A stretch of 64,000 bases of DNA, taken from contig JAKITS010000001.1 of the NCBI GenBank assembly GCA_021648085.1, positions 196,948 to 260,947 on the forward strand. The letters are read 5' to 3'. Positions 1 to 64,000 of the stretch are shown here, piece by piece; position 1 is the first letter of the stretch, and each line of letters starts with the position of its first letter. A program made the translations under genes and the position numbers. Origin of the DNA: Candidatus Magasanikiibacteriota bacterium. GTDB taxonomy: Bacteria; Patescibacteriota; Patescibacteriia; Magasanikbacterales; UBA922. A model generated the notes under the pieces. That model had not been told where the DNA came from and did no database searches. It saw only the letters and a list, made by a program, of their open reading frames with translations.

Positions 1-148
1 CTTTGCCGATCATTACTTTCAATCCGGCACGAACTTTTTTTCCTTTGTTTATGAAGTATGGGCAAGAAATTTTAAGGCCTGAAATTTCCAATTCTTTGAA
101 TCCGGCGATTACGCCGAGAGCTTTTTTCGATAGGCTTTTTGTATTCAT
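1..148 (-). CDS. hypothetical protein (N-terminal 49 codons, gene continues beyond window start)
   Basis: Reverse-strand ATG at 146-148 (rev-comp MNTKSLSKKALGVIAGFKELEISGLKISCPYF...), open to position 1; immediately downstream of the ATP-grasp gene on the same strand. Confidence 0.3.
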   Translation of the reverse strand, partial: MNTKSLSKKALGVIAGFKELEISGLKISCPYFINKGKKVRAGLKVMIGK

Positions 149-153
149 ATAAT

Positions 154-1383
154 TTAGGTTGATATAATATTTTTTATTTTTTCACCAAGTTCGTTTAATT
201 TGTTTGGTGCAGAAATTAAGGATTCATTACTTTGAATTCTTAGTAAATCGCTTTCCATTTTTTCATTTTCGTATTGAATTACAGTAAAATTTTCTGCACA
301 AAGTTTTTTGGCTAATTCTGTTATGTTTGTTTCACTTTGTTTTCGCAATATAATTTGTGCGCCATTTTCAATTTGTTTAACTTTTGAATTTGTTTCTAAA
401 TCCAAAAGTCCAACCAAATGAGCATCAAAAGTTGTGATTTCTTCTTTTGAATGTGGAGTTTGCAGAGTTGATTCAAAAGTTGTGGAAGCTGGTTGGCGAG
501 CATTTATTTCTATTAAATACATTTTTCCTGTTTCTTTTTCCAAAATAACATCTATTCCAAACAATCCACTCCAACCGTCTTTTTGTAGTTTTTCACCAAC
601 TTCTTTTGCAATTTTAAAAAAATCTGTTTTCTGTTCTTCGTTTAAAAATGTATTTGCAAAACCCCAATCATTTCCAATTGTTGCAAATTTTTGTTTTGTG
701 AAAGACGCAAGCCCTGTAATTTGATAGCTGATATTTCCAAACAAAATTCCATTTTTGGTTACAGAATTATTGTTTGTAAAAAGTGAACCATCTATGTATT
801 TTGTAATTCGAGCTTCTCTTTTTGGAAATTTTTCTTTTATTTCAATTAATTGTTTTGCAGATTCTACCAAAATAGTTCCAGATCCTGTGTGACTTCTGTT
901 AAATTGCAGTATAAAATTTTCTTCATTCCACTTTAAATCTCCACAAAGTTCTATTTTGTGTTTTGGTAAAAATTTACTAAGATCACCAAGCCATTCCACT
1001 TGAGAAATTTTTTGTTCAACTCTATTTACCAATTCTGCTGGTGGATTCAACAAAGTCCAGTTTTTTTCTGTACAAATTCTTTCTATTTGAATTGTATTTT
1101 TGAAAACCAAAATCTGTGGATTTGAGAATTTATTTACAAACTCCACAACTTCAGGATTTTGCAAAAGCTCATAAGTATCCAAAATCTTTTCATTTTTTAT
1201 TAACAAAACATTTTCTCTGTCTTCCTTTGTTTTTGTTGCAAAATTACTATCATTTGAGATAATATAGTAGTTGGTAGTATTTATATCAAAACCAAGAGCG
1301 CGCTCAATATCGCGACTCACATAAACTATTGGGTTGGTTAGTTCTATCATAATTAAAATATTGTATGATGTGTAAGTATACAC
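154..1383 (-). CDS. ATP-grasp domain protein (carboxylate-amine ligase-like)
   Basis: 409-aa ORF; C-terminal half has ATP-grasp-like pattern (..KYIDGSLF.., ..WSGLFGIDVILEKETGKMYLIEINAR..). True start may be internal Met (MIELTNPIVYVS, about 1350). Confidence 0.5.
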   Translation of the reverse strand: MYTYTSYNILIMIELTNPIVYVSRDIERALGFDINTTNYYIISNDSNFATKTKEDRENVLLIKNEKILDTYELLQNPEVVEFVNKFSNPQILVFKNTIQIERICTEKNWTLLNPPAELVNRVEQKISQVEWLGDLSKFLPKHKIELCGDLKWNEENFILQFNRSHTGSGTILVESAKQLIEIKEKFPKREARITKYIDGSLFTNNNSVTKNGILFGNISYQITGLASFTKQKFATIGNDWGFANTFLNEEQKTDFFKIAKEVGEKLQKDGWSGLFGIDVILEKETGKMYLIEINARQPASTTFESTLQTPHSKEEITTFDAHLVGLLDLETNSKVKQIENGAQIILRKQSETNITELAKKLCAENFTVIQYENEKMESDLLRIQSNESLISAPNKLNELGEKIKNIIST

Positions 1384-1410
1384 TAAAATTAAACTTTTGA
1401 AAAGTATCCT

Positions 1411-2361
1411 ATGGATTTATTTTACAACGAATTGAAGAATTTTGGAAAGGTTCGTGCAAACGAACCTATGAGTAAGCATACAACTTACAAGATTGGTGGG
1501 TCTACAAAATATTTTGTGGAAGTAGGGAAAATGCAAAATTTTGTGGATTTATTGAAATTTTTAGAAGGATCTGGGAAAGATTATTTTATTTTGGGTGGAG
1601 GAAGTAATATTTTGGTTTCAGACGAGGGATACGATGGTGTGGTGGTAAAAGTAAAAGTTTGTGAAATAAATGTGGATGGGAATTTACTGACGGCGAGTGC
1701 AGGTTGCGCCACAGTTGATGTTGCTAGAAAATCTATGGAGGTAGGATTGACTGGTTTTGAATGGGGAGTTGGAATTCCTGGGACAATTGGTGGGGCAGTC
1801 CGTGGAAATGCTGGAGCAATGGGAGGGGAAGTAAAAGATTTTGTAAAAGAAGTTGAAATTTATAAGGATGGTGAAGTAATAAAAATAACAAACAAAGAGT
1901 CTGGGTTTGGATATCGCGACAGCAGATTTAAAACAAGTAATGAGGTGGTTTTGAAAGTAGTTTTGGAATTGGAAAAAGGAGAAGCAAAAGAGGGTATGAA
2001 GCAAGCTATAAAAAATATTCAACAAAGAAATCTGTCTCAACCACAAGGTTTTTCTTCTAGTGGTTGTATTTTCAAAAATTATGAAATAAAAAATGAAGAA
2101 GAAAAAGAAGAATTGAAAAAGAAAGGGGTACTACAAGAGTTTTTGGATAAAAATTTGGTTCCAGTTGGTTGGCTGGTAGAAAGTTTGGGAATAAAAGGTT
2201 TGAAAAGTGGAAATGCGCAAATTAGTGAAAAACATTGTAACTTTATATTGAATTTGGGCGGAGCTACAGCTAGTGATATTCTAGTTTTAATTGAAAAAAT
2301 AAAGGCTGGGGTGTACGATAAATATAGTATAAATATTGAAGAAGAAATAAGAATTTTGTAA
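1411..2361 (+). CDS. murB: UDP-N-acetylenolpyruvoylglucosamine reductase MurB
   Basis: FAD-binding N-terminus GGGSNILVSDEGYDGVVVKV, GIPGTIGGAVRGNAGAMGGE, YRDSRFK, C-terminal GCIFKN..GWLVE motifs typical of MurB. Confidence 0.85.
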   Translation: MDLFYNELKNFGKVRANEPMSKHTTYKIGGSTKYFVEVGKMQNFVDLLKFLEGSGKDYFILGGGSNILVSDEGYDGVVVKVKVCEINVDGNLLTASAGCATVDVARKSMEVGLTGFEWGVGIPGTIGGAVRGNAGAMGGEVKDFVKEVEIYKDGEVIKITNKESGFGYRDSRFKTSNEVVLKVVLELEKGEAKEGMKQAIKNIQQRNLSQPQGFSSSGCIFKNYEIKNEEEKEELKKKGVLQEFLDKNLVPVGWLVESLGIKGLKSGNAQISEKHCNFILNLGGATASDILVLIEKIKAGVYDKYSINIEEEIRIL

Positions 2362-2370
2362 AATTCTTAT

Positions 2371-2545
2371 TTCCTTTCTGTCATTTCGAACAAAGTGAGA
2401 CCTGCACGCTGGCAGTCGGGAATCCCTTAAACATTGATTCAAACACATTTTTTTAACGATAACATTAAAACTTTCTCATTTTATCTTTTGACACCAAAAG
2501 TGCCGAACGGTTGACAGTTTATGGCTTAATTTATTTTTAATTAAT
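2371..2545. repeat. dispersed intergenic repeat, family B, copy 1 (about 175 bp)
   Basis: Shares conserved blocks (tctgtcatttcgaac.aagtgaga, cccttaaacattgattcaaacaca, cttttgacaccaa..aagtgccgaacggttgaca..ggcttaattt) with 11701-12000 and 33015-33325; fills the whole murB-hpf intergenic space. Confidence 0.8.
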
Positions 2546-2549
2546 TTTT

Positions 2550-2900
2550 ATGAATATAAATATAACTGCAAGAGGAATAGATTTGACTGAAACTATAAAA
2601 CAATACACAACAGAAAAAATGGAAATGCTTCAGAAATATTTTGAGAATATCCAGCAAATTGATGTGGAAATAGGGAAGAAATCGAACCATCATAATAAAG
2701 GAAAGATTTTTTATTCAAAGATCAATGTATTTGTACCAAACTCAACAATAAGAATGGAAAAAGATGCCGAGAGTTTGTACAAATCAATTGATAAAGCAAA
2801 AGATCATTTGAAAGTTGAATTGGAAAAAATGAAAGAAAAACGAAGACATATTGATAGACTGGAAATTAGAGAAAGTAAAGAATATTATTTGGAAGATTAA
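2550..2900 (+). CDS. hpf: ribosome hibernation promoting factor / RaiA (YfiA family)
   Basis: 116 aa, MNINITARGIDLTETIKQY..VEIGK..KINVFVPN.. matches sigma-54 modulation protein/HPF fold. Confidence 0.8.
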   Translation: MNINITARGIDLTETIKQYTTEKMEMLQKYFENIQQIDVEIGKKSNHHNKGKIFYSKINVFVPNSTIRMEKDAESLYKSIDKAKDHLKVELEKMKEKRRHIDRLEIRESKEYYLED

Positions 2901-2914
2901 AATAGAAAGTTAAA

Positions 2915-2955
2915 ATAAAAAACCCACACTAACTAAAGTGTGGGTTTTGGTTTAT
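2915..2955. terminator. bidirectional rho-independent terminator
   Basis: Hairpin aacccacact-aactaa-agtgtgggtt followed by T-run; between convergent hpf (+) and HAD gene (-). Confidence 0.7.
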
Positions 2956-3635
2956 GGCCAGATTTTGTATTTTCGAATTATTTTTTTAAGATCTTCTATT
3001 GTGTGTGTTCTACAGCTATATTGTTCTGCTTGGCCTGTTAAGCGTTGAAATTCATATACATTTTCAAAAAGATCATCTATAAATAGAATATCTTGAATAC
3101 CTCTAGACTTTTCTTTAGGTGTATACATTTGTAGCGTCTGGAGGGCTATTCTATACAAGGCACTGTCTGGTTTTCTGATGCCCAATTTAAAGGATAAAAT
3201 TCTATTTTGACTTGGAAATCTATCTATTAAATAGGGGAATTTTCTACTTAAGGCAGACCAGTGAAGTTCACATATATTTGAAATCATAAAAATAGGAACT
3301 TTTTTTTCTATTAAATCATCAAGAATTTCTAAAATACCTTCATTTAAGAAAAATGATGTTGTTGATATTTCAAGTAATTCTTCAGCCTCAAACTTTTCAT
3401 CTTTAATTCCTAAAGCATATTTCAATGAATTCACAAAATCTTTAGTATTTAAATATCCCAATTCATAGCTATTCCATAAATTAACAGCTTTAATACACCC
3501 AAAAATCCTTTGATAAATTTGTGTAGCTGCAAGTTCATTACAATGCGGAACCATATTTTGGCAAAACACAAAATGTTCAAAATCAATAAGTACACGACCA
3601 ATATCAAATGCAACTGCGCGAATTGGATAAGTCAT
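2952..3635 (-). CDS. HAD-superfamily hydrolase
   Basis: ORF 2952-3800 trimmed to Met (MTYPIRAVAFDIGRVLID) at 3635 because the upstream part overlaps a terminator hairpin; DxG motif I (FDIGRV), K..D (GIRKPD), ILFIDD motif. Confidence 0.65.
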   Translation of the reverse strand: MTYPIRAVAFDIGRVLIDFEHFVFCQNMVPHCNELAATQIYQRIFGCIKAVNLWNSYELGYLNTKDFVNSLKYALGIKDEKFEAEELLEISTTSFFLNEGILEILDDLIEKKVPIFMISNICELHWSALSRKFPYLIDRFPSQNRILSFKLGIRKPDSALYRIALQTLQMYTPKEKSRGIQDILFIDDLFENVYEFQRLTGQAEQYSCRTHTIEDLKKIIRKYKIWP

Positions 3636-3699
3636 TCTTTTCTCCTTGTGTAAGTTTTTAAAGATCAATAGAGTTATACCATTTTTAATATTTTTTGTA

Positions 3700-3742
3700 A
3701 ATAAAAAACCCACACTAATAAAAGTATGGGTTTTAGTTTTTA
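3700..3742. terminator. rho-independent terminator (near-duplicate of the 2915-2955 hairpin)
   Basis: aaaaaacccacactaataaaagtatgggtttta + T-run, between the two tandem HAD genes. Confidence 0.6.
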
Positions 3743-4405
3743 TAAAAGACCGATATTTCCCAATTTTGTCCACAAATGAACTATATAATGTTTTGAACAA
3801 TCATATTGAATCGCAACCCCACCCATTTTTCTGAATTGTTCAACATTTTCTGTGTTGTCATCCACAAGAACTATATTTTCTATTGCAACACCTAGTTTTT
3901 TACAGGTGCTGGTAAAAATAGCAGGATCAGGTTTCATTAGTCCAACTTTGTGAGACATAAAAATATTTTCAGGAGAAAAGAACTCTCCCAAACGCGGCAT
4001 AAGTTTTTGCCCGCTTTCTCTATATAAAGAAGCATTATTTGAAATAATAGCTCTTTTAACTTTTGGATTTATTTCTGCAAAAGTTTCAATTAGCTCCCAA
4101 ATTTCTGGATTTTCAGAACCGCTAGAAGTTAAAGCTTGTTTTAATTCTTCATGACTTATATTTTGTCCTGAAACATTAAGCAAACTGAGAATTTCATTAC
4201 AAAATTTTTCTAAATTTATCTTACCCATTTGTGATTGTCGCCAAATTTTTCTTGCTGTAGGATTTTTAAAAAAAGTTTTTACAACCTCTTCCACACTTAA
4301 ACCTGTAAGTTCTGCCATGGCTTTATTTGTTTTCTGAAAAGAAGTCGCTAGTAAAACATTTCCAATATCAAAAACAATAGCATAAACTTGAGATTGCATT
4401 TCCAT
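3740..4405 (-). CDS. HAD-superfamily hydrolase (paralog of downstream gene)
   Basis: MEMQSQVYAIVFDIGNVLL.., GLMKPDPAIF, IVLVDDNTENV; HAD motifs I-IV. Confidence 0.7.
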   Translation of the reverse strand: MEMQSQVYAIVFDIGNVLLATSFQKTNKAMAELTGLSVEEVVKTFFKNPTARKIWRQSQMGKINLEKFCNEILSLLNVSGQNISHEELKQALTSSGSENPEIWELIETFAEINPKVKRAIISNNASLYRESGQKLMPRLGEFFSPENIFMSHKVGLMKPDPAIFTSTCKKLGVAIENIVLVDDNTENVEQFRKMGGVAIQYDCSKHYIVHLWTKLGNIGLL

Positions 4406-4549
4406 TTTCTACTTCTCCGTTTGTGAGTTGTCAAAGAGCATTAAATTTATATCACTTTCTATGTTCTTTGTCAATAAAAACTATAGACAAAAAAGTATGT
4501 TTATGCTACAATCTCCTAGTATAAGCAAGGCTTATTTAATAAAATTTTT

Positions 4550-7348
4550 ATGAGAAAGTTATTATCAAAATTGCTAGGAGATCAGAATAAAAAATATATA
4601 AAAGAGATTCAACCACTCGTGGATAAGGCAAATTCACTTGAAGATGAATACGAAAAATTGTCAGAAACTGATCTTAAAAGTAAAACAAAGGAGTTTAAAG
4701 CTAGATTGGAAAAAGGTGAAACTTTGGATGATATTTTGCCAGAAGCTTTTGCTGTTGTGCGTGAAGTTTCAAAGCGTACTACCAAAATGCGTCATTATGA
4801 TGTTCAGCTTATTGGTGGAATTTCTTTGCATCAAGGAAAAATTGCCGAGATGCGTACTGGTGAGGGAAAAACTTTGGTTGCAACTTTGCCAATATATTTG
4901 AATGCATTGGCAGGAAAGGGTGCTCATGTTGTGACAGTAAACGATTATTTGGCAAAGCGTGATGCGGTTTGGATGGCGCAAGTTTATGATTATTTGGGAA
5001 TGACTGTTGGAATTGTGCAAAATCAGCGCGTTAGTTTTATTTATGATTCAAATGGTAGACCAGAAGGAAGTGATGAAGATGGTGAAAGAGACGAAGCAGG
5101 TAGTTTTAAAGTAGAAGACGAATTCCTGCGTCCGTGTTCCAGAAAAGAAGCATACAGATGTGATATAACTTATGGAACAAACAATGAATATGGTTTTGAT
5201 TATTTGCGCGACAATATGGCGCAAAGCCTAGACGAAATGGTAATGCGTCCGGGAAACGAAATGCATTATTGCGTTATCGATGAGGTAGATTCAATTTTAA
5301 TCGATGAGGCTAGAACTCCGCTTATTATTTCTGCTCCTGCACAAGAAGCTGCACAACAATATTATCAGTTTGCAAATATAGCAAAAAGATTTAAAAAAGA
5401 AGAAGACTACGAAATAGACGAAAAATTGAATAGCGCTGTTTTGACAGCAGAAGGAATCAAAAAAGTTGAAGGTTGGCTGGGTGTGGATAACTTGTATGTT
5501 GAAGCTGGAATGAGAAAAATTCATCATTTGGAACAGGCTTTAAAAGCAGAAGTTTTGTTTATAAAAGACAAACAATATGTGGTTGAAGCTGACGGGAGTA
5601 TTGTGATTATTGATGAGTTTACAGGTAGAAAAATGCCAGGTCGCAGATATTCAGAAGGGTTGCATCAAGCAATTGAGGCAAAAGAGGGTTCTGCTATTCA
5701 GCGCGAAAGCCAGACTTTGGCGACTATTACATTTCAAAATCTATTTAGAATGTACAAAAAACTTTCTGGAATGACAGGTACTGCAAAAACAGAAGAAGAG
5801 GAATTTATAAAAATTTATTCGTTGGATGTAATTGTAATTCCAACGAATAGACCAGATCAAAGAAAAGACCATGTTGATGGAATTTATAAAACAGAAAAAG
5901 GTAAAAATATTTCGGTTTTGAGAAAAATTAAAGAATGCCAAGAAAGAGGTCAGCCAATTTTGGTTGGTACTATTTCTGTAGAAAAAAATGAAGAATTGAG
6001 TAGGTATTTGGATGAAAATGGAGTAAAACATGAAGTGTTGAATGCGAAAAACCATGAACGCGAGGGTGAAATAGTAGCGCAAGCTGGTAGAGTTGGTGCT
6101 GTGACGCTTGCTACAAACATGGCTGGTCGTGGAGTAGACATCAAGCTGGGTGGCGCGCCGTATGATAAAAATGAAGAGCAAAAGGTAAAAGATTTAGGTG
6201 GTTTGTTTGTACTGGGTACAGAGCGTCATGAATCTCGTAGAATAGACAACCAGCTTCGTGGTCGTTCTGCTCGTCAAGGTGATCCAGGAGAAACTCAATT
6301 TTATGTTTCAACTGGAGACGACTTAATGCGTATTTTTGCAGGGGACAGGCTGAAAACTGTTTTGGACAAAATGAAAGTCCCAGAAGATATGCCAATTGAG
6401 ACTAAAATCATTACAAAAATGTTGGAAGGTGCACAGAAAAAAGTGGAATCCCATCATTTTGATATTAGAAAACATGTTTTGCAGTATGATGATGTACTAA
6501 GTCGCCACAGAGGTGTAATATATGAAAAAAGAAGAGCAATTTTGGATTTGGAAAAAGGATTGGATGTTGTTGTTAATCCTAGTGAAAAATTGAGCACAAG
6601 CGACGATGTCTTTACTTCTTTTAGAGACTTAATTTTGTCTGATGTAGAGCAAGAAATTGAATATATAGTTTCTAAAAATACAAATGTGGAAGATATGGAT
6701 AAGTGGGATTTGCAAGGTATTTATAAAATAATGCATACTATTTTTTCTTTTACAAATAGTGAACGAGAAGAACTTCTTCATATGGGAAAAAGTGGGGATT
6801 CAAAACTGGAAGATGTAGAAGCAAGAGACAAAATAGTAAAATTCCTGATGAATAAGGCCGAGACAGAATACAATTCTTTGAAAGATAAATTTACAGAATA
6901 TTCTGGAGAAAAAGAAAAGGGTGAAAAAATGATGAAGCAGGTTGAAAAAGGAATACTTCTGCGTGCAATAGACACTCTTTGGGTAGAGCATTTGGTAAGT
7001 ATGAGTTATTTGCGTGGAAGCATAGGTTTGCAAGGTTATGGACAAAGAGATCCACTTGTGGAATACAAAAAAGAATCTTATTTTATGTTCAATCAACTTT
7101 TGGCAGATATTCAAAAAGAAGTTGTTTATGCTTTTTTCAAAGTAAGTATAGGGTTGAAAGTTGCGCCAACTGTAATGGCAAATGATAAAATTATATTGCA
7201 AGGCGCAAAAAAGAATAGTGGAGATACAGGAAAAAGAAGAATAAGACAAAAAGGAAAGGAACGAGATGAAAGCGGAAAAAAAGTTGGAAGAAATGATCCT
7301 TGTACTTGTGGAAGTGGAAAAAAGTATAAAAAATGTCACGGAGAGTAG
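4550..7348 (+). CDS. secA: preprotein translocase ATPase SecA
   Basis: 932 aa; Walker A (RTGEGKTLVATLP), DEVDSILIDEARTPLIIS, C-terminal zinc-binding CTCGSGKKYKKCHGE. Confidence 0.95.
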   Translation: MRKLLSKLLGDQNKKYIKEIQPLVDKANSLEDEYEKLSETDLKSKTKEFKARLEKGETLDDILPEAFAVVREVSKRTTKMRHYDVQLIGGISLHQGKIAEMRTGEGKTLVATLPIYLNALAGKGAHVVTVNDYLAKRDAVWMAQVYDYLGMTVGIVQNQRVSFIYDSNGRPEGSDEDGERDEAGSFKVEDEFLRPCSRKEAYRCDITYGTNNEYGFDYLRDNMAQSLDEMVMRPGNEMHYCVIDEVDSILIDEARTPLIISAPAQEAAQQYYQFANIAKRFKKEEDYEIDEKLNSAVLTAEGIKKVEGWLGVDNLYVEAGMRKIHHLEQALKAEVLFIKDKQYVVEADGSIVIIDEFTGRKMPGRRYSEGLHQAIEAKEGSAIQRESQTLATITFQNLFRMYKKLSGMTGTAKTEEEEFIKIYSLDVIVIPTNRPDQRKDHVDGIYKTEKGKNISVLRKIKECQERGQPILVGTISVEKNEELSRYLDENGVKHEVLNAKNHEREGEIVAQAGRVGAVTLATNMAGRGVDIKLGGAPYDKNEEQKVKDLGGLFVLGTERHESRRIDNQLRGRSARQGDPGETQFYVSTGDDLMRIFAGDRLKTVLDKMKVPEDMPIETKIITKMLEGAQKKVESHHFDIRKHVLQYDDVLSRHRGVIYEKRRAILDLEKGLDVVVNPSEKLSTSDDVFTSFRDLILSDVEQEIEYIVSKNTNVEDMDKWDLQGIYKIMHTIFSFTNSEREELLHMGKSGDSKLEDVEARDKIVKFLMNKAETEYNSLKDKFTEYSGEKEKGEKMMKQVEKGILLRAIDTLWVEHLVSMSYLRGSIGLQGYGQRDPLVEYKKESYFMFNQLLADIQKEVVYAFFKVSIGLKVAPTVMANDKIILQGAKKNSGDTGKRRIRQKGKERDESGKKVGRNDPCTCGSGKKYKKCHGE

Positions 7349-7614
7349 GAAAAGTAGATTAGCGATTAAGTAAGAAGATAAAAAGCCTCGCTTGTGGTAT
7401 TTTAAAATAATAAAAAAGTCTTATTACAGGTTTTTTTGTTTAATAAAAATATATAAATATTTTTGGAAACTATAGAAATAGATGGAAAAAAGGAAAAAAG
7501 TTTTAAATTTCTTGGTTAATTAGCTTGCAAGAATTAAGAAAAGAATGTAGTATAATAAATTGGCAGAATAGTTCTTTACAATTTTACAAACTCAATCCAA
7601 GGAAGGGAGGGGAA

Positions 7615-8244
7615 GTGAAAACCTATGCTAAATGTCAATCTTGCCAAAAAGAGTATTCAGCCAATGAATTGCAGTGTTATGGAGATAGGAATCTTTTAGT
7701 TTGCGAGAAATGCTTAAAAGATCCTTTAGCACATAACTTTTTGGAAGCAAGCAAAAAAGAAAGAATGGCGGAGGAAAAACGCTTGGCTGACATAAGAAGA
7801 GCTCATACAGACAAGTTTATAAATAAAGCTATTCAAAACGGTGGTGTTGTAAAGAAGAGGGGTAAAAAGAGTAAAAGACAAAAGAAAAAGTCAAAAACAC
7901 TCAAAGCAAAAAATAACAATCCTGAAGATAGTGATTACAACGACGATCAACTTATGAGACTTTTCAGTTGTCCTGCAATTCGAGAATCGATTGAATATTT
8001 TTTAGGGCAAAGACAGCATAGAATAGATAGAGTTTTTGCTATTCTTGATAATGTTGGGACTATGCATATTAGTGGTAATTTTTTAGGACAAAATTATCTA
8101 AAATTAGAAAATAAACCTTCTGGAGTTTTGAATATTCCTTTTGTGATATATCATATTATTACCACATTAGACAGTTCGGATGCTAGAGAAGTTTTTGGTT
8201 CAAAAAGATATAATGAATTGTGTAATCAATTTGAGATTAGATAG
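7615..8244 (+). CDS. hypothetical protein with N-terminal zinc ribbon and lysine-rich linker
   Basis: ORF 7525-8244; in-frame GTG at 7615 preceded by strong RBS ggaagggagggg is the likelier start; CQSCQ..x15..CEKC, KKRGKKSKRQKKKSK stretch. Confidence 0.45.
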   Translation: MKTYAKCQSCQKEYSANELQCYGDRNLLVCEKCLKDPLAHNFLEASKKERMAEEKRLADIRRAHTDKFINKAIQNGGVVKKRGKKSKRQKKKSKTLKAKNNNPEDSDYNDDQLMRLFSCPAIRESIEYFLGQRQHRIDRVFAILDNVGTMHISGNFLGQNYLKLENKPSGVLNIPFVIYHIITTLDSSDAREVFGSKRYNELCNQFEIR

Positions 8245-8256
8245 TTTGTAAAATTC

Positions 8257-8290
8257 AAAGAGGTGATTTATTTCACCTCTTTTTTTGTTT
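8257..8290 (+). terminator. rho-independent terminator
   Basis: aaagaggtga-tttattt-cacctcttt followed by tttttgttt. Confidence 0.7.
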
Positions 8291-8379
8291 ATTTTGTTGT
8301 AAATTTGCATTTTATATGAATTTCTGATAAAAAAGATGTTAGATTGTTTTAAAAACAATCTTTTATTAACAATTTTATA

Positions 8380-8408
8380 TTGACTTGCTACGAGGGGTGG
8401 TATATAAT
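8380..8408 (+). promoter_or_regulatory. sigma-70 type promoter for secDF
   Basis: TTGACT(8380-8385)-17 bp-TATAAT(8403-8408); preceded by the 21-bp palindrome agattgttttaaaaacaatct within about 8337-8362 (exact coordinates not confirmed) and followed by a roughly 185-nt leader. Confidence 0.6.
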
Positions 8409-8594
8409 AGGAACCGCTAATAAATATTGTGCCGTTGCGAGAGTTTTAAATTTTGAGCGAGACGAAAAGAAAAAATCTTTGAACTATAATAATAGTGGAA
8501 ATATTTTTTCTTAAAGTCGCAGTCAAAATTTAGAATTTTCGGTAGGTGATATATTTATGAGTGGTTTCGACTCACATAATTGATAATCTTATTT

Positions 8595-10640
8595 ATGAGT
8601 TCAATAAAGAAGAAGTTGCGTGCAAAGACAAGGTGGGGAGTGATAGGAATTTTTGTGTTACTTTTGGCGACAGTTATTTTTGACGCGCCAAACTTGTTCA
8701 ACGGTTGGGTAGAAAGTATAAATAATAAAACAGGAATTGGAATCCCAATGGTTTTGGACAAGGAGTTTGCTTTAGGGTTAGACCTTCAAGGTGGAGCCCA
8801 TCTTGTATATCAAGCTGATGTTAGTCAGATAGATGTGGAAGATCGTGGCGATGCAGTAGAAGGTGTGAGAGATGTAATTGAAAGGCGTGTAAACGCAATT
8901 GGTGTGGGAGAGCCAAATGTACAAACAACAAAAGTTGGAGAAGATTATCGTGTAATTGTAGAATTACCAGGTGTCACAGATATACAAGAAGCAAAAGATA
9001 AAATTGGCGAGACTCCAATTTTGGAATTTAAAAAAGAAAACATAATTCCTCCGCGTGAACTAACAGAAGAGGAGAGAATAGAAATGGACGAGTTTAATAA
9101 AATAGCTCGTAAAAAAGCAGAAGGATATTTAACAGAAATTAAAAACGGTACAGACTTTGAAGAGTTTGCGGAGCAAAATTCAGAAGATGAACTAAGCAGA
9201 AATAATGGTGGATATTTAGGGTTTATTTCTAGTGTTGGTCCTTATGCAGATTTGTACAGTTGGGCTAGCTCTGTAAGCGATGGTTCTGTATCTCAAGAAT
9301 TACTAGAAACAAATCAAGGTTTTGCAATTGCAAAAAGAGGTGGGTCTACAGATGGGGATATGGAGGTTCGTGCAAGTCATATTTTGATTTGTTATCTAGG
9401 TGCTTCTAGGTGTGAGGGTGCGAATTATACAAAAACAGAAGCGTTGGCAAAAGCACAGAAAATTTTTGAGCAGGCAAATGCTGATAATTTTGCAGATTTA
9501 GCAATCCAATGGTCCACAGATCCAGGTTCAAAGGAAAATGGTGGAGATCTTGGGTTTTTTCCAAAAGAGGCAATGGTAGGCGATTTTGGAGAAGCTTCGT
9601 TTAATGCGAGTGTTGGAGAAATAGTGGGTCCAGTAGAAACTCAATACGGTTTTCATATAATTTATAAAACAGATGAAAAAATAAACCAAAACATAGAAGC
9701 TTGGTATTTGGTAGTCAGCACAAAATCAGAATTAGATATTTTACCACCACAAGATCCGTGGATGAATACAGGACTTTCTGGAAAACAATTGGAAAGAGCC
9801 GAGGTTGTAAGTAATCCAAACACTGGGGCTGTTCAAGTTTCACTTCAGTTTGATTCTGAAGGAACAGAATTATTTAAAAATATAACTACTGAAAATGTTG
9901 GAAAGCCGATTGCGATTTATTTGGACGGTGAGCCGATAAGTATCCCAAGAGTAAATGAGCCTATCACAGACGGTAGTGCTGTAATTAGTGGAAGTTTCAA
10001 CATTACAGAAGCAGGACTACTTTCACAAAGATTAAACGCTGGTGCACTTCCTGTTCCTGTTGAGATAATATCTCAACAAACAGTTGGTGCGACACTAGGT
10101 ATAGAATCTATGCAAAAAAGTTTGAAAGCTGCAGCGATTGCAATAGTACTGGTTATGATATTTATGATTGTGTACTATCGTATTCCTGGGTTAATTTCTG
10201 TTATTTCTTTATCACTTTATATATCACTTACACTTGCTTTGTTCAAGCTTATCGGTGTTACACTTACTTTGGCTGGAATTGCAGGTTTTGTACTTTCAAT
10301 TGGAATGGCTGTGGATGCAAATGTTCTTATATTTGAGAGGTTAAAAGAAGAGTTGAAATTGGGAAAGAGTTTGAAAACTGCCACAGAAGAAGGGTTTATT
10401 CGCGCTTGGAGCTCTATTCGAGATGGAAACATATCAACACTTATTACTTGTGCGCTACTTATTATGCTTGGTACAAGTTTTGTAAAAGGTTTTGCTATTA
10501 CACTTGGAATTGGTATATTTGTAAGTTTGTTCACAGCAATTACTGTCACAAGAGTTTTATTGAGATATATAGCTCCTTGGTTCAAAGAAAAAGGGAATAT
10601 GTTATTTTTAGGATATAGACCAAATAAAGATGCAAAATAA
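8595..10640 (+). CDS. secD: protein translocase subunit SecD with tandem parvulin-type PPIase domains inserted in the periplasmic P1 region
   Basis: MSSIKKKLRAKTRWGVIGIFVLLL TM1, LGLDLQGGAHLVYQ, P1 base (RVIVELPGV..ETPILEFK), then two parvulin-like units (..NGGYLGF.. and HILICYL..GGDLGFFPKEAMVGDFGEA..PVETQYGFHIIY), then conserved SecD end and TM bundle. ORF track start 8580; Met at 8595 preferred. Confidence 0.85.
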   Translation: MSSIKKKLRAKTRWGVIGIFVLLLATVIFDAPNLFNGWVESINNKTGIGIPMVLDKEFALGLDLQGGAHLVYQADVSQIDVEDRGDAVEGVRDVIERRVNAIGVGEPNVQTTKVGEDYRVIVELPGVTDIQEAKDKIGETPILEFKKENIIPPRELTEEERIEMDEFNKIARKKAEGYLTEIKNGTDFEEFAEQNSEDELSRNNGGYLGFISSVGPYADLYSWASSVSDGSVSQELLETNQGFAIAKRGGSTDGDMEVRASHILICYLGASRCEGANYTKTEALAKAQKIFEQANADNFADLAIQWSTDPGSKENGGDLGFFPKEAMVGDFGEASFNASVGEIVGPVETQYGFHIIYKTDEKINQNIEAWYLVVSTKSELDILPPQDPWMNTGLSGKQLERAEVVSNPNTGAVQVSLQFDSEGTELFKNITTENVGKPIAIYLDGEPISIPRVNEPITDGSAVISGSFNITEAGLLSQRLNAGALPVPVEIISQQTVGATLGIESMQKSLKAAAIAIVLVMIFMIVYYRIPGLISVISLSLYISLTLALFKLIGVTLTLAGIAGFVLSIGMAVDANVLIFERLKEELKLGKSLKTATEEGFIRAWSSIRDGNISTLITCALLIMLGTSFVKGFAITLGIGIFVSLFTAITVTRVLLRYIAPWFKEKGNMLFLGYRPNKDAK

Positions 10641-11556
10641 ATATATGAAAAAGAACTTTAAAATTGTAGATTATAGAAAGGTTAGTTTTACTTTTTCAGC
10701 TGTTATTGTTGGAATAAGTATAATTTTGCTTGCAGTGTTTGGTCTAAAACCAGGAATAGACTTTGCTGGCGGATCACTTATGGAGTTTGAGTTTGCGACA
10801 GAGCGACCAAACAACTCAGAGATAATGGAAGTTCTGGAAGGTTATGAAAGTGTAGCTGTTCAATCTGTGGATGAAAAAGGTGTTCTGATAAAAATGAAAT
10901 TTATTGGTGAGGAAGAACACAAAGATATATTGGAAAAAGTTAGGGCAAGTTTTGAAACAGAAGAAAATAGAGTTTTGGAACAGCGTTTTGAAACTATTGG
11001 ACCAACTATCAGTACACAGCTTAGAGAAAGGTCTGTTTATATTATTCTGACAGTTATAATCGCTATAGTTTTGTATGTGGCCTACGCCTTTAGAAGAGTT
11101 TCAAGACCGATCCAATCTTGGAAGTATGGTGTTTCTGCTATTATTGCATTGGTTCACGATGTTATTATTACTTTGGGTATATTTGCAATTTTAGGTAGGT
11201 ATTTTGGAGTAGAAATAAATGTGGCGTTTGTGGTGGCATTAATGACAATTTTAGGTTATTCTGTAAACGACTCTATTGTTGTATTCGATCGTGTTCGTGA
11301 AAATCTTATTAAAAAAGGAAGTGACAGATTTGTGGAATCTATCAATCAAGGTGTGCAAGATACAATCCCGCGCTCAATAAATACTTCTGCTACAACACTT
11401 TTAGTGTTAACAGCATTATTCTTGTTTGGTGGAGAGTCAATCCATTACTTCTCACTTGCACTTATAATTGGAATTTTGACTGGAACATATTCTTCAATAT
11501 TCTTAGCAGCACCGCTTTTGGCGACTTGGCAAGATTTGGCAAAACGAAAAAAGTAA
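10630..11556 (+). CDS. secF: protein translocase subunit SecF
   Basis: 308 aa, 6-TM SecF pattern, overlaps secD stop (alternative start 10645 MKKNFKIV). Confidence 0.85.
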   Translation: MQNKYMKKNFKIVDYRKVSFTFSAVIVGISIILLAVFGLKPGIDFAGGSLMEFEFATERPNNSEIMEVLEGYESVAVQSVDEKGVLIKMKFIGEEEHKDILEKVRASFETEENRVLEQRFETIGPTISTQLRERSVYIILTVIIAIVLYVAYAFRRVSRPIQSWKYGVSAIIALVHDVIITLGIFAILGRYFGVEINVAFVVALMTILGYSVNDSIVVFDRVRENLIKKGSDRFVESINQGVQDTIPRSINTSATTLLVLTALFLFGGESIHYFSLALIIGILTGTYSSIFLAAPLLATWQDLAKRKK

Positions 11557-11572
11557 AAAATATATAAATTCA

Positions 11573-11604
11573 AAAATCTCGCAATTAAGCGAGATTTTTA
11601 TTTG
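11573..11604 (+). terminator. rho-independent terminator
   Basis: aaaatctcgc-aattaa-gcgagatttt + tatttg. Confidence 0.7.
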
Positions 11605-11700
11605 TATTATTTCTTTATGGCATCTTGAGCAAAACTAAGTGGAGTCGAAAGATCCCTGTGCAATATCACAAAAACATAAATAATTAAAATAAAATATTAG

Positions 11701-12000
11701 TTCCTTTTTCTGTCATTTTGAATCAAAGCGGGGCTTGCCTGCCAGCAAGAATCCCTTAAACATTGATTTAAAAACATTCTTTTTTAACCATAACATCAAA
11801 ATGTTCTCACTTTACCTTTTGACACCAAGATGTAACCAAAAGTGCCGAACGGTTGATAATTTACGGCTTAATTTTTTATAAAGATTTATTTAACTCACCA
11901 CAGTTCGCTAAATTCGTTATTTTCTGTATTCTCAGAAAACCATAAATCTTTATAAAAAATTAGTCCAAAAATTTCAAATGTTCGGGAGGTTAGGGGGAAA
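11701..12000. repeat. dispersed intergenic repeat, family B, copy 2 (about 300 bp, long form)
   Basis: Aligns to 2371-2545 over its first about 175 bp and to 33015-33325 over its full length (including aaaaaattagtccaa...aaatttcaaatgttcgggaggtt..gggg tail). Confidence 0.8.
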
Positions 12001-12060
12001 AATAAGATATCGTATATATTATTTCTATGATATAATAAATTCATCATTATAATATAAAAT

Positions 12061-12210
12061 ATGATCAGACATTTTATTGCTTTTATTGGAGCTTTAGTAG
12101 CTCTGCTAATTTATTGGGTTGGTTATGTTTCTGGTGCCAACGGCTGGTTTTGGACAGCTATTGGAATTCTGATAGTATATACAGCTGTGTATAACTTGGT
12201 TGATGCTTAA
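12061..12210 (+). CDS. small membrane protein (49 aa, two predicted TM helices), not in ORF track
   Basis: ATG 12061..TAA 12208-12210: MIRHFIAFIGALVALLIYWVGYVSGANGWFWTAIGILIVYTAVYNLVDA; stop abuts the ATG of next gene (12213). Confidence 0.45.
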   Translation: MIRHFIAFIGALVALLIYWVGYVSGANGWFWTAIGILIVYTAVYNLVDA

Positions 12211-12212
12211 TT

Positions 12213-13613
12213 ATGACAAGTTTAGATTCATTTATAAAATTATTGATAGATTTTTTTTCGAGTCCTGTTGATGTTGTAATATTCAAATTATTTATTACAT
12301 TTGGTTGGGCTATTTTTGTGTGGCTTCTTTTGTTTGTTGCTATTTATTTTTATGTAGAATACAGACAGGGAAAATATATGAAAGATTGGAAGTGGGTTTT
12401 GCTTGCAATAGATATTCCAGCAAACAATGAACAGAGTCCAAAAGCAGTAGAACAACTTTTTGCTCATTTGGCAGGTGCACTAAATAAGCCAGATATTGCA
12501 GAAAAATATCGCGGTGGTTTTGTTCAGCGTTGGTTTAGTTTTGAGATTATTAGTATAGATGGTTATATTCAATTTTTGGTTCGCACAGAGGAGTCATTGC
12601 GAGATTTGGTAGAAGCTGCAATGTATGCTCAATATCCAGAAGCAGATATTACAGAAGTGGAAGATTATACAATAAATACACCAAAAAGTTTTCCAGATGA
12701 AGAATATGACATTTGGGCGGCAGATTTTGGTCTTGCTGAAAACAACGCTTACCCACTTCGTACTTACAGAGATTTTGAGCATTCTGTAGCAAGAACAGAA
12801 ACTACTGCACTTCGTGATCCAATGAGTGCTTTTTTGGAGAGTTTTAGTAGGATTGGTCAAGGTGAGCAAATGTGGTTTCAGATTCTAATTTCACCAATTT
12901 CAAATAATTGGAAAGAAAAAGCGATCAAAAAAATAAAAGAGATGATTGGTGAAAATTCTTCGTCAAAATCAATTGGAGACATGATGACAGATGCACCGTT
13001 AAAACTTTTGCAAGGTATTGGAGATCAATTTTTCACTACAGAATCAACTCCAACAAGACCAGAGCCTTTGAACAAGCTTTCTATGATGACTCCAGGACAA
13101 GTGAAACTTGTAGAAGCAATGGAAAATAAAATTAGTAAGATTGGTTTTAGGACAAAAATGAGAGGGGTGTATTTGGCTCGCAAAGAAGTTTTTAGACCAA
13201 ACAGAGGAGTCAGTGCATTAATGGGTGCTATTAATCAGTTCAATGTTCCAAGTGCAAACTCTTTAGTTCCAAAGAGTGGAGTAGGGGCATCATACTTTTT
13301 TACTAAAAATCGTTCAAACACAAAAAAGATAAATTTATTGAACTCTTACAAAAAAAGAAAGATTTCAAATGGTTCAGATCCTTTTGTTTTGAACATAGAA
13401 GAACTTGCAACTATTTGGCATTTTCCTATTTCCACAGTTAAAACTCCGCTTCTACAAAAATCAGAAGGCAAGAAATCAGAACCGCCAATTTCACTCCCAA
13501 TGGAAAGGGTGTTTGGTGAAACTGTATTAGAAGAAAAAATACCAGAAAATAAAAACTCATTCAAAACAGATGCCGGAGATTTTGGCTACGGCTCAGAAGA
13601 AAACTTTGGATAG
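12213..13613 (+). CDS. hypothetical membrane-anchored protein
   Basis: 466 aa, one N-terminal TM helix (FGWAIFVWLLLFVAIYFYV), no recognisable catalytic motif. Confidence 0.6.
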   Translation: MTSLDSFIKLLIDFFSSPVDVVIFKLFITFGWAIFVWLLLFVAIYFYVEYRQGKYMKDWKWVLLAIDIPANNEQSPKAVEQLFAHLAGALNKPDIAEKYRGGFVQRWFSFEIISIDGYIQFLVRTEESLRDLVEAAMYAQYPEADITEVEDYTINTPKSFPDEEYDIWAADFGLAENNAYPLRTYRDFEHSVARTETTALRDPMSAFLESFSRIGQGEQMWFQILISPISNNWKEKAIKKIKEMIGENSSSKSIGDMMTDAPLKLLQGIGDQFFTTESTPTRPEPLNKLSMMTPGQVKLVEAMENKISKIGFRTKMRGVYLARKEVFRPNRGVSALMGAINQFNVPSANSLVPKSGVGASYFFTKNRSNTKKINLLNSYKKRKISNGSDPFVLNIEELATIWHFPISTVKTPLLQKSEGKKSEPPISLPMERVFGETVLEEKIPENKNSFKTDAGDFGYGSEENFG

Positions 13614-13634
13614 GAAATAAATTTTAAATAAAAA

Positions 13635-13663
13635 AACCTGCTTTTTACAACAGGTTTTTTTGT
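13635..13663. terminator. bidirectional rho-independent terminator
   Basis: aaaaaaacctg-ctttttacaa-caggttttttt between convergent genes. Confidence 0.75.
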
Positions 13664-13673
13664 TTATTTTTCT

Positions 13674-15119
13674 CTAAGCTCTAGCAAGTGTTTCTTTTTT
13701 ATCCATCTTTTTCAACAAGTGAGTCAAAATAGGTGGAGTGAGAAGTGTGGTCAAAATAACCATAATTACGATTATAGAGAATACTTCGTCAGAAACAACT
13801 CCTAGAGTTTTTCCAATTGTTGCAAAGATAAGCCCAACTTCACCACGAGGCACCATTCCAAAACCAATCAAAGCTTTGTTTACACCTTTTCCAGCGGCGT
13901 AACCAGCGATGATTTTTCCGAAAAATGCTACAACTGTTAAAGTCAGAGCAACTGCCAAAACCTTGATATCAAACATCGTCTCAATTTTTACAGTCATGCC
14001 TGTCACAACAAAGAAAATAGGTATTAAGAAGTGCCCAATTGGATTTATAAGCTCGTCTATATGATGATCTGAATATTTATTTATGGCGCGCGTCACCTTT
14101 GCCTTTAGAGCTGGCTCCGCATCTTGTACAGCTTCTTTTACATGGCTTACAACCTCTGGATCTTTGAAAAATCTAAAGTGAACAGAATCTAAAATTAATC
14201 CTGCTGCAAAAGCACCAACAATAGGAGCAAGTCCAATAATAGAAGCAAGATAAGCAAATATAAGACCAAATGAAATTATAATTGTAAATTTCATTCCAAC
14301 ACCAGAGTGAATTTTTGAAAACAATTTTCCAATATGTTTTGCAAGTAATTGACCTAAAACAATTGAACCAACAAGGAACATAATTGCTTTTGCAGTGATT
14401 AAAGTAATAGTTCCTAAACTCACTGCTCCAGCCGTCACAAGTGCAGAAATAACTGCCAAAATAATAAGTCCTAAAACATCGTCAATTACAGCAGCGCCAA
14501 GTACAATCTGTGCTTCTTTCATTTGTAGTTTTCCTAAATCTTGGAAAACTCTAGCTGTAATTCCTACAGAGGTTGCTGTAAGTGCAGCTCCTAAAAATAA
14601 GTAAGCATTTGGATCTAAACCAGGCATAAGCCAAGGCCCCACAATATAAGCTCCAAGTATAAAAGGTAGAACAACACCAACAATTGCAACCATTAATGCT
14701 TTGGTCCCAACTTTTTTCATTTCGCTTATTTTTGATTCCAATCCTATTTGGAATAGTAAAATTACAACTCCTAATTCTGCCAAAAATGTAATAATAGAAT
14801 CGTGTTTTATTGGCTCAAACCAGTGAATTCCAAGTAGTGCAATATTTCCCAAAATAACACCCATTACCAATTCTCCCAAAACAGACGGTTGTCCAAATTT
14901 CTCAATTAAGCTAGATATTTTTGCAAATATCAATATCACAGCAATCCACAAAAAAGTAGATGCAAGTGCTCCGTGACCTTCTACAGCGCCTTCACCAGCT
15001 TTTGCAATAAAAGGTGCGACAGCGTATACAAAAAGTGAAAAAAATAAGGCTTTTTTTACAAACCTTTTAGATTTTGAGGGATTAAATTTCCCGCGAAGTG
15101 TCTTGAGTATGGAATTCAT
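13674..15119 (-). CDS. cation:proton antiporter, CPA2 family (Kef/NapA-like)
   Basis: 481 aa, 12-13 TM helices, GELVMGVILGN.. and glycine-rich helices typical of Na+/H+ exchanger family. Confidence 0.75.
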   Translation of the reverse strand: MNSILKTLRGKFNPSKSKRFVKKALFFSLFVYAVAPFIAKAGEGAVEGHGALASTFLWIAVILIFAKISSLIEKFGQPSVLGELVMGVILGNIALLGIHWFEPIKHDSIITFLAELGVVILLFQIGLESKISEMKKVGTKALMVAIVGVVLPFILGAYIVGPWLMPGLDPNAYLFLGAALTATSVGITARVFQDLGKLQMKEAQIVLGAAVIDDVLGLIILAVISALVTAGAVSLGTITLITAKAIMFLVGSIVLGQLLAKHIGKLFSKIHSGVGMKFTIIISFGLIFAYLASIIGLAPIVGAFAAGLILDSVHFRFFKDPEVVSHVKEAVQDAEPALKAKVTRAINKYSDHHIDELINPIGHFLIPIFFVVTGMTVKIETMFDIKVLAVALTLTVVAFFGKIIAGYAAGKGVNKALIGFGMVPRGEVGLIFATIGKTLGVVSDEVFSIIVIMVILTTLLTPPILTHLLKKMDKKETLARA

Positions 15120-15236
15120 ACTATTTTTTTAGAGTTAAAAATAATGTTATAATTTTAATCTTTTTTTATTAAATTGTCAATTATTTTTTTAGCTTGATAT
15201 TTTTGTGGATTCAAGTATATTATAAGTATATAAATT

Positions 15237-17054
15237 ATGGCAGATACAAATACACAATTGATAAAAGACAAAATAGATGTGGGTGATTTGGTAGGTGAAT
15301 ATGTAAAGCTAAAACCTGCAGGAACAAACTTGAAAGGTTTGTGTCCTTTTCATTCCGAAAAAACAGGGTCTTTTATGGTGAGCCGAGAAAAGCAGATTTG
15401 GCATTGTTTTGGTTGTAGTAAAGGAGGGGACATTTTTACTTTTATTCAAGAAATAGAAGGAATGGATTTTGTGGAAGCTTTGCGACTTTTGGCGAACAGG
15501 GCTGGGGTGGAGATGGAAACTTACAAAAGCGAAATAGATAAAAGTCAAAAAAATAGATTGTTCGAAATAAATATTCAGGCACTTAGATTTTTTTATAATT
15601 TTCTAGAAAAAATGCCAACGGCTAAGCCTGCGAGAGATTATTTGAAAAATAGAGGATTGATACAGGAAACAATAGACGAGTGGAGAATTGGTTTTGCACC
15701 AGATCAGTGGAGTTTGCTGACAAATTATCTGCTCAAAAAAGGATTTTCAATAGACGATTTGGTGTTTTCCGGTTTGACTATAAAAAAAGATGGGGCAAAT
15801 TCTATGAGTGGGCGAGGTTTTTATGATAGATTTCGAGGAAGAATTATGTTTCCAATTTGGGATATAAACAATAATGTAGTTGGTTTTACGGGTCGTGTAT
15901 TAGTAGAAACAGAAAAGAGTGGGGGAAAATATGTAAATACTCCGCAAAGTCCTGTTTATGATAAATCTGCTGTGGTTTTTGGATTGAATAAAGCAAAGCA
16001 AATAATAAGAAAACAAAAAAAAGTTTTGGTGGTAGAAGGGCAAATGGATGTGATAGCTTGTTGGCAGGCAGATATGAGATATGTTGTGGCAAGTAGTGGT
16101 ACGGCGCTCACTGAAAGGCAAATTAAACTTTTGAAAAGATATGCGCCAGAAATGATAATGAGTTTTGATGCTGATAATGCTGGACAAATTGCAGCAAAAA
16201 GAGGTGTGGATATTGCAAGAACTCAAGAAATGAGTGTAAAAGTTGTAATGCTCCAAGAAGAGTTTGGTAAAGATCCAGACGAAGCTATAAAAAAAGATAA
16301 AGAAAAATGGTTTGAATTGGTGGATGGTGCAAAAGATGTAATGGATTGGAATTTTGAGAGAATTTTCAAAGGAAAAGATGTAAATAATCCAAAAGATAAA
16401 CAAAAAATAGCAGAGGATTTGCTTTTGGAAATCTCATTTATTCCAAAAGAGATTGAAAAAGATCATTGGATGCAAAAACTTTCTTCGGAGTTGGGTGTGG
16501 ATATTTCAGTTTTACGAGATGAGGCGAAGAGGTTATTTTCTTTGCAGAAAAAAAGATTTAGAAAGGTGGAGGATAAACAAAAAGAAGAGGAAGAAACTGA
16601 AATAAAAAAAAATAGACTAGATTTGCTTATTGAAGAGGTTTTACTTTTACTTTTTAAGTTTCCAAAAACAGCAGAATTAGTATTTAAAAATTTAGAAGAA
16701 AAGTATTTCTCTGGTTCCGAGTATAAAAAACTTTACGAATTGCTGAAAAAAGAGTATACTAAGTCTTGTGATTTTGATTTTACAAAAATACAAGATTATT
16801 TTGTTTTCAAAGATGCAGAAATTTTAACTAAAATTTTAATTTTAGAAGGAAAAGGAAGCAAAGAAATTTATAATTTTAACAAAGACAAAGCAGAGGTAGA
16901 CATTATATTTGCAATAAAAGAAATAAAAGAAGATTGGAAAAAGGAACAACTTCAAAAACTGCAAATATTACTAGATAGAGCACAGAATAAGGGGGATAAT
17001 CAAAAAACCTCAGAACTTTTGTTAGAATTAAATAAAATGTTAAAAAAGAATTAA
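15237..17054 (+). CDS. dnaG: DNA primase DnaG
   Basis: Zinc finger [28 protein letters not shown]-polymerase domain, [24 protein letters not shown]. Confidence 0.9.
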
Positions 17055-17083
17055 TTTTAAATTTAAAGTATTGGCTAATATTT

Positions 17084-18433
17084 ATGCCAGCTAAAGCTAA
17101 AAAAACTACAACTCAAAAGGGGGATAAAAAAACTGCTAAAAAGGCAGTTCAAACACGTTTAACGGTCAAAAAACCAAAGAACGACAAAAAAACTTCAGTA
17201 AAAAAACAGGCAACAAAAAAAGTTGTTACAAAAAAAATAAAAGCTAAAACTTCTAGAAAACCTAGAAGTATTAAAGATGTAGAAAAAAAGGTGCAAAAAA
17301 GATCTATAATCAAAAAATCTGATCTGCCACCCCCACCGTCTCAATTGCAAGTAATGTCATTGATACAAAAAGGTAGGGGTAGGGGTTTTTTGATAGAAAT
17401 AGAAGTTTTGCGTATATTCCCACATTTAGAAAGATATTTACCACTTTATCTGTGGTTTTTGGATGAATTGGATGTAAATAGTATTACTATTACAGAATCC
17501 AAAGATGGTGGAATTTTGGGAGACAGAAGTCGACACAATGAACTTTTGGAAGGTTTACAAGGAAAACATCCAGATACGGCTGGTGGTAAATTCGATCTAA
17601 GTTCAATTGCTCAGGATTCTATTCAAATGTATTTGCGTGAAATAGGAAAAATTCCTTTGCTTACTGCAGAAGAGGAGGTTTCACTTGCAAAGAGAAAAGA
17701 AAGGTTTGATAAAGAAGCTGAAAAGAAAATGATTGAGGCAAACTTGCGTTTGGTAGTTTCAATTGCAAAAAGGTTTGTTGGAAAATCTTTAACACTTTTA
17801 GATTTAATTCAAGAGGGGAACATTGGACTTTTTCGCGCAGTGAAAAAGTTCGATTATAGGCGTGGTTATAAATTTTCTACTTATGCAACTTGGTGGATTC
17901 GCCAGGCTATTACTCGCGCATTGGCAGACCAATCTAGGACAATTCGTATTCCGGTGCATATGGTAGAGACTATCAACAGATTTCAACAAATGCAAAGAAG
18001 ACTTTTGCAAGATTTGGGGCGTGACCCAACTCCAGAAGAGCTTGCTGCAGAAATGGATGAGTCTTTGGTAAAAATTAAACACATTATAAAAATTTCTCAA
18101 GGAACCGTTTCTCTTGAGACTTCTGTGGGAGATGATGATGATGATTCATCACTTTCAGACTTTATAGAAGATGTCAAAAATATGACACCTTCTCAAAGTG
18201 CTGGTCGTGGAATTTTGCGTGGTTATATTCGCGAAGCTATTTCAGATCTTTCTGCTCGTGAACAAAAGATCTTGGAAATGCGTTTTGGATTGACCGACGG
18301 AGTCACACATACTTTGGAAGAGGTTGGTAGAGAGTTTGATGTGACACGCGAGCGTATCCGTCAGATCGAGGCAAAAGCTCTAGAGCGTATCCGCGGTTTT
18401 GATATTGTGGATAAGTTGGCGGATTATTATTAG
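17084..18433 (+). CDS. rpoD: RNA polymerase sigma factor RpoD (sigma-70) with about 80-aa lysine-rich N-terminal extension
   Basis: Regions 1.2-4 present ([72 protein letters not shown]); dnaG-rpoD gene order conserved. Confidence 0.9.
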
Positions 18434-18524
18434 GAAGTTCACATTTAATATAAAATATAATTATTATTTTAAATATATTTCGGATAATAAACTAGTTAGT
18501 CAAAATCACTCCATTCGGCTGTGT

Positions 18525-18676
18525 ATTTTGATTAACGTGGCGCGGATACTCATCATTTGTTAAATTTACCACTCCCTTCGGCAGTGACTTCGCCTAACAG
18601 CGGATATCCAAAATTTCTTTCCGCAAACCCTTCGGGATTTGCTCCAAGAAACTTCGGATCATCCGCGCCACGTTAG
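18525..18676. ncRNA. candidate structured RNA / large imperfect palindrome (unassigned)
   Basis: Perfect 14-bp inverted repeat aacgtggcgcggat (18527-18540) ... atccgcgccacgtt (18659-18672) enclosing about 118 nt with three cUUCGg-type hairpins (cccttcgg, cccttcggg, aaacttcgga); local GC well above window average. Confidence 0.25.
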
Positions 18677-18736
18677 CTGAAATTGCGCTAATTTAAATAG
18701 TCATTTATAATCAAATTATTCTTAATAAAACAACGT

Positions 18737-19201
18737 ATGCAATCAAACACGTCAAAAATCGTTCTCGCTGTAATCATTACGGCAATCGTAGTTGGGGGAG
18801 GAGTTTACTATTGGCAGTCATATCAAACAGCCGAGCCAGACAGCGCAACACAATCGCTATCAATCCGGTCTGGCATGGAAACATATTCATCTGAAAAATA
18901 CTCTTTTAATTATCCAAATAGCTACACAGTTACACTAGTAACACAATCATTCCCAGCTTTGACAGTGGAAAAAGCAGGAAATAAAAGAGTGGAAATTTTT
19001 CAGATGAAAGACTTTGGAGATCGTCCATGGGGCTTTGAAGGTACTGAAACACAAGAAGATATTGATGGTTACGTGCCAAAGAAAACCCTAACTGTAGGTT
19101 CTGGTGACAATCAGTACGAAGTCTGGCTCTATTACAGCGAGAATGACAGCCAAACTAAAAAAGAAGTGAAAGCGATTTTTGACTCAATAGTTGTTAAATA
19201 A
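18737..19201 (+). CDS. hypothetical secreted/membrane-anchored protein
   Basis: 154 aa, N-terminal TM/signal anchor (IVLAVIITAIVVGGGVYYW). Confidence 0.55.
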   Translation: MQSNTSKIVLAVIITAIVVGGGVYYWQSYQTAEPDSATQSLSIRSGMETYSSEKYSFNYPNSYTVTLVTQSFPALTVEKAGNKRVEIFQMKDFGDRPWGFEGTETQEDIDGYVPKKTLTVGSGDNQYEVWLYYSENDSQTKKEVKAIFDSIVVK

Positions 19202-19387
19202 ATTAGCTCAACATCAGCTAACAGTGTATAACCGGCTCATTCATTCCGCTTTGCTCTATTCATTCGCGCAAATTGGTTGGTTATAAACATACTCCAATAC
19301 AATATTATATAGCCAGCCAACTTCGGTTATACACAAATATTAGCTGAAATATGCTTTTCCTTTTAGGGCTATCGCCTTCGCTTTCCC

Positions 19388-19410
19388 AAAATGGACAAAA
19401 TTGATTTTTT
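19388..19410. repeat. left arm of 23-bp perfect inverted repeat (AAAATGGACAAAATTGATTTTTT)
   Basis: Exact reverse complement at 20316-20338; flanking about 50 bp also similar (gcttttcctttta block). Confidence 0.8.
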
Positions 19411-19482
19411 TATTTTTAATAAAAAAGTAATTGAGTTTTCTCCGCTACACTCCAAAAACAATTACTAAATAATCATAATTAA

Positions 19483-19602
19483 TATGTCTGCCAAAAAGAA
19501 AACCCCATCAATATCCCGTGAAGAAATGTGGCGTGAAATAAGAGAAAAAAATGAAAAAAACCATTCTTTTTTGAACACAGCAAAACAGCTCTCGCATTTG
19601 TA
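19483..19602 (+). CDS. small basic ORF (39 aa) inside IR-flanked cassette
   Basis: MSAKKKTPSISREEMWREIREKNEKNHSFLNTAKQLSHL; not in ORF track (too short). Confidence 0.25.
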
Positions 19603-19605
19603 ATC

Positions 19606-19797
19606 TTGGCAGAATTAGGTGTAGCAAGTCTTACCATAATAACAGGACTAATAAGTTTGTATTATGCTGACAAATCGCTAAAAGACCCTATCGAAAAAAA
19701 TATTCGAAAAAATGTTCTTGAGGCAGAGTGGGGTTGTGCATTGGCAATAATGGGACTGATTCTAAATCTTGTAGTGCGTACTTATTTAAATCTTTAA
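19606..19797 (+). CDS. small hydrophobic protein (63 aa)
   Basis: ORF track; two hydrophobic helices. Confidence 0.3.
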   Translation: MAELGVASLTIITGLISLYYADKSLKDPIEKNIRKNVLEAEWGCALAIMGLILNLVVRTYLNL

Positions 19798-19844
19798 GTA
19801 AAAAGTATGTTGCGTGAGTTAGTAAATAAATGGTTTGGTTATAA

Positions 19845-20246
19845 GTGGTCGCGCTATATGTTTGCACCAAAGAACGTGAATTGCGTTATATTGTTAATGT
19901 AGATTCCCCAATACCAATTCTTGGATACTTAATACCTTCATTTCAGGAATCCGGAAATCCTAGAGAACCATGGCATGTTTGGTTAAATTATAATAAGAAT
20001 TATACTACACTATTAATTACAAAAGATTGCTTCACAAAAGATGGAAGCATTAGTTCGGAATTGCTCACAAAAATCAAAACACTTGATCCCGCTTTTATGA
20101 ATAATTCAGACAAATATGAAATTTTAACCGCCCAAGATTGCGTGAACAAAAAAAATATACCTTTTATGAATAGAAATACAATAACCCTCGATAATTGGGA
20201 TAGAAATACTTTTTTATGTATTTTGCGTGATATCTTTAAAAAATAA
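19845..20246 (+). CDS. hypothetical protein (133 aa, GTG start)
   Basis: ORF track; no motif recognised; start is GTG (encodes V, translated as M in the track). Confidence 0.35.
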   Translation: MVALYVCTKERELRYIVNVDSPIPILGYLIPSFQESGNPREPWHVWLNYNKNYTTLLITKDCFTKDGSISSELLTKIKTLDPAFMNNSDKYEILTAQDCVNKKNIPFMNRNTITLDNWDRNTFLCILRDIFKK

Positions 20247-20315
20247 GAAATAATCTGATAAGGTGTTTTGGATTTCGACCATTCGTCCTTAATCCCTCTG
20301 CCCAAAAACCAAGAC

Positions 20316-20338
20316 AAAAAATCAATTTTGTCCATTTT
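20316..20338. repeat. right arm of 23-bp perfect inverted repeat
   Basis: AAAAAATCAATTTTGTCCATTTT = reverse complement of 19388-19410. Confidence 0.8.
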
Positions 20339-20522
20339 ATGGAGGCATTTTCTTAAGAGAAAATAAAAGGAAAAGCGTACATCAGCTAACAGCAAATATT
20401 CAAAAATTTTTTAATTAAATTTGGTTATATTTTATTTTTAAATATCTTGGAATCTTAATAAAAATAAATTTTATAAAATAAAAAACTACTTAAATTAAGC
20501 AGTTTTTTATTTTATAAAAGTT

Positions 20523-21107
20523 TTAAGGTAAAAGTTTTAAAACATTCCACCAGTTTTCAATATATTCGGCTCGTCTATTTTGATATTTTAGATAGTAAGC
20601 ATGTTCCCAAACATCTAAAGTCAAAATTGGGGTGTGTCCAGTTGAAAGTGGGGAATCTTGGTTTGAAGTAGAATAAACTTGGAGTTTTCCATTTTCATCC
20701 CGAACAAGCCAAGTCCAACCGCTCCCAAATTTTGTGCCTGCTTCTTTATTAAACAATTCTTTGAAAGATTCTAAAGATCCAAAAGTTTCTTCTATTTCTT
20801 TTACTAAGTTTTCATCAACTTGTTTTTTTGGCCCCAAAACACTCCAAAATAAATTGTGGTTTACATATCCACCACCATTATTTTTGATAGCATTTTTGTC
20901 TGCTTCATAAATATTTAAGCTAGAAATATCTTTCAAAATATCTTCTGCACTTTTTTCTTGAAGTTCTGGATATTTTTCTAATGATTTATTGAATTTATCT
21001 GTATATCCTTGGTGGTGCTTGCTGTGGTGAATTTGCATTGTTTGTACATCTATAAACGGTTCCAAAGCATCATAAGAATATTTTAATTTTGGTAATTCGT
21101 GCTTCAT
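20523..21107 (-). CDS. sodA: superoxide dismutase (Fe/Mn family)
   Basis: HHSKHH, ..NHNLFW.., DVWEHAYYLKYQNRR metal-ligand motifs. Confidence 0.9.
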   Translation of the reverse strand: MKHELPKLKYSYDALEPFIDVQTMQIHHSKHHQGYTDKFNKSLEKYPELQEKSAEDILKDISSLNIYEADKNAIKNNGGGYVNHNLFWSVLGPKKQVDENLVKEIEETFGSLESFKELFNKEAGTKFGSGWTWLVRDENGKLQVYSTSNQDSPLSTGHTPILTLDVWEHAYYLKYQNRRAEYIENWWNVLKLLP

Positions 21108-21130
21108 ATTTTTATATTTAATGAATTAAT

Positions 21131-21232
21131 TTTGTCATCTCGAACAAAGTGAGAGTTCCCTTAAACATTTTAAAATCACAAAATATAAGCGATTTCTCAC
21201 CCGTATTCTTGGATTCGAAATGACAGAAAAAA
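21131..21232. repeat. short derivative of repeat family B bounded by inverted termini
   Basis: tgtcatctcgaacaaagtgagag..cccttaaacatt ... ttcgaaatgacagaaaaa; termini are reverse complements. Confidence 0.6.
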
Positions 21233-21270
21233 ACTAATATTTGTTTTTAATTATTTACATTATATGAAAT

Positions 21271-21470
21271 TGTACGGGGATATTTCGACTTCGTTTCACT
21301 ACGCTCAATATGACATAATATTTCACGCCATCCTGAGCGGAATGAAGCAAAGCGGAATGAAGTCGAATGGATCTCGAGAGAGAGTTATCAGAATTATGAA
21401 TATTTTATGTTTTGGTGACGCAATTCCGAGATATTTCGACTTCGTTTCACTAGGCTCAATATGACGTCTG
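21271..21470. repeat. REP-like palindromic repeat cluster (family A; three units L-R-L)
   Basis: Unit tgtacggggatatttcgacttcgtttcactacgctcaatatgaca and its reverse-complement variant (c)gtcatcctgagcg.aag..aagtcgaatggatctcg; same units at 23193, 26558, 32299, 33334, 33756, 43035. Confidence 0.85.
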
Positions 21471-21519
21471 TGTTTTTTCTTTTCCTTTCTTACTTAATCT
21501 GCCTAATTTACTGTCTTTC

Positions 21520-22107
21520 TTATAGTTTACCAACCAATTCAATTCCAGGAGTTAAAGTTTCTTTCCCAGGTTTCCAGCTTGCTGGACACACCATTCCGTT
21601 GTGCTCATCTACAAAAATAGCAGCTTGAAGTTTTCGTAGTAATTCGTCTGCAGAACGACCAATACTATTGTCGTGCAATTCATAAGTTTTTATAAATCCT
21701 TCTGGATCTACAATAATAGTTGCGCGAAGTGAAAGCCCTTCGTCTTCCAAATAAGTTCCCATTTGTTTGCACAACTTTCCACTTGTATCTGCTCCCATTG
21801 GATATTGGATTTTTGCGATAGAAGGGGAGCTGTCGTGCCAAGCTTTGTGAGTAAAAGATGTGTCTGTGCTAATGCTCAAAATTTCTGCATTCAAACTTTT
21901 AAACTCTTTGTATTTATCTGCAAGCTCTGTAAGCTCGGTTGGGCATACAAATGTAAAATCTGCTGGGTAAAAAAACAGCACAAGCCATTTTCCTTTAAAT
22001 TTTGAAAGCTCTACATTGTCTTCCAATTTATTTTCGTGAAAGATATTCACAGATAAATCTGGCAATTGCATTCCTACAATTGGTTTTCTAAAATTTTCAT
22101 TTTCCAT
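21520..22107 (-). CDS. peroxiredoxin (AhpC/TSA family, typical 2-Cys)
   Basis: FTFVCPTEL peroxidatic Cys motif, C-terminal resolving Cys (VCPASW). Confidence 0.85.
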   Translation of the reverse strand: MENENFRKPIVGMQLPDLSVNIFHENKLEDNVELSKFKGKWLVLFFYPADFTFVCPTELTELADKYKEFKSLNAEILSISTDTSFTHKAWHDSSPSIAKIQYPMGADTSGKLCKQMGTYLEDEGLSLRATIIVDPEGFIKTYELHDNSIGRSADELLRKLQAAIFVDEHNGMVCPASWKPGKETLTPGIELVGKL

Positions 22108-22217
22108 ATATTTTATTTCTTAAATATTTTATTATAGTTTGTTTATTATATATCCTTTTAGAAATATAAACAAGATAAAAAGTGTGGTATAATTGAATAA
22201 ATACATAATTTTTTGTT

Positions 22218-23105
22218 ATGCCAAAAAAGAAGTTTAATTTTTTAGTTTCAGATTTAGAAAAAATAGCAAATACCGTAAGACAAGATCTCTTAAAGATGTT
22301 GGCAGAAGCAAATTCTGGGCATACTGCAGGTCCTCTTGGGTTGGCAGATATTTTTACAGCACTTTATTTTCGTGTTTTAAATCATAATCCAAAAAAACCA
22401 GCTTGGGCAAAAAGAGACAGGCTTTGTATGTCTTGTGGGCATGTTGTTCCGGTTCGATACGCCGCTATGGCGCGTTCTGGCTATTTTCCACTTTCAGAGT
22501 TAAAAACTTTGCGAAAATTAGGTTCAAAATTGCAAGGACATCCATCTTTTTTGGATATGCCAGCTTTGGAGCATTCTTCTGGACCGCTTGGGCAAGGCTC
22601 TTCGGTAGCGGTTGGTATGGCAATTGCTGCAAAGATGAACAAGCAAAGACATTATGTTTTTTGTATTGTTAGTGATGGTGAGCAACAAGAAGGTCAAACT
22701 TGGGAAGCTGCAATGCTCGCAGGAAAACACAAACTAGACAATCTTATTTTTATAATGGATAGAAACAATATTCAAATAGACGGAACCACAGAAGAGATAA
22801 TGCCGTTAAATCCGTTGAAAGACAAATATGAAGCATTTGGTTGGCATGTTTTGGAAATAGACGGAAACAATATGAAAGAAATAATTGGAGCTTGTGAATT
22901 GGCAAAAAATATTCATGAAAAACCTGTTATGATTTTGGCACACACAATTCCAGGAAAAGGGGTGAGTTTTATGGAAAATGATTATCGTTGGCACGGAGCT
23001 CCACCGGGAAAACTAAAAACAGAGCGATCACCTTCCAAAGAGGAGCAGTTACAAGATGCTTTGGAAGAGTTAAAAAATAGTAGAAAACAAATTTTTGTTC
23101 AATAA
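22218..23105 (+). CDS. transketolase, N-terminal (TPP-binding) subunit
   Basis: GHTAGPLGLADIF, LQGHPS, GPLGQGSSVAVGMA, SDGEQQEG..DNLIFIMDRNNIQIDG. Confidence 0.85.
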   Translation: MPKKKFNFLVSDLEKIANTVRQDLLKMLAEANSGHTAGPLGLADIFTALYFRVLNHNPKKPAWAKRDRLCMSCGHVVPVRYAAMARSGYFPLSELKTLRKLGSKLQGHPSFLDMPALEHSSGPLGQGSSVAVGMAIAAKMNKQRHYVFCIVSDGEQQEGQTWEAAMLAGKHKLDNLIFIMDRNNIQIDGTTEEIMPLNPLKDKYEAFGWHVLEIDGNNMKEIIGACELAKNIHEKPVMILAHTIPGKGVSFMENDYRWHGAPPGKLKTERSPSKEEQLQDALEELKNSRKQIFVQ

Positions 23106-23192
23106 TTTTTTAAAAAAAAGAAAAGAAATGGATCCTTAGTCAAGGTGAGGATGACAGAAAAAGGTTTAGCTATTTATATTTTAATTATATTG

Positions 23193-23277
23193 CACCGAGA
23201 TATTTCGACTCCACTCCACTCAGCTCAATATGACATGAATAAAATACGTCATCCTGAGCGAAGTCGAAGGGTCTCGT
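23193..23277. repeat. REP-like family A inverted pair between the two transketolase subunit genes
   Basis: gagatatttcgactccactccactcagctcaatatgacat ... cgtcatcctgagcgaagtcgaagggtctcg. Confidence 0.85.
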
Positions 23278-23358
23278 GAAAGTATCACAAATAATAAAAT
23301 AGAAAAGAATATTTTGGGTAGGCGAAGCAATAGAATACTTAGAACATTTATTATAAAT

Positions 23359-24342
23359 ATGTACGATAAAACATTGGTAAAAAATTGGTATGACAAAAGT
23401 GTAAAAATGGTCCCAACTAGAAATGGTTATGGAGACGGTGTTGTAATTGAAGGAAGAAAGAACAAAGATCTAATGGTCTTGTGTTGCGATCTTACAGAGT
23501 CAACTCGTTCCGAAGGTTTCAAAGATGCTTATCCAGAAAGATTTTTGGAGATTGGTGTGGCAGAACAGAATCTAATAGGAGTTGCGACTGGTTTGGCTTT
23601 GGAGGGGAAAGTTCCATTTTGTTCATCTTATGCAGTTTTTAATCCAGGTAGAAATTGGGATCAAATTCGTGTTTCTGTATGCTATAACAAGGCAAATGTA
23701 AAAATTGTTGGTGCACACGCTGGAATTTCTGTTGGGCCAGACGGAGCGACCCATCAAGGTTTGGAGGATATTGCGATTACTAGAGTTTTACCAAATATGA
23801 CTGTGCTTGCACCATGTGATTACGAGGAGGCTAAGAAGGCTACAATTGCAGCTGCAAAAATGAAAGGACCTGTATATTTGCGTTTTGCTCGTGAAGCAAC
23901 TGCAGTTTTTACTACACCAAAAACTCATTTTGAAATAGGAAAAGCAAATGTTTTCAAAGAGGGGAGTGATGTGACAATTATTGCCTGTGGTCCTCTTGTA
24001 CATAAGGCTTTACTTGCTGCAAAAAAACTTACAAGTTTAAAAATAAATGTAGAAGTCATAAATAATACAACAATAAAACCGTTGGATGAAAAAGTACTAC
24101 TTGCTTCAATAAAAAAAACAGGTGCGGTTGTGACAGTAGAAGAACATCAGATCGCTGGTGGACTTGGTGGAGCAATAGCAGAGTTAACTTCCAAATATCA
24201 TCCTGTGCCTATAGAATTTTTAGGAATGCCAGATTCGTTTGGAGAGTCTGGAACACCAGAAGAATTGTTGAAAAAATATGGAATGACAGAGAAAGATATT
24301 GTTTTGGCAGTAAATAGGGTTTTAAAAAGAAAAAGTAAATAA
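23359..24342 (+). CDS. transketolase, C-terminal (pyrimidine-binding) subunit
   Basis: ORF track start 23314; Met at 23359 (MYDKTLVKNW) preferred; EIGVAEQNLIGVATGLALEGK, HAGISVGPDGATHQGLEDIA. Confidence 0.85.
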   Translation: MYDKTLVKNWYDKSVKMVPTRNGYGDGVVIEGRKNKDLMVLCCDLTESTRSEGFKDAYPERFLEIGVAEQNLIGVATGLALEGKVPFCSSYAVFNPGRNWDQIRVSVCYNKANVKIVGAHAGISVGPDGATHQGLEDIAITRVLPNMTVLAPCDYEEAKKATIAAAKMKGPVYLRFAREATAVFTTPKTHFEIGKANVFKEGSDVTIIACGPLVHKALLAAKKLTSLKINVEVINNTTIKPLDEKVLLASIKKTGAVVTVEEHQIAGGLGGAIAELTSKYHPVPIEFLGMPDSFGESGTPEELLKKYGMTEKDIVLAVNRVLKRKSK

Positions 24343-24355
24343 AAATTATATTAAA

Positions 24356-24389
24356 CTAAAAAATACCGTTTTTATGGTATTTTTTAGTT
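24356..24389 (+). terminator. rho-independent terminator
   Basis: ctaaaaaatacc-gtttttat-ggtattttttag. Confidence 0.7.
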
Positions 24390-24424
24390 TAATAAATTGC
24401 CATTTTGCCATTTTTGTGATATAA

Positions 24425-25384
24425 ATGAAATACAAACAAAAGGAGGTGGCGATGAGTAAGTATGTAATGTTCTTTTTAATTTTTGTTTTATCTTTTGTAT
24501 TTTTTTCTAGTTGTGATAAAAATAGTTCAGAACCAAAAGATGTAACGCAATTTAATAGAGAGGTTTTAGCTCGTATTTATTTCAATGAGCCTATAAGTCT
24601 TTGGAAACTCAAGATTTGGACAGGTGATAATTCTGGAAAGGTAGAATTGGCAGAAGTTAATTTATCTTTTGAAAAGAGTTCTATAAGTTTAATGTTGCGA
24701 GAGAATGTCAATTTACTCTTAGATGCGATATCTTTTGTAAAAGGAGTAGATGAAGATGCGGAGTTTTTAGGGGTTCGATATATTCATATTTGGACGAGCA
24801 AAGATTTTTTTTACGGAGATTTATCTAAAACTAAAAATTTTTTTGTTGAAAGAGTAGATAATGTGGAATACCTGGAAGTTGCGATGGATGAAAAGCCACC
24901 ACTTCTTGCAGGTTGGATTCCAAGATGGGTAAAAATGACAGATGAAATTTCACTATCTTTTTATTTTGATGAGTATAATGATTTTGATAGTTATAAATAT
25001 TTAGACATAGTCATTGAAATAGACAATCCAATAACAGAGAAGTTTAGTTATTATTGGCTAACAAATTTACCTGGAGCACATTTTATATATGATGGAAATG
25101 AGGATGGTAAAAATATATTTAGAATTAGAGTAGAGGTCGAAGAACTTTTGTTAAATGAATTTGTATATTCCTTGTATCTTCCTTTGGAAAATAGAGATGA
25201 TCCAATGAATATAAATTTAATGGCTGTCACATTTGATGTTGTTTCGGGTGGTTCTTGTAATGTGGTCGGTGATGAACCTTTTTGTTCTTTTATGATAGAA
25301 CATTCTGATTTTTCTGCTTCAAGCTCCAGAAGTAAAAAGCATGGTGGTAAGGATCGTTTATCAGAAATAAAATATTTGTTTTGA
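24425..25384 (+). CDS. hypothetical lipoprotein
   Basis: Signal peptide with lipobox (VFFSSC); no other motif. Confidence 0.55.
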   Translation: MKYKQKEVAMSKYVMFFLIFVLSFVFFSSCDKNSSEPKDVTQFNREVLARIYFNEPISLWKLKIWTGDNSGKVELAEVNLSFEKSSISLMLRENVNLLLDAISFVKGVDEDAEFLGVRYIHIWTSKDFFYGDLSKTKNFFVERVDNVEYLEVAMDEKPPLLAGWIPRWVKMTDEISLSFYFDEYNDFDSYKYLDIVIEIDNPITEKFSYYWLTNLPGAHFIYDGNEDGKNIFRIRVEVEELLLNEFVYSLYLPLENRDDPMNINLMAVTFDVVSGGSCNVVGDEPFCSFMIEHSDFSASSSRSKKHGGKDRLSEIKYLF

Positions 25385-25454
25385 GTTTTATAAATGTCGA
25401 TTAATTTCGGCATTTTTTCTTTCCTTTTTTGTGTTTTGAGGTTATAATTATTTT

Positions 25455-25679
25455 ATGGAAGATTTTTTCTATAATTTAACGCATTTGGATAACATGAAAT
25501 CCTTTTGGTCTGTGGCCGGGGTTCTCATTTTTTGGGCTTTGCCTTGGAAAATTTATGCAATGTGGAAAGCTTACAAAAAACAAGAATGGAGATGGTTTGT
25601 GGCTTTATTTTTCTTGAACACTTTCGCAATTTTAGATATTTTATACATTTATAAATACAGTAAAAAAGAAACATTATGA
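25455..25679 (+). CDS. small membrane protein
   Basis: 74 aa, two TM helices. Confidence 0.4.
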   Translation: MEDFFYNLTHLDNMKSFWSVAGVLIFWALPWKIYAMWKAYKKQEWRWFVALFFLNTFAILDILYIYKYSKKETL

Positions 25680-25975
25680 CACTAGAAAATTTAAAGAAAT
25701 TTAATTTGGACGAGGCAAAACAGATTGGGACAGAGATTGGAATAAACTGGGAAACTTCTCTTTTTGATGTAGAGCAATTTGCAGAAGGTTTACATGTAGA
25801 ATTGGAGCATGGAGCTCACGATCCACAAACAGATGTTAGTGGAGATGATACAAAGATAACTGGAAAAATAGCGTGGGCACATTTGAAAGAATTTCCAGAT
25901 TATTATATTCGTTTGGAAAAAATGGAGGAAGAAGCTGAAGCATATTGGGAAGAAAAAAATAAAGAAAATGGCTAA
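25676..25975 (+). CDS. hypothetical protein
   Basis: 99 aa, acidic; overlaps neighbours by 4 and 8 nt (operon-like). Confidence 0.45.
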   Translation: MTLENLKKFNLDEAKQIGTEIGINWETSLFDVEQFAEGLHVELEHGAHDPQTDVSGDDTKITGKIAWAHLKEFPDYYIRLEKMEEEAEAYWEEKNKENG

Positions 25976-26531
25976 CTTAGAGTTGGGTGGAAAAAAAATA
26001 AATTATGAAATTAAAAAAAGCAAGCGCGCAAAATATGTGCGTGTTGCTATTTTGAGTGATCGTGATATTTTGGTGACAATTCCACACAGACAAAGGTTTG
26101 TAAATGTTGAAAGAATTTTTGAAGATAAACAGGATTGGATTTTGAAGAGTCTTGCAAATTATGAAAATAATTATATTTTACTGAAAGGTGGTAGCGACCA
26201 TTATAAAAAACACAAAAAAACTGCGTTGGAATTGGTAGAAAATAAAATAGCTATTTTTGTAGGAAGCTATAATATTGAAATTGGTAGAGTTTGTGTGCGA
26301 AATCAAAAAAGTAGGTGGGGAAGTTGTTCATCCAAAGGAAGTTTGAATTTCAATTATAGACTTTTATTTTTACCAGAGCATTTGGCAGAATATATTATAG
26401 TTCACGAGCTTTGTCATTTGGTGGAGTTGAATCATTCTCATAGATTTTGGGCTTTGGTAGAGCAGGAAATACCAGATTATAAAGCTTGTAGAAAAGAGTT
26501 GAGATCAAAATATAAAATAGTAGTAAAATAG
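25968..26531 (+). CDS. YgjP-like metal-dependent hydrolase (DUF45/WLM-type HExxH)
   Basis: HELCHLVELNHSHRFWALV zinc-metallopeptidase-like motif characteristic of YgjP family. Confidence 0.7.
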   Translation: MANLELGGKKINYEIKKSKRAKYVRVAILSDRDILVTIPHRQRFVNVERIFEDKQDWILKSLANYENNYILLKGGSDHYKKHKKTALELVENKIAIFVGSYNIEIGRVCVRNQKSRWGSCSSKGSLNFNYRLLFLPEHLAEYIIVHELCHLVELNHSHRFWALVEQEIPDYKACRKELRSKYKIVVK

Positions 26532-26557
26532 TTTTTAATAAGGAGTAAAAAACCGAC

Positions 26558-26625
26558 ACATCATCTTGAGCGAAGCGCAAAACATACACATGTCATCCTG
26601 AGCGAAGTCGAAGGATCTCGTGAAA
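26558..26625. repeat. REP-like family A units (tandem R-type)
   Basis: catcttgagcgaagcgcaa...gtcatcctgagcgaagtcgaaggatctcgtgaaaatatcac. Confidence 0.8.
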
Positions 26626-26668
26626 ATATCACAAAACAAAAAATAAACAAATAATAAAAATTTAAATT

Positions 26669-27508
26669 ATGAAAATAGGAGCACATGTTTCGGTAGCAGG
26701 TGGGTTGATAAATTGTTTTGAAAATGCAGAAATAATTGGTGCAGAGGCTGTGCAAATTTTTGGTTCTTCGCCTAGAACTTGGAAGATAAAAAAACCAACA
26801 GATGAAGAAGTTAAAAATTTCAAAGAAGTACACAAAAAATCAAAAGTTGGGCCTATATTTTTGCACGCAAGTTATTTGGTAAATTTGGGAAGTCCTAGTG
26901 ATAAATTGTGGTACGCCTCAATAAATAGTTTGGTGGGGCATATGAAAATCGCCGAGGTTATTGGCGCAGAAGGACTTGTTTTTCATGTGGGTTCTGGCAA
27001 AGACACAACAAAAAAAGAAGCAATAAAGCGTGCTATAAAAGGAATGAAAAAAGTTTTGAAAGAAGTTCCCGGTAAAACCAATTTAATTATAGAAAATTCT
27101 GCTGGTGGTGGCACAAAACTTGGAAACACTCCAGAAGAAATAGGAGAAATCTTCCGAGAAGTGAGTAGTAAAAGAGTAAAAGTCTGTTTGGATACAGCAC
27201 ACGCATTTGAAGCGGGAGTTTTGAGATATACACAAAAAGAGATAAAAGATTTTGTAAAATTATGTGACAAAGAATTTGGTTGGAAAAATGTAGTATGTAT
27301 TCACGCAAATGATTCTAAAACAGAGTTTGATTCCAAGCATGACAGACATGAAAATATAGGAGAAGGTTTTATAGGTTTAGAAAGTTTCAAAAATTTATCA
27401 AAAAACAAAGATTTCAAAAAAGTTCCGTGGATTTTGGAAGTTCCGGGTTTTGGAGAAAAGAAAGGACCAGACAAAAAGAATATAGATATTTTGAAAAAAA
27501 TGAAATAA
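26669..27508 (+). CDS. nfo: endonuclease IV (AP endonuclease family 2)
   Basis: MKIGAHVS, FLHASYLVNL, VFHVGS, CLDTAHAFEAG, HANDSK, TIM-barrel metal ligands. Confidence 0.9.
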   Translation: MKIGAHVSVAGGLINCFENAEIIGAEAVQIFGSSPRTWKIKKPTDEEVKNFKEVHKKSKVGPIFLHASYLVNLGSPSDKLWYASINSLVGHMKIAEVIGAEGLVFHVGSGKDTTKKEAIKRAIKGMKKVLKEVPGKTNLIIENSAGGGTKLGNTPEEIGEIFREVSSKRVKVCLDTAHAFEAGVLRYTQKEIKDFVKLCDKEFGWKNVVCIHANDSKTEFDSKHDRHENIGEGFIGLESFKNLSKNKDFKKVPWILEVPGFGEKKGPDKKNIDILKKMK

Positions 27509-27513
27509 AAAAA

Positions 27514-27543
27514 GAACGGAGCTATAAAAGTTCCGTTTTGTTT
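27514..27543. terminator. bidirectional terminator
   Basis: gaacggagct-ataaa-agttccgtt + ttgttt. Confidence 0.6.
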
Positions 27544-27991
27544 ATGGGCGAATGAGGTTTGTTTTATCCCATTCTGTGCAAAGTGCATTGAAAATATCTT
27601 TTGGAAGTCTGCGAAGTTCGACTCTAAGACCTAAGTCTAAGGCTTGTTTATGACCTTCTTTCATACCTTTGGACATTCCAATATCGTGATAAATAGCTTT
27701 TATTCCGTTAGCTCTCAAAAGGGTGTTCCCAAGTTCCAGACCAGATTCAATCCCTATTATTCTTTCTTTTTTAACTTTATCGTTTAAGACGCCTGATAAG
27801 GTATAAATTGCATGACTTGCGAAAGGAATTTCACCTCTTTGAAAACAATCATTCAAACAAAGATTTAAATAGGCAAGGTTGAAATCAACATCAGTCCAAT
27901 TTGGGTTATCTCCTTTATAAGGACTTTCTACAATTACAAATTTTCTATCAGAAACTGGTAATTCTTCGACAGACGGCATTTTTTTACGCAT
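27542..27991 (-). CDS. hypothetical protein
   Basis: 149 aa; no confident family assignment. Confidence 0.5.
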   Translation of the reverse strand: MRKKMPSVEELPVSDRKFVIVESPYKGDNPNWTDVDFNLAYLNLCLNDCFQRGEIPFASHAIYTLSGVLNDKVKKERIIGIESGLELGNTLLRANGIKAIYHDIGMSKGMKEGHKQALDLGLRVELRRLPKDIFNALCTEWDKTNLIRP

Positions 27992-28120
27992 CTTCCTCTC
28001 CTTTATGAAAGAAATATACTTTTATTTTATACTATTTAAAATAAAAGTAAACTGTGTATAAGTTTTAAGTTGAGTAAAAAGTGAATATAGATTATATTAT
28101 AAAGATAATAAACAAAAAAT

Positions 28121-28912
28121 ATGTCCAAATTTTATAAAGGAAAAAGGAGTAGAAATTTGTATGATCCAAAAAGTAAAAAGCCGTTTAGATTGAGTCGTTC
28201 AAAAATTGATTTATTTTTGAGTTGTCCAAGATGTTTTTATATAGACAGAAGGCTTGGGGTTGGTCGTCCACCTGGATTTCCATTTAATCTAAATTCTGCA
28301 GTAGATACACTTTTAAAAAAAGAATTTGATATTCACAGAGCAAAAAATACCCAACACCCACTTATGAAAGCATACAATGTAGATGCAATTCCTTTTGCTC
28401 ACGAGAAAATGGATGAGTGGAGAGAAAATTTTAAAGGCGTCACATTTTTGCACGAGCCTACAAATTTTATTATCACTGGTGCGGTAGACGATTTGTGGGT
28501 AAATCCAAAAAATGAAATAATAGTGGTAGATTATAAAGCTACAAGTAAAGACGGGCAAGTGAATATAAGTGCACCGTGGCAAATTGGCTATAAGCGACAG
28601 ATGGAAGTTTACCAGTGGCTTATGCGTAAAAATGGATTTGATACTTCAGACACAGGATATTTTGTTTATTGTAATGGTAAAACAGACAAAGAAGCATTCG
28701 ATGGAAAACTTGAATTTGATATAGATGTAATTCCGTATAAAGGAGATGGTAGTTGGATAGAAAAAACTTTGGTAGAGGCACACAAAACTTTGGTAAAAAA
28801 TGAAATTCCAGAAGCAGATGAAGATTGTGATTATTGTATTTATAAATCTGCGGTAATAGAAGTAGAAAACAGTGACATTGGAAAATGTAAAGGACAGCAG
28901 TGTTTAATATAA
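28121..28912 (+). CDS. PD-(D/E)XK nuclease superfamily protein, Cas4/RecB-like with Fe-S cysteines (stand-alone)
   Basis: N-terminal CPRC, core D..VDYK (IITGAVDDLWV..IIVVDYKATSK), QMEVYQWL, C-terminal CDYC..C..C cluster. Confidence 0.6.
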   Translation: MSKFYKGKRSRNLYDPKSKKPFRLSRSKIDLFLSCPRCFYIDRRLGVGRPPGFPFNLNSAVDTLLKKEFDIHRAKNTQHPLMKAYNVDAIPFAHEKMDEWRENFKGVTFLHEPTNFIITGAVDDLWVNPKNEIIVVDYKATSKDGQVNISAPWQIGYKRQMEVYQWLMRKNGFDTSDTGYFVYCNGKTDKEAFDGKLEFDIDVIPYKGDGSWIEKTLVEAHKTLVKNEIPEADEDCDYCIYKSAVIEVENSDIGKCKGQQCLI

Positions 28913-28921
28913 TATAATTTT

Positions 28922-29254
28922 ATGGAAGGAGAAAAATCGTACAATCCAAATGAACGAGTGTCTTTGGATGCTTCAAAGTTAAATCAAGAATTGGAAAAAG
29001 TTGGTGCAGAAGAAAGTGTGCAAGTGAATCCAGAATATCAAAAAGAAGCTCAACAACAAGAAGTACAAGAATCTGTAGAAGTTGAGCAGACAGCCAGAGA
29101 CGGTGTTCAAAACATTGGTGGCGGAAGTCCAGAAGTGCAGGCGCAGGGATTTCAAGCTCCAACTGCAGAGCAGATTTCTGAGGCTGAAGAGAATAAGCGT
29201 CGTGAGGAAATGGCAAAAGTCCCACCAAAAAAACCTTGGTGGAAAATTTGGTAA
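28922..29254 (+). CDS. hypothetical acidic protein
   Basis: 110 aa, E/Q-rich; locally higher GC than surroundings. Confidence 0.45.
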   Translation: MEGEKSYNPNERVSLDASKLNQELEKVGAEESVQVNPEYQKEAQQQEVQESVEVEQTARDGVQNIGGGSPEVQAQGFQAPTAEQISEAEENKRREEMAKVPPKKPWWKIW

Positions 29255-29271
29255 AAAGATAAAAATAAAAA

Positions 29272-29297
29272 AAACCACCGTTTCAAGCGGTGGTTTT
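29272..29297. terminator. bidirectional rho-independent terminator
   Basis: aaaccaccg-tttcaa-gcggtggtttt. Confidence 0.7.
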
Positions 29298-29299
29298 GA

Positions 29300-29695
29300 T
29301 TAGAACCCTTTTCTTTTAATATAAAGTAGAAGTGACGCCAGTCCTATTGCGTTTTGACGGTCAACTTCCTTAGTAATAGCTATATGTATTTGATAAAGAA
29401 TTTGAATATATTTTTCTTTATTTTCTGCACATAATATATTTAACTCATTTACATAAAATTTATCATTGTCTTCATAAAAATATATAAGTGTTTGTGCGAG
29501 TTTTTCGGAATTTACTTTTACAGACCTTGTCTGGAAAAGATCATTCAGAAGCCAAGACATAAATAGCCAAACCTGTGTTGGATTTTCTATGTTTGGATTT
29601 TTTTTAATAAGCAGACTTAGTTTTTTGTATAGATCTACTTTTGTCGTGGGCTTTCTGGTTTTGTGAGTTGGAAAATGAAGAACATTTTTAGACAT
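29300..29695 (-). CDS. hypothetical protein
   Basis: 131 aa ORF. Confidence 0.45.
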   Translation of the reverse strand: MSKNVLHFPTHKTRKPTTKVDLYKKLSLLIKKNPNIENPTQVWLFMSWLLNDLFQTRSVKVNSEKLAQTLIYFYEDNDKFYVNELNILCAENKEKYIQILYQIHIAITKEVDRQNAIGLASLLLYIKRKGF

Positions 29696-29786
29696 TACTT
29701 CCTCCTCTATTATTGATTAAAAGAACGCTACTTTTCAGCAACGCTCAATTATTACATTTTTTCACCTGTTTGTCAAGGGTTTTGTA

Positions 29787-30716
29787 TTATTTTCCACCAA
29801 AAATACCTTTAATTTTTCCCCAAACACCTTCTTTAATTGGAGTTGGTCCTTTTATTTCTGTTTGTACTTTTGGTTGGCTTCCTACTGTTGGTGTCTCTGT
29901 TGTTTTTGTTTGGCGAATTGAAACAGCCTCATTTATTTTGTTTGTGACTAACTCTTTCATTCCTTTTCCAAAATCTGCAGATCCGTTTAATATTTCCATT
30001 GCTTTAATACTTATATCTTGATCAGACATTTGCGGGCTTGTTGCTTGTCTTTCAAGTTCTTTCATTTTAGCTTTTAGTGCTGTGGCGTCGAGCAATCCAA
30101 TAATTTTAGTTTTCTCAGCGTCACTTAAATATGGAAGAGTATCTCCACTAAACCCTAAAACATCTTCTTTAAACAGCTTACTTGATTTTGCCAAGTCTAG
30201 TTGCTGGTCAATGAGATTGCCAATTACCTGCTGTCTTTCTGTGTTGGTTAGTTCTAGTTTTGATAACAGCTCTATATTTTCAGAGTCATTAATTTCTTCT
30301 TTTACACCTTCTGCCTCTTTCATTTGAGAGATTTGTTCTGTTTTTTGTACTTTTTCCCAAATCATCTTTCTTGCAATATCTTCTATAGATCTCAATATTT
30401 CACCTGCTTTTTGAATTGTCTCTTCGTCTGTCCACTCTTCTTGCAATACTTTATCTAAAAAAATTTTACTTTCTTGTTCCATTCTAGACTGAGCAGTTCT
30501 TATAAATGTAGCTTTTTCTTCATCTGTAAACTCAGTTCCGGATGGAATTTCGTTTATTTCATTATTAATTAAATTTTCAGCATATTCTTTTGGAGAGGTT
30601 TTAATTTTTCCAGTTAAAATATCTGCCAAATTTTTTGCATCTTGCGACGCATCTTCTGATTCTACGCTTGAGATTTCAAAATTCTCAGTTAAATTTTCTT
30701 TTTTTTCTGTTTCCAT
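29787..30716 (-). CDS. hypothetical acidic coiled-coil protein
   Basis: 309 aa, E/K-rich. Confidence 0.5.
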   Translation of the reverse strand: METEKKENLTENFEISSVESEDASQDAKNLADILTGKIKTSPKEYAENLINNEINEIPSGTEFTDEEKATFIRTAQSRMEQESKIFLDKVLQEEWTDEETIQKAGEILRSIEDIARKMIWEKVQKTEQISQMKEAEGVKEEINDSENIELLSKLELTNTERQQVIGNLIDQQLDLAKSSKLFKEDVLGFSGDTLPYLSDAEKTKIIGLLDATALKAKMKELERQATSPQMSDQDISIKAMEILNGSADFGKGMKELVTNKINEAVSIRQTKTTETPTVGSQPKVQTEIKGPTPIKEGVWGKIKGIFGGK

Positions 30717-30788
30717 ATATTTATAGTTGATTTTTTAGTTAATTTATTCTACAATACCATTATATTTAATATTTTAAAAGTAAATGTT

Positions 30789-31343
30789 ATGAAAAGAGTA
30801 ATGATTGTATTGTTAGTTGTATTCGCATTGGTAGGTTTTTATGCCTTCAATATATATAATAAGATGGTGACAGCAAATGAGCAAGTGGATGGGCAGTGGG
30901 CCCAGGTAGAAACACAATATCAAAGGCGTTTTGACCTTATCCCAAATTTGGTAAATTCTGTAAAAGGAGCAATGGAGCAAGAGAAGGAAGTTTTTGCAAA
31001 TATTACAGATGCTAGAACAAAATATTCAGGAGCTGTGACTCCAGAAGAGAAAGTTCAAGCTACAAATCAAGTGGAATCATCACTTGGAAGATTGCTGCTT
31101 GTAATGGAAAATTATCCAAATTTGAAATCTATAGATACAGTTCAGTCTCTAATGGTTCAACTAGAAGGAACAGAGAATAGAATTGCAGTGGAGCGTAAGA
31201 GGTATAATGATGAAGTAAAAATATTTAATACACTTGTAAAGCGTGTTCCAGCAAAATTCTTTGCAAGTATGTTTGGATTTGAAGAGAGAACATACTTTGC
31301 ATCAGTAGAAGGATCAGAAAAAGCCGTGGAAGTAAATCTTTAA
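30789..31343 (+). CDS. LemA family protein
   Basis: N-terminal TM then QVDGQWAQVETQYQRRFDLIPNLV..ENYPNLKS pattern typical of LemA. Confidence 0.8.
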   Translation: MKRVMIVLLVVFALVGFYAFNIYNKMVTANEQVDGQWAQVETQYQRRFDLIPNLVNSVKGAMEQEKEVFANITDARTKYSGAVTPEEKVQATNQVESSLGRLLLVMENYPNLKSIDTVQSLMVQLEGTENRIAVERKRYNDEVKIFNTLVKRVPAKFFASMFGFEERTYFASVEGSEKAVEVNL

Positions 31344-31355
31344 TAATCTAAAGTT

Positions 31356-32234
31356 ATGAATCGTATAAAAGCACTAGCTTTTCTAATTACAGCCACACTA
31401 TTATTTCCAGTGGCTGTTTTTGGTTATGCAAATCCGGGTACGCCAACTGGTTTTGTAAATGATTTTGCAGATATGTTTTCCCAAGAACAGGAAGATGTAC
31501 TAAATCAAAAACTAACAAATTTTGAAAAAGAAACTAGCAACGAAATCGCTATTGTGACAGTTCCAAATTTGGGCGAGGATACAATAGAAAATTTTGCAGT
31601 AGAATTGTTTGCAGAGTGGGGAATAGGGAAAAAGAAAAATGACAACGGAGTCTTGCTTTTAATATCTCGAGATGACAGGAAAATGAGGATAGAGGTTGGT
31701 TATGGTTTGGAGGGTGCGCTTACAGATCTGCAAAGTCATCAAATTATACAAAATTTCCTCGTTCCAAATTTTAAACAAGAGTTATATTTTGAGGGCGTAA
31801 ATAGTGCGCTAGATGTAATGATTGGTGCGACAAAAGGGGAATATGAAGCAATAAACAAAGCAGAAACAGCACAAACTGGCTACGATTATCAAACTATATT
31901 TTTCTTTGTAATTTTTGTAGTTATATCGATTACTAGTATTTTGAGTGCTTCCAAATCTTGGTGGGCAGGTGGTGTTTTGGGTGGAATAGGTGGAATTGTA
32001 ATTGGGTTTATTTACGGATTTTTATTTACTGGAATTATATCTATTGCTGTTTTAATTCCACTTGGGCTAATGTTCGATTTTTTTGTTTCTAAATCTCACA
32101 GTAAACATAAATCTCTGGGAACTGTGCCATGGTGGATAGGAATGGGTCGTGGAGGTAGAGGTGGACGAGGTGGTGGTTTTGGAGGTTTTGGTGGTGGAAT
32201 GTCTGGCGGAGGCGGATCTAGTGGAAGTTGGTAA
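31356..32234 (+). CDS. TPM-domain (YgcG-like) membrane protein with glycine-rich tail
   Basis: FVNDFADMFS..IAIVTVPNL..GVLLLISRDDRKMRIEVGYGLEG TPM motif, C-terminal TM and GRGGRGGRGGGFGGFGGG tail; LemA-TPM pairing is common. Confidence 0.75.
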   Translation: MNRIKALAFLITATLLFPVAVFGYANPGTPTGFVNDFADMFSQEQEDVLNQKLTNFEKETSNEIAIVTVPNLGEDTIENFAVELFAEWGIGKKKNDNGVLLLISRDDRKMRIEVGYGLEGALTDLQSHQIIQNFLVPNFKQELYFEGVNSALDVMIGATKGEYEAINKAETAQTGYDYQTIFFFVIFVVISITSILSASKSWWAGGVLGGIGGIVIGFIYGFLFTGIISIAVLIPLGLMFDFFVSKSHSKHKSLGTVPWWIGMGRGGRGGRGGGFGGFGGGMSGGGGSSGSW

Positions 32235-32298
32235 GTAGAAGTTCCAAATGTTCGAATTGTTTTCCACTTCTCTTGTTCTAAATGGTAGAATTTTTAAT

Positions 32299-32352
32299 CA
32301 CGTCATCCTGAGCGAAATGGAGCAAAGCGGAATGAAGTCGAATGGATCCCCT
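32299..32352. repeat. REP-like family A unit
   Basis: cgtcatcctgagcgaaatggagcaaagcggaatgaagtcgaatggatcccc. Confidence 0.8.
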
Positions 32353-32449
32353 AATTTGACTCACCAAAATATAAATAATTAAATCAAAGTAATGTTTCCA
32401 TTTTCTTTTCTTAACTTTAAACCTTAAGAACTTTATAACTTTTACAAAT

Positions 32450-33013
32450 ATGTTTAGTGAAATAATATACAATGCAATAAAAAAAACCACTCTTCTTCAT
32501 GAAGGGCAAACTAGAAAAGATCTGGAGAAGACTCCATATATTTCGCATTTGGTAGGTGTTGCTCTAATTTTGTCGCAATATACTTCGGACGAAGATATTA
32601 TAATTGCTGGCTTGCTTCACGATACAATAGAGGATACAAGCTACACGCCAGAAGATTTGGAGCGAGATTTTGGTAAAAAAATAAAAGATATCGTAATGGG
32701 TGTGACAGAGGATAAAAATATAAAAAACTGGAAAGAGAGAAAGCAGAATTATCTGGACAATTTGAAAACTGCTCCTGAAGAAAGTTTGCTGGTTGCTACC
32801 GCAGACAAGATTCACAATATGACCTCACTTTCAATTGATTTTAGAGGGCTAGATGAAGGTGTTTTAAAAAAGTTTAGTTCAAATGTACAAGAAAGAATTT
32901 GGTTTCATGAAGAGGTTTTGAAAATATTAGAAAATAGTACGCAAAATAAAATCATAGAAGAATATAAAAAAGTTTTTAATAAGTCTAAAGAAAAATTTAT
33001 TACATCATCTTGA
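32450..33013 (+). CDS. HD-domain (p)ppGpp hydrolase, small alarmone hydrolase (SpoT/Mesh1-like)
   Basis: YISHLVGVALIL..DEDIIIAGLLHDTIEDT..DFGKKIKDIVMGVT matches the SpoT/RelA hydrolase HD motif. Confidence 0.75.
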   Translation: MFSEIIYNAIKKTTLLHEGQTRKDLEKTPYISHLVGVALILSQYTSDEDIIIAGLLHDTIEDTSYTPEDLERDFGKKIKDIVMGVTEDKNIKNWKERKQNYLDNLKTAPEESLLVATADKIHNMTSLSIDFRGLDEGVLKKFSSNVQERIWFHEEVLKILENSTQNKIIEEYKKVFNKSKEKFITSS

Positions 33014-33014
33014 G

Positions 33015-33325
33015 TTTCTTCTGTCATTTCGAACCAAAGTGAGAAATCTCTTAAACATTGATTCAAACACACTCTCTTTTAACGATAATACTAAAATATT
33101 CTTACTTTACCTTTTGACACCAAAAGGTAACCAAAAGTGCCGAACGGTTGACAATTTTAGGCTTAATTTTATATAAACATTTATTTTGCTCGCCGCAATT
33201 CGCTACACTCGCAATCCTTTTGTATACTCAAAAGGACCGTAAATATTTATAAAAAATTAGTCCAACCAGCCTATCCAGCAGGCAGGAAATTTCAAATGTT
33301 GGGGAGGTTTAGGAGGGGAAAAAGA
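33015..33325. repeat. dispersed intergenic repeat, family B, copy 3 (long form)
   Basis: Full-length alignment to 11701-12000; begins 2 nt after the stop of the HD gene. Confidence 0.8.
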
Positions 33326-33333
33326 GAATAATC

Positions 33334-33380
33334 ACGTCATATTGAGCGAAGCAAAGCGAAGTCGAAATATCCCCGTACAT
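33334..33380. repeat. REP-like family A unit
   Basis: cgtcatattgagcgaagcaaagcgaagtcgaaatatccccgtaca (exact reverse complement of the 21271-type arm). Confidence 0.8.
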
Positions 33381-33475
33381 TATCATCAAAATATAAATAA
33401 TCAAAATAAAATATTTGCCCTTTTTTACTTTATAAACTTTACGAACTTTTAACTTTAAAAACTAATATTAATTTT

Positions 33476-33739
33476 ATGCCAAAAAAAACAAAACAAAAAA
33501 TAAGTAAAAAATTGCAAAAAGAAATAAAGTCTAATTTTGTAAAATATATTGGAGCTGGTTTTGGACTTGTTGCCTCGTTTGCTTGGAACGACGCTATAAA
33601 ATCACTAATTGAAGCTGTATTCCCAGTAAGCGGTCAATATGTGTGGGCAAAATTCGCTTATGCTGTCGTTATGACTTTGGTTGTTGTTGTGCTTATGGTT
33701 TACATTGTGAGAATTTTAAAAGTTGAAGAAGAAAAATAA
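33476..33739 (+). CDS. small membrane protein
   Basis: 87 aa, K-rich N-terminus, two TM helices. Confidence 0.5.
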   Translation: MPKKTKQKISKKLQKEIKSNFVKYIGAGFGLVASFAWNDAIKSLIEAVFPVSGQYVWAKFAYAVVMTLVVVVLMVYIVRILKVEEEK

Positions 33740-33755
33740 ATATATATTTTCTTTA

Positions 33756-33796
33756 TGTCATCCTGAGCGGAGCAGAGCGAAGTCGAATGGATCTTG
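33756..33796. repeat. REP-like family A unit
   Basis: gtcatcctgagcggagcagagcgaagtcgaatggatc. Confidence 0.8.
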
Positions 33797-33837
33797 CAAT
33801 AAAATCACTAAAATATTGAATTAAGTAATTTTTTTAA

Positions 33838-34578
33838 ATGCATACTTTACGAGCAAAATTTAAGAATGAAATAATTGCAGAATTTCTACCACCAAAACAT
33901 AATTCAGATAAAATTGTGATTTTGTGTGATGGTTTGCCGACACTTCCAAACAAGAAAAAGTTGTTGAAATTTTTTTCAAAAAAAGGTTTTTGGGTTTTTC
34001 ACTTGCGATACCGCGGGACTTGGGAAAGTGGTGGAGAATTTCTACAAAATTCACCAGAGCAAGATGTGTTGGACATAATAGACGAGTTGCCAAAAGGCTT
34101 CAAAGATGGCTGGAACGGCGATAAGTACAAGGTAAATCCAAAAGAGGTGTGTGTGGTCGGATCTAGCTTTGGTGGAGCTACGGCGCTAATGTGCGCGCGG
34201 AGTGATTTGGTAAAAAAAGTTGTAGCATTTTCTCCGCTTGTGGACTGGACAGAGCCAAGTGAAGAAGAACCTTTGGATAAATTTGTGGAGCAAATAAAAA
34301 ATTCATTTTATAATGCTTATAGATCCACAGACAAAAATTGGCAAAAGCTTTTGACGGGCAAATTTTTCAATCCTATAAATCATATAAATGAAATAGATGG
34401 TAAAAAAGTTTTGGTCTTCCATGCCAAAGACGATAAAATAATAAACTTCAATCCAGTCCAAAATTTCTGCAAAAAAATAGGTGCAACTTTTATACTAAAA
34501 AAGAAGGGTGGGCATTTTTCTCTATCAAAATTGATGAGGTTTGGTTTTTGGTGGAAAGTGAGAAAGTTTTTGAAATAA
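33838..34578 (+). CDS. alpha/beta hydrolase (dienelactone hydrolase / S9-like)
   Basis: GxSxG nucleophile elbow VVGSSFGG, C-terminal D and H (KDDKII, GGHF). Confidence 0.65.
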   Translation: MHTLRAKFKNEIIAEFLPPKHNSDKIVILCDGLPTLPNKKKLLKFFSKKGFWVFHLRYRGTWESGGEFLQNSPEQDVLDIIDELPKGFKDGWNGDKYKVNPKEVCVVGSSFGGATALMCARSDLVKKVVAFSPLVDWTEPSEEEPLDKFVEQIKNSFYNAYRSTDKNWQKLLTGKFFNPINHINEIDGKKVLVFHAKDDKIINFNPVQNFCKKIGATFILKKKGGHFSLSKLMRFGFWWKVRKFLK

Positions 34579-34595
34579 AATAAATTTATTTTATT

Positions 34596-35291
34596 ATGCA
34601 TATTTTTCTGGATGAAAGTGGACAATTTCATAAAAACGATTCAGAGGACTATTTTGTAATAGGCTCTTTTACTGTTGGGGATCACAAAAGAACCAAAAAA
34701 AGATTTAAATCTTGGTCTAAAGATAAATTTCCTAAAAAAATAAGATTTAGACCTGAAATAAAGTTTTCTGATTCTGGTATTTCTGATGAATTAAGAATTA
34801 AAACAGTTAAATTTATTTCTAAGTTAGATGTTAGGATTCGTTTTTCTTTTTTGAAAAGGCAAAATATACCAGAAGAATACAAAAGAAAAGAGAAAATTCA
34901 AACGGGCTTACTTTATACAAAAATAGTTGCAGAAACATTGGAAATGTATACTTCTTCTGCAAGTGATCTATTATTTCATGTTTTTTGTGATCAAAGAAAA
35001 TTAAAAGGTGTAAGTAAGAAAGAATTTGTAAATAACATAAAAATTCATTTATTACCTAGTTTGCCAAGCGGTGCAAATATTAAAATAGAAAGAGTTAATT
35101 CAAGAGATTTTCCAAATGTTCAATTAGCAGACTGGATTGTTGGTGTTATAGCATCTTATTTAAATAAAAAACCGTTAGGAGAGGAATTATTTGGTATTTT
35201 GCAAAATAATATTCTTGCTGAAGGAAGAGAAATGTTTAAAGATTATTGGGAAAATAAATTTAACAACCAAAAAACTCAATCGGGGGATTGA
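34596..35291 (+). CDS. DUF3800 family protein
   Basis: MHIFLDESG N-terminus and ..VQLADWIVG.. C-terminal motif characteristic of DUF3800. Confidence 0.6.
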   Translation: MHIFLDESGQFHKNDSEDYFVIGSFTVGDHKRTKKRFKSWSKDKFPKKIRFRPEIKFSDSGISDELRIKTVKFISKLDVRIRFSFLKRQNIPEEYKRKEKIQTGLLYTKIVAETLEMYTSSASDLLFHVFCDQRKLKGVSKKEFVNNIKIHLLPSLPSGANIKIERVNSRDFPNVQLADWIVGVIASYLNKKPLGEELFGILQNNILAEGREMFKDYWENKFNNQKTQSGD

Positions 35292-35557
35292 GGTGTTTGG
35301 TGAAGTAGCGTCTAACATTATGGTATTCCTTAGCTTAAGTCTCAGATGGTCTGAGGGAATACTAAGGCATAAATGAAAGTTATTATTGCATACTTCAATT
35401 TCAATATACTACAATGTCGTGCATTTGTCAAAGTTATCCACAGTTTTAAGTATAATTATAAAAATAAAACAACTTATAAATAAAAAATATTGGAATTAAA
35501 ATTTTCAATATTTTTGCTTTTAAGGTAAAGTAGAAGAACATTTTAAATAAAAATTTT

Positions 35558-38500
35558 ATGGGTGGTGAATATAACAATTTAGTTTTGGAGTATCTTAATA
35601 ATGTTCAAAAGATATTAGATACTGGAGATGCACGTGAGCATACTTATAGATCTGATTTCAAGATATTGATTGAAAGTTTAGTTTCAAATATTCAGGCAAT
35701 AAATGAGCCAGCCTATACAGGTGGAAATGCGCCTGATTTTTTGTTTAAAAAAGGTGATACACCAATTGCTTATGCAGAGTGCAAGGATGTGACGGTAGAT
35801 ATAAAAAATACAGATACACAAAAACAGGCAAAACGTTATGCAGATGCTTTTGGGAAAATTTTACTTACAAATTATTATGATTTTCAATTTATTCCAGAAG
35901 AGGGAGAAAAAATATCTGTTTCAATTGCGGTAAAAGAGGAAAATAAAATTGTACCAACAGAAGAAAATTTTGATAAATTCGTAAATTTGATTCAGGATTA
36001 TATAACTCCGTCTTATAGAACAATTAAATCTGCAAAAAGATTGGCAGAAATAATGGCAAGTAAAGCGCGGATTATTCGTGACAATGCTTTGGCTTCACTT
36101 AGTGAAAATAAAGACTCAGACATTTTTGCTCAATACGAATCATTTAAACAAGTTCTTATTCGTGATCTTTCGGAAAATGAGTTTGCGGATATGTATGCTC
36201 AAACTCTTGTTTATGGGTTGTTTGTGGCTCGTTATTATGATAAAACAGAGAAAGATTTTTCTCGTCACGAAGCTCAAGATTTATTACCTTCATCCAATCC
36301 ACTTTTGAAAAAGTTTTTTGGACATGTGGCTGGCACAGATTATGATCCCAAAATTGCGTGGTTGGTAGATAGTTTGATAGAAACTTATTCGTCTACAAGT
36401 GTAGCATATATAATGCACAAAGAGTTTGAGAAAAAACAAAAAGATCCTGTTCTTCATTTTTATGAAACTTTTTTGACTAGTTATGACAAAGGACTTCGTA
36501 AAAAAAGAGGAGTGTATTATACGCCCGAGCCGGTAGTTTCTTTTATTGTTCGTAGTGTGGACCAGATTTTAAAAACTAAATTTGGTTTAAGTAAAGGACT
36601 TGCTGATACCACAAAAATAGAATATAAAGCCAAAGTTCAAGGAGAAGATGGTAGAACAAAAGATAACGTAAAAAGGATAATAAAACAAACATATAAAGTA
36701 CAAATTCTAGATCCTGCGGTAGGAACTGGTACATTTTTAAATGAAGTAATTCATGAAATACACAAAAAATTTGTTGGACAAGAAGGTCAGTGGGATTCTT
36801 ATGTTCGAGATAGCTTACTTTCGCGTTTGCACGGTTTTGAGCTGATGATGGCAAGTTATACTATGGCTCACCTTAAACTTGGGATTACGCTAAAAGAACT
36901 TGGTTATAAAGGAGATGAAAGGCTGTCTGTATGGCTTACTAATAGCTTAGAAGGTGCAATAGATAAAATACCCGATCTTTTTATGGGGCAATGGCTAACA
37001 AAAGAATCAAACCAAGCTTCAAAAATTAAATCTGAAATGCCAATTATGGTTGTGTTGGGTAATCCTCCTTATTCTGGTGAAAGTTCTAATAAAAATTATA
37101 AAGGACATAATGTTTATAAAGTAGAACCGGGAGGGAATCAAAAACTTCAAGAGCGAAATTCGAAATGGCTTAACGATGATTATGTAAAATTTATTCGTTT
37201 TGCTGAAAATCAAATAGAAAAAACGGGAGAAGGAATTGTAAGCTTTATCACACCTCATGGATATTTAGATAATCCAACTTTCAGAGGTATGCGTTGGCAT
37301 TTAATGGAAACTTTTAGTGAAATTTATGTTTTAGATTTGCATGGGAATGCAAATAAAAACGAGACAACTTCTGAAGGAGGAAAAGATGAAAATGTCTTTG
37401 GAATTAAAACAGGAACTTCTATAATTTTTGCAATAAAAAATAAAAATTCAAAAAACAAAACTGCAAAAGTTTACCATGCTGATTTTTATGGAAAACAAAA
37501 TAAAAAATATAATTTATTAAATGAAAATAATTGGGAATCTATAAAATGGAAAAAATTATCTCCAAATAAACCAAATCTTTATTTTATACCGTTTAATAAC
37601 GAGTTGAAAAAAGAATATAATGAAGGTTTTTCAATTGTAGATTTAATGGAAACAAATTCAGTAGGTATTGTGACTTCTCGCGATAAATTTATTATCAATA
37701 ATTCAAGAGAAAAACTTATAATTAAAATAAAAGATTTTTTAATGCTTGATCCTGATAAAGCAAAACAAAAATATAATTTACGAGAAAACCAAAACTGGAA
37801 AATTATAAAGGCACAAAAACATATTTTTGATGAAAAAAATCTTCAAAAAATTTCCTATCGCCCGTTTGATAATAGGTGGATATATTATCATAATGATTTT
37901 ATCGAGCGTTCTAGAAAAGAAACAATGAAACATTTTAATAATAAAAATAATGTAGGATTAGTTTTGTGTAGGCAGGTTAAAGCTGGTAAATCATATCAAC
38001 ATAATTTTATAACTAACAATATTACAGAATCAACATTGGTTTCTAATAAAACATCAGAAATTGGATATGTATTTCCTTTATATTCTTATGTAAATGATAG
38101 CATCAAAAATTATAATTTTAACATAGACATAATAGGAGAAATTAAAAATAAAGTTGGAGCCACTTTAGTATCACGTAGTTCAAATAATCCAACTCTACAA
38201 ATTACTGATGGTAGTATTTTTACACCAGAAAATATTTTGGATTATATTTATGCAGTTCTTCATTCTCCAAAATATCGTGAAAAATACAAAGAATTTTTGA
38301 AAATAGATTTCCCCCGTGTTCCATATCCAGAAAATAAGCAAAAATTTTGGAATTTAGTTGGGTTAGGAAAAGAATTGAGAGAATTGCATTTATTAGAATC
38401 TCCAAAAGTTTCAAATTTTATCACAACTTTCCCAGAAAGTGGTTCAAATAAAGTTGAAAAGAAATATCCAAAATACGAAGATGAAAAAGTATTTATAAAT

Positions 38501-38692
38501 TATACTCAATATTTTGGCAATGTTCCAGAAGTTGCCTGGAACTTCTACATCGGCGGATACCAACCAGCCCAAAAATGGCTCAAAGACCGCCGAGAACGAG
38601 AACTAAGCAATGAAGACATAGATCACTACCAAGAAATGATAGTCTCCCTAACCGAAACCCACCGAATTATGCAGGAAATTGATAAAGTTTAA
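35558..38692 (+). CDS. Type IIL/IIG restriction-modification enzyme (MmeI-like; fused PD-ExK nuclease, N6-adenine methyltransferase and specificity domain)
   Basis: N-terminal D..ExK (NAPDFLFKKGDTPIAYAECKD), AdoMet motif I ILDPAVGTGTFL, motif IV VLGNPPYSG, about 400-aa C-terminal target-recognition region; no helicase domain. Confidence 0.75.
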   Translation: MGGEYNNLVLEYLNNVQKILDTGDAREHTYRSDFKILIESLVSNIQAINEPAYTGGNAPDFLFKKGDTPIAYAECKDVTVDIKNTDTQKQAKRYADAFGKILLTNYYDFQFIPEEGEKISVSIAVKEENKIVPTEENFDKFVNLIQDYITPSYRTIKSAKRLAEIMASKARIIRDNALASLSENKDSDIFAQYESFKQVLIRDLSENEFADMYAQTLVYGLFVARYYDKTEKDFSRHEAQDLLPSSNPLLKKFFGHVAGTDYDPKIAWLVDSLIETYSSTSVAYIMHKEFEKKQKDPVLHFYETFLTSYDKGLRKKRGVYYTPEPVVSFIVRSVDQILKTKFGLSKGLADTTKIEYKAKVQGEDGRTKDNVKRIIKQTYKVQILDPAVGTGTFLNEVIHEIHKKFVGQEGQWDSYVRDSLLSRLHGFELMMASYTMAHLKLGITLKELGYKGDERLSVWLTNSLEGAIDKIPDLFMGQWLTKESNQASKIKSEMPIMVVLGNPPYSGESSNKNYKGHNVYKVEPGGNQKLQERNSKWLNDDYVKFIRFAENQIEKTGEGIVSFITPHGYLDNPTFRGMRWHLMETFSEIYVLDLHGNANKNETTSEGGKDENVFGIKTGTSIIFAIKNKNSKNKTAKVYHADFYGKQNKKYNLLNENNWESIKWKKLSPNKPNLYFIPFNNELKKEYNEGFSIVDLMETNSVGIVTSRDKFIINNSREKLIIKIKDFLMLDPDKAKQKYNLRENQNWKIIKAQKHIFDEKNLQKISYRPFDNRWIYYHNDFIERSRKETMKHFNNKNNVGLVLCRQVKAGKSYQHNFITNNITESTLVSNKTSEIGYVFPLYSYVNDSIKNYNFNIDIIGEIKNKVGATLVSRSSNNPTLQITDGSIFTPENILDYIYAVLHSPKYREKYKEFLKIDFPRVPYPENKQKFWNLVGLGKELRELHLLESPKVSNFITTFPESGSNKVEKKYPKYEDEKVFINYTQYFGNVPEVAWNFYIGGYQPAQKWLKDRRERELSNEDIDHYQEMIVSLTETHRIMQEIDKV

Positions 38693-39317
38693 AATTGATA
38701 TGAAAAAAGAATTATATTATTTTCCTAATTGGGTTATAATTGACTATCTCTCCCATATTACTTCTAATAAAATACAAGATACTGATAATATTGAAATGAT
38801 ATGTTCTTTGGTCATGTCTAAATTTTGTGAAAGGCAATTTGGAAAAGAATGTTTTATAGGATTTGAGGTAAAGGAAAGTTATAAAAGAAAATTACCAAAA
38901 GATAATCTTATGTCTGAGCAAGATTTTATCAATCTTATAAAAGATGGTTTTTTTAAAGATACTCCAATAGATTTTTCTATTGCAATTCCTTCTAAAAAAG
39001 GCAGAATTGATTTTCAATTAAAAAGATTTGGGAAATCTTTAAAACAAAATAATACTAATGATTTAATTAATTATATTAACGACCTTTCAAAAGAATATGG
39101 AGATACTGATTGTAATTTAATAATACTCTGTGAATCTTGTGAAGTGAGTCCATTGACTGTATCTCAAAAAATTTGTATTAAAAATTACCCATTTAAAAAA
39201 ATAATTTTAATAGATGTGGAGGGGTCAAAATATATTTATTATCATGGTATATGGTCAGATAAGGGGGAAAGTGGAACATCAAGATTTAATATGCAAACGA
39301 TGAAATTTGATTATTAA
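38679..39317 (+). CDS. hypothetical protein, co-operonic with the RM enzyme
   Basis: 212 aa; start overlaps RM stop by 14 nt (alternative Met 38700); no recognised motif (weak D..EVK possibility). Confidence 0.5.
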   Translation: MIKFKIDMKKELYYFPNWVIIDYLSHITSNKIQDTDNIEMICSLVMSKFCERQFGKECFIGFEVKESYKRKLPKDNLMSEQDFINLIKDGFFKDTPIDFSIAIPSKKGRIDFQLKRFGKSLKQNNTNDLINYINDLSKEYGDTDCNLIILCESCEVSPLTVSQKICIKNYPFKKIILIDVEGSKYIYYHGIWSDKGESGTSRFNMQTMKFDY

Positions 39318-39332
39318 GGTTTTTTAAATAAT

Positions 39333-40067
39333 ATGAAATGTAGACTATGTAAAAAAGACAAAAGTTTAATAAAAGCACATATCATACCTAAAACTTTTTA
39401 TGATTTTCTTTATCCGTCAGATGATAATAGTTCTTTAATAATGGTTAGGAAAAATAAACATATTAAAAGAAGACCAGTTGGAAGTTATGACATGAATATA
39501 TTGTGTAAAGATTGCGATAGTGATCTTGGTTTATATGATGAATATGGTAAAAAAGTTTTTTTAGAAAAAAAATTAGAAAAACATCCACAGACTGAAAGCG
39601 CGTTTATAATTAGAGATGTGGATTATGAAAAATTAAGTTTTTTCATAATTTCCTTATTGTGGAGAGCTGGTATATCTTCTTTGGATGAGTATGGGTTTGT
39701 TCAATTAAATAAATATGAGGAAATATTGAGGGACATAATCTATAATAAAAAATATAAAAAGTTAATAGATTATCCGTTTATTATTACTCAATTTGAAAAA
39801 GATGGTTTAGATGGGATTGTGGATAAAAGTTTTCTTAATCCAGTTAAGTTATATATGGATAAAAGACGTTTTTATCTTTTTTATTTACCAAATTGTTATA
39901 GTATTTATATTAAAGTTGATAAACAAAAAATGCAAAGTAGTTTTTCAAAAATAGCTTTTAAAAAAGATGGTAATTTATTTATAATTAATAGGGGAAAGTA
40001 TAAAAACTCTAAAGAATTTAAATTAATTGTGGATATAGTTAAATCTGGATTTACGCCACAAACATAG
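39333..40067 (+). CDS. HNH-family endonuclease domain protein with about 180-aa C-terminal domain
   Basis: CRLCKKDKSLIKAHIIPK ... NILCKDCDSDLG = CxxC..H(I)IP..N..LCxxC HNH zinc-finger pattern; 15 nt after preceding gene. Confidence 0.6.
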   Translation: MKCRLCKKDKSLIKAHIIPKTFYDFLYPSDDNSSLIMVRKNKHIKRRPVGSYDMNILCKDCDSDLGLYDEYGKKVFLEKKLEKHPQTESAFIIRDVDYEKLSFFIISLLWRAGISSLDEYGFVQLNKYEEILRDIIYNKKYKKLIDYPFIITQFEKDGLDGIVDKSFLNPVKLYMDKRRFYLFYLPNCYSIYIKVDKQKMQSSFSKIAFKKDGNLFIINRGKYKNSKEFKLIVDIVKSGFTPQT

Positions 40068-40202
40068 AATTGATTAAAAAATATGAATACAACAATAATA
40101 CAATCAGCACCAAATCAATATAATATAATGTTAATGAATTACGCAGAAATTGTTGAAAAGACTAATTAGCAATTAAGTTTTTGGTTTAATCCTTATGCTA
40201 TT

Positions 40203-40676
40203 ATGGTAGCTGTTTTGGCTGTACTGTTTACTATTGGAGCGATTATTGCTGCGATTATTATTCATCTAAATAATAAAAAGCACAAACAGAGGACGGAAGA
40301 CTTTTTTAAAGAACAAGAGATAATTTATAAAAAAAGACAAGAAGAGATTAAAAAAGATTTTGATATTTTAATTAAAGTAAAAGAAAAAGAATATAGAAAA
40401 GCAGAAAAAAAAGACAGAAAAGAAATAAAAAAAGAAATTATAGAATTGAAGAAAGATAAAATATCCATAGGTTTTTATAGGATACCCGAAGCCGTGGAAG
40501 ATAGCATTAATAATATTAGAAGTAAATATGGAGTTGGATATAGAATTTGTAAAACTAAATGTTTTGGCTGTAAAGAAAATTTTCAATATAAAGATGAAAC
40601 AATAAACAATATTGTACAGGTGGTAGGGAGTAAAAAAGTTTTCTGTCCTTATTGTGGGGCTGAAAATTTTATATAA
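40203..40676 (+). CDS. membrane-anchored coiled-coil protein with C-terminal zinc ribbon
   Basis: N-terminal TM, K/E-rich coiled coil, CKTKCFGC..x20..CPYCG. Confidence 0.5.
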   Translation: MVAVLAVLFTIGAIIAAIIIHLNNKKHKQRTEDFFKEQEIIYKKRQEEIKKDFDILIKVKEKEYRKAEKKDRKEIKKEIIELKKDKISIGFYRIPEAVEDSINNIRSKYGVGYRICKTKCFGCKENFQYKDETINNIVQVVGSKKVFCPYCGAENFI

Positions 40677-40689
40677 TTTTTAAAAAGCA

Positions 40690-40717
40690 AAAGACAAGTC
40701 TTTTAAAACTTGTCTTT
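40690..40717. terminator. bidirectional rho-independent terminator
   Basis: aaagacaagt-cttttaaaa-cttgtcttt. Confidence 0.7.
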
Positions 40718-40725
40718 ATGCTTGT

Positions 40726-40869
40726 CTACTTTTTCTGTTTCTTTTTTGGTGCACGCTGTGACATTGCACTTCCTGCTGCTGTTTTAGAATGTTTACTTGT
40801 TCTTTTATCTCTAAGAACTTTGCTTGCAGCTTTGCCAGCTTTTTTGCTGGTTTTTCTGTTTTTTGCCAT
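40726..40869 (-). CDS. small lysine-rich basic protein (47 aa), not in ORF track
   Basis: Reverse-strand ATG 40867-40869 to TAG 40726-40728: MAKNRKTSKKAGKAASKVLRDKRTSKHSKTAAGSAMSQRAPKKKQKK; followed by terminator hairpin. Confidence 0.45.
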   Translation of the reverse strand: MAKNRKTSKKAGKAASKVLRDKRTSKHSKTAAGSAMSQRAPKKKQKK

Positions 40870-41022
40870 AATCTTTGTATTACAGATTAATAAAACTACC
40901 ATTTCAACTTTTAAGCATATTTTTTATGTATCCACGACAAACATAAAAAAGTGCAATAGTAATGATTTTAGTATATAAAGGATTGGTTTAAATGTCAAGA
41001 AAAATAAGACTTACTTAATTAT

Positions 41023-41049
41023 TGACAAAATAATATTTTATGGTATAAT
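41023..41049 (+). promoter_or_regulatory. putative sigma-70 promoter of lexA-like gene
   Basis: TTGACA(41023-41028)-15/16 bp-TATAAT(41044-41049). Confidence 0.4.
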
Positions 41050-41078
41050 AAAGATAATAAATAATTTGAAGTAGAAAT

Positions 41079-41849
41079 ATGCACCATCTTCAAGAAAAAA
41101 TTCTCAATCTTTTGGAAACAAAAGATATTTCTGGTTTATCACTTAGAGAAATTGCCAAATTGATAAACGAAACAGGAAGTCCGCAAAAAATAAAACATCA
41201 TTTGGATCAGCTCGCAAAAAGAGGGCTTATTTTTGTGGACAAAAAAAATAAAGAAATTAAAAAAATAAAACCCGGAATGGACAAAAAAACTCAAATTATT
41301 TCTTTGCCTATTTTGGGAAGTGCAAATTGTGGTGTAGCGACATATTTTGCAGAAAATCATGTAGAAGGATATTTGAAAGTGACCAAAAATATTTTGGGCG
41401 AACTTGCCAAAAGAATCGAAAGCTTGTTTGTGTTACGTGCAGTTGGCTCTTCTATGAATCGTGCTAATATTCGTGGAAATAGTATTGAAGATGGAGATTA
41501 TGTGATTGTGGATAGTGAAAAAAAAGAGCTAGAAAGTGGTTTATATATGGTTTCTATTATTAATGATGTCGCAAATATAAAAAAAGTTTTTTTTGACAAA
41601 AAAAATAGGCAAATAGTTTTAATGTCTGAGTCAAACCAAGATATTACACCAATATATATACACAAAAAAGATTTAAATGAATATTTAATTGCTGGAACTG
41701 TGGTAAAAATTATGAAAAATCCCACAGAAGAAAATTTAAATATGTTTAGCGATATTTCTGCAATTGATTCTTTAAAAAATCTAGGTTCTTTGTCCAGTGA
41801 GGAAGAATCTTATTATAATAATGCTGATAATTTTAAGAAATATGCGTAA
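41079..41849 (+). CDS. LexA-like repressor (winged-helix DNA-binding domain + S24 peptidase domain)
   Basis: N-terminus LSLREIAKLINETGSPQKIKHHLDQLAKRGLIF resembles LexA DNA-binding domain; C-terminal AVGSSM..DGDYVIV..IKKV matches the S24 Ser/Lys dyad region; acidic C-terminal tail. Confidence 0.65.
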   Translation: MHHLQEKILNLLETKDISGLSLREIAKLINETGSPQKIKHHLDQLAKRGLIFVDKKNKEIKKIKPGMDKKTQIISLPILGSANCGVATYFAENHVEGYLKVTKNILGELAKRIESLFVLRAVGSSMNRANIRGNSIEDGDYVIVDSEKKELESGLYMVSIINDVANIKKVFFDKKNRQIVLMSESNQDITPIYIHKKDLNEYLIAGTVVKIMKNPTEENLNMFSDISAIDSLKNLGSLSSEEESYYNNADNFKKYA

Positions 41850-42195
41850 TCCGGATTTGAAACAAGGTGATATTTATTTAGTTGATTTTAGTGAAAATTC
41901 AGTTGGGCATGAGTATCAGAAAAAACGTCCTGCAATTATTATTCAATCAAATTTACAAATAAAAAAGTCAAATCTTGTGACAATTATGCCATTATCTACA
42001 AAATTGGATAAAGCTTTAAAAGAAGATATTTTGGTTGAAAAAGATAATAATAATTTATTATTACATGATTCTGTGATAAAAGTGCAACATATTATTTCTT
42101 TTGATCCTGTTAGATTTTCTCATAAAATTGGAGAGGTAAAAAAAGAAGTTCTTAGTGAAATTAAGAACTATTTAACCAAACACTTTGATTTGTAA
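41842..42195 (+). CDS. MazF/PemK family toxin (endoribonuclease)
   Basis: MRNPDLKQGDIYLVDFSENSVGHEYQKKRPAIIIQSN..VTIMPLSTK classic PemK/MazF signature; ORF track start 41797 but Met at 41842 overlaps the lexA-like stop by 8 nt (ATGCGTAA). Confidence 0.7.
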   Translation: MRNPDLKQGDIYLVDFSENSVGHEYQKKRPAIIIQSNLQIKKSNLVTIMPLSTKLDKALKEDILVEKDNNNLLLHDSVIKVQHIISFDPVRFSHKIGEVKKEVLSEIKNYLTKHFDL

Positions 42196-42199
42196 ACTC

Positions 42200-42913
42200 T
42201 TAAATAGGAGCAAAGAAAGTTTTCACCTGCCCAAAATTAGGCCTGCTATTTGGTGAAACTCGCTCGTATAGAAAGTGGGGGATGCCGATGTCGGCGATGA
42301 AGATTTTTCCACTTTTTGATTTTGCTTTGTTTTTGGTAAATGCTTTTTTTGGTAGTGCTAGGCTAAGTGTGGCATAAGCGCGAATGTGTGGCTCAAAGCA
42401 TTCTCCGGTGGTTGGGTCTATTCCAGTTGGAATGTCGTAGCAAATGACATTCTTTTTTGTTTTATTTATCATTTCTATTATTTTGGCAAAGTTATCACGC
42501 GGTGCACCTTTCAAATTGTACCCAATCAAGGCGTCTATAATTAGTGTGCTAGAGTTTATTAATTTTTCTATTTCATCTTGCTTTTCCAAATTTTTGACTG
42601 TCAAAATATTTGCGTCTATTTTTTGTAATAAATCTAAATGGTGTTTTGCTTGCGTTGTTATGTTTTTAGACATTAAAATAATGGATGTTCTAAATCCGTG
42701 ATTTAACAAATGCCGTGCTGCACATAAACCATTTCCACCTTTGTTGCCAGTACCACAAACTACAACAATATGAGATTTTTTGGAGATACTCATACTTGTG
42801 ATGAGTGGCAACATGTGCCAACCAGCCAGCTCCATCATCTGCATTACGCAAAGACCGTTTTCTACTGCGATCTTGTCTAAAAACTGCATTTCTTTCGCTG
42901 TGGCAAAATACAT
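42200..42913 (-). CDS. NAD(P)H-hydrate epimerase (YjeF N-terminal domain)
   Basis: VVVCGTGNKGGNGL motif; start trimmed to MYFATAKEMQFLD (ORF track 42991). Confidence 0.7.
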   Translation of the reverse strand: MYFATAKEMQFLDKIAVENGLCVMQMMELAGWHMLPLITSMSISKKSHIVVVCGTGNKGGNGLCAARHLLNHGFRTSIILMSKNITTQAKHHLDLLQKIDANILTVKNLEKQDEIEKLINSSTLIIDALIGYNLKGAPRDNFAKIIEMINKTKKNVICYDIPTGIDPTTGECFEPHIRAYATLSLALPKKAFTKNKAKSKSGKIFIADIGIPHFLYERVSPNSRPNFGQVKTFFAPI

Positions 42914-43034
42914 ATGGTTGTTTGTTAAAAGTTTGTGGTTAAAAAAAGTTTTAGTGGATTGTTTAAAAAGCAGATTAGGCAGAGTAAGCAAAAAGTGCGA
43001 GTGTTTTGGTTTGATTATTTATATTTGGTGATAT

Positions 43035-43138
43035 TGTACGGGGATCCATTCGACCCCATTTCGTTCCGCTCAGGATGACATATTTTTATTCACGTCATAT
43101 TGAGCGAAGTGAAACGGAGTCGAAATATCCCGGTGCAG
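43035..43138. repeat. REP-like family A inverted pair
   Basis: tgtacggggatccattcgaccccatttcgttccgctcaggatgacat ... cgtcatattgagcgaagtgaaacggagtcgaaatatcccggtgcag. Confidence 0.85.
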
Positions 43139-43205
43139 TGTCACTATTTTTGTAAGTAATTAAAATAAAGTGTTAGTCCTGTTTTTTCTTGTTCTTTTAA
43201 AAAAA

Positions 43206-44525
43206 TTATTTCAATAACTTTTTTGTCTCAATTTTATAATTTTCTACATTTGGTTGATCAAAAGTGTTTAGGTCCATAAGTTTTCCCAAAAGCATTATTT
43301 CTATCATTTTGAACTGCATAAATTCTCCAAATGATTTTGGATTTAGCTCGTCCAAAACAACTTCGCAAAATGGCAAATTTCTTTTTTTGTAAGCTATTTT
43401 TGTGCCGTTCATAATTGCAGTCATAATCTGCAAAGCACTTTTTCCGGTTATATTTTCTGCAAGTTCTGGAAATCTTCGTTTTTTTGGAATTTGCACATCT
43501 ACCCAATTTTTCTTTATTTCTACAAAAGTTGTAGTTTTGTTTATTGGTCCGCCCAAATAAAGTTGACCCACAGAATGCAGGTCTGTAGAACCCACAGAAA
43601 CAATTGGTAAAATTCCGGCGTTTACTTTTTTTCCTCGTTTACTTTTTTCTTTTCCTATACTTTCTGCCAAAAGCTGTCTATACCATTTTCCCAAAGATTC
43701 CAATTCTGGGTTGAATACAAAAGTATCTGTAATTTCTAGGCCTTTTTTATAATATTCGTACAAAATTATGGCAGATTGTAAGGCAGGATTTTTGGTAATA
43801 TCAAAATGCGTACAGCGGCTTCGCATTAGTTTTGCGCCGTTTAGTAGTTGTTTTATATCTACTCCTAAAACGGCAAGAGGAAAAAGTCCAACAGCAGAAA
43901 ATACAGAAAATCTACCTCCAACTTTCTGCGGAATTGCTAATGTAGATATTCCTTTTTTTTGTGCTATTAGCCAAAGTTTGGATTGGTAGTCTGTGGTAAT
44001 TACAAATCGGTCTAATGATTTTGGAAACTTTTTTGAAAACATTTTGGCGACAATTTCTAGGTTTGCAATAGTTTCAGTTGTTTCGCCAGATTTACTGATT
44101 GCGTTTATCAAAAATTCATTTTTATCTTTTGAACTGTGGATAAGTTTTCCAAGCTTTTCTATAAATACAGGATTGTTGGTATCTAGGAAAATCATCTTTG
44201 GTGCTCTATTTTCCAAAATATCAAAATGTCCATAAAGTGCATCGTAAATTGCTTTTGTTCCCAAATTTGAACCGCCAATTCCTATTACAATTATATATTT
44301 CAATTTTGCACTAGATTTTTTATTTGCCATTTCCAAAACTTTCCCCAGAGTATTTCTGTCAAAAGGGCAGTTGATAGAACTTTCTAAATAATCGTAAGAA
44401 TTTCTATCTATAACTTCTTGCAAAAGCTTAAAATAAACAGAGAGTTTCCCTATATGTTTTTTGAATATTCTTTCTGAAATTCTAGAATTTTTGTGTATAA
44501 ATTTCATATATCTTAATTTTAACAT
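43206..44525 (-). CDS. pgi: glucose-6-phosphate isomerase
   Basis: IGIGGSNLGTKAIYDAL, sugar-isomerase domain motifs; alternative start Met at 44507. Confidence 0.85.
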   Translation of the reverse strand: MLKLRYMKFIHKNSRISERIFKKHIGKLSVYFKLLQEVIDRNSYDYLESSINCPFDRNTLGKVLEMANKKSSAKLKYIIVIGIGGSNLGTKAIYDALYGHFDILENRAPKMIFLDTNNPVFIEKLGKLIHSSKDKNEFLINAISKSGETTETIANLEIVAKMFSKKFPKSLDRFVITTDYQSKLWLIAQKKGISTLAIPQKVGGRFSVFSAVGLFPLAVLGVDIKQLLNGAKLMRSRCTHFDITKNPALQSAIILYEYYKKGLEITDTFVFNPELESLGKWYRQLLAESIGKEKSKRGKKVNAGILPIVSVGSTDLHSVGQLYLGGPINKTTTFVEIKKNWVDVQIPKKRRFPELAENITGKSALQIMTAIMNGTKIAYKKRNLPFCEVVLDELNPKSFGEFMQFKMIEIMLLGKLMDLNTFDQPNVENYKIETKKLLK

Positions 44526-44527
44526 TT

Positions 44528-44830
44528 TTGGGGCTTAATCACAAAATGATGTATAATAAAACTGTTAACAATATTATTTTATTTTTAATCATTTATATGC
44601 CATATAGAAATAAAAAATTTCGTATTTTGGAGTTCGTTTTAATTGGGGTAGTAATGGGAACAGTAGAAGATTTGTTGGCTGTTGTGCTCGCAACAGACGC
44701 AACATTTAGTTGGAGAATTATGTGGGTTGTTTTGGCAGTTTCAATTCCATTTGCGCTTATTACCGAGTTGGTTGTAGATCACCCAGGTTTTTGGAAAATA
44801 TTTTTTAAAAACGGAAAAAAGAAAAAATAA
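44528..44830 (+). CDS. small membrane protein with VIT-like motif
   Basis: 100 aa; GTVEDLLAVVLA resembles the G.EDsL.S motif of the following VIT-family gene. Confidence 0.35.
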   Translation: MGLNHKMMYNKTVNNIILFLIIYMPYRNKKFRILEFVLIGVVMGTVEDLLAVVLATDATFSWRIMWVVLAVSIPFALITELVVDHPGFWKIFFKNGKKKK

Positions 44831-44833
44831 AAT

Positions 44834-45349
44834 ATGGCAAAGTTTTCTAGAAAGACCTACGCGCTTTATGTAAAAAATTTTATATTTGGAGTAGAGGATA
44901 GCTTGGTTTCCACAATTGGGCTTATTTCTGGTGTGGCTATTACTGGTGTAGCTCGTGGTACTATTATTATCACAGGAATTATTTTGATATTTGTAGAGGC
45001 TACATCTATGGGTATTGGTAGTCTTTTGTCCGAGCACACAGCAGAGGAATACAGCAAAAAGAAAAATACACCTTTTGGGACTTCAATAGTTGCCGGCTCT
45101 ATAATGTTTGTCTCTTATTTTTTGGCAGGTTTTATTCCACTTTCACCATATCTTTTTTTAGAGTCTATGACAGCATTTTGGGTTTCAATAGTTTTTTCTC
45201 TCGTAGCACTTTTTGTTTTGGGAGTGGTTAGTGGTAAAATATTTAAAATTAATAAAATTAGAAAAGGTTTAGAAATGCTTTTGCTTGGTGGTTTGGGGGT
45301 TTTGGTTGGAGTAATCGTGGGTGTGATTGTCCAGAATTATCTTATTTAA
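44834..45349 (+). CDS. VIT1/CCC1 family (DUF125) membrane protein
   Basis: FGVEDSLVSTIGLISGVA motif and multi-TM topology. Confidence 0.6.
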   Translation: MAKFSRKTYALYVKNFIFGVEDSLVSTIGLISGVAITGVARGTIIITGIILIFVEATSMGIGSLLSEHTAEEYSKKKNTPFGTSIVAGSIMFVSYFLAGFIPLSPYLFLESMTAFWVSIVFSLVALFVLGVVSGKIFKINKIRKGLEMLLLGGLGVLVGVIVGVIVQNYLI

Positions 45350-45352
45350 TAT

Positions 45353-46747
45353 ATGGAAAGACTTTTGGCTATAAGTCCTATAGATGGAAGGTATAAAAAT
45401 AAAACAAATGAATTAAGCAAAATTTGTAGTGAGTTCGGTTTAATTTCATATAGAGTAAAGGTGGAGATAAAATATTTAATAATGCTTTCAGAGCACGCCC
45501 AAATAGGCGTGCGCTTATTTTCAAAGGAGGAAAATTTTTTATTAAAAGAATTACAAAATTTAACATTAGAAGATGCAAATATTGTAAAAGAATTAGAAGA
45601 GACAGGATATAAGGAAATATTAGCCACAAGACATGATGTAAAATCAGTTGAGTATTTTATTAAAAATAAATTAAAAAATAGCTCACTTTCAGATGTGTCA
45701 GAATGGGTTCATTTTGGTTTAACATCAGAAGATATAAATAATATTTCTTATGCTTTGATGATACGAGATTCATTGGAATCTGTAATACTTCCTTTTATTG
45801 AAAATATAATGAATGAAATTTCTATTTTTTCTAAAGAAAATCGTTTTATTTCCATTTTAGCCAGAACACATGGTCAACCAGCATCTCCTACAACTTTTGG
45901 TAAAGAATTTAAAGTTTATTTGAGTAGACTACAAAGACAGTTTGAAATAATAAAGAAAAATCAAATTTTAGTAAAGTTAAATGGTGCAACAGGAAATTAT
46001 AATGCACATTATAGTGCTTATCCAAATGTAAATTGGTTGAAATTTAGTAAGGATTTTGTGGAAGTTTTAAATAAAAATAATTTTCTAAAGTTAGAACTTA
46101 ATTCTTTTACTACTCAAATAGAACCACAAGATAGTTTTATAGAAATATTTGATGCATTGCGTAGAGTAAATACAATTTTAATAGATTTTTCTCAAGATTT
46201 GTGGAGGTATATAAGTGATGGTTGGCTTACACAAAAAATAATAATAGGAGAGGTTGGATCTTCCACAATGCCGCACAAAGTAAATCCTATTGATTTTGAA
46301 AATGCCGAAGGAAATTTAAGTATAGCAAATAGTATGTTTACTTTTTTTTCACAAAAATTACCAATTTCTAGACTTCAACGAGATCTGTCAAATTCTACTG
46401 TTCAAAGAAATTTTGGTGTTGCTTTTTCTCATTGCCTTATTTCGTACAAATCATTATTAAAAGGACTTTCAAAAATTGCTATAAATTATAAAAAAGTTTC
46501 AGATGAATTAGAAAAACACCCAGAAGTTTTAACAGAAGCAATTCAAACAGTTTTACGCAGAGAGGGAGTAAAAGCACCTTATGAACAACTTAAAAAATTA
46601 TCTCGTGGAACTGGTGAAATACGACTTATAGACTTGCATTTATTTATAGATAGTTTGGAAATAAGTGTTAATATAAAAAGAGAATTAAAATGTTTTTTAC
46701 CTTCTAGTTATATAGGCTTGGCAGAACATTTAACTAATTTAAATTAA
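45353..46747 (+). CDS. purB: adenylosuccinate lyase
   Basis: SPIDGRY N-terminus, fumarate-lyase signature GSSTMPHKVNPIDFEN. Confidence 0.85.
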   Translation: MERLLAISPIDGRYKNKTNELSKICSEFGLISYRVKVEIKYLIMLSEHAQIGVRLFSKEENFLLKELQNLTLEDANIVKELEETGYKEILATRHDVKSVEYFIKNKLKNSSLSDVSEWVHFGLTSEDINNISYALMIRDSLESVILPFIENIMNEISIFSKENRFISILARTHGQPASPTTFGKEFKVYLSRLQRQFEIIKKNQILVKLNGATGNYNAHYSAYPNVNWLKFSKDFVEVLNKNNFLKLELNSFTTQIEPQDSFIEIFDALRRVNTILIDFSQDLWRYISDGWLTQKIIIGEVGSSTMPHKVNPIDFENAEGNLSIANSMFTFFSQKLPISRLQRDLSNSTVQRNFGVAFSHCLISYKSLLKGLSKIAINYKKVSDELEKHPEVLTEAIQTVLRREGVKAPYEQLKKLSRGTGEIRLIDLHLFIDSLEISVNIKRELKCFLPSSYIGLAEHLTNLN

Positions 46748-46753
46748 AAAAAT

Positions 46754-47728
46754 ATGTACGATATAATTTCAATAGGGGATACAACGACAGATGTTTTTTT
46801 GGAGATAGATCAGGCGACAGTAAATTGTAAGATTAAAAAAGATATTTGCCAGCTTTGTGTTGATTATGCAGATAAAATACCAGTAAATAAAATAATTCGC
46901 CTGCACGGAGTAGGAAATGCAGCGAATTCTGCTGTTGGTGCGTCTAGACTTGGGTTAAAAACTGCAATCTATACTGTCGTTGGAAATGATATTGGTGGAA
47001 AAGAGGCAAAAAAGAATTTTACAAAAGAAAAGGTTTCAAGTAAATTTTTGAAAATAGATAAAACTAAGCCTACAAATTATTCTACGGTTTTGAATTTTGA
47101 TGGAGAGCGAACAATTTTTGTTTATCATGAGTCGCGTGAATATAAATTGCCAAAATTTGGAAAATCTAAATGGATTTATTTTACTTCGCTAGCCTTCGGA
47201 CATAAACCACTTCACAAACAATTATTAAATTATTTAGAAAAAAGTGGAGCAAAACTTGCGTTTAATCCGGGGACTTTTCAAATAAAGGAAGGTTTAAAAG
47301 TTTTGAAGCCTATTTTAAAGAAAACAGAAGTTTTGTCTGTAAACAAGCGTGAGGCACAAATTTTATTAAAAAATAATAGTAGTGTGCCTATTTTGTTAAA
47401 AGAATTTTATAATTTGGGAGTAAAGAAGGTGGTAATAACAGACGGGCCAAAAGGGTCTTATACTTATAATGGAGAGGATATGTATAAAATGGGTATTTTT
47501 GATACTCCAATTTTAGAGAGGACTGGAGCTGGAGATGCGTACACAATAGCTTTTGTAAGCGCATTAGTTTTGGAAAATAACATAAAAACAGCAATGCGAT
47601 GGGGAACATTTAACGCATCTTCTGTAGTACAACATCTGGGTGCACAAGCGGGATTATTAAATTTGGATGGTATAAAGAAAATGATTAAAAATAATAAGAA
47701 CATTAAACCTCAAAAAATAGAAAAATAG
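46754..47728 (+). CDS. PfkB-family carbohydrate/nucleoside kinase
   Basis: GG..N.A and DGPKG..TGAGDAYTIAFV (PfkB signature 2). Confidence 0.7.
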   Translation: MYDIISIGDTTTDVFLEIDQATVNCKIKKDICQLCVDYADKIPVNKIIRLHGVGNAANSAVGASRLGLKTAIYTVVGNDIGGKEAKKNFTKEKVSSKFLKIDKTKPTNYSTVLNFDGERTIFVYHESREYKLPKFGKSKWIYFTSLAFGHKPLHKQLLNYLEKSGAKLAFNPGTFQIKEGLKVLKPILKKTEVLSVNKREAQILLKNNSSVPILLKEFYNLGVKKVVITDGPKGSYTYNGEDMYKMGIFDTPILERTGAGDAYTIAFVSALVLENNIKTAMRWGTFNASSVVQHLGAQAGLLNLDGIKKMIKNNKNIKPQKIEK

Positions 47729-47790
47729 AAAGTCTTGCTTTTATTTTTTAGATAGTGTTATACTTAGAATTCATTAAATAATAAATATTT

Positions 47791-48552
47791 TTGCGTATGG
47801 ACAACAAACAAGGAAATGGCTCTATTTTTGAATCACTTTCTCCGGGAAAGGTTTTTGCATCTGGGCTTGTAATTGGAATATTAGTTTTGTGTACGATTGG
47901 TTTTTTTATTTTGCTTGGAGTTTATGTAAACGGAGATAATGCAAAAGTAGATGTTAATAATAACAGAAATCAACAAGTAGGCACAGAAGATGTTGGTAAT
48001 AAGAAAATTGCAATTCGTAGTGTTACAAAAAAAGATCATATTCGTGGAGATAAAAATGCAAAAGTGACAATCGTAGAATATTCAGATTTAGAATGTCCGT
48101 TTTGTAAGAGATTTCATAATACAATGTTAGAGGTAATGGACAAGTTTGATGGCGATGTAAAATGGGTTTTTAGACATTTTCCATTGGATAGTTTGCACAG
48201 ACAAGCGCGTGCTGAAGCAAACGCATCAGAGTGTGCAGGAGAACAAGATAAATTTTGGGAATTTATTGATCTAATAAATGAGGTAACTCCTTCAAATGAT
48301 GGTTTGGATTTAGATAAACTTCCAGAATATGCACAGCAAGTCGGTGTGAAAAATATAAGCAAATTTACAGAATGCGTGGAAAGTGGAAAATACGACAACA
48401 AAGTAAACGATGACTTTTTGGATGGTCAAAAAGCTGGAATTCGAGGAACTCCTTATAGTGTGGCAATTGGACCAAACGGAGAAATGGTAGAAATTTCTGG
48501 AGCTCAACCATTTAGTTCACTAGAGCAAACTATAAATTCACTTTTGAAGTAA
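47791..48552 (+). CDS. DsbA-like thiol:disulfide oxidoreductase (membrane-anchored)
   Basis: N-terminal TM, thioredoxin CPFC active site (DLECPFCKRFH). Confidence 0.8.
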   Translation: MRMDNKQGNGSIFESLSPGKVFASGLVIGILVLCTIGFFILLGVYVNGDNAKVDVNNNRNQQVGTEDVGNKKIAIRSVTKKDHIRGDKNAKVTIVEYSDLECPFCKRFHNTMLEVMDKFDGDVKWVFRHFPLDSLHRQARAEANASECAGEQDKFWEFIDLINEVTPSNDGLDLDKLPEYAQQVGVKNISKFTECVESGKYDNKVNDDFLDGQKAGIRGTPYSVAIGPNGEMVEISGAQPFSSLEQTINSLLK

Positions 48553-48574
48553 TAAACTTAAATAAAGTTTAAAA

Positions 48575-48600
48575 AAACCCGCTAATCTTAGCGGGTTTTT
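48575..48600. terminator. bidirectional rho-independent terminator
   Basis: aaacccgctaa-tct-tagcgggttttt. Confidence 0.75.
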
Positions 48601-49127
48601 GCTTGTTTCAGATTTCTTTTTATGGTATCGTTATATTCATCTATAATAGTTTGAATTAGAAATCTGTTTGGGAAGTAAATTACATTTTGGTTTGGTGTTG
48701 GGATAATAAAAAGATATCCTTTTTGCACCGCCTCAATCAAACCTTCGGCTAAATATGAAAACCCTTCTGGCGATAAAAAAACCTCATCAAAGCAAATTAT
48801 GTTTGCATTATTTGCAATATCATTTTGCACTTTACTTGTCTCTTTATCCCATTCTTTAAATAGTTGTGTCCAGGTGATACCTGTCCACGCGATACAATGG
48901 TTTTGGAATGTTATATAAAGTAGAAAAGATATTGCGGTCATTGCTTTTGGACCTATTTTACCAAAAGCTAAGTTTAAAATATAGTATCTTTCTACAACAC
49001 CTAATTTTGCAAGTTTTTTTGGACTTGAATTGTGAATGTATATACTTTTTTGAGATGTAAGTCTGTAAAAACCTTCTCTCATCTTCCAAAAATCTTTGAA
49101 AATAAGACCTCCAGAATTAACACCCAT
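48588..49127 (-). CDS. hypothetical protein
   Basis: 179 aa ORF; no confident motif. Confidence 0.45.
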   Translation of the reverse strand: MGVNSGGLIFKDFWKMREGFYRLTSQKSIYIHNSSPKKLAKLGVVERYYILNLAFGKIGPKAMTAISFLLYITFQNHCIAWTGITWTQLFKEWDKETSKVQNDIANNANIICFDEVFLSPEGFSYLAEGLIEAVQKGYLFIIPTPNQNVIYFPNRFLIQTIIDEYNDTIKRNLKQAKTR

Positions 49128-49248
49128 AATAACCTCCTTTTATATTAAGTAAACTTTTAAAATAGAGTTTTGTCAAATTGTGTATAAGATATGCTAGATT
49201 TTATTTGTAATATGATATAATAAGATTGCGATAATATAAAATAAAAAC

Positions 49249-50793
49249 ATGCCAACACCGCAATTAAAATCACTACAAGCAAAACAAGCAAAACAAGAAG
49301 AACAGGAAGATATCTGTTTGTTCGCTGAAACCAATTTCCGAAATCAAATGCGGCGTTTTGGTATTAAACTAGACGACCGTCGTAGACATATGTATGTGAT
49401 TGGGAAAACTGGAATGGGAAAAACAACAATGATGGAAAATATGGTTTTGCATGATATTTATGCTGGACATGGAGTTGGTTTGGTAGATCCTCATGGGGAT
49501 TTTGCAGAAAAAATTATAGATTATATACCGACAAATCGTATAAATGATGTTGTATATTTCAACCCTTCAGACAGAGAAAATCCTATTGGATTTAATATTT
49601 TAGAGGTTAAAAATGAAGAGCAAAAACATCTTGTGGCTGCAGGACTTATGGCAGTTTTCAAAAAGATTTGGCCAGACGCTTGGAGCTCTAGAATGGAATA
49701 TATTTTGAACAATACTTTACTTACTTTACTAGACAATCAAGGCTCAACTCTTTTAGGTATAAATAGGTTGTTAGGGGACAAAACATTTAGAAGCGAAATG
49801 GTGGCAAACCTAAAGGATCCTGTTGTAAAAGCTTTTTGGGAAAAAGAGTTCGCTGGTTATAATGATAGGTATGCTGCAGAAGCTGTCGCCCCAATTCAAA
49901 ACAAAATCGGTCAATTTTTGAGCGCAACTGTTATTAGAAATATGGTTGCCCAAACAAAATCAACTATAAATATTAGAGAACTAATGGATAATAAGAAAAT
50001 TTTTATAATGAACTTGTCCAAAGGAAGAATAGGAGAGGATAATAGTAGGCTGTTAGGTGGAATGCTTATCACACAGATTCAACTTTCAGCTATGGAGCGT
50101 GTAAATATTCCAGAAGCAGATCGTCAAGACTTCTTTTTATATGTGGATGAGTTTCAAAACTTTGCAACTCCATCTTTTGCCAACATATTATCCGAGGCGC
50201 GTAAATATCGTCTAAGTTTGATTTTAGCTCATCAATATGTTGCTCAATTAGACGAAGTTGTAGCAGACGCTGTTTTTGGAAATGTTGGAACTGTGGTTAG
50301 TTTTAGGGTTGGTGCCGCAGATGCAGAATCTATGGAGAAAGAATTTTCTCCAACTTTTGTTATAGAAGATATTGTAAATCTTTCAAAGTTCCAAATATTT
50401 TTAAAATTAATGATAGATGGGGTGGCTTCTCAACCTTTTAGTGCGGCTACAATGTCACCAATCGGTTCTCCAACAGGAAGTTATGATAAAGTATTGAGAG
50501 TTTCAAGAGAAAGATATGGAACTCCTAGGTCTGATATAGAAGAAAAGATATTAAGGTGGAGTCAGCCATCCGAGGAAGAGTTGGCACAAATAGAAAGAAA
50601 GAAAAATAAACAACAAAAAAAACAACCACCAAAAAAGATTTATCCTCACACTCCAATTAAAAAACCTCAGCCAAATAATAAAAAACAAAATTATGATAAT
50701 AAACAAAATAAAGTAGAGGTTAAGCAGCCAGACAGGTCAAAAGAAGAGACCGTTTCACTTAAAAATTTAGTATTAAAAAATAAAGAAAAATAG
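49249..50793 (+). CDS. TraG/VirD4/TraD-like P-loop ATPase (AAA_10/DUF87-like) with K/Q-rich C-terminal tail
   Basis: Walker A VIGKTGMGKTT followed by VDPHGD, Walker B FFLYVDEFQNF, ..ILAHQ..; C-terminal KKNKQQKKQPPKK low-complexity tail. Confidence 0.6.
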   Translation: MPTPQLKSLQAKQAKQEEQEDICLFAETNFRNQMRRFGIKLDDRRRHMYVIGKTGMGKTTMMENMVLHDIYAGHGVGLVDPHGDFAEKIIDYIPTNRINDVVYFNPSDRENPIGFNILEVKNEEQKHLVAAGLMAVFKKIWPDAWSSRMEYILNNTLLTLLDNQGSTLLGINRLLGDKTFRSEMVANLKDPVVKAFWEKEFAGYNDRYAAEAVAPIQNKIGQFLSATVIRNMVAQTKSTINIRELMDNKKIFIMNLSKGRIGEDNSRLLGGMLITQIQLSAMERVNIPEADRQDFFLYVDEFQNFATPSFANILSEARKYRLSLILAHQYVAQLDEVVADAVFGNVGTVVSFRVGAADAESMEKEFSPTFVIEDIVNLSKFQIFLKLMIDGVASQPFSAATMSPIGSPTGSYDKVLRVSRERYGTPRSDIEEKILRWSQPSEEELAQIERKKNKQQKKQPPKKIYPHTPIKKPQPNNKKQNYDNKQNKVEVKQPDRSKEETVSLKNLVLKNKEK

Positions 50794-50796
50794 TGT

Positions 50797-53103
50797 ATGT
50801 CATTTTTAAAGAAAAAAGTAAGTAGTAAATACGATAAGTTATTTTCCAAAATAGGAATGATTATTTTTTTAATTGGAACTATTGGAATACCCCTTTTTTA
50901 TCTTCCATTTACATCAGATGTTCTTACACTTCCAAAACAGCTAATGCTTTATTTTTTAGTTTTGGTTTTGTTGTTGGTTTGGCTTACAAAAGTTATTCTC
51001 TCAAAAGAGTTGGTGGTAAAGCGTACAATTTTTGATATACCAATCGCGGTACTTTTCCTAATTACAATTGTTTCATCTCTTTTATCACTGTCATCTTCTA
51101 TTAGTTTTGCTGGTAAAACAGATATATTTTTATTAAATGCAAGCTCAATTATTGCTTTTATACTTTGGTTTTGGTTGTTTTTACAATTGGTTGATACCTC
51201 CAAAAAATGGAACACACTTATAAATACATTATTAGTCTCATTTTCAATATCTGCATTTTTATTTATACTTCTAGATTTGCCTGGTTTAGATATTTTACAC
51301 AAATATATAGCACAAAATACAGTTAGTCAAAAAAGTAGTTTGTTCGGTATTTTTTCAGGTTTGGGAGCTGTTTTATCGTTGGGGCTACTTTCTATAAAAA
51401 GAAAAACCTGGACATCCAAAATTTTACCTGCAATTACTTTTTTCTTAACTTTCATTGTACTTTTGAAAGTTGGTTTTGCTATTTCTTGGATTATTTTTGC
51501 AATTGGAGCTGGAATACTTTTGGTAGTGAGTACAAGTTTGCTAGCAGAAGTTGGTGTAGTTGGAATTTCATTTAATTTCTTTATATTCCTTATTGCATTA
51601 TTATTTGTATTTTTTGGCTCACCAAATTTGTTAAAAATGAATTTACCAGTAGAAGTCTCTCTTGGTGTACAGCCATCATTTCAAGTAACCGCAGACAGCT
51701 TCCTTTCTAGTGCAAAAATATTTTTATTTGGTTCTGGTCCTGGTACTTTTGTATATGGATTCTCAGAAAACAAACCTGTGGAATTCAATATGTCTAGTAT
51801 AGTTTGGTCTACTAGATTTCAATATCCATACAGCTCAGTGTTTTCGCTTTTGCTGGAGTTTGGAATATTTGGTTTTATTAGTTTCTTATTCATACTTTTA
51901 TTGGGTGTCGGTAGTGCACTTAGCGGTTGGCTCAAGACTAGACCTTCTGTTTGGAAAAAGAAAGGAGAAAAGGAAGATTCTGAGTTTTTGATAGAAGGGG
52001 ATAGTGAGGTTGTTAGAACAGAAGTTTTTGTATTGGTTGTCGTCTGGCTTGTATCTTCTATTGGTTTAGCTTTAGCATTTTACGGTATTGTTTTATGGTG
52101 GCTCTGGTGGTGGCTTTTAGGTGCTGTTGTTGTAAGTTTGTCAGCTGTCATACCGGGGCTTATAAAAGAAAAAAGAATTTCACTCCATGTTTCTCCTCAA
52201 TATTCTCTGGCATTATCATTTGGTTTTGTACTTTTGGTGACAGCACTTATGGTTTTTGGAGTGTTTAGTGCAAAGATTTATTTGGCAGAAATACACTTTA
52301 CAAAAGCTGTAAGATCTTCAAATATAGAAGATGTGGAGTTAAATTTACAAAAGGCAGTTCAGTATAGGTCAAATTATGCAGATTATTATGTGGCCATAGC
52401 TCGTGTAAACTTGCAAAAAGCAAGAACAGAATCTATAAAAGAGGAGTCAAATCCAGAGTTAATTTCTGCGTTTATAGCAAACGCAGTAAATAGTGCAAAA
52501 GCTGCCACAAGTCTTCAACCAAAAAATGTGGAAACCTGGGAGACTTTGGCTGTAATGTATATGAATGCAAGAAGTGTTGTGCCAGAAGCAAATGATTGGG
52601 CAAAAGATGCGGTTCAAAGAGCAGTAGAATTAGAACCTACAAACCCTGTTTTACAGTGGTATTTGGGAGATGTGTCCGTTTTTGGTGAAGATCTAGATAC
52701 TGCAGAGGAGGCTTACAAAAAAGCAATAGAATTGAAACCAGATTATTTGGTTGCCTATCTAAATTTGTCAGAACTGTTTGAAGCAAAAGAAGATTTAGAC
52801 TCAGCAATTTCTGTATATACGCCTGTTTTAAATCTTGTTCAAAATAATTCAGAAGTACTGTTTAGTTTGGGAAGAATGTTTTACAACAAAAATGAAGGAG
52901 AAGACGATAGACAAGCAGAGCTTTTGTGGATTAGGGCGGCAGAATTAACACCAAATTACTCCAACGCATTGTATAGTTTAGGTCTTTTATACGAAAGAAG
53001 GGGGGATCGTGCAAATGCCCTAAACTTCTTTAAGCAAGTACAAGAGATAAATCCGGGTAATACAGACATAGCAGATAAAGTCAGGGCAACACTGTCATTA
53101 TAA
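50797..53103 (+). CDS. large polytopic membrane protein with C-terminal TPR repeats (O-antigen-ligase/Wzy_C-like?)
   Basis: 768 aa, at least 10 predicted TM helices over first about 480 aa, then TPR-like repeats (..AEEAYKKAIELKPDY.., ..ALYSLGLLYERRGD..). Confidence 0.55.
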   Translation: MSFLKKKVSSKYDKLFSKIGMIIFLIGTIGIPLFYLPFTSDVLTLPKQLMLYFLVLVLLLVWLTKVILSKELVVKRTIFDIPIAVLFLITIVSSLLSLSSSISFAGKTDIFLLNASSIIAFILWFWLFLQLVDTSKKWNTLINTLLVSFSISAFLFILLDLPGLDILHKYIAQNTVSQKSSLFGIFSGLGAVLSLGLLSIKRKTWTSKILPAITFFLTFIVLLKVGFAISWIIFAIGAGILLVVSTSLLAEVGVVGISFNFFIFLIALLFVFFGSPNLLKMNLPVEVSLGVQPSFQVTADSFLSSAKIFLFGSGPGTFVYGFSENKPVEFNMSSIVWSTRFQYPYSSVFSLLLEFGIFGFISFLFILLLGVGSALSGWLKTRPSVWKKKGEKEDSEFLIEGDSEVVRTEVFVLVVVWLVSSIGLALAFYGIVLWWLWWWLLGAVVVSLSAVIPGLIKEKRISLHVSPQYSLALSFGFVLLVTALMVFGVFSAKIYLAEIHFTKAVRSSNIEDVELNLQKAVQYRSNYADYYVAIARVNLQKARTESIKEESNPELISAFIANAVNSAKAATSLQPKNVETWETLAVMYMNARSVVPEANDWAKDAVQRAVELEPTNPVLQWYLGDVSVFGEDLDTAEEAYKKAIELKPDYLVAYLNLSELFEAKEDLDSAISVYTPVLNLVQNNSEVLFSLGRMFYNKNEGEDDRQAELLWIRAAELTPNYSNALYSLGLLYERRGDRANALNFFKQVQEINPGNTDIADKVRATLSL

Positions 53104-53132
53104 TAGAAGTTTAAAATAATAATTTAATATTT

Positions 53133-53462
53133 ATGCTTTTCTCAAAAAATTACAGACGACCATTTTGGCGAGGGTTTACGCATGCTATTGCTGTGGTATT
53201 TTATTGTCTTTTTGTTTCTACAATGTTGCTTTCTTTTGATAGCTTATTCAACGGTGAGATAGCTTCTGTAATACAGGTGACATTTGGACTCTTCTTATTT
53301 GTAGTGTCTGCTTCTGTTATCGCATATCTTATATTTTTTGAACCAATGAAAAAGACAATTCACAAAAGCTTCAAAGCTGCTAGCGTTATGCTAATGTCTA
53401 CATTTGGTTGGTTATTTGTATTTTTGAGTGTGTTTATTATAGGTTTGGTTTATACATTATAG
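53133..53462 (+). CDS. small membrane protein
   Basis: 109 aa, 3 TM helices. Confidence 0.4.
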   Translation: MLFSKNYRRPFWRGFTHAIAVVFYCLFVSTMLLSFDSLFNGEIASVIQVTFGLFLFVVSASVIAYLIFFEPMKKTIHKSFKAASVMLMSTFGWLFVFLSVFIIGLVYTL

Positions 53463-53465
53463 TTT

Positions 53466-53825
53466 ATGAAAATTGTTAGATTATTACTGTCTTCACTTTT
53501 TCTAGTTTTATTTATAATTTTGTATAATTGGTTTTTTATTGGTTTTATTAGTTATGAATTTTCAGAAATTGCTTACAATATAATTTTGTGGGTACTTCTA
53601 ATACCTTTTTTGTTTGTAAATGGAAAATGGTATTTCAAACAAGACGAGCCAAATACAAAAAAGGGAATTTTATTGGGAGTAGTTTGGATTGCCTCACTTA
53701 TACTTTTAGAATTAATTTTAGGAAATGTTGTCTCTGGTCTGATTAGTTATATTATATTTTTTGAGATTTTACTTTTAGCTATTTTATTTGGTTTTGAGTT
53801 TGACTCTACATATTCTGCTCCTTGA
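53466..53825 (+). CDS. small membrane protein
   Basis: 119 aa, 3-4 TM helices. Confidence 0.4.
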   Translation: MKIVRLLLSSLFLVLFIILYNWFFIGFISYEFSEIAYNIILWVLLIPFLFVNGKWYFKQDEPNTKKGILLGVVWIASLILLELILGNVVSGLISYIIFFEILLLAILFGFEFDSTYSAP

Positions 53826-53858
53826 GTATTTCTTCTTTTTATGTTAGTTTAAACCATT

Positions 53859-54941
53859 ATGACAAAGAAGAAAGATAAAATATTAGTAGCAATGTCTGGA
53901 GGTGTGGACTCTGCCGTAACTGCATCTATTCTTGTGGGTCAAGGTTATGGCGTCACAGGCGTATATATGCGTCAGTGGAGCGATGAGGAAGAGGTAAAGG
54001 GGGTTTGCACTTGGAAAGAAGACAGAAGAGAAGCGATAAAAGTTGCTGCTTTTTTGGGTATTCCTTTTTTAACATTTAATTTTGAAAAGGAGTATAAAAA
54101 ATTTGTAGTGGATTATTTATTCAAAGAATATAAAAAAGGAAATACACCAAATCCAGATGTGCTTTGTAACAAATTTATAAAGTTTGGATTTTGGTTGGAT
54201 AAAGCCAAAGAATTAAAATTCGATTTTTTAGCAACAGGTCATTATGCTTCTATTTCAAATAAAAAAGGAGAATATTTTCTAGAAAAAGCAAAAGATAAAA
54301 ATAAAGATCAAACATATTTTTTGCATCAATTAAATCAAGATCAACTAAAACATACTCTTTTCCCACTTGGAAAATTGAATAAAAAACAGGTTAGGAAAAT
54401 TGCAGAAAAAAAAGAACTTCCAAATGCAAACAGAGAAGAGAGTATGGGAATTTGTTTTATCGGCGAAGTTTCAATTGGAGAATTTTTGGCACAAAAAATA
54501 AAACCAGAAAAAGGAAAAATAATTTTAAATGACGGTACACAAATTGGAGAACATAATGGTTTGCATAAATATACACTTGGTCAGCGTCAGCTTGGGGTAG
54601 ACATGAAAGCAAGAGGTAAAAAAAGTAAGGCAATGTATGTAATTGCAAAAAATCTACAAAAAAATGAGCTTGTGGTAGGAGAGAGAGAAGATCCACTTTT
54701 GTATAAAAAAGAAATAAAAGTAAAAAATATTTCTTGGATTAGTGGACATGAGTCAAAATTTCCATTAAACTGTGAAGTAAGGCTTCGTCACAGGCAAGTC
54801 TTACAAAAATGTACAATCAAAAAAGATAAAAATAATGGTTTGACAGTAAATTTTACAAAAAAACAATGGGCACTAAGCCCAGGACAATTTGCAGTTTTTT
54901 ATAAAAAGAACGTATGTTTAGGTGGGGGAGAGATTAACTAA
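53859..54941 (+). CDS. mnmA: tRNA-specific 2-thiouridylase MnmA
   Basis: PP-loop VAMSGGVDSAV, CN.FIKF and GHYA motifs. Confidence 0.85.
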   Translation: MTKKKDKILVAMSGGVDSAVTASILVGQGYGVTGVYMRQWSDEEEVKGVCTWKEDRREAIKVAAFLGIPFLTFNFEKEYKKFVVDYLFKEYKKGNTPNPDVLCNKFIKFGFWLDKAKELKFDFLATGHYASISNKKGEYFLEKAKDKNKDQTYFLHQLNQDQLKHTLFPLGKLNKKQVRKIAEKKELPNANREESMGICFIGEVSIGEFLAQKIKPEKGKIILNDGTQIGEHNGLHKYTLGQRQLGVDMKARGKKSKAMYVIAKNLQKNELVVGEREDPLLYKKEIKVKNISWISGHESKFPLNCEVRLRHRQVLQKCTIKKDKNNGLTVNFTKKQWALSPGQFAVFYKKNVCLGGGEIN

Positions 54942-54945
54942 AATT

Positions 54946-56889
54946 ATGAACACAAACGAACTTAGAGAAAAATATCTAGAATTTTTCAAAGGAAAAGGAC
55001 ATCAAAGAATTTCCTCTGCTTCGCTTTTACCAGAAAATGACCCCACAACATTATTCACAAGTTCTGGAATGCAACCAATGGTTCCATATTTACTTGGCGA
55101 AAAACACCCACTTGGTGTGAGAATTACAAATTCACAAAAATGTTTTCGCACACAAGATATAGAGGAGGTTGGTGATAATAGACATACTACTTTTTTTGAA
55201 ATGCTTGGAAATTGGTCGCTTGGTGATTATTTCAAGGAAGAGCAAATTTCTTGGTTTTTTGAGTTTATTACAAAGGTTGTAGGCTTAGATCCAGATAGAA
55301 TTTATGTGACAGTTTTTCAAGGAAAGGAAAATTTAAATATTCCAAGAGATGAAAAGTCCGCAAAAATTTGGCAAGAATTATTTGTGTCTGCTGGAGTAAG
55401 TTCAAAAATTGTTGGAGATCCGGAATTTGGAATGCAAAATGGAAGAATTTTTTATTATGATGAAAGTAAAAACTGGTGGAGTATGTGTGGAAAGCCAGAA
55501 AAAATGCCAGTAGGTCAACTTGGTGGACCAGACACGGAAGTGTTTTGGGATTTTGGAGAAGAATTAGGGTTGCATAAAAAATCTCATTGGGCAGGTGAAT
55601 CTTGCCATCCAAACTGTGACTGTGGTCGTTTTATGGAAATTGGAAACAATGTTTTTATGGAATATATAAAGACAAATCTTGGTTTTGAACTTTTACCACA
55701 AAAAAATGTTGATTTTGGTGGTGGACTAGAGCGAATAATGGCAGCAAAAAATAATGTGCCAGATGTGTTTCTTATAGATATCTTTGATAAAATGAGACAA
55801 ACTTTGGAAAGACTGAGTGGTAAAAATTATAGTTCAGCAGAGGTACAAGAATCTTTTCGTGTAATTATGGATCATTTGCGCGCTGCAACTTTTTTAATTT
55901 CAGATGGCGCATGTCCTTCGAACAAAGATCAGGGTTATTTTACACGCAGACTTGTTCGCCGTGCTGTTAGATTTGCGAACAAAATTGGAATTGAAGGTAA
56001 TTTTTGTGGAGAACTCGCAGATTCTGTAATAAATTATTATATAACTACATATCCAGAATTATCACAAAATAAAGATACAATATTAAGTGAGCTTTTAAAA
56101 GAAGAGGAAAAATTTAGAAAAACTTTGCAAACAGGTTTGAAAATTTTGAGAACTCAAATGCGTGTACAAGACCCAAAGTCAGGTCAAAAGTTAGATTTTG
56201 TTGATGTATCTGATGGATATGTACCAACAAAACTTGATGCTAAATTTTTATTTAATATGTATCAAACTTATGGATTTGATTTTGAGGCTTCAATTGAGGA
56301 AATCAAACAATTACCTAAAAGAAGCTTACTTCAAAATGAAATTGAAAACTTAAAAAATGGTTTCAACGAAGAATTAAAAAAACATCAAGAACTTTCCCGT
56401 AAAGGTGCAGAACAAAAATTTAAAGGAGGTATGGCAGACGACGGCGAGATGAGTATAAAATATCACACAGCGACACACTTACTTCACAGTGCGCTTAGAG
56501 AGGTGCTTGGTGACCGCGTAGAACAAAAAGGAAGTAATATAACTTCAGAAAGGCTTCGTTTTGATTTTTCTCATTCAGAAAAACTCACAGAAGAAGAAAT
56601 TCAAAAAGTAGAAAGATTCGTAAATAAAGCGATAGAGAGTAATCTACAAACGAGTTTTAAAGAGATGGTTGTAGAAGAAGCAAAATCTCAAGGTGCAATA
56701 GGACTTTTTGGAGATAGGTATGGAGACAAGGTAAAGGTTTATACAATTGGAGATGGGTCGCAAATAGCAAGCAAGGAAATTTGTGGTGGTCCACATGTAG
56801 AAAGCACAGGAGGTTTGGGTAAATTTAGAATTAAAAAACAAGAATCTGTAAGTGCAGGAGTCCGTAGAATAAAAGCTATACTTGAATAA
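54946..56889 (+). CDS. alaS: alanine--tRNA ligase (short form lacking C-Ala domain)
   Basis: Class II AlaRS N-terminus (F..F..GH..ISSASLLPENDPTTLFTSSGMQP), editing-domain HTATHLLH..; ends after editing domain (about 648 aa). ORF track start 54922 overlaps mnmA. Confidence 0.85.
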   Translation: MNTNELREKYLEFFKGKGHQRISSASLLPENDPTTLFTSSGMQPMVPYLLGEKHPLGVRITNSQKCFRTQDIEEVGDNRHTTFFEMLGNWSLGDYFKEEQISWFFEFITKVVGLDPDRIYVTVFQGKENLNIPRDEKSAKIWQELFVSAGVSSKIVGDPEFGMQNGRIFYYDESKNWWSMCGKPEKMPVGQLGGPDTEVFWDFGEELGLHKKSHWAGESCHPNCDCGRFMEIGNNVFMEYIKTNLGFELLPQKNVDFGGGLERIMAAKNNVPDVFLIDIFDKMRQTLERLSGKNYSSAEVQESFRVIMDHLRAATFLISDGACPSNKDQGYFTRRLVRRAVRFANKIGIEGNFCGELADSVINYYITTYPELSQNKDTILSELLKEEEKFRKTLQTGLKILRTQMRVQDPKSGQKLDFVDVSDGYVPTKLDAKFLFNMYQTYGFDFEASIEEIKQLPKRSLLQNEIENLKNGFNEELKKHQELSRKGAEQKFKGGMADDGEMSIKYHTATHLLHSALREVLGDRVEQKGSNITSERLRFDFSHSEKLTEEEIQKVERFVNKAIESNLQTSFKEMVVEEAKSQGAIGLFGDRYGDKVKVYTIGDGSQIASKEICGGPHVESTGGLGKFRIKKQESVSAGVRRIKAILE

Positions 56890-56894
56890 CTAAA

Positions 56895-57326
56895 ATGCAA
56901 ATAGAAATTATAAAAATTAAAATAAAACATAGCCTAAATTTTCTTTGGGGTCTGCGTTTGGAATTTTTTAGATATTTTGTGGTTGGAATAACAGCACTTT
57001 TATTGGATTTATCGCTACTTATTCTTATAAAAGATTTTTTAAATTTAGATTCTGTCAGAGCTGTAATGTTGGGGCAAATTCCAGTCTTTTTTTATGTATT
57101 TTTTCTAAATAAATATTGGTCTTTTGGTAGTAAAAAAATGGTATTAATTCGTTTGCAGTTTATAAAGTACTTGATTGTAGTAGGATTTAACTATATAATA
57201 GGTATCGCGACTATGATTATTTTTAATCATTTTTTGGAATTCGATGCAAAACTTGTTAGAATTGGTACTATTGCCCTTGGGGTTTCTTGGAATTTTTTCT
57301 TGTATAGGTACTGGATTTATAGTTAA
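56895..57326 (+). CDS. GtrA-family membrane protein
   Basis: 143 aa, 4 TM, FFRYFVVGI..L..FFLYRYW pattern. Confidence 0.6.
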   Translation: MQIEIIKIKIKHSLNFLWGLRLEFFRYFVVGITALLLDLSLLILIKDFLNLDSVRAVMLGQIPVFFYVFFLNKYWSFGSKKMVLIRLQFIKYLIVVGFNYIIGIATMIIFNHFLEFDAKLVRIGTIALGVSWNFFLYRYWIYS

Positions 57327-57394
57327 AAATGATATAATATTAAGATTATAAAAACTGCTAAAATAAGAAATAAATTAGAAATATAAAATTTGGC

Positions 57395-57423
57395 TTGACA
57401 TTTTTTTCACTTTGGTGTAAAAT
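57395..57423 (+). promoter_or_regulatory. sigma-70 type promoter of infA-ribosomal protein operon
   Basis: TTGACA(57395-57400)-17 bp-TAAAAT(57418-57423). Confidence 0.55.
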
Positions 57424-57445
57424 GTTGCCAGTTAATTAAATACAC

Positions 57446-57661
57446 ATGTCGAACAAAGAAGTATTAGAAGTTAGGGGTACAATTGAAGAACTTTTGCCTG
57501 GTGCAAAGTTTAGGGTTAAACTTGAAAATGAGCACGAAATAATGGCACATTTATCAGGGAAAATGCGTATTCACAGAATACGTTTAGGTGTTGGTGATGA
57601 AGTAAAAATAGAAATGACACCTTACGATTTAAAAAAAGGAAGAATTACTTATAGATTTTAA
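57446..57661 (+). CDS. infA: translation initiation factor IF-1
   Basis: S1-like fold, ..[39 protein letters not shown]. Confidence 0.9.
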
Positions 57662-57669
57662 ATTTATTT

Positions 57670-57807
57670 ATGAAAGTTAAGTCATCTGTAAAAAAACGTT
57701 GTATCAACTGTAAGGTCACTCGTAGACGTGGCGTTGTTTATATTATTTGTGAAAATCCAAGACATAAACAAAGACAAGGTACAAAACAAAGAAAGAAATC
57801 AGCCTAA
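57670..57807 (+). CDS. rpmJ: 50S ribosomal protein L36 (45 aa, C-terminally extended), not in ORF track
   Basis: [37 protein letters not shown] + TKQRKKSA; conserved position between infA and rpsM. Confidence 0.8.
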
Positions 57808-57819
57808 TAAAAGTATTTT

Positions 57820-58206
57820 ATGAGAATATCTGGAGTATCAATACCAAAAGAAAAAAAAGTAGTAATAGCGCTTACTTATGTTTTTGGTATAGGCCAAACT
57901 AGTGCCAAAAATGTTTTAAAAAGTGCTGGAATTGATCCTGACACTTCTGTTAAAGATTTAACACAAGAGCAGGAAGACTCAATTCGTAGCATAGTAGAAA
58001 AAAGTTTAACAACAGAAGGTAATTTAAGAAGAATTGTTTCTTCAAATATAAAAAGATTAAGAGATATTAAATCTTATCGTGGATCTCGCCATGCAAAACG
58101 TTTGCCTGTGCGTGGACAGAGAACAAAAACAAATTCTCGCACAAGAAGAGGGAATGTTAGAAATCTTGCTACTAGCGGAAAGAAGCCAGGAGCACAAAAG
58201 ACTTAA
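57820..58206 (+). CDS. rpsM: 30S ribosomal protein S13
   Basis: [44 protein letters not shown]. Confidence 0.9.
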
Positions 58207-58222
58207 TTAATTTGACATATTT

Positions 58223-58615
58223 ATGGCAAAAGTAGCTAAAAAAGCAAAGAAAAAAAAGATTGTAAGGAATGTTCCAACAGGAAGAGTTTATATTCAGGCA
58301 ACATTTAACAATACTATTGTTTCAGTAACTGATCAAAATGGAAATGTTTTGGGTTGGGCTAGTGCAGGAATGGTTGGTTTTAAAGGACCAAAAAAAGCTA
58401 CTCCGTACGCAGCAAGCCAGGTAGTTAAAAAGGTGACAGAAGCTGTAAAGCAGTGCGGACTTAAAGAGGTTAGTATTTTTGTAAAAGGAATTGGCGGAGG
58501 AAGAGAGTCTGCAATACGCGCTTTCAACTCTAGCGGTATTCAAGTTTTGGCTATAAAGGATGTTACACCTATTCCACACAATGGTTGTAGACCTCGTAAA
58601 AGAAGAAGAGTTTAA
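58223..58615 (+). CDS. rpsK: 30S ribosomal protein S11
   Basis: ..[36 protein letters not shown].. pattern. Confidence 0.9.
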
Positions 58616-58629
58616 TTTAAAGTTTAGCT

Positions 58630-59253
58630 ATGGGAAAGTATATTGGACCAAAAAATAAATTAGCACGTCGTTTTGGCGTACATTTAGGATTAAAAAGTAA
58701 TCCTGCAAAAGTTTCTAAGCGTTTGAGTCAGCCACCTGGAGTTCAGGGTGTAAACAGAAGGCGTAAAAATGTTTCTAGTTATGGTAAACAGCTTTTAGAG
58801 AAACAAAAAGCTAAGTTTATGTATGGAATTAGAGAAAGACAGTTTAGCACTTATGTTGAAAAATCAAACAAAGTGTCTGGAGATTCTGGAAAAAATCTAC
58901 ATCAATTTTTGGAGATGAGATTGGATAATGTTGTTTATAAAATGGGTTTTGCAAAGACAAGAGCGCAAGCAAGACAAATGGTAAATCACTCATTATTTAC
59001 TTTAAATGGTAAGTATATGAATATTCCATCACATAATGTAAAAATTGGAGACGAGGTCGCAATCAAAGAAAGTAAGATAAAAAAGAAAATTTTTGAAAAT
59101 ATAGAAGAAGACTTGTCAAATACTGAACTACCATCTTGGATTTCTGTAGATTCTGCAAAAAAATCAGGAAAAGTAGTAAGTACTCCAAATGAGAATGATT
59201 TTGAAAGAGTTTTTGATGTCAAATTAATAATTGAGTACTACTCATCACGTTAA
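58630..59253 (+). CDS. rpsD: 30S ribosomal protein S4
   Basis: MGKYIGPK.KL.RR.G..L; S4 RNA-binding domain (LEMRLDNVVYKMGFAKTRAQARQMV.H). Confidence 0.9.
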   Translation: MGKYIGPKNKLARRFGVHLGLKSNPAKVSKRLSQPPGVQGVNRRRKNVSSYGKQLLEKQKAKFMYGIRERQFSTYVEKSNKVSGDSGKNLHQFLEMRLDNVVYKMGFAKTRAQARQMVNHSLFTLNGKYMNIPSHNVKIGDEVAIKESKIKKKIFENIEEDLSNTELPSWISVDSAKKSGKVVSTPNENDFERVFDVKLIIEYYSSR

Positions 59254-59349
59254 TATAAAAAGGAGGGGATCCTCTAAGGAATTATCTTAAAGTATTGTTT
59301 CAATAATGAAATCATATTTAAAGAGATTTCCATAATAAATATTTATTAT

Positions 59350-60132
59350 ATGGAGCAAATTTTATTGCCAAACACAATTGAGTTCAAAGAAGGTGAACAG
59401 ACAAATGTAGGTCAGGTTATTATTACACCTTGTCATCAAGGTTATGGTGTAACATTGGGGAATGCTTTTAGAAGAGTATTACTTTCATCATTACCTGGCG
59501 CGGCTGTTGAGTCTGTAAAGATTAACGGTGTGCAACATGAATTTTCTGCTACAGAAGGTGTTGCAGAGGATGTTATAGAAATTATTATGAATCTAAAACA
59601 GTTGGCTGTTCGTTCTTTTTCAGAAGAATCTGTGACATTGTTTTTAAATAAAAAAGGGCTTGGAGATGTAACAGCAGCAGATTTTGAAAAGAATTCTGAT
59701 GTTGAAATTTCTAATTTAGACTTAAAAATTGCAACACTTACAACTGCAGACAAGAATTTTGAAATGGAGATTACGGTTGGAAATGGTCGTGGTTATGTTC
59801 CAGTAGGAGAAAAAGATACAAAATTATTTGATTTGGGAACAATTGGTATAGATTCACTTTACACTCCAATTCGTGATGTTGGTTATAATGTTGAGTTAAC
59901 TCGTGTTGGTGATGTGACAGATTATGAAAAATTGATTTTGAATATTGAGACAGACGGAACTATTACACCAAAAGAAGCTGTATCTCAAGCTGTAAAGATT
60001 TTAATGGATTATTTTGGGTTAGTATCAGATGCTTCGGCAGAAGTTAAGCCGGTAGTAAAGAAAAAAGCTCCAGCAAAGAAAAAAGCAGCTGTTAAAAAAG
60101 CTCCAGCTAAAAAGAAAACAACAAAAAAATAG
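59350..60132 (+). CDS. rpoA: DNA-directed RNA polymerase alpha subunit, N-terminal domain only, with lysine/alanine-rich tail replacing the alpha-CTD
   Basis: alpha-NTD motifs (GYGVTLGNAFRRVLLSSLPGAAV.SVKINGV.HEFS), ends at 260 aa with KKKAPAKKKAAVKKAPAKKKTTKK; rpsD-rpoA-rplQ order conserved. Confidence 0.85.
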   Translation: MEQILLPNTIEFKEGEQTNVGQVIITPCHQGYGVTLGNAFRRVLLSSLPGAAVESVKINGVQHEFSATEGVAEDVIEIIMNLKQLAVRSFSEESVTLFLNKKGLGDVTAADFEKNSDVEISNLDLKIATLTTADKNFEMEITVGNGRGYVPVGEKDTKLFDLGTIGIDSLYTPIRDVGYNVELTRVGDVTDYEKLILNIETDGTITPKEAVSQAVKILMDYFGLVSDASAEVKPVVKKKAPAKKKAAVKKAPAKKKTTKK

Positions 60133-60145
60133 GTAAAAAAATTTT

Positions 60146-60496
60146 ATGCGTCATAGAAAACAAAAATTCACACTGGGAAGAGAGAAGGCACACAGAACTG
60201 CTCTTATTAAGAATTTGGCAGAAAGTTTGATATTGCATGGTGCAATAGAGACAACAGAAGCAAAAGCAAAAGCTCTTAAAACTTATGTTGAACCTTTGGT
60301 AACAAAAGCAAGAAAAAATACACTAGCTTCTCGTAGGCTTGTTATTCGTAAATTGTTTACAGAAAAAGCAGTAAAGAAATTGATGGAAGAAGTAGCACCA
60401 AAATATGTAGAAAGAGAGGGTGGCTACACTCGTATTATAAAGTTGAGAACTAGAAAAAACGATGGTGCTCCAATAGTTAAGATAGAGTTTGTTTAA
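60146..60496 (+). CDS. rplQ: 50S ribosomal protein L17
   Basis: MRHRKQKFTLGREKAHR..L..L..HG.IETT..KAK. Confidence 0.9.
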   Translation: MRHRKQKFTLGREKAHRTALIKNLAESLILHGAIETTEAKAKALKTYVEPLVTKARKNTLASRRLVIRKLFTEKAVKKLMEEVAPKYVEREGGYTRIIKLRTRKNDGAPIVKIEFV

Positions 60497-60863
60497 AAAT
60501 ATGGCTATAGAAATAATTAGAAAAAAACATGAAATTGACGCAACAGATAGAGCTGTTGGTCGTGTGGCAACTGAAGTTGCTATGATTTTGCGCGGTAAAA
60601 ATAAGGCTAGTTTTGCTCCACATACAGATTGTGGTGATTTTGTGACAGTTTTAAATTCTGGAAAAGTAAAATTTACAGGAAGAAAATTGGTACAAAAAGA
60701 CTATTACCACCATACTATGCATCCGGGTGGTCTAAAAAGAACTCCTATGAAAAAGGTTTTTGATAAAGATCCTACAGAAGTTATGAAAAGAGCTGTTTAT
60801 GGTATGTTGCCAAAGAATAAGTTGCGCAACAACATGATGAAGCGTTTGACTATTAAGGTTTAA
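60489..60863 (+). CDS. rplM: 50S ribosomal protein L13
   Basis: ..DAT...GR.AT.VA..LRGK.K...PH.D.GD.V.V.N..KV..TG.K...K.YY.HT; start may be Met at 60501. Confidence 0.85.
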   Translation: MFKNMAIEIIRKKHEIDATDRAVGRVATEVAMILRGKNKASFAPHTDCGDFVTVLNSGKVKFTGRKLVQKDYYHHTMHPGGLKRTPMKKVFDKDPTEVMKRAVYGMLPKNKLRNNMMKRLTIKV

Positions 60864-60868
60864 ATATT

Positions 60869-61273
60869 ATGGTTGCTGATAAACAAAGTACAATGATCCG
60901 CACTGTTGGTAGAAGAAAAACTGCCACAGCTCGTGTTCGTATCCAAAAAGGAAAAGGTAATGTTGTTGTTAATGACAAAGAGTTGAAAGAATATTTTCCA
61001 CTTATTTTGTGGCAAGAAAAAGTTTTATCTCCATTTGTTGTTTCAGGGAAAGAAGGACAATTTGATGTTTCTATAAGAGTATTGGGTGGTGGAGTAAACA
61101 GCCAAGCAGAAGCTATTAGACATGGAATTGCAAGAGCATTAGTAGAATTAGATGAAACATTTAAGCCAGCCTTAAAAGCAGAAGGATATTTAACAAGAGA
61201 TTCGCGCAGAAAAGAAAGAAAGAAACCGGGAAGAAGAAGAGCAAGACGTGGTCATCAGTGGAGAAAGCGTTAA
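60869..61273 (+). CDS. rpsI: 30S ribosomal protein S9
   Basis: ..GRRK.A.ARV....G.G...VN......YF.....; C-terminal ..LTRD.R..ERKK.G...AR...Q..KR. Confidence 0.9.
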   Translation: MVADKQSTMIRTVGRRKTATARVRIQKGKGNVVVNDKELKEYFPLILWQEKVLSPFVVSGKEGQFDVSIRVLGGGVNSQAEAIRHGIARALVELDETFKPALKAEGYLTRDSRRKERKKPGRRRARRGHQWRKR

Positions 61274-61457
61274 AAAATAAGCGTTTATTTACAATCTTTT
61301 TCCTATTCAATATCATTCTATTTTGGCTACAAATATTATAAAAAAGTTCAATATAGTATCGATATACTTCACTTTTTTATAAAATTTTCGCTCAAAATAT
61401 AATAAAATTGATTTAGAAAAAAGATCATAAATAAACACTAAAAATTTCAAATAAAAA

Positions 61458-61490
61458 AACTGCCAATTATCTTCGGCAGTTTTTTGTTTT
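61458..61490 (+). terminator. rho-independent terminator
   Basis: aaactgcc-aattatcttc-ggcagttttttgtttt. Confidence 0.75.
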
Positions 61491-61543
61491 TAACCCTTAC
61501 AAAATCTAATAAAAATGATAAGGTTTGTGCAGGTTAATTTAAA

Positions 61544-61564
61544 TGTCAATTATTTAAATTGACA
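61544..61564. promoter_or_regulatory. perfect 8-5-8 palindrome (TGTCAATT-attta-AATTGACA), candidate operator
   Basis: Seen directly; overlaps a TTGACA hexamer immediately upstream of the pentapeptide-repeat gene. Confidence 0.35.
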
Positions 61565-61576
61565 ATAGCTTTGGAG

Positions 61577-61969
61577 ATGAAAATGGCAGACGAGAGATTG
61601 GTTGAACGAATTTTTAAATTTGGTGGTGAAAAAATTATTGAAGAACACAGAAAAAACTCAGCACCTTCTATAATTATAGATTTAATGGGTGCAAAATTGG
61701 GAGGTGCAGATCTAAGAGGTACGGATTTGTCAGGAATATATTTGGTGGAAACAGATTTTGGACATGCAAATTTAGCCGGTGCAGACCTTTCAGACTCTTT
61801 TTTAGATCGTGCAGATTTTACTATGGCAAATTTAACCAATGTAAAAGTTGATCCTGCAAAACTTGCGGAATCACATTTTACTCAAGCTCGGATGAGCAAT
61901 AAACTTTTTAAGGATACTTTGCTTGCATTTGAAGAAATGCGTAAGCGCAGAGGTTTGAATAAGAAATAA
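61577..61969 (+). CDS. pentapeptide-repeat protein
   Basis: GADLRGTDLSGIYLVETDFGHANLAGADLSDSFLDRADFTMANLTNV; ORF track start 61559 is TTG; ATG at 61577 (MKMADER) preferred. Confidence 0.7.
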   Translation: MKMADERLVERIFKFGGEKIIEEHRKNSAPSIIIDLMGAKLGGADLRGTDLSGIYLVETDFGHANLAGADLSDSFLDRADFTMANLTNVKVDPAKLAESHFTQARMSNKLFKDTLLAFEEMRKRRGLNKK

Positions 61970-61974
61970 AACAC

Positions 61975-62007
61975 AACTCTAGACTTATAAAGTCTAGAGT
62001 TTTTTTA
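61975..62007. terminator. bidirectional rho-independent terminator
   Basis: aactctagactt-ataa-agtctagagttttttt. Confidence 0.75.
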
Positions 62008-62622
62008 TTAAAAATTTAATTCATCTAAACTTTTTATTTCTAAATGTTTATATTTTAGTTTTTCGGTGGAATTTTTGCGGTTTAGCCAGATTGTAATTAT
62101 TTCATTTTCAGAATATCCAGCATCTCGTACAGCATCTAATTCTAAAAAGGAATTGTCAATAAAAATAAGTGGACCATTTTTTTCTCTTTCGAACTTTAAA
62201 TTTTCTATAAAAGATTTTATTGAGTTTATTTTTGGGAATTTTTCAGAGAATAAAAATAAATCTGGTGTAATTCCTACAGCTCTTATTTTTTCAATTTGGT
62301 ATTTTGGATCACCAAAAGTAAACAAAACAAATGAAAAGTTTTTGTTTTTTATAAATTCTGCGTCTGTATAAAGAGTTAAATTTTCTTTTAGCCACTTTTG
62401 CATTTCTTTTAAAACCTTTTCTTTTTCTAAATTATCAAAAGAGTTTATAAATTTTTCAAAATTAAAAGCATTACTTTTAGTTTTTTTATAATTTTCTTCT
62501 ATAGTTTCTTTTGAAATTCCTTTTTTAAGAAAAATATCCCACAAACCTTTTTTGTTATCTCTAAAAGTTGTGAGCGTGCCATCAAAGTCGAATAAGATAC
62601 AACTATTTTTTGGTAAAATCAT
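62008..62622 (-). CDS. HAD-superfamily hydrolase
   Basis: ILFDFDGTLT motif I; 204 aa. Confidence 0.65.
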   Translation of the reverse strand: MILPKNSCILFDFDGTLTTFRDNKKGLWDIFLKKGISKETIEENYKKTKSNAFNFEKFINSFDNLEKEKVLKEMQKWLKENLTLYTDAEFIKNKNFSFVLFTFGDPKYQIEKIRAVGITPDLFLFSEKFPKINSIKSFIENLKFEREKNGPLIFIDNSFLELDAVRDAGYSENEIITIWLNRKNSTEKLKYKHLEIKSLDELNF

Positions 62623-63611
62623 AAAACTGAAAAGATTAGTTTTGCCAATTTTTCTGGGCTGTGACGAACCAAACTTCTTTTTAAATTATCTCCTTCTTGT
62701 AAATTTATACTAATCGGACTTAATAAATCAGTTCCAAAAAATTTTGTTTTAGATCTAAGTTTTCTTTTTTTAAGCCTTTCCAAATTTATTGAAACTGTTT
62801 CCTGACCATCTTCTTTGTAAATTTTTGTTAGGTTTTCTAGTGGTTTTGCTGTGTTGAATAATACAAAATCAAAAGTATCTTTTAAATATTTTTCTATTTC
62901 TTCTGTCAAATTTACAATAGAAAAATTATTTGTATGCCCAGGCTTATTCATTAGATTACAAATAAACATTTTTGGATTTTTATTTTTTTGAATTACTTTA
63001 GAAATTCCTTGAATAAGTAAATTTGGTAATAGACTTGTATAAACATCTCCAGGTCCGATAATTATTAAATCCGCATTTTCTATTGCTTTTATAGCTTTTG
63101 AGTTTGCATTTGCTGAGTTTTTTAGATAAATTTTTTCTAATCCTGTTAGGTTTCCTGTATCAATTGTATGTTCTCCCTCCAAAACCATTCCATTTTCTAA
63201 CTTTGCCATAAGAGTTATGTCTTCTAAAGTGACTGGAATTACCCTTCCTTTTATATTCAAAATTTCACCTGCTTTTTCTATGGCTTTGTCAAAACTCCCT
63301 GTCACTTGCTCCAATGCAGAAATTAATATATTTCCAAAATTATGACCCTTTAAAGAGCCGTTTGTAAAGCGATGGTTCACTAACTTGTTTATAAAAGCAT
63401 CTGAAGTAGATAGGGCAACTAGACATTGACGAACATCTCCGGGAGGTAAAACTCCCAACTCACTTCTCAAAGTCCCCGTAGACCCGCCGTCGTCTGCCAT
63501 CGACACTATGGCGGTTAAATTTACATTATAATTGCGAAGACCACTCAAAACAGTAAAAGTTCCGGTTCCACCTCCTATTACTACAATTTCTTTTTTTGCA
63601 TTACTTATCAT
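62619..63611 (-). CDS. YvcK/UPF0052 family protein (gluconeogenesis factor / CofD-like)
   Basis: VVIGGGTGTFTVLSGL..AIVSMADDGGSTGTLR..LPPGDVRQC motif set diagnostic of YvcK family. Confidence 0.8.
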   Translation of the reverse strand: MISNAKKEIVVIGGGTGTFTVLSGLRNYNVNLTAIVSMADDGGSTGTLRSELGVLPPGDVRQCLVALSTSDAFINKLVNHRFTNGSLKGHNFGNILISALEQVTGSFDKAIEKAGEILNIKGRVIPVTLEDITLMAKLENGMVLEGEHTIDTGNLTGLEKIYLKNSANANSKAIKAIENADLIIIGPGDVYTSLLPNLLIQGISKVIQKNKNPKMFICNLMNKPGHTNNFSIVNLTEEIEKYLKDTFDFVLFNTAKPLENLTKIYKEDGQETVSINLERLKKRKLRSKTKFFGTDLLSPISINLQEGDNLKRSLVRHSPEKLAKLIFSVL

Positions 63612-63671
63612 AAACTTCTTTTTAATGATATACTAATAGTATTATAAATTTACTTAAGGGGCAATGTTTTT

Positions 63672-64000
63672 ATGAAAAAAAGTTCATTTTTTCTATATTT
63701 CTTTTTGGTTTGTGGTTTATTTATTATTCTTTTTTTATCATTTTTTTATGTGAAATATAGTAGGTTGCCAAAGCCAATTACAAAAACAGTAGATGAGATA
63801 GTTTCAACTACAAAAAGTATATTCCCTGCAAGCAATAAGGTAGAAGTAGAAGAATCACCAAAAGAAGAATGGTTTAAAGAAAAAAAGGAAGAACCTGTTG
63901 TGGAAGAAAAAAGTATAATTAAAAAAATAGTTGAAATAGTGATTCCACCAAAAATAGACATAGAAGCAACGCCAATGAAGGTGAATCACAATGTACCGTT
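63672..64000 (+). CDS. hypothetical membrane-anchored protein (5' partial, continues beyond window)
   Basis: ATG 63672; MKKSSFFLYFFLVCGLFIILFLSFF.. TM then E/K-rich region; no stop before window end. Confidence 0.4.
   Translation, partial: MKKSSFFLYFFLVCGLFIILFLSFFYVKYSRLPKPITKTVDEIVSTTKSIFPASNKVEVEESPKEEWFKEKKEEPVVEEKSIIKKIVEIVIPPKIDIEATPMKVNHNVP

Follow-up and report, generated by a model that had tools for sequence, protein, structure and literature searches.

The 64,000-nt stretch of DNA analysed here (the window), from the genome of an uncultured member of the Patescibacteria, carries a 7.6-kb block at positions 34596–42195, between an alpha/beta hydrolase gene on its left and genes for a YjeF_N epimerase and then pgi on its right, and the question it raises is whether this block arrived as a single unit or was assembled from parts of different age. 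An earlier note had read it as one accessory island rich in defence-type genes. The gene content stands: a DUF3800 protein, a restriction-modification (RM) enzyme, two ORFs following it (app1 and app2), a zinc-ribbon protein, a basic ORF, a LexA-like repressor and a MazF toxin were all found, with matching coordinates, and the defence-type character of the block was upheld. Its unity fared less well. On balance, the evidence favours a mosaic defence island at a hot spot, in which newer cargo has joined an old backbone of RM and lexA-like/toxin genes. Such an island is in itself ordinary; the part of interest is the conserved RM, LexA-like and toxin arrangement.

Boundaries and composition of the block

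Both boundaries proposed in the earlier note proved to be synteny breaks, to the base, against the nearest relatives (77–90% amino-acid identity). The only three close relatives (L017, L001 and L016) match the window exactly as far as the hydrolase stop (34580) or the epimerase stop (42200), and past these junctions each relative has different accessory DNA: in L017 a 65-aa Cys-rich ORF and DUF2726 come after the hydrolase; the epimerase is followed in L001 by a 179-aa HExxH ORF and in L016 by the end of an IS (rve_3) transposase. The hydrolase–epimerase interval thus appears to be a hot spot of turnover, a claim that rests on two separate junctions; the sibling contigs all end within 0.1–0.9 kb of a junction, hydrolase and epimerase are never on one contig, and an empty site is seen in none of the relatives.

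The block also deviates in base composition, as the earlier note had proposed to check, with 28.0% GC where the rest has 32.8%; among 282 sliding windows of 7.6 kb it is the minimum. This deviation is unevenly distributed. The RM and LexA-like genes are near normal (GC z of −0.8 and −1.2), whereas the cargo genes are outliers, from −1.7 to −2.65 (DUF3800 −1.7, app1 −2.5, app2 −2.65), and the block is therefore split compositionally into backbone and cargo. No integrase, tRNA or direct-repeat border was found at the block.

Two kinds of repeat had been reported around the block. REP-like elements do exist at 33757 and 43064/43094, but they are not island markers: 11 copies occur at 7 intergenic sites across the window (0.23 expected by chance), and the three near the block bracket the hydrolase and epimerase, not the island itself. 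The copy at 33747–33835 is missing from the sibling contig L017. The ‘family-B’ repeat was confirmed and has three copies, scattered over the window (approximately 2414–2540, 11743–11916 and 33038–33211).

An old neighbourhood of RM, LexA-like and toxin genes

The LexA-like protein (41079–41849, + strand, 256 aa; PF00717, 2.1e-14) consists of a winged helix-turn-helix (wHTH), a linker with Cys84-Gly85, an S24 domain (Ser125, Lys168) and a conserved C-terminal tail (residues 215–256). Its family is Patescibacteria-wide, with 1833 homologues, and the best 120 listed share 50–65% identity over their full length, compared with 50–57% for the hydrolase and pgi. Since conservation of the LexA-like protein across Patescibacteria matches that of the housekeeping genes on either side, the block cannot readily be treated as one recent island. 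N83, C84, S125 and K168 are invariant in the family alignment, leaving the Ser/Lys dyad and the predicted Cys-Gly cleavage site intact. S125, K168 and C84-G85 align with S119, K156 and A84-G85 of E. coli LexA (GSSM with GMSM, NIKK with VKRL and ANCG with VAAG), and the combination of wHTH and S24 domains is that of LexA/SOS repressors (E. coli LexA, PDB 1JHH; S24 proteins, including UmuD). The protein differs from E. coli LexA in having Cys-Gly rather than Ala-Gly at this site, as in UmuD, and also in its extra tail of ~40 residues, its score below the NCBIfam LexA equivalog cut-off (TIGR00498, 72 bits against 110.95), the variable spacing of its candidate operator and the toxin-like gene that always follows it.

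In the window this next gene encodes a MazF/PemK endoribonuclease toxin (41842–42195, + strand, 117 aa; PF02452, 2.5e-23; phrog_1936, 1.3e-22), whose likely ATG at 41842 gives an 8-nt overlap with the lexA-like stop. No MazE-type antitoxin ORF is present, nor is there room for one on either side of mazF. In all nine independent contexts, a small and non-random sample selected by the length of the contigs, the gene directly after the lexA-like gene is toxin-like: MazF in seven (one degraded), GNAT in one, with a 4-nt overlap, and NERD in one. Pairwise identities of LexA and MazF are only moderately correlated (r = 0.49). From these sequences, LexA-like and MazF form a conserved operon. As in the MazEF/PemIK type II toxin–antitoxin systems, a PemK-fold toxin is translationally coupled to the gene of an upstream DNA-binding protein; unlike those systems, there is no MazE/AbrB- or RHH-type antitoxin, the upstream product being a 256-aa LexA-like protein predicted to cleave itself and elsewhere paired with GNAT or NERD genes.

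The RM enzyme (35558–38692, + strand, 1044 aa; Type_ISP_C, 7e-85; N6_Mtase; PADLOC REase_MTase_IIG, 1018 bits) is a single chain with PD...ExK near its N-terminus (APDF, residue 58; AECKD, 73), methyltransferase motifs I (DPAVGTGTF, 385) and IV (NPPY, 502) and a Type_ISP_C target-recognition domain at 695–1040. The methyltransferase and target-recognition regions match DrdV (7LO5, 2e-39) and the Type ISP enzymes LlaGI (4.3e-41) and LlaBIII; PD...ExK, NPPY and FxGxG-type motifs are shared with single-chain enzymes of the MmeI/DrdV type (Type IIL/IIG), to which class the enzyme is assigned. Type ISP identity was rejected because the helicase module is absent, although PGAP names such proteins Type ISP. 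Full-length homologues with 41–46% identity are found on plasmids, and the RM enzymes adjoining LexA-MazF in two other loci share 62% identity over 1047 aa (L018) and 43% (L030).

An RM system lies upstream of the lexA-like gene, on the same strand, in 6/7 informative contexts, as Type IIG in four (two unrelated kinds) and as a MutH-like nuclease with a C5 methylase in two. RM upstream of the lexA-like/toxin operon is thus a recurrent arrangement. In a second Magasanikbacteria species (L018), the RM enzyme (62% identity), LexA (62%), MazF (49%) and hydrolase (53%) are all adjacent; for comparison, at 14 pgi loci that are at least similarly divergent, none of the neighbours of pgi was kept. The RM enzyme is accordingly classed as an old resident, and the backbone as an old Patescibacterial neighbourhood of RM enzyme, variable cargo slot and lexA-like/toxin operon.

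That the whole of 34596–42195 is one recently acquired, strain-variable island is consequently improbable. It would fit the lowest GC in the window, the synteny breaks at both ends and the fact that every gene is of defence or mobile-element type, but it sits poorly with the linkage in L018, with a LexA-like protein at housekeeping-like identity, with near-normal GC in the RM and LexA-like genes and with the absence of an integrase, tRNA or direct-repeat border.

Predicted control of the operon

Back-to-back promoters lie upstream of the lexA-like gene (40970–41049), TTGACA-17-TATACT on the − strand (11/12 matches) and TTGACA-16-TATAAT with TG on the + strand (12/12), and their −35 boxes form an inverted pair, TGTCAA (40993) and TTGACA (41027). 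This pair is a candidate operator of the LexA-like protein. All nine independent lexA-like genes have TGTCAA-N(8–35)-TTGACA upstream, and it seldom occurs in other parts of the loci; its spacing varies, with the centres of the hexamers 11 to 39 bp apart, an unusual feature in an operator bound by a LexA dimer, and the upstream hexamer in the window doubles as an ordinary −35 box for the divergent promoter. An inverted repeat in the gene's own promoter suggests autoregulation, as for LexA.

These features are consistent with a scheme in which the LexA-like protein, as a self-cleaving S24 repressor, would bind the hexamers over the −35 boxes of its own and the divergent small-gene promoters, keep the coupled lexA-mazF operon low and perhaps also neutralise MazF directly. 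DNA damage, whether from the environment, phage or cuts by the neighbouring restriction enzyme, would lead to RecA-stimulated cleavage at Cys84-Gly85; with the repressor lost, MazF would accumulate or be freed, and growth would be arrested. The tail of ~35–40 residues is unchanged where GNAT or NERD takes the place of MazF, and this independence from toxin type speaks against the tail being a segment that neutralises one particular toxin and makes the direct-antitoxin version less convincing. Familiar toxin and checkpoint genes under SOS control are tisB, yafNO and sulA, and B. subtilis yneA, which is divergent from lexA. The proposed scheme resembles these in placing a growth-arrest effector under a damage-cleavable repressor, and in having a small gene divergent from lexA, and differs from them in that the effector is co-transcribed with, and overlaps, the lexA-like gene, in its conservation at the level of a phylum-sized group and in its RM linkage.

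Much of this evidence can be read in another way, which we hold to be possible if rather doubtful: the LexA-like protein may be the housekeeping SOS repressor of the lineage, located at a permissive hot spot where defence and toxin genes accumulate, with RM, LexA and MazF functionally unlinked and MazF an SOS-induced effector of growth arrest, controlled at transcription only, like SulA or YneA. A widespread, conserved family with intact catalytic residues, a tail indifferent to toxin type and a downstream slot holding unrelated MazF, GNAT and NERD genes would all be expected, as would the unrelated defence genes at the flanks in other genomes (GmrSD, PanA-type antitoxin, Phd/ParE, RhuM and Bro-N). 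A second TGTCAA-N9-TTGACA site, 20 kb away in front of a gene for a pentapeptide-repeat protein, moreover suggests a wider regulon. Against this, the start/stop overlaps of lexA-like and toxin genes in most contexts are the classic antitoxin–toxin layout, MazF without any antitoxin is unusual, and an upstream RM system in 6/7 contexts, of three different types, is poorly explained by descent alone. It is very unlikely that the block represents the remains of a prophage or integrative element with a cI/LexA-like repressor, MazF and the RM system as morons. PHROG matches exist for app2, the small basic protein, MazF (‘moron’) and the repressor, and Bro-N, RhuM or FtsK-like genes adjoin the lexA-mazF pair in other genomes; however, the block has no integrase, structural, replication or packaging genes, att-like repeats or tRNA, and when viral contigs were scanned with the LexA-like alignment, the matches were limited to short homologues of the DNA-binding domain, with no lexA-mazF pair.

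Cargo of the proposed mosaic island

Returning to the mosaic reading, the slot between the RM and lexA-like genes holds four genes. The earlier note's description of a Type IIL RM with ‘two appended genes’ holds in so far as the RM enzyme and both ORFs are there, tightly packed in the case of app1 and app2, but the ORFs are not RM partners elsewhere, and neither was found at any other lexA locus examined. App1 (38700–39317, + strand, 205 aa) belongs to an uncharacterised family of 101 representative clusters at E ≤ 1e-3, in which E32 is nearly invariant and D91, Q106 and K108 are invariant; the D...QxK pattern is possibly that of a PD-(D/E)xK-type nuclease. Pfam and PDB sequence searches gave no match for app1, and its AF2 model (pLDDT 89.7) no significant PDB fold match.

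App2 (39333–40067, + strand, 244 aa; phrog_19960, 3.7e-23) is from a rare uncharacterised family with 15 homologues only. Its N-terminus, CxxC...HIIP...CxxC, has invariant C3, H16, I17 and P19 and nearly invariant C6, C58 and C61, and appears HNH-like. The AF2 model (pLDDT 84.7) had no PDB fold match and one match to an uncharacterised phage protein (TM 0.69). Homologues adjoin SNF2/SF1 helicases in one locus (L036) and lie in an integron-like cassette array in another (L037), and app2 is counted as mobile cargo because of these unrelated defence-like and integron-like contexts.

The zinc-ribbon-like membrane protein (40203–40676, + strand, 157 aa), recognised by sequence features, has one transmembrane helix at the N-terminus, a middle part rich in Lys and Glu and a cluster of Cys residues at the C-terminus (C116, C120, C123, C148, C151); family searches gave sub-threshold matches only. 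A hairpin with a 12-bp stem (40690–40717) separates it from the convergent gene of the small basic protein (40726–40869, − strand, 47 aa from MAKNRK...; phrog_5079, 4.9e-15), and this hairpin with its trailing ATGCTTGTCTA is kept at the equivalent position in L018. The small basic gene is divergent from the lexA-like gene, and its slot holds DUF1508 or other small genes in three other loci (L018, L033 and L028). All four genes are regarded as lineage-specific cargo in the variable RM-lexA slot, app1 and app2 as putative nucleases.

Upstream of the RM gene, the DUF3800 gene (34596–35291, + strand, 231 aa; PF12686, 1.9e-11; PADLOC candidate PDC-M04A, 2.5e-9), classed as recent cargo, encodes an RNase H-like protein with the N-terminal DE (FLDESG, residue 4) and C-terminal QxxD (QLAD, residue 176) motifs described for DUF3800 proteins (PMC7736814). 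Unlike type VII retrons and CRISPR-associated accessory DUF3800 genes, it lies in a block without RT or Cas genes. Convergent with this ORF, and overlooked in the earlier note, is a DUF3800-V RNA (35301–35397, − strand; RF02964, 70.1 bits with the gathering score at 37.4, E = 8.6e-14, matching the whole model, 1–96), a structured small RNA that accompanies DUF3800 genes (Weinberg et al. 2017, PMC5737381). As in the gene–RNA pairs described there, the DE/QxxD protein adjoins the RNA, which is then followed by a terminator, here a hairpin and T-run (35275–35292, − strand) directly past the RNA 3′ end that also covers the last bases of the DUF3800 ORF. A consensus scan placed a promoter-like site, TTGACA-17-TATATT (35403–35431, − strand, 11/12 matches), ending 6 nt ahead of the RNA 5′ end, and the RNA is probably driven by this promoter of its own.

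Borders and composition of the block

The block from 34596 to 42195 lies between an alpha/beta hydrolase gene and a YjeF_N epimerase gene that is followed by pgi; the earlier note had put it forward as an accessory, defence-like island. All the genes listed there were found in place, and family searches agree: a DUF3800 gene (34596-35291, PF12686), a single-chain restriction-modification (RM) enzyme of 1044 aa (35558-38692), two tightly packed ORFs without family, app1 (38700-39317) and app2 (39333-40067), a transmembrane, coiled-coil and zinc-ribbon protein (40203-40676), a small basic protein (40726-40869, minus strand), a LexA-like S24 protein (41079-41849) and MazF (ATG at 41842). The hydrolase and three of the island proteins are 100% identical to Candidatus Magasanikbacteria MAG proteins. 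Within this low-GC (about 33%) Patescibacteria genome the block has 28.0% GC, against 32.8% in the rest of the window, the lowest value among 282 sliding 7.6-kb windows. The deviation is uneven: compared with the window's other 55 ORFs, z-scores run from -2.65 (app2), -2.5 (app1), -2.3 (MazF) and -2.0 (zinc-ribbon gene) through -1.7 (DUF3800) to -1.2 (LexA-like) and -0.8 (RM), the last two lying inside the normal spread.

Only three contigs of a sibling lineage, encoding proteins 77-90% identical to those of the window, were recoverable. Nucleotide homology to L017 (LemA, TPM, DUF5654, hydrolase) stops at 34580, the hydrolase stop, past which L017 carries a 65-aa Cys-rich ORF and a DUF2726 protein. 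Homology to L001 and L016 (VIT, pgi, epimerase) stops at 42200, the epimerase stop, past which lie a 179-aa HExxH ORF (L001) and the end of an rve_3 transposase (L016). Both proposed boundaries are exact synteny break points, with different DNA beyond them in each genome. An empty site, or hydrolase and epimerase on one contig, was found in none of the three sibling contigs, each of which ends 0.1-0.9 kb past a junction (L001 4467-5103, L016 4060-4194, L017 3871-4796), and it is here that the case for an island is weakest. Such endings are what one expects when the assembly of metagenomes fails at strain-variable DNA. A synteny search through pgi in GTDB genomes returned one close relative, on a 5-kb contig, and a metagenome scan with the epimerase one 4-kb contig; an exact look-up of the hydrolase gave no entry; pgi loci in 14 other GTDB genomes had no neighbour in common with the window. 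No integrase or transposase domain was found in the block and no tRNA in the window, and the block does not present the mobility signatures of integrase, tRNA target and direct repeats. A second indel relative to L017 lies about 1 kb to the left (32235-33480): absent from the sibling are a REP copy, an HD-domain gene (32450-33013), a ‘family-B’ repeat and another REP copy.

A conserved LexA-like protein coupled to a toxin gene

The island interpretation is supported only in part, by composition and by the breaks at both borders; what was observed in the block stands, and the LexA-like gene is, on comparative grounds, not accessory. Of its 1833 homologues, the best 120 are all 50-65% identical over their full length, nearly all 245-256 aa long and, wherever they bear a taxonomic name, from Patescibacteria; this range of identity is that of the hydrolase and pgi. 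The protein contains an S24 domain (PF00717, 2.1e-14), and among 22 diverse members S125, K168, N83 and C84 never vary, and G85 hardly does. In an alignment with E. coli LexA, its GSSM, NIKK and ANCG correspond to S119, K156 and the scissile bond A84-G85, giving the Ser/Lys dyad and the scissile X-Gly in the linker that characterise LexA. Its score against the LexA equivalog model is 72 bits, below the cut-off of 110.95 (TIGR00498), and PF01726 reached just 0.0073. The family also possesses a conserved tail of 35-40 residues extending past the end of E. coli LexA (PDE..D.LK.LGP.SK.E..YY.NL).

The start of mazF (PF02452, 2.5e-23; PemK/MazF fold) overlaps the lexA-like stop by 8 nt, and the epimerase stop follows 5 nt past the mazF stop. 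No MazE-type antitoxin gene was found beside mazF, lexA-like being the only adjacent gene. Nine independent genomic contexts of lexA-like genes were compared, seven of them with enough upstream DNA to be informative. Directly downstream, and usually overlapping, lay MazF (7/9), a GNAT acetyltransferase (1/9; L033, 10738-11166, 4-nt overlap) or a NERD protein (1/9; L034, 10774-11523). An RM system on the same strand lay upstream in 6/7 informative contexts. The enzyme is Type IIG in the window, in the group of L018, from another Magasanikbacteria species (62% identity over 1047 aa), in L030 (43%) and in L028, where it is of an unrelated kind (Eco57I/TaqI_C); a MutH-like nuclease with a C5 methylase takes its place in L033, as does the same pair with Vsr in L034. 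The remaining informative context, L035, had no RM within 10 kb and a degraded MazF. The other two, both followed by MazF, are uninformative upstream: the contig of the L022 group begins 135 nt before the gene, and L025-27 offer at most 1.1 kb.

The stretch from RM to lexA differs in every genome. It holds app1, app2, the zinc-ribbon gene and the minus-strand small basic gene in the window, a minus-strand DUF1508 gene in both the L018 group and L033, a minus-strand 101-aa gene in L028, a 195-aa gene with two FtsK-like and two small genes in L030, and a PanA-type pair and DUF2779, among others, in L034. In L018, RM, LexA (62%), MazF (49%) and hydrolase (53%) are contiguous, a linkage that stands out because the neighbours of pgi were retained in 0/14 loci of similar or greater divergence. 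The backbone, as judged from these contexts, is RM, a slot for cargo and the lexA-like/toxin operon. In this genome the cargo is divided: DUF3800 with its RNA lies upstream of RM, and the slot holds app1, app2, the zinc-ribbon gene and the small basic gene.

A scan of viral contigs found no lexA-mazF pair, the sole matches being homologues of the DNA-binding domain only. One such protein, of 86 aa (3351-3611 of L038, an IMG/VR contig of 31% GC), is homologous to residues 1-80 of the LexA-like protein, as far as the ‘ISLPI’ linker, is without an S24 domain and is followed by a DNA methylase gene; relatives of 76 aa occur on L039 and L040. It could be an uncleavable mimic of the repressor.

The restriction-modification enzyme

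The RM enzyme matches Type_ISP_C (7e-85), N6_Mtase and MmeI_Mtase, and PADLOC assigns it to REase_MTase_IIG with 1018 bits. A PD...ExK nuclease motif (residues 58-77), the gamma-class N6-adenine methyltransferase motif NPPY (at 502) and a TRD lie on one polypeptide, as in MmeI/DrdV-like enzymes. The methyltransferase-TRD part matches LlaGI, DrdV (7LO5, 2e-39) and LlaBIII. However, the Type ISP enzymes LlaGI and LlaBIII have an SF2 helicase-like ATPase between nuclease and methyltransferase and are 1406-1578 aa long, whereas the 1044-aa window enzyme gave no helicase domain match and aligns with them in the methyltransferase-TRD part only. Possession of PD...ExK and NPPY without a helicase places it in Type IIG/IIL, the class originally proposed, and by its motifs the enzyme is of a known kind. 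Plasmids carry full-length homologues at 41-46% identity. No motif common to the sequences upstream of RM genes was found.

Cargo genes and the DUF3800-associated RNA

The designation of app1 and app2 as genes ‘appended’ to RM does not hold: both are absent beside the orthologous RMs of L018 and L030 and are found elsewhere in unrelated contexts, which rules out their being RM subunits. The app1 family comprises about 100 representative clusters, in which E32 is nearly invariant and D91, Q106 and K108 are invariant; app2 is rare (15 homologues), its CxxC/H/CxxC positions being invariant or nearly so. AF2 models were confident (pLDDT 89.7 for app1, 84.7 for app2) and neither has a solved structural relative, sequence, profile and fold searches of the PDB having returned nothing significant; in BFVD, one uncharacterised phage protein matches app2 (TM 0.69). 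Nuclease roles for the two are guesses from their motifs, and weak HNH Pfam matches, below threshold, were not taken as evidence. Homologues of app2 adjoin SNF2/SF1 helicases or sit in an integron-like cassette array. In the latter case (Thalassotalea atypica chromosome, L037, 8001-8750) the homologue lies amid a long array of small, uncharacterised same-strand ORFs that adjoins an integrase fragment and looks like a chromosomal integron cassette array.

A terminator hairpin, with ‘ATGCTTGTCTA’ after it, is kept in both the window (40690-40730) and L018 (9535-9570). The gene beside it differs, being the small minus-strand basic protein in the one and DUF1508 in the other; the two proteins have no similarity, and homology between them was rejected. 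This arrangement suggests gene replacement in a fixed slot beside the conserved hairpin.

The cargo also includes a feature missing from the earlier note: a full-length DUF3800-V RNA (Rfam RF02964; 70.1 bits, gathering score 37.4) lies on the minus strand at 35301-35397, convergent with the DUF3800 gene and 10 nt past its stop. A TTGACA-17-TATATT promoter (11/12 matches) ends 6 nt 5′ of the RNA (minus-strand unit 35301-35431) and a hairpin with a T-run, a terminator, lies 3′ of it, so that the RNA appears to be transcribed independently. RNA motifs of the DUF3800 type have been described as functionally uncharacterised elements that accompany DUF3800 genes (PMC5737381), and the pairing of protein and RNA holds at this locus. 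DUF3800 proteins are RNase H-like, recurring in retron type VII and beside CRISPR effectors; that of the window has both the DE and the QxxD motifs.

A candidate operator

Near-consensus promoters precede all nine lexA-like genes, that of the window being TTGACA-16-TATAAT with an extended TG (12/12 matches). In each case a TGTCAA hexamer precedes the -35 box by 11-39 bp, measured between centres, and the two form an inverted pair, TGTCAA...TTGACA, which across 37 loci was seen at all lexA-like promoters but that of L035, where the -35 box reads TTAACA, and at only four places elsewhere. We infer that the pair may be the operator of the LexA-like protein; the spacing of the hexamer varies, and a plain promoter is the alternative. 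In the window, the upstream hexamer doubles as the -35 box of a divergent promoter (11/12) for the small basic gene. The pair occurs twice in the window against 0.26 expected, the second site being a perfect TGTCAA-N9-TTGACA (61544-61564) just before a pentapeptide-repeat (Qnr/MfpA-like) gene (61583-61969). The sharing of half-sites with the lexA-like promoter hints at a small regulon.

Possible functions of the module

The comparison shows an S24 repressor-type protein, catalytically intact as judged by its residues, to be conserved with a translationally coupled gene of toxin type. On the most likely reading, the LexA-like protein would repress its own operon and cleave itself upon a DNA-damage signal, after which MazF would rise or be released and growth would halt. 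Gene order and overlap fit the LexA-like protein as antitoxin, and it may, on the same grounds, also neutralise MazF by binding. The conserved tail was considered as a MazF-specific binding segment, a proposal weakened by its being unchanged where GNAT or NERD replaces MazF: failing to covary with toxin type, it is probably not a toxin-specific neutraliser. A functional link with RM is suggested solely by their recurrent adjacency; through such a link, restriction might generate the damage signal, or the toxin might serve as a further defence behind it.

The genomes of Patescibacteria (CPR) are tiny and for the most part without CRISPR, and restriction systems are believed to be their mainstay. 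A wider reading, which we consider unlikely, would have a two-layer defence throughout Patescibacteria, with RM as the first line and the LexA-like protein as a damage-cleavable switch. DNA breaks or phage replication would produce the RecA signal, the repressor would cut itself at Cys-Gly, and the co-transcribed MazF (elsewhere GNAT or NERD), derepressed or freed, would stop the cell in abortive infection; some phages would counter this by encoding just the repressor's DNA-binding domain in uncleavable form, as with the 86-aa protein of L038. If true, this would be a new form of toxin control, with an S24 autoprotease in the antitoxin position.

Every component is of known class (Type IIG RM, DUF3800 with its RNA, MazF, S24 LexA-like repressor), and there is nothing unusual about a defence island at a hot spot; the worth of the locus lies in the conserved RM/LexA-like/toxin module and its uncharacterised cargo, not in the island itself. 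A conserved arrangement of RM, slot and LexA-like/toxin operon would suggest that a large uncultured group ties its response to DNA damage, in a simple and widespread way, to growth arrest or defence, and would, if so, provide a concrete candidate for a new control of MazF-type toxins. Uncharacterised defence genes might be sought in the slot between RM and lexA and around the DUF3800 protein/RNA pair. The Patescibacteria SOS network was reportedly studied by Sanchez-Osuna et al. in 2017. In the literature searched, no paper connected LexA/S24 with MazF operons or with toxins of Patescibacteria, and none described a lexA-like/toxin operon that spans a phylum, has an additional conserved tail and is associated with RM systems; an earlier description may exist.

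Repeats

Two REP-like elements had been cited as flanking the island. Within the window the motif (GTCATCCTGAGCG...) occurs 11 times, spread over 7 intergenic sites, where 0.23 copies are expected, the copy at 33747-33835 is missing in L017, and the cited pair flanks the hydrolase and epimerase rather than the island, ruling out a role as its borders; the REP-like elements are a genome-wide repeat. The ‘family-B’ repeat has three dispersed copies. Exact DnaA-box 9-mers (TTATCCACA) number five in the window (5482, 18406, 35434, 39818 and 44135) against 0.70 expected; one occupies the promoter spacer of the DUF3800-V RNA, and TGTGGATAA also adjoins the lexA-like promoters of L025 and L030.

Follow-up and report, generated by a model that had tools for sequence, protein, structure and literature searches.

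Two uncharacterised gene families directly behind a Type IIG restriction-methyltransferase gene in a Candidatus Magasanikiibacteriota genome as single-gene defence or selfish-nuclease candidates

The window, i.e., the whole stretch of DNA analysed here (64,000 nucleotides of contig JAKITS010000001.1 from the Candidatus Magasanikiibacteriota assembly GCA_021648085.1, to which all positions refer), contains a gene for a Type IIG restriction-methyltransferase (the RM enzyme), followed on the same strand by two small genes coding for proteins of 205 and 244 aa (Table 1). The three open reading frames exist as the first-pass annotation had described them, the middle one as a 212-aa frame opening at a TTG codon (38679-39317), and the close succession of the genes on one strand, after an RM enzyme that is a self-sufficient single polypeptide, was confirmed, including the gap of 15 nt before the 244-aa gene. 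The 14-nt overlap reported between the first two genes depended on this TTG and was given up, as ATG 38700 corresponds to the first residue of the protein in the NCBI annotation (P0016, 205 aa) and in two homologues (P0017, P0018) alike, and a start at this codon leaves 7 nt after the RM stop codon. No terminator-like site was found between the three genes in a scan of the forward strand, so their co-transcription is plausible; taken together with the gaps of 7 and 15 nt, this indicates that they are probably co-expressed and share one transcript. Such co-expression would also fit a functional link.

Table 1. Genes and sequence features at the restriction-modification locus (positions in the window)
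Feature	Position	Strand	Remarks
DUF3800 protein, 231 aa	34596..35291	+	upstream neighbour of the RM gene; Pfam PF12686, 1.9e-11
Hairpin	35275-35292		at the end of the DUF3800 gene
Type IIG restriction-methyltransferase, 1044 aa	35558..38692	+	from translation, Pfam and PADLOC
Terminator-like site inside the RM gene	35718-35735	+	sole one on the + strand within 35558-40676
RM stop codon	38690-38692	+
205-aa gene, PD-(D/E)xK-like family	38700..39317	+	start at ATG 38700
244-aa gene, patchily distributed family	39333..40067	+	N-terminal Cys4/His motif
157-aa protein	40203..40676	+	N-terminal transmembrane helix, Lys/Glu-rich middle, C-terminal CxxC...CxxC zinc ribbon (sequence and hydropathy)
Terminator-like hairpin and T-run	40834-40851	+	first such site downstream of the RM gene
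Sigma-70-like promoter, perfect match	41022-41049	+	precedes the LexA-like/MazF pair (promoter scan)
LexA-like HTH/S24 peptidase gene	41079-41849	+	Pfam Peptidase_S24, 2.1e-14; NCBIfam lexA, 5e-20, below cut-off
MazF/PemK toxin gene	41797-42195	+	Pfam PemK_toxin, 2.5e-23; overlaps the LexA-like gene

The gene for the 157-aa protein, for which profile searches gave weak zinc-ribbon matches only, may be the last one of this transcription unit, and the LexA-like/MazF pair, at the edge of this neighbourhood, forms a unit of its own. A small membrane protein was seen downstream of 244-family genes in the window and at two further loci only (L019, L006), and elsewhere this arrangement was inconsistent. 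The neighbourhood also carries other defence- or toxin-type genes, namely the one for the DUF3800 protein, which matches the PADLOC candidate PDC-M04A at 2.5e-9, and the one for the MazF toxin. The GC content of the cluster genes (24-30%) is below that of the window (32%), but some of the flanking housekeeping genes are equally low, so it argues only weakly for a foreign island; tRNA or integration-site markers were not found around the cluster.

In the translation of the RM gene, both an N-terminal nuclease motif (P59-D60...E74-C-K76) and the NPPY methylase motif are intact, and the enzyme therefore needs no partner. Pfam returned Type_ISP_C (PF18135, 7e-85), N6_Mtase (2.9e-10) and MmeI_Mtase (3.3e-7), and the PADLOC profile REase_MTase_IIG matched with an E-value of 0 and 1018 bits. 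The MmeI_Mtase match is weak (30.2 bits vs. a cut-off of 27) and constitutes the sole MmeI-family signal; neither another MmeI-specific domain nor a Type ISP helicase module was recovered with Pfam at E ≤ 1. Like the MmeI-family (Type IIL) and Type ISP enzymes, the protein is a single-polypeptide fusion of a nuclease, a gamma-class N6-adenine methylase and a specificity part, and its C-terminus is a Type ISP-like specificity domain (PF18135). The MmeI-like Type IIL label given initially thus keeps some backing in the weak methylase match, but a Type IIG enzyme with a Type ISP-like C-terminus fits better, and Type IIG is the safe label since Pfam gave only the three domains above and PADLOC assigns this type. 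At the three loci that harbour the closest RM homologues (59% identity), a large SF1 helicase gene follows instead, and genes of the 205 and 244 families are absent.

The product of the middle gene had been described as belonging to no recognisable family, which is correct for curated libraries, as the 205-aa protein has no match in Pfam, NCBIfam, PADLOC or PHROGs, profiles of the PD-(D/E)xK clan included. However, an exhaustive profile search recovered 138 cluster representatives, of which 67 reached E ≤ 1e-10, with members of ~200 aa, so the frame is not spurious and a conserved family with a PD-(D/E)xK-like signature exists. The clusters that were looked up were mostly singletons, no consistent Pfam match was found across 65 members, no fused domains were detected in the longer ones, a profile search of the PDB gave only hits with E > 0.2, and cultured phages, plasmids and IMG/VR yielded no match. 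D91, Q106 and K108 show no variation among the 65 sequences, in at least 90% of which E32 is conserved. In the AF2 model (pLDDT 92.7), which folds as alpha-beta-beta-beta-alpha-beta, E32 lies within the helix 28-47, D91 at the start of the strand 92-95 and Q106/K108 in the strand 102-110, so that the acidic residue of helix 1, the Asp of strand 2 and the (D/E/Q)-x-K of strand 3 are all in the places expected for a PD-(D/E)xK motif. This conservation pattern on a confident model indicates that the 205-aa protein belongs to an undescribed PD-(D/E)xK-like nuclease family, with E32, D91, Q106 and K108 as candidate catalytic residues; with such a site (E32/D91/Q106-x-K108), the protein would most likely be a Mg2+-dependent DNA endonuclease. 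It differs from other members of the superfamily (e.g., CdiA-CT nuclease toxins, NucC, Type II restriction endonucleases) by a Gln in place of the middle acidic residue, by an additional C-terminal beta-sheet region (residues ~167-204) and by matching no Pfam, NCBIfam or PDB family at the level of sequence profiles. An E/D/QxK site is known from TnsA.

The 244-aa protein is likewise encoded by a real gene, with 15 homologues at E-values from 1e-157 to 3e-15. It matches three PHROGs, all of unknown function, and has no curated match in Pfam, NCBIfam or PADLOC, so that both small genes are uncharacterised, as had been proposed. The motif C3xxC6...H16-I-I-P-K...C58xxC61-D62 is present at its N-terminus and had been read as a clear HNH nuclease pattern. 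This reading proved too strong: Pfam HNH_5 covers residues 3-20 only and scores below threshold (17.4 bits vs. a cut-off of 27.5), it matches weakly in 8 of the 15 members, no HNH-clan profile reaches its curated threshold, and the model of the whole protein, although confident and compact, has no fold match in the PDB, solved HNH and EndoVII domains included. With hhalign, the N-terminus of the family aligned to a protein with the pattern CxxC..DHVPPK..CADCN (E = 8e-4), and no similarity to a canonical HNH protein was obtained. Trp110 and Arg111 are invariant in the family, and so is His16 (34/34). Across the 34 members, residue 62 at the start of the helix 59-78 is acidic throughout (D or E), all except one (33/34) have D69, and three of the four zinc-binding cysteines are missing in 14. 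In T4 endonuclease VII, C23, C26, C58 and C61 bind zinc and N62 adjoins the last of these cysteines. The 244-aa protein has the layout CxxC-x9-H-I-I-P...CxxC-(D/E) in common with HNH_5 (PF14279) and endonuclease VII, but its His and second CxxC are separated by an insertion of ~40 residues, and an acidic residue replaces the metal-binding Asn. At the level of the motif, its N-terminus appears to resemble these nucleases weakly. A relationship with DUF4238, suggested by an 'H-x-x-P' motif and by a DUF4238 gene next to the Sphingomonas homologue, was rejected (hhalign probability 0.3%). The two labels were thus effectively reversed, the 205-aa protein having the better-supported nuclease assignment.

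The genomic surroundings of the 205 family were compared at 13 loci and on one contig known from its gene list only, together representing ten distinct contexts, a small sample that, as for the other family, came mostly from short metagenomic contigs. Members lie inside or directly behind RM genes in two of these contexts, and no RM gene surrounds them in the other eight. Besides the window, a protein 36% identical to the 205-aa protein is encoded in a Type I operon (hsdM-[X]-hsdS-hsdR, locus L025), where its gene overlaps hsdM by 4 nt and where a group II intron reverse transcriptase has also been inserted. Elsewhere, P0018 (locus L024) has a T5orf172 gene on one side and an HNH_repeat/HNH homing-type endonuclease gene on the other, a Buchananbacteria member lies directly after nrdD/nrdG, and further ones are found after dnaK, beside an integrase gene or three genes from an AbiTii gene. 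Two proteins encoded beside P0018, an HNH protein of 437 aa and another protein of 207 aa, were considered as relatives of the 244 family and found to be unrelated.

For the 244 family, 30 loci were available, partly from a locus scan with a narrow family alignment. Its members are mostly solitary, for instance in Moraniibacteriota, Chloroflexi and Bdellovibrionales genomes, and one of the Chloroflexi copies is frameshifted. As many as 14 of the loci are on IMG/VR viral contigs, and the family was found in Acinetobacter phages and in prophages as well. On a Sphingomonas plasmid, the gene is part of a defence island with Type ISP RM, McrBC and DUF4238 genes, and on an Aurantiacibacter plasmid it follows a gene for an Mrr-type endonuclease. 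In Thalassotalea atypica (P0010), it forms a single-gene cassette (10001-10750) bounded by attC-like repeats (9916-10012 and 10755-10858) within an array of 21 repeat copies of ~60-120 nt with TAACAAG...GCGTTA ends and a spacing of 310-1371 nt, i.e., the organisation of an integron cassette; an integrase-domain fragment is located at the edge of this array, and the repeats had no Rfam match. One Moraniibacteriota gene of the family follows an open reading frame with an N-terminal GFIDGEGSF that looks LAGLIDADG-like by eye only.

HMM and phmmer scans covered 30 loci for the 244 family, 13 for the 205 family and three for the RM homologue. They found the two small families together only in the window, and their relatives elsewhere are alone or have other partners, so the three genes do not form a conserved module. 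Even the best homologues of the 205-aa and 244-aa proteins, which come from the same metagenome sample (SRR34217542), are on different contigs with different neighbours. A conserved pair of a PD-(D/E)xK gene and a 244-family gene was also considered and discarded, as neither BLASTP nor hhalign related the genes preceding the Sphingomonas and Aurantiacibacter homologues to the 205 family. The first-pass annotation had proposed the three genes as a novel defence module, and this was not borne out, since homologues of both small genes occur mostly away from RM genes; a weaker form of its partner idea is retained for the 205 family, which has one relative between hsdM and hsdS.

Both families are therefore real, with strictly conserved residues, confident models and varied contexts, and they do not co-occur elsewhere. 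The explanation that we favour, with a probability of roughly 0.6, is that two independent single-gene, nuclease-type genes came by chance to lie behind a complete Type IIG gene, forming a small defence-gene cluster. Both would merely happen to have the strand of the RM gene and probably its transcript in common, the 205-aa protein acting on its own through its putative active site, and the 244-aa protein working autonomously with an HNH_5/EndoVII-like Cys/His motif (H16 and the acidic residue 62) built into a compact fold. Nuclease activity and an anti-phage function are presumed for both families. It is well established that independent defence genes can be embedded in RM operons or adjoin them (Payne et al. 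2024, doi 10.1101/2024.01.29.577857; PMC11411939), and genes embedded in this way usually function on their own rather than through the host system (doi 10.1101/2024.01.29.577857; PMC11411939; PMC12707154). In the 'guilt by embedding' cases (TgvAB in a Vibrio Type I RM cluster, PrrC), small nuclease-type genes are likewise found on the same strand within or behind RM genes. However, the 205-aa and 244-aa proteins differ from these systems in having no match in PADLOC v2.0.0 (HEC and PDC candidates included) and neither a GmrSD nor a PrrC domain, and most members of their families are not embedded in RM loci.

A broader view, possible but held with considerable reserve, is that the 205 family comprises new stand-alone PD-(D/E)xK defence nucleases that repeatedly lodge in RM operons, where they complement or guard the RM enzyme, while the 244-aa protein is an independent single-gene anti-phage system. 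The 205 family would then be restricted for the most part to uncultured lineages, the CPR among them, accompanying a Type IIG enzyme here and a Type I system in L025, and the 244-aa protein would represent a fold new to the PDB that is spread by phages, plasmids and integron cassettes.

One or both genes could instead be selfish, free-standing homing-type endonucleases that insert beside conserved or often-transferred genes and cut empty sites, without any role in defence. The patchy distribution of both families, the mostly singleton clusters of the 205 family and the frameshifted Chloroflexi copy would agree with this, as would several of the neighbours, i.e., the homing-type HNH endonuclease and T5orf172 genes around P0018, the intron reverse transcriptase in the L025 operon, the LAGLIDADG-like frame (by eye) in Moraniibacteriota and the nrdD/nrdG genes in Buchananbacteria, nrd genes being a classic target region for phage homing endonucleases. 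We nevertheless consider it unlikely, as members of the 244 family are also known from an integron cassette and from plasmid defence islands, where cargo genes rather than homing elements are expected, and no NUMOD, HNH_repeat or other typical DNA-binding module was detected in either protein.

It is improbable, in our judgement, that the 205-aa nuclease serves as a functional backup of the RM enzyme, be it alone or together with the 244-aa protein, either by restricting, in a Type IV-like manner, modified DNA left uncut by the Type IIG enzyme or by being released when a phage inhibits that enzyme, following the logic of PrrC. A role linked to RM is possible for the 205 family because of the two contexts (out of ten) inside or directly behind RM genes; the probable transcript in common with the RM gene and the relative overlapping hsdM point in this direction, and there are precedents in TgvAB within a Type I RM cluster (PMC11411939) and in PrrC within EcoprrI (PMC12707154). 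Eight of the ten contexts argue against it, as do the closest RM homologues, which lack both small genes, and the domain content: no modified-base reader of the Type IV kind (SRA, DUF262 or similar), no ATPase or other NTPase, no PrrC and no sensor domain was detected in the small proteins. A lineage-restricted three-gene system with both proteins as obligate accessories is highly improbable, as it draws on the arrangement in this one genome only (same strand, short gaps, no separating terminator-like site), while no second instance appeared in any collection searched, the best homologues in SRR34217542 have separate contigs and neighbours, and the RM enzyme has all the motifs to act alone.

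Two accessory nucleases dedicated to a Type IIG enzyme, as in the initial proposal, would have amounted to a new RM architecture, and the evidence speaks against this. What is left is useful all the same, namely two well-defined protein families that are not described in any curated library and can reasonably be taken as single-gene defence or selfish-nuclease candidates. The immune repertoire of CPR bacteria is poorly known; both families are cheap to test as single-gene candidates for phage defence or toxicity, and both would extend the catalogue of defence genes in this radiation.

The RM gene, the 205-aa gene and the 244-aa gene are best interpreted as part of a cluster of defence-type genes standing side by side as independent units, namely the DUF3800, Type IIG RM, PD-(D/E)xK-like, HNH-like, membrane/zinc-ribbon and LexA-like/MazF genes. 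HMMs were built for the 205 and 244 families (the relatives of the two small window proteins) and run over every fetched locus, together with searches using the RM protein. The 244 family was present at 30 loci, the 205 family at 13 and an RM homologue of 59% identity at 3, and they occurred together in the window alone. The triad is not conserved, and the novel three-gene module proposed in the first-pass annotation does not survive the refutation test which that annotation set itself. The closest homologues, P0002 (60%, 244 family) and P0018 (49%, 205 family), originate from one metagenome sample, on different contigs and with different neighbours.

Most of the initial observation on this window, which is part of a 984 kb contig of Candidatus Magasanikbacteria (CPR), was sound with regard to ORFs, coordinates, strand and the 15-nt spacing to the 244-aa gene, while the start codon was corrected and the strength of the HNH call reduced. 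Homologues P0017 and P0018 as well as the NCBI annotation align from the Met of ATG 38700, therefore the gene encodes 205 aa, and the 14-nt overlap implied by a TTG start gives way to a 7-nt gap downstream of the RM stop codon. Scanning the + strand between 35558 and 40676 returned a single terminator-like site, located within the RM gene, hence none separates the triad genes; the next one lies beyond one further small gene and is followed by a perfect sigma-70-like promoter match. The co-transcription suggested earlier agrees with this and with the tight spacing, and a single transcript over 35558-40676 is plausible. Directly upstream of the RM gene, the DUF3800 protein matched PDC-M04A (2.5e-9), a multi-gene defence candidate in PADLOC, and two PHROGs of unknown function. 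Downstream, a LexA-like HTH/S24-peptidase gene overlaps a MazF/PemK toxin gene by 53 nt; the promoter match (12/12, with TG extension) precedes this pair, which may be a toxin-antitoxin system with a self-cleaving LexA-like repressor replacing the antitoxin.

Positions of genes, sites and loci in the window and in the fetched loci (L0xx)
Feature	Sequence	Positions	Strand	Remarks
DUF3800 gene	window	34596-35291		
RM gene	window	35558-38692	+	1044 aa
Terminator-like site	window	35718-35735	+	
ORF as first noted	window	38679-39317	+	212 aa from TTG
205-aa gene, corrected start	window	38700-39317	+	ATG; annotated hypothetical protein L3J07_01080
244-aa gene	window	39333-40067	+	annotated hypothetical protein L3J07_01085
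Small membrane-protein gene	window	40203-40676		
Next terminator-like site	window	40834-40851		
Sigma-70 promoter match	window	41022-41049		
LexA-like gene	window	41079-41849		
MazF/PemK gene	window	41797-42195		
RM homologue neighbourhood	L027 (also L028, L029)	1123-13304		
Type I RM operon	L025	3152-11114		order hsdM, 205-family gene, hsdS, hsdR; then SNase-domain gene
attC-like array, Thalassotalea atypica	L003	7400-20750		~25 small same-strand ORFs, 21 repeats TAACAAG...GCGTTA
Dense defence island, Sphingomonas sp. AAP5 plasmid p150	L008	1-12594		McrB-like = AAA_5; SbcCD-like = exonuclease/ATPase pair
Split 244-family copy, Chloroflexi	L023	8001-8722		
Zinc-ribbon/transmembrane gene, Moraniibacteriota	L019	1220-1435		72 aa
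SLATT_4 gene	L006	2519-3046		
SLATT_4 gene with flanking HNH_5-like genes	L006	1777-3872		

In Pfam the RM enzyme matched N6_Mtase and, at 7e-85, the C-terminal specificity domain of Type ISP; it also matched the PADLOC Type IIG model (E = 0), and its translation contains P59-D60...E74-C-K76 and NPPY. It is a complete Type IIG enzyme in one polypeptide and requires no partner. The label 'MmeI-like Type IIL' was only loosely correct, and Type IIG is preferable, as the MmeI_Mtase match is just above the Pfam threshold and the C-terminus is of Type_ISP. At all three loci with this closest RM homologue, the gene 4 nt downstream encodes at least 1490 aa, including SF1 helicase domains (AAA_11/AAA_12), and a Gabija-like pair (OLD-family ATPase and UvrD helicase) lies upstream. 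These loci may carry a different RM-plus-helicase pairing; a 440-aa ORF upstream of the homologue was judged by eye to be a putative serine recombinase.

The 205-aa protein had no match among the curated families of Pfam, NCBIfam, PHROGs and PADLOC or among PDB sequences. A word-indexed search yielded one homologue, whereas an exhaustive profile search yielded 138 cluster representatives (67 with E <= 1e-10). Almost all have lengths of about 200 aa, and the family is real, conserved and single-domain. The 65 members that were aligned, none of which gave a consistent Pfam or PADLOC match, all share D91, Q106 and K108, and E32, R109, Y133, P164 and F165 are nearly invariant; the core motif is (D/E)TPID...FQLKRFG. 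AlphaFold models the protein with high confidence (pLDDT 92.7, pTM 0.89), placing E32 in helix 28-47, D91 where strand 92-95 starts and both Q106 and K108 in strand 102-110; helix 119-132 and strand 139-144 come next. The modelled arrangement fits a canonical PD-(D/E)xK core with a Q-x-K variant of the third motif, and we predict, with a probability of roughly 0.7, a new PD-(D/E)xK-type nuclease family.

One gene of this family is flanked by T5orf172 and HNH_repeat/HNH endonuclease genes; others lie downstream of nrdD/nrdG (Candidatus Buchananbacteria), downstream of dnaK, next to an integrase gene, among small unknown ORFs with an AbiTii gene three genes away, and on two short contigs lacking informative neighbours; none was found in plasmid, phage or IMG/VR collections. 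The nrdDG and T5orf172/HNH_repeat neighbours, possibly a LAGLIDADG-like one (by eye) beside a 244-family gene, and the patchy distribution of both families would fit selfish free-standing homing-type endonucleases, an unlikely reading that nevertheless ranks first among the alternatives. In a Type I operon (L025), the family member lies between hsdM (4-nt overlap) and hsdS, with a group II intron reverse transcriptase also present. RM-linked contexts amount to 2 of 10 distinct ones, window included, and a role of the 205-aa nuclease as an RM-linked complement or guardian is somewhat less probable still. A true lineage-specific triad, for which only this single arrangement speaks, is very improbable. 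As a separate observation, the L025 hsdS frame runs on into the reverse transcriptase/maturase, forming one 882-aa ORF (Methylase_S, RVT_1 and GIIM).

For the 244-aa protein, the 'clear' HNH assignment was unjustified: HNH_5 aligned to residues 3-20 alone and matched only below its threshold (17.4 bits vs. a cut-off of 27.5). The large protein collection contains 15 homologues of this protein, which also matched PHROGs 19960 (4e-23), 7075 (2e-14) and 26326 (1e-10), all of unknown function; distant relatives are found in alphaproteobacterial plasmids, Acinetobacter phages and 14 IMG/VR viral contigs. Sub-threshold HNH_5 matches recurred in 8/15 members, HNH_2 and Endonuclease_7 turned up in isolated cases, and hhalign related the N-terminal 72 residues to a 278-aa L006 protein with a CxxC..DHVPPK..CADCN layout (E = 8e-4). 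Of 34 non-redundant members, all have H16, W110 and R111, all carry D or E at position 62, and 33 have D69. C6, C58 and C61 are absent from 14 (the viral branch and P0012), therefore the four-cysteine site is not family-wide. The HNH resemblance is real but weak, and 'HNH-like' is a reasonable hypothesis.

In Thalassotalea atypica, the 244-family member is a lone gene between attC-like repeats, i.e., an integron cassette and therefore a self-contained unit; the array (no Rfam match for its repeats) adjoins an integrase-domain fragment and looks like a sedentary chromosomal integron. The gene is solitary in Moraniibacteriota, Chloroflexi and Bdellovibrionales genomes, one Chloroflexi copy being split into overlapping ORFs of 161 and 92 aa, by a frameshift that made it a pseudogene or by faulty assembly. 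Elsewhere it lies downstream of genes for SNF2 and SF1 helicases, immediately behind an Mrr-type endonuclease gene (Aurantiacibacter plasmid), in early regions of prophages or phages, and on p150 in the order Type ISP RM, McrB, McrC, hypothetical gene (243 aa, 4-nt overlap), 244-family homologue, then DUF4238 (opposite strand) and SbcCD-like genes. A SLATT_4 gene follows P0015 (L006). Small membrane-protein genes were seen behind the 244-family gene at the window, L019 and L006 and at no other locus: the window product combines a transmembrane helix with a Lys/Glu-rich stretch and a zinc ribbon, and that of L006 is a SLATT_4 two-transmembrane effector (8-nt overlap). In L006, this gene has an HNH_5-like gene on either side, P0015 (249 aa) and that of the 278-aa protein, the two being distantly related. 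As all three overlap or abut, they may form a separate three-gene unit.

It is well established that independent defence genes can lie inside RM operons or at their ends, a pattern formalised as 'guilt by embedding' (Payne et al., doi 10.1101/2024.01.29.577857). Examples are the Type IV-like system TgvAB, found in a Type I RM cluster of Vibrio (PMC11411939), and PrrC inside EcoprrI (PMC12707154). Neither family matched any PADLOC v2.0.0 model, HEC and PDC candidates included, and both are therefore unnamed candidates instead of known systems. Two families thus stand out, one new, well defined and PD-(D/E)xK-like, the other uncharacterised and with a predicted fold absent from the PDB; both are plausibly single-gene defence or selfish nuclease genes.

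Follow-up and report, generated by a model that had tools for sequence, protein, structure and literature searches.

A LexA-type repressor with a portable C-terminal tail as the probable antitoxin of a MazF toxin in Patescibacteria

Two genes of the forward strand lie in tandem within the window (the whole 64-kb stretch of DNA analysed here), the first encoding a LexA-like protein and the second a MazF/PemK endoribonuclease, together with a promoter and an inverted repeat (Table 1). The LexA-like protein carries a Peptidase_S24 domain (PF00717, E=2.1e-14, Pfam), and matches both the NCBIfam lexA model (TIGR00498, residues 5-214, E=5e-20, 72 bits for a cutoff of 110.95) and E. coli LexA (residues 24-214, 2.8e-6, phmmer), while its match to LexA_DNA_bind (PF01726) is weak and below cutoff (E=0.0073). 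Its AF2 model combines an N-domain of three helices and a beta-hairpin (helices 3-14, 22-28 and 35-47, strands 51-54 and 59-62) with an S24 barrel, and the best Foldseek matches of this model are full-length LexA structures (3jso, 3k2z and 8trg; E=2.6e-12). In the phmmer alignment to E. coli LexA, Cys84-Gly85 falls on Ala84-Gly85, Ser125 (GSSM) on S119, and Lys168 (NIKKV) on K156. Across 108 homologs Ser125, Lys168 and Cys84 are invariant and Gly85 is at least 90% conserved, Cys-Gly being the cleavage site of UmuD. Judged by these matches, the upstream gene appears to encode a two-domain repressor of LexA type that retains the S24 Ser/Lys pair and has a predicted UmuD-like cleavage site, which agrees with a preliminary description of this DNA that had pointed to the GSSM serine and the IKKV lysine.

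Table 1. Coordinates of the features at the LexA-like/MazF locus (positions in the window).
Feature	Position	Strand	Details
Inverted repeat TGTCAAGAA / TTATTGACA	40993..41027	.	arms 17 nt apart; candidate operator
Sigma-70-type promoter of the two-gene operon	41022..41049	+	TTGACA, 16 nt, TG-TATAAT
LexA-like repressor/antitoxin gene (proposed)	41079..41849	+	256 aa, stop codon within coordinates
Predicted N-terminal LexA-type winged helix-turn-helix domain	41079..41288	+	~residues 1-70; AF2 model and Foldseek
Predicted self-cleavage site Cys84-Gly85	41328..41333	+	codons TGT GGT; aligned with LexA Ala84-Gly85
S24 catalytic Ser125	41451..41453	+	aligned with LexA S119
S24 catalytic Lys168	41580..41582	+	aligned with LexA K156
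C-terminal tail, proposed MazF-binding antitoxin module	41721..41846	+	residues 215-256; conserved motif
MazF/PemK endoribonuclease toxin gene	41842..42195	+	ATG start, 117 aa, stop codon within coordinates; PemK_toxin

The second gene is a clear member of the PemK_toxin family (PF02452, E=1.8e-23, 83 bits for a cutoff of 23.1, Pfam), and its product matches the solved MazFs of S. aureus, B. subtilis and M. tuberculosis (phmmer). R29 (codon 41926-41928) aligns with the conserved Arg of the S. aureus and B. subtilis MazFs and is invariant in 24 MazFs paired with LexA-like proteins; position 52, a Thr in at least 90% of these 24, is a Ser in the window, where Ser52-Thr53 (PLST) stands in place of the Thr52-Ser53 (PLTS) of the relatives. 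The other invariant residues are kept as well, and with its catalytic Arg and Thr/Ser retained the toxin is apparently active, rather than the catalytically dead homolog that the preliminary description had allowed for. Direct reading of the sequence confirms that the MazF start and the LexA-like stop share 8 nt (ATGCGTAA, 41842-41849); among relatives this overlap is mostly 4 nt, with some pairs overlapping by 22 nt, abutting, or separated by a gap of 5-9 nt. The absence of a small antitoxin ORF also stands: the + strand holds no other ORF of at least 25 aa between or beside the pair, apart from short out-of-frame ORFs inside both genes, and no third ORF is conserved beside the pair in 42 related loci. 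As a candidate third gene, the small basic minus-strand ORF at 40726-40902 was rejected, since it matches no family and other loci lack a counterpart.

The promoter, which had been placed at 41023-41049, matches the consensus at 12 of 12 positions and carries a TG extension, and a TTGACA(A) box recurs in 31 of 37 non-redundant upstream regions of relatives with the C-terminal tail described below. Its -35 box is the right arm of the inverted repeat, the left arm being the -35 box of a divergent promoter (40998->40970). Upstream regions contain TGTCAA(G/C) in 32 of 37 tailed and 29 of 41 tailless cases, for ~1.7 expected, and the TGTCAA/TTGACA motif could be an operator, although the TGTCAA half-site in the window can be explained instead by the -35 box of the divergent promoter. 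These motifs do not resemble the SOS boxes of E. coli or of Gram-positive bacteria, and no box of either type is evident. Of the SOS-box-like palindrome that was to be looked for near the promoter, there is an inverted repeat, but one whose arms double as two divergent -35 boxes.

Past the end of LexA, the protein extends by ~40 residues into the acidic tail noted at the outset (8 acidic and 3 basic residues at positions 214-256). The tail motif of the LexA-like relatives reads …LGPISKEExDYYxNL, with D230 and Y246 invariant. In the window the tail ends in YYNNADNFKKYA where the consensus is YYxNL, and since the same extended ending is found in other homologs (P0005), it is a subclade feature. 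AF2 renders the tail as low-confidence helices (pLDDT 50-74) while the LexA-like body is confident, as would be expected for a segment that folds on a partner. The parallel to MazE that had been drawn for this tail is not borne out in sequence: similarity to MazE itself is not detectable, and the tail's relatives are instead the tails of small upstream proteins and of an XRE-Panacea protein. Pfam and NCBIfam matches of the whole LexA-like protein are likewise to S24 and LexA only, with no similarity to MazE/PemI. The protein therefore lies outside the MazE (AbrB/SpoVT) and PemI/ribbon-helix-helix types of antitoxin, and probably works like them.

To relate the tail to the toxin, we compared 80 GTDB species-representative relatives and scanned 87 loci (L001-L086 and the window) for MazF. 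A MazF, or a decaying or contig-cut one, lies directly downstream of 37 of the 38 tailed LexA-like genes: its reading frame is full-length in 33, frameshifted, truncated or a remnant in three (L015, L020 and L042), and interrupted by the contig end in L029, leaving L023 as the one tailed locus without MazF. Within the 33, a canonical start codon was not found for L014, and L009 differs at the C-terminus. Conversely, a MazF of the same subfamily is missing within ~4 kb of all 36 tailless relatives, and each of the 42 MazF matches in the 87 loci directly follows a tailed LexA-like gene. A neighbour-joining (NJ) tree built on the core with the tail removed groups the tailed proteins in one clade, and nested inside this clade are four that lack MazF and whose tail is shortened and basic. 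The comparison thus supports a tail that tracks MazF and is remodelled where MazF has been lost, with the caveat that the association has a single evolutionary origin, such that 37 versus 0 does not amount to 37 independent events, and that the independent evidence lies in its retention over deep divergence and in the few losses.

The gene pair itself is also conserved. Three contig look-ups of LexA-like homologs each returned a PemK directly downstream (3/3, overlapping by 4 or 22 nt) amid differing flanks, and an independently found MazF, 48% identical to that of the window, again has an S24 protein upstream. The pair, which the preliminary description had suggested looking for in other genomes, appears to be widespread in Patescibacteria.

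The same tail also ends proteins of other kinds. Upstream of a MazF 49% identical to that of the window lies a 97-aa protein ending in …WEEAAIEDMNKYLPPLTKEEHDYYMSL…, and upstream of another (54% identical) a 282-aa XRE-HTH + SocA_Panacea protein ending in …WEGAAALDLISQLGPISREEAEYYEKL. When aligned by hhalign to the LexA-like family, the small proteins and the XRE-Panacea protein match through the tail only (E=1.2e-9, 2.2e-7 and 2.3e-9, the last being profile-profile). The small proteins constitute a family of 77 members (79-103 aa, P0145-P0221), with PemK downstream in 3 of 3 members checked, and the MazFs paired with LexA-like, small and XRE-Panacea proteins form one tight subfamily. Because the tail tracks MazF and is also found at the end of unrelated proteins encoded just before MazFs of this subfamily, it most likely represents a portable module for MazF binding, which would make the LexA-like protein the antitoxin. 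The suggestion that the LexA-like protein neutralises MazF through its tail gains from comparison, namely from the co-occurrence of tail and MazF, the decay of the tail, and its sharing among scaffolds. If so, one short motif would be a toxin-binding cassette exchangeable among three unrelated scaffolds (LexA-like, small 79-103 aa, XRE-Panacea), and offer a clear case of modular antitoxin evolution.

Overall, the locus is probably a type II toxin-antitoxin operon of two genes that uses a full LexA-type repressor as antitoxin in place of a small MazE-like protein, so that a DNA-damage sensor would itself keep the MazF toxin in check. The antitoxin would comprise a LexA winged-helix DNA-binding domain, an S24 domain for self-cleavage and dimerisation, and the ~40-residue acidic tail, with both genes presumably co-transcribed from the strong promoter and translationally coupled. 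A LexA-like dimer would offer two tails, each occupying a MazF dimer and blocking RNA cleavage, and the complex would repress its own promoter. Once RecA is activated, by DNA damage or another signal, the protein would cut itself at Cys84-Gly85 and lose its DNA-binding domain, derepressing the operon; the tail-bearing C-terminal fragment would then be degraded, and stable MazF, once freed, would cut RNA and arrest growth. Weighing against this reading are the divergent tail end and the Ser52-Thr53 order in the window, and the scores of the LexA family models below their cutoffs. The earlier proposal that S24 autocleavage releases MazF is retained here in part. The cleavage site and the Ser/Lys pair are conserved, but since the cut precedes the S24 domain, the C-terminal fragment keeps the tail, which means that cleavage alone is insufficient and that release of MazF should require a further degradation step.

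That position of the cut also suits the alternative that fares best, to which we give a smaller though real chance. It holds that the system is a conventional type II one on a borrowed scaffold, with the LexA-like part providing DNA binding and dimerisation only, MazF being freed by Lon/Clp turnover of the tail or by gene loss, and S24 self-cleavage serving the repressor role with no bearing on the toxin. The tail does occur on scaffolds without a protease (the small upstream proteins and the XRE-Panacea protein), and the conservation of Ser125 and Lys168 fits a role as SOS repressor equally well, the tailless relatives keeping the same motifs. Cleavage, however, must at least derepress the operon and shift the balance between a short-lived antitoxin and its toxin, and both fragments of E. 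coli LexA are quickly degraded after cleavage.

Less probable, and unlikely in our view, is that the pair mainly serves a defence island as an addiction or abortive-infection module, stabilising or complementing the Type ISP/IIG restriction-modification gene nearby and responding to phage instead of to the cell's own DNA damage. A Type ISP/MmeI-like enzyme is indeed encoded upstream on the same strand of the window (35558-38692), as it is upstream in about five independent relatives, and some relatives have Bro-N and RhuM genes, which are typical of mobile elements, downstream. Yet in most loci the flanks are housekeeping genes and no restriction gene is close by. Neither protein has a meaningful PADLOC match (no defence-system model matches MazF, and the LexA-like protein draws only weak matches of winged-helix type). 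Viral contigs of IMG/VR contain one tailless full-length relative and four matches to the N-domain only, and because no tailed pair is among them, there is no sign of a phage-borne module in that collection. An island setting would in any case concern the biological role of the operon, and is compatible with the mechanism proposed above.

It is more doubtful still that MazF is an SOS-regulated cargo of a lexA operon, silenced by transcriptional repression only, with the tail acting as a degradation signal or structural element. LexA-controlled toxins do exist elsewhere, such as tisB and the LexA-regulated higBA of Caulobacter, and the LexA-like gene has a strong promoter and repeated motifs upstream. 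Other examples are SymE, described as SOS-induced (PMC1891008), and the dinB-linked yafNO module (PMC7826846). Against a purely transcriptional control, the overlap of the genes implies that translation of the repressor always brings translation of MazF. In addition, proteins directly preceding MazFs of the same subfamily end in this tail, which is confined to loci with MazF and has been remodelled in those that lost it. Finally, a module decaying in this genome, its toxin inactive or unbound on account of the divergent tail end and the Ser52-Thr53 swap, has very little to recommend it even though decay is seen in L015, L020 and L042, as both reading frames are intact with a clean overlap, the extended tail ending recurs in other homologs, and R29 and the other invariant MazF residues are retained.

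Returning to the LexA-type antitoxin, a bolder extension may be put forward tentatively, as less likely than not: that in a large patescibacterial clade the sole LexA of the cell doubles as the MazF antitoxin, with RecA-triggered self-cleavage hard-wired to toxin release. No second LexA is encoded within the window, and, since no assembly among 80 related loci (those kept out of 218) has both a tailed and a tailless copy, a rough inference weakly suggests that the tailed protein replaces the tailless LexA and is not an extra copy. What switches on type II toxins in cells is the subject of a long-running dispute. If the extension were true, the trigger of this toxin-antitoxin system would be built in and molecularly defined and would not depend on the usual Lon/Clp decision, and growth arrest or abortive infection would become an obligatory SOS output in minimal genomes. 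With the antitoxin fused to one of the best-understood signal-responsive self-cleaving switches of bacteria, the trigger would also be predictable, namely activated RecA and the Cys84-Gly85 cut. For many Patescibacteria, with their very small genomes and few known stress responses, the LexA-type antitoxin suggests that the DNA-damage response may include growth arrest at the RNA level.

The preliminary description had called S24-peptidase antitoxins rare and, with this domain order, not known to be described, and we found no published LexA-type antitoxin for MazF in the full-text literature searched (a body that largely leaves out subscription journals), nor does the main text of the NetFlax paper mention LexA or S24. 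With no published description found, the LexA-type MazF antitoxin would be a previously undescribed form of type II toxin-antitoxin system. Compared with MazE-MazF and PemI-PemK (Kis-Kid), the MazF/PemK fold with its catalytic Arg and Thr/Ser is the same, as are the upstream, overlapping position of the antitoxin gene and the build of the antitoxin, in which a flexible acidic C-terminal segment (the part that blocks the toxin in the known systems) follows a dimeric DNA-binding core. The core, in contrast, is here a 215-residue LexA winged-helix and S24 autoprotease instead of an AbrB/SpoVT or ribbon-helix-helix domain of ~50 residues. The nearest annotated MazF, from a Campylobacter coli plasmid (39% identical), offered no counterpart of the tail: its 81-aa antitoxin is ribbon-helix-helix-like by eye, with a C-terminus unlike the tail.

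Closer at hand are the small proteins of Patescibacteria/Peregrinibacteria, which share the tail motif (…(L/I)(S/T)xEExxYYxxL, in the profile-profile hhalign match given above) and the MazF subfamily, their genes overlapping that of MazF by 4 nt in two of three loci checked and abutting it in the third. They differ in an N-terminal part of ~42 residues, Phd/YefM-like by eye (with a non-significant VapB46 match, E=0.43, and none in Pfam), and they lack both a protease domain and a built-in cleavage site. Some members of this family are labelled as antitoxins of TA systems by JGI. In published Panacea systems, the Panacea domain itself is considered the neutraliser. PanA (Panacea-domain) antitoxins, known from a toxin-antitoxin network (PMC10440598), resemble the present case in the one XRE-HTH + SocA_Panacea protein that bears the same tail before its MazF, on a scaffold unlike the LexA-like protein.

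A link between DNA-damage sensing and toxin expression is shared with the SOS-controlled toxins and with an S24-LexA-like domain protein of Campylobacter, assigned by a database (TADB) as an Xre/HipA antitoxin in what the authors consider a prediction only (PMC7826846). With the SOS-controlled toxins, however, LexA acts on transcription only and from a separate gene, and in the Campylobacter case the toxin is HipA, not MazF, with no toxin-binding element identified. To LexA itself, as to UmuD, lambda CI and other S24 autoproteases, the protein of the window is tied by its predicted two-domain fold, Ser/Lys pair and cleavage loop (Cys-Gly as in UmuD), and it is set apart from LexA by scores below the curated LexA cutoffs, by a 40-residue toxin-associated tail, and by a toxin gene translationally coupled to its own.

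Re-analysis of the window (32% G+C) bore out in every detail the arrangement given in the preliminary description, i.e., a LexA-like gene (ORF1) and a MazF/PemK gene (ORF2) with the expected domains, overlap and promoter and no extra ORF. The ORF2 ATG lies at 41842, within ATGCGTAA, overlapping the ORF1 stop by 8 nt, and its product is a 117-aa PemK/MazF protein (Pfam E=1.8e-23) which can be aligned to solved MazFs and carries Arg29 and Ser52/Thr53 at the catalytic positions. No further plausible ORF was found between or beside the two genes, and the neighbourhood of the pair in related loci contains no conserved third ORF, so that the reported absence of a small antitoxin gene stands.

Coordinates of the features discussed (window positions unless a locus handle, L, precedes them; L001–L086 are loci of LexA-like relatives)
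Feature	Position	Strand	Remarks
Type ISP/MmeI-like restriction-modification enzyme	35558-38692	+	1044 aa; Type_ISP_C E=7e-85
Three genes between restriction enzyme and LexA-like gene	38679-40676	+	
Small very basic ORF (47-58 aa, MAKNRKTSKKAGKAASKVLRDKRTSKH…)	40726-40902	-	divergent promoter 40998->40970, 11/12 consensus
Inverted repeat of TGTCAA and TTGACA	40993-41027		
Sigma-70-type promoter of the pair	41022-41049		12/12 consensus match
LexA-like gene (ORF1)	41079-41849		
MazF/PemK gene (ORF2)	41842-42195		
Perfect palindrome TGTCAAT-TATTTAA-ATTGACA	61544-61564		directly 5' of pentapeptide-repeat gene
Pentapeptide-repeat (Qnr/MfpA-like) gene	61583-61969		
Bro-N/RhuM family genes near LexA-like genes	L023:4757-5563; L039:4780-5793; L038:4741-5841; L006:4125-4937		
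XRE-Panacea protein gene	L093:1642-2490		282 aa
DnaA-box-like upstream sequences	L014, L029, L031, L038-L045, L049, L052, L054, L057, L059, L064, L069, L075, L076, L078		

The 256-aa ORF1 product matches Peptidase_S24 (Pfam E=2.1e-14) and, weakly and under the cutoff, LexA_DNA_bind (Pfam E=0.0073), and its residues 5-214 match TIGR00498 lexA (NCBIfam E=5e-20; 72 bits, below the cutoff of 110.95). Pairwise alignment with E. coli LexA (E=2.8e-6) places the LexA cleavage site Ala84-Gly85 at Cys84-Gly85, Cys-Gly being the natural cleavage site of UmuD, and LexA Ser119 and Lys156 at Ser125 (GSSM) and Lys168 (NIKKV). The invariance of Cys84, Ser125 and Lys168 argues that self-cleavage is retained. 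This alignment stops at residue 214, four residues short of the LexA C-terminus, hence the protein exceeds LexA by about 40 residues (the acidic “tail”). An AlphaFold2 model built from 108 homologs (mean pLDDT 80.7) is confident for the N-domain (three helices and a hairpin) and the S24 barrel, with the tail (217-256) in low-confidence helices (pLDDT 50-74); its best Foldseek matches are full-length LexA structures (3jso, 3k2z, 8trg), with lambda CI and UmuD ranking lower.

The pair recurs in other genomes, where the preliminary description suggested looking for it. Relatives of the LexA-like protein number more than a thousand; the top 120 (235-302 aa) align over 93-100% of the query including the tail, and all three such homologs inspected on their contigs have PemK directly 3' (overlap of 4 or 22 nt) amid differing neighbours. 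A GTDB scan with one genome per species gave 218 relatives, 80 of which were kept, their ORFs called and then searched with both window proteins over roughly 4 kb each side. The tail is present in 38 of these 80 proteins, with a full-length MazF frame directly downstream in 33 (with caveats for L014, where no canonical start codon was found, and for L009, which differs at the C-terminus), whereas 36 proteins stop shortly past the S24 domain (…VIKKPK) and none of these “tailless” relatives has a MazF of the ORF2 kind within that distance. Among the other tailed loci, MazF is frameshifted, truncated or a remnant (L020, L015, L042), interrupted by the contig end after 81 nt (L029) or absent (L023). 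Four further proteins (L038, L039, L041, L044) lack MazF and have a shorter tail ending basic (…SSAGDILKYGKPI..VDY..KKKK), and two are truncated by contig ends. Across 87 loci (L001-L086 and the window), 42 of 42 MazF matches lie directly 3' of a tailed LexA-like gene. This putative antitoxin/MazF arrangement is widespread in Patescibacteria.

In a neighbour-joining tree of the LexA-like core, tail excluded, the tailed proteins form one clade with the four remodelled-tail proteins nested within, which indicates that tail and MazF were gained once and then retained jointly through deep divergence (~45-65% identity for the repressor, 45-60% for MazF). Since tail and MazF share a single origin, the 37 and 0 loci do not represent independent events; the comparative evidence for a tail–MazF tie is retention plus correlated loss, long-term MazF loss being accompanied by tail change. 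Three loci that lost MazF (L023, L038, L039) carry directly 3' of the LexA-like gene a member of the Bro-N or RhuM families, which are typical of prophages and antirepressors, and at L006 a Bro-N gene immediately follows MazF. Tailless members also occur outside the otherwise Patescibacteria-specific range, in MAGs of unrelated phyla (L053, L085, L086, the Pyrinomonadaceae L072 and L081, and L068 on the 2.3-Mb Nitrospirales chromosome OX638327), reflecting either horizontal transfer or mis-binning. Those of Yanofskybacteria and relatives (L055-L058, L061, L073, L074) bear another short basic C-terminal extension, KPKTAWSKFKKFVYRDSPNYQ.

The tail follows the consensus MKxPDELxx(F/W)RDASAxDILKDLGPISKEExDYYxNL, in which D230 and Y246 do not vary across 108 sequences, and is found beyond LexA-like proteins. 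Querying with the window MazF returned 24 relatives, and three of the more distant were inspected in their genomic context. An S24 protein gene again precedes the first (48% identical); the second (49%) comes after the gene of a 97-aa protein, which overlaps it by 4 nt and whose product ends in …FKMWEEAAIEDMNKYLPPLTKEEHDYYMSLAPLKDKNP; and the third (54%) comes after the gene of a protein combining an XRE-type HTH with a SocA_Panacea domain, which ends, after its Panacea domain, in …RKIWEGAAALDLISQLGPISREEAEYYEKL. Against the LexA-like alignment (hhalign), the tail alone is matched by both the 97-aa protein (E=1.2e-9, 45 columns) and the Panacea protein (E=2.2e-7, 35 columns). The 97-aa protein is one of 77 related small proteins (79-103 aa), for some of which the JGI annotation is antitoxin of a toxin-antitoxin stability system, and two more members also lie upstream of PemK genes; the N-terminal part is Phd/YefM-like by eye (no Pfam match, and a non-significant VapB46 match, E=0.43, as the only database support), and the tails match those of LexA-like proteins profile against profile (E=2.3e-9). 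The MazFs behind all three kinds of protein group closely together in a single subfamily, well separated from the nearest plasmid MazF, and besides the tail, a position directly upstream of that subfamily is all that these unrelated proteins share. The simplest reading is thus that the tail is a toxin-binding module and the LexA-like protein the antitoxin; tail homology and tail–MazF co-retention uphold the core of the earlier proposal that it acts through its tail. Since the MazF-associated tail follows the Panacea domain, that domain may not be the toxin-binding part of the L093 protein.

A LexA-like dimer would offer two tails, a geometry resembling that in MazE-MazF structures, where a MazE dimer holds two MazF dimers. 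MazF would be inactive while tail-bound, and the complex would occupy the promoter. Self-cleavage would split off the DNA-binding domain, leaving the S24 domain with the tail, and derepress the operon, yet the cut alone would not free MazF. This is the chief revision of the preliminary description, which had autocleavage itself releasing the toxin; the tail is predicted to stay with the S24 domain. Release would need an unstable C-terminal fragment, as both LexA fragments are in E. coli, and is the weakest link of the proposed mechanism. In the main competing explanation, the LexA part serves only as scaffold, with toxin control like that of other type II systems. The proposed link from DNA damage through self-cleavage to toxin release is plausible.

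As candidate operator elements, TGTCAA(G/C) and, alongside, TTGACA(A) recur before the LexA-like genes; the former is present in 32 out of 37 upstream regions for tailed genes and in 29 out of 41 for tailless ones, against about 1.7 expected. In the window the two motifs form an inverted repeat at the promoter of the pair, but we do not claim it as the operator because its left arm can equally well be read as a -35 box, that of the divergent promoter driving the small basic ORF, which has no family match and no conserved counterpart beside the pair elsewhere. The same half-site forms the perfect palindrome before the pentapeptide-repeat gene, making this gene a possible further target of the repressor. 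DnaA-box-like sequences (TTATCCACA / TGTGGATAA), in some cases palindromes that surround the -35 box, recur very often before the family's LexA-like genes, tailed and tailless, and are absent from the region upstream of the window's LexA-like gene.

A restriction enzyme lies upstream of the pair on the same strand, and a similar one precedes it in about five independent relatives (L001, L006/L082, L011, L022, L027), which hints at a defence-island setting. The intervening genes encode proteins of 212 aa, 244 aa (weak HNH-like N-terminus) and 157 aa (weak, sub-threshold C-terminal match to a putative zinc-finger family); missing from the otherwise similar L001, they may be an insertion.

The full-text literature searched, with subscription journals largely outside its coverage, contained no description of a MazF antitoxin of LexA or S24 type. 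The nearest published statement is a database-assigned “S24-LexA-like” antitoxin of an Xre/HipA module in Campylobacter, which its authors present as prediction only (PMC7826846); in a comparative-genomics survey of type II systems, LexA is only an analogy for COG2856-Xre proteins (PMC2701414), and the main text of the NetFlax network paper mentions neither LexA nor S24. Overall, the core of the proposal holds: sequence comparisons indicate that an antitoxin role for MazF was taken over by a LexA-type self-cleaving repressor with a portable, probably toxin-binding tail. The system resembles MazE-MazF in its predicted mode of working, but its LexA-like protein is no member of MazE/PemI; it shares the fold and catalytic apparatus of LexA, but falls under the curated LexA cutoffs.
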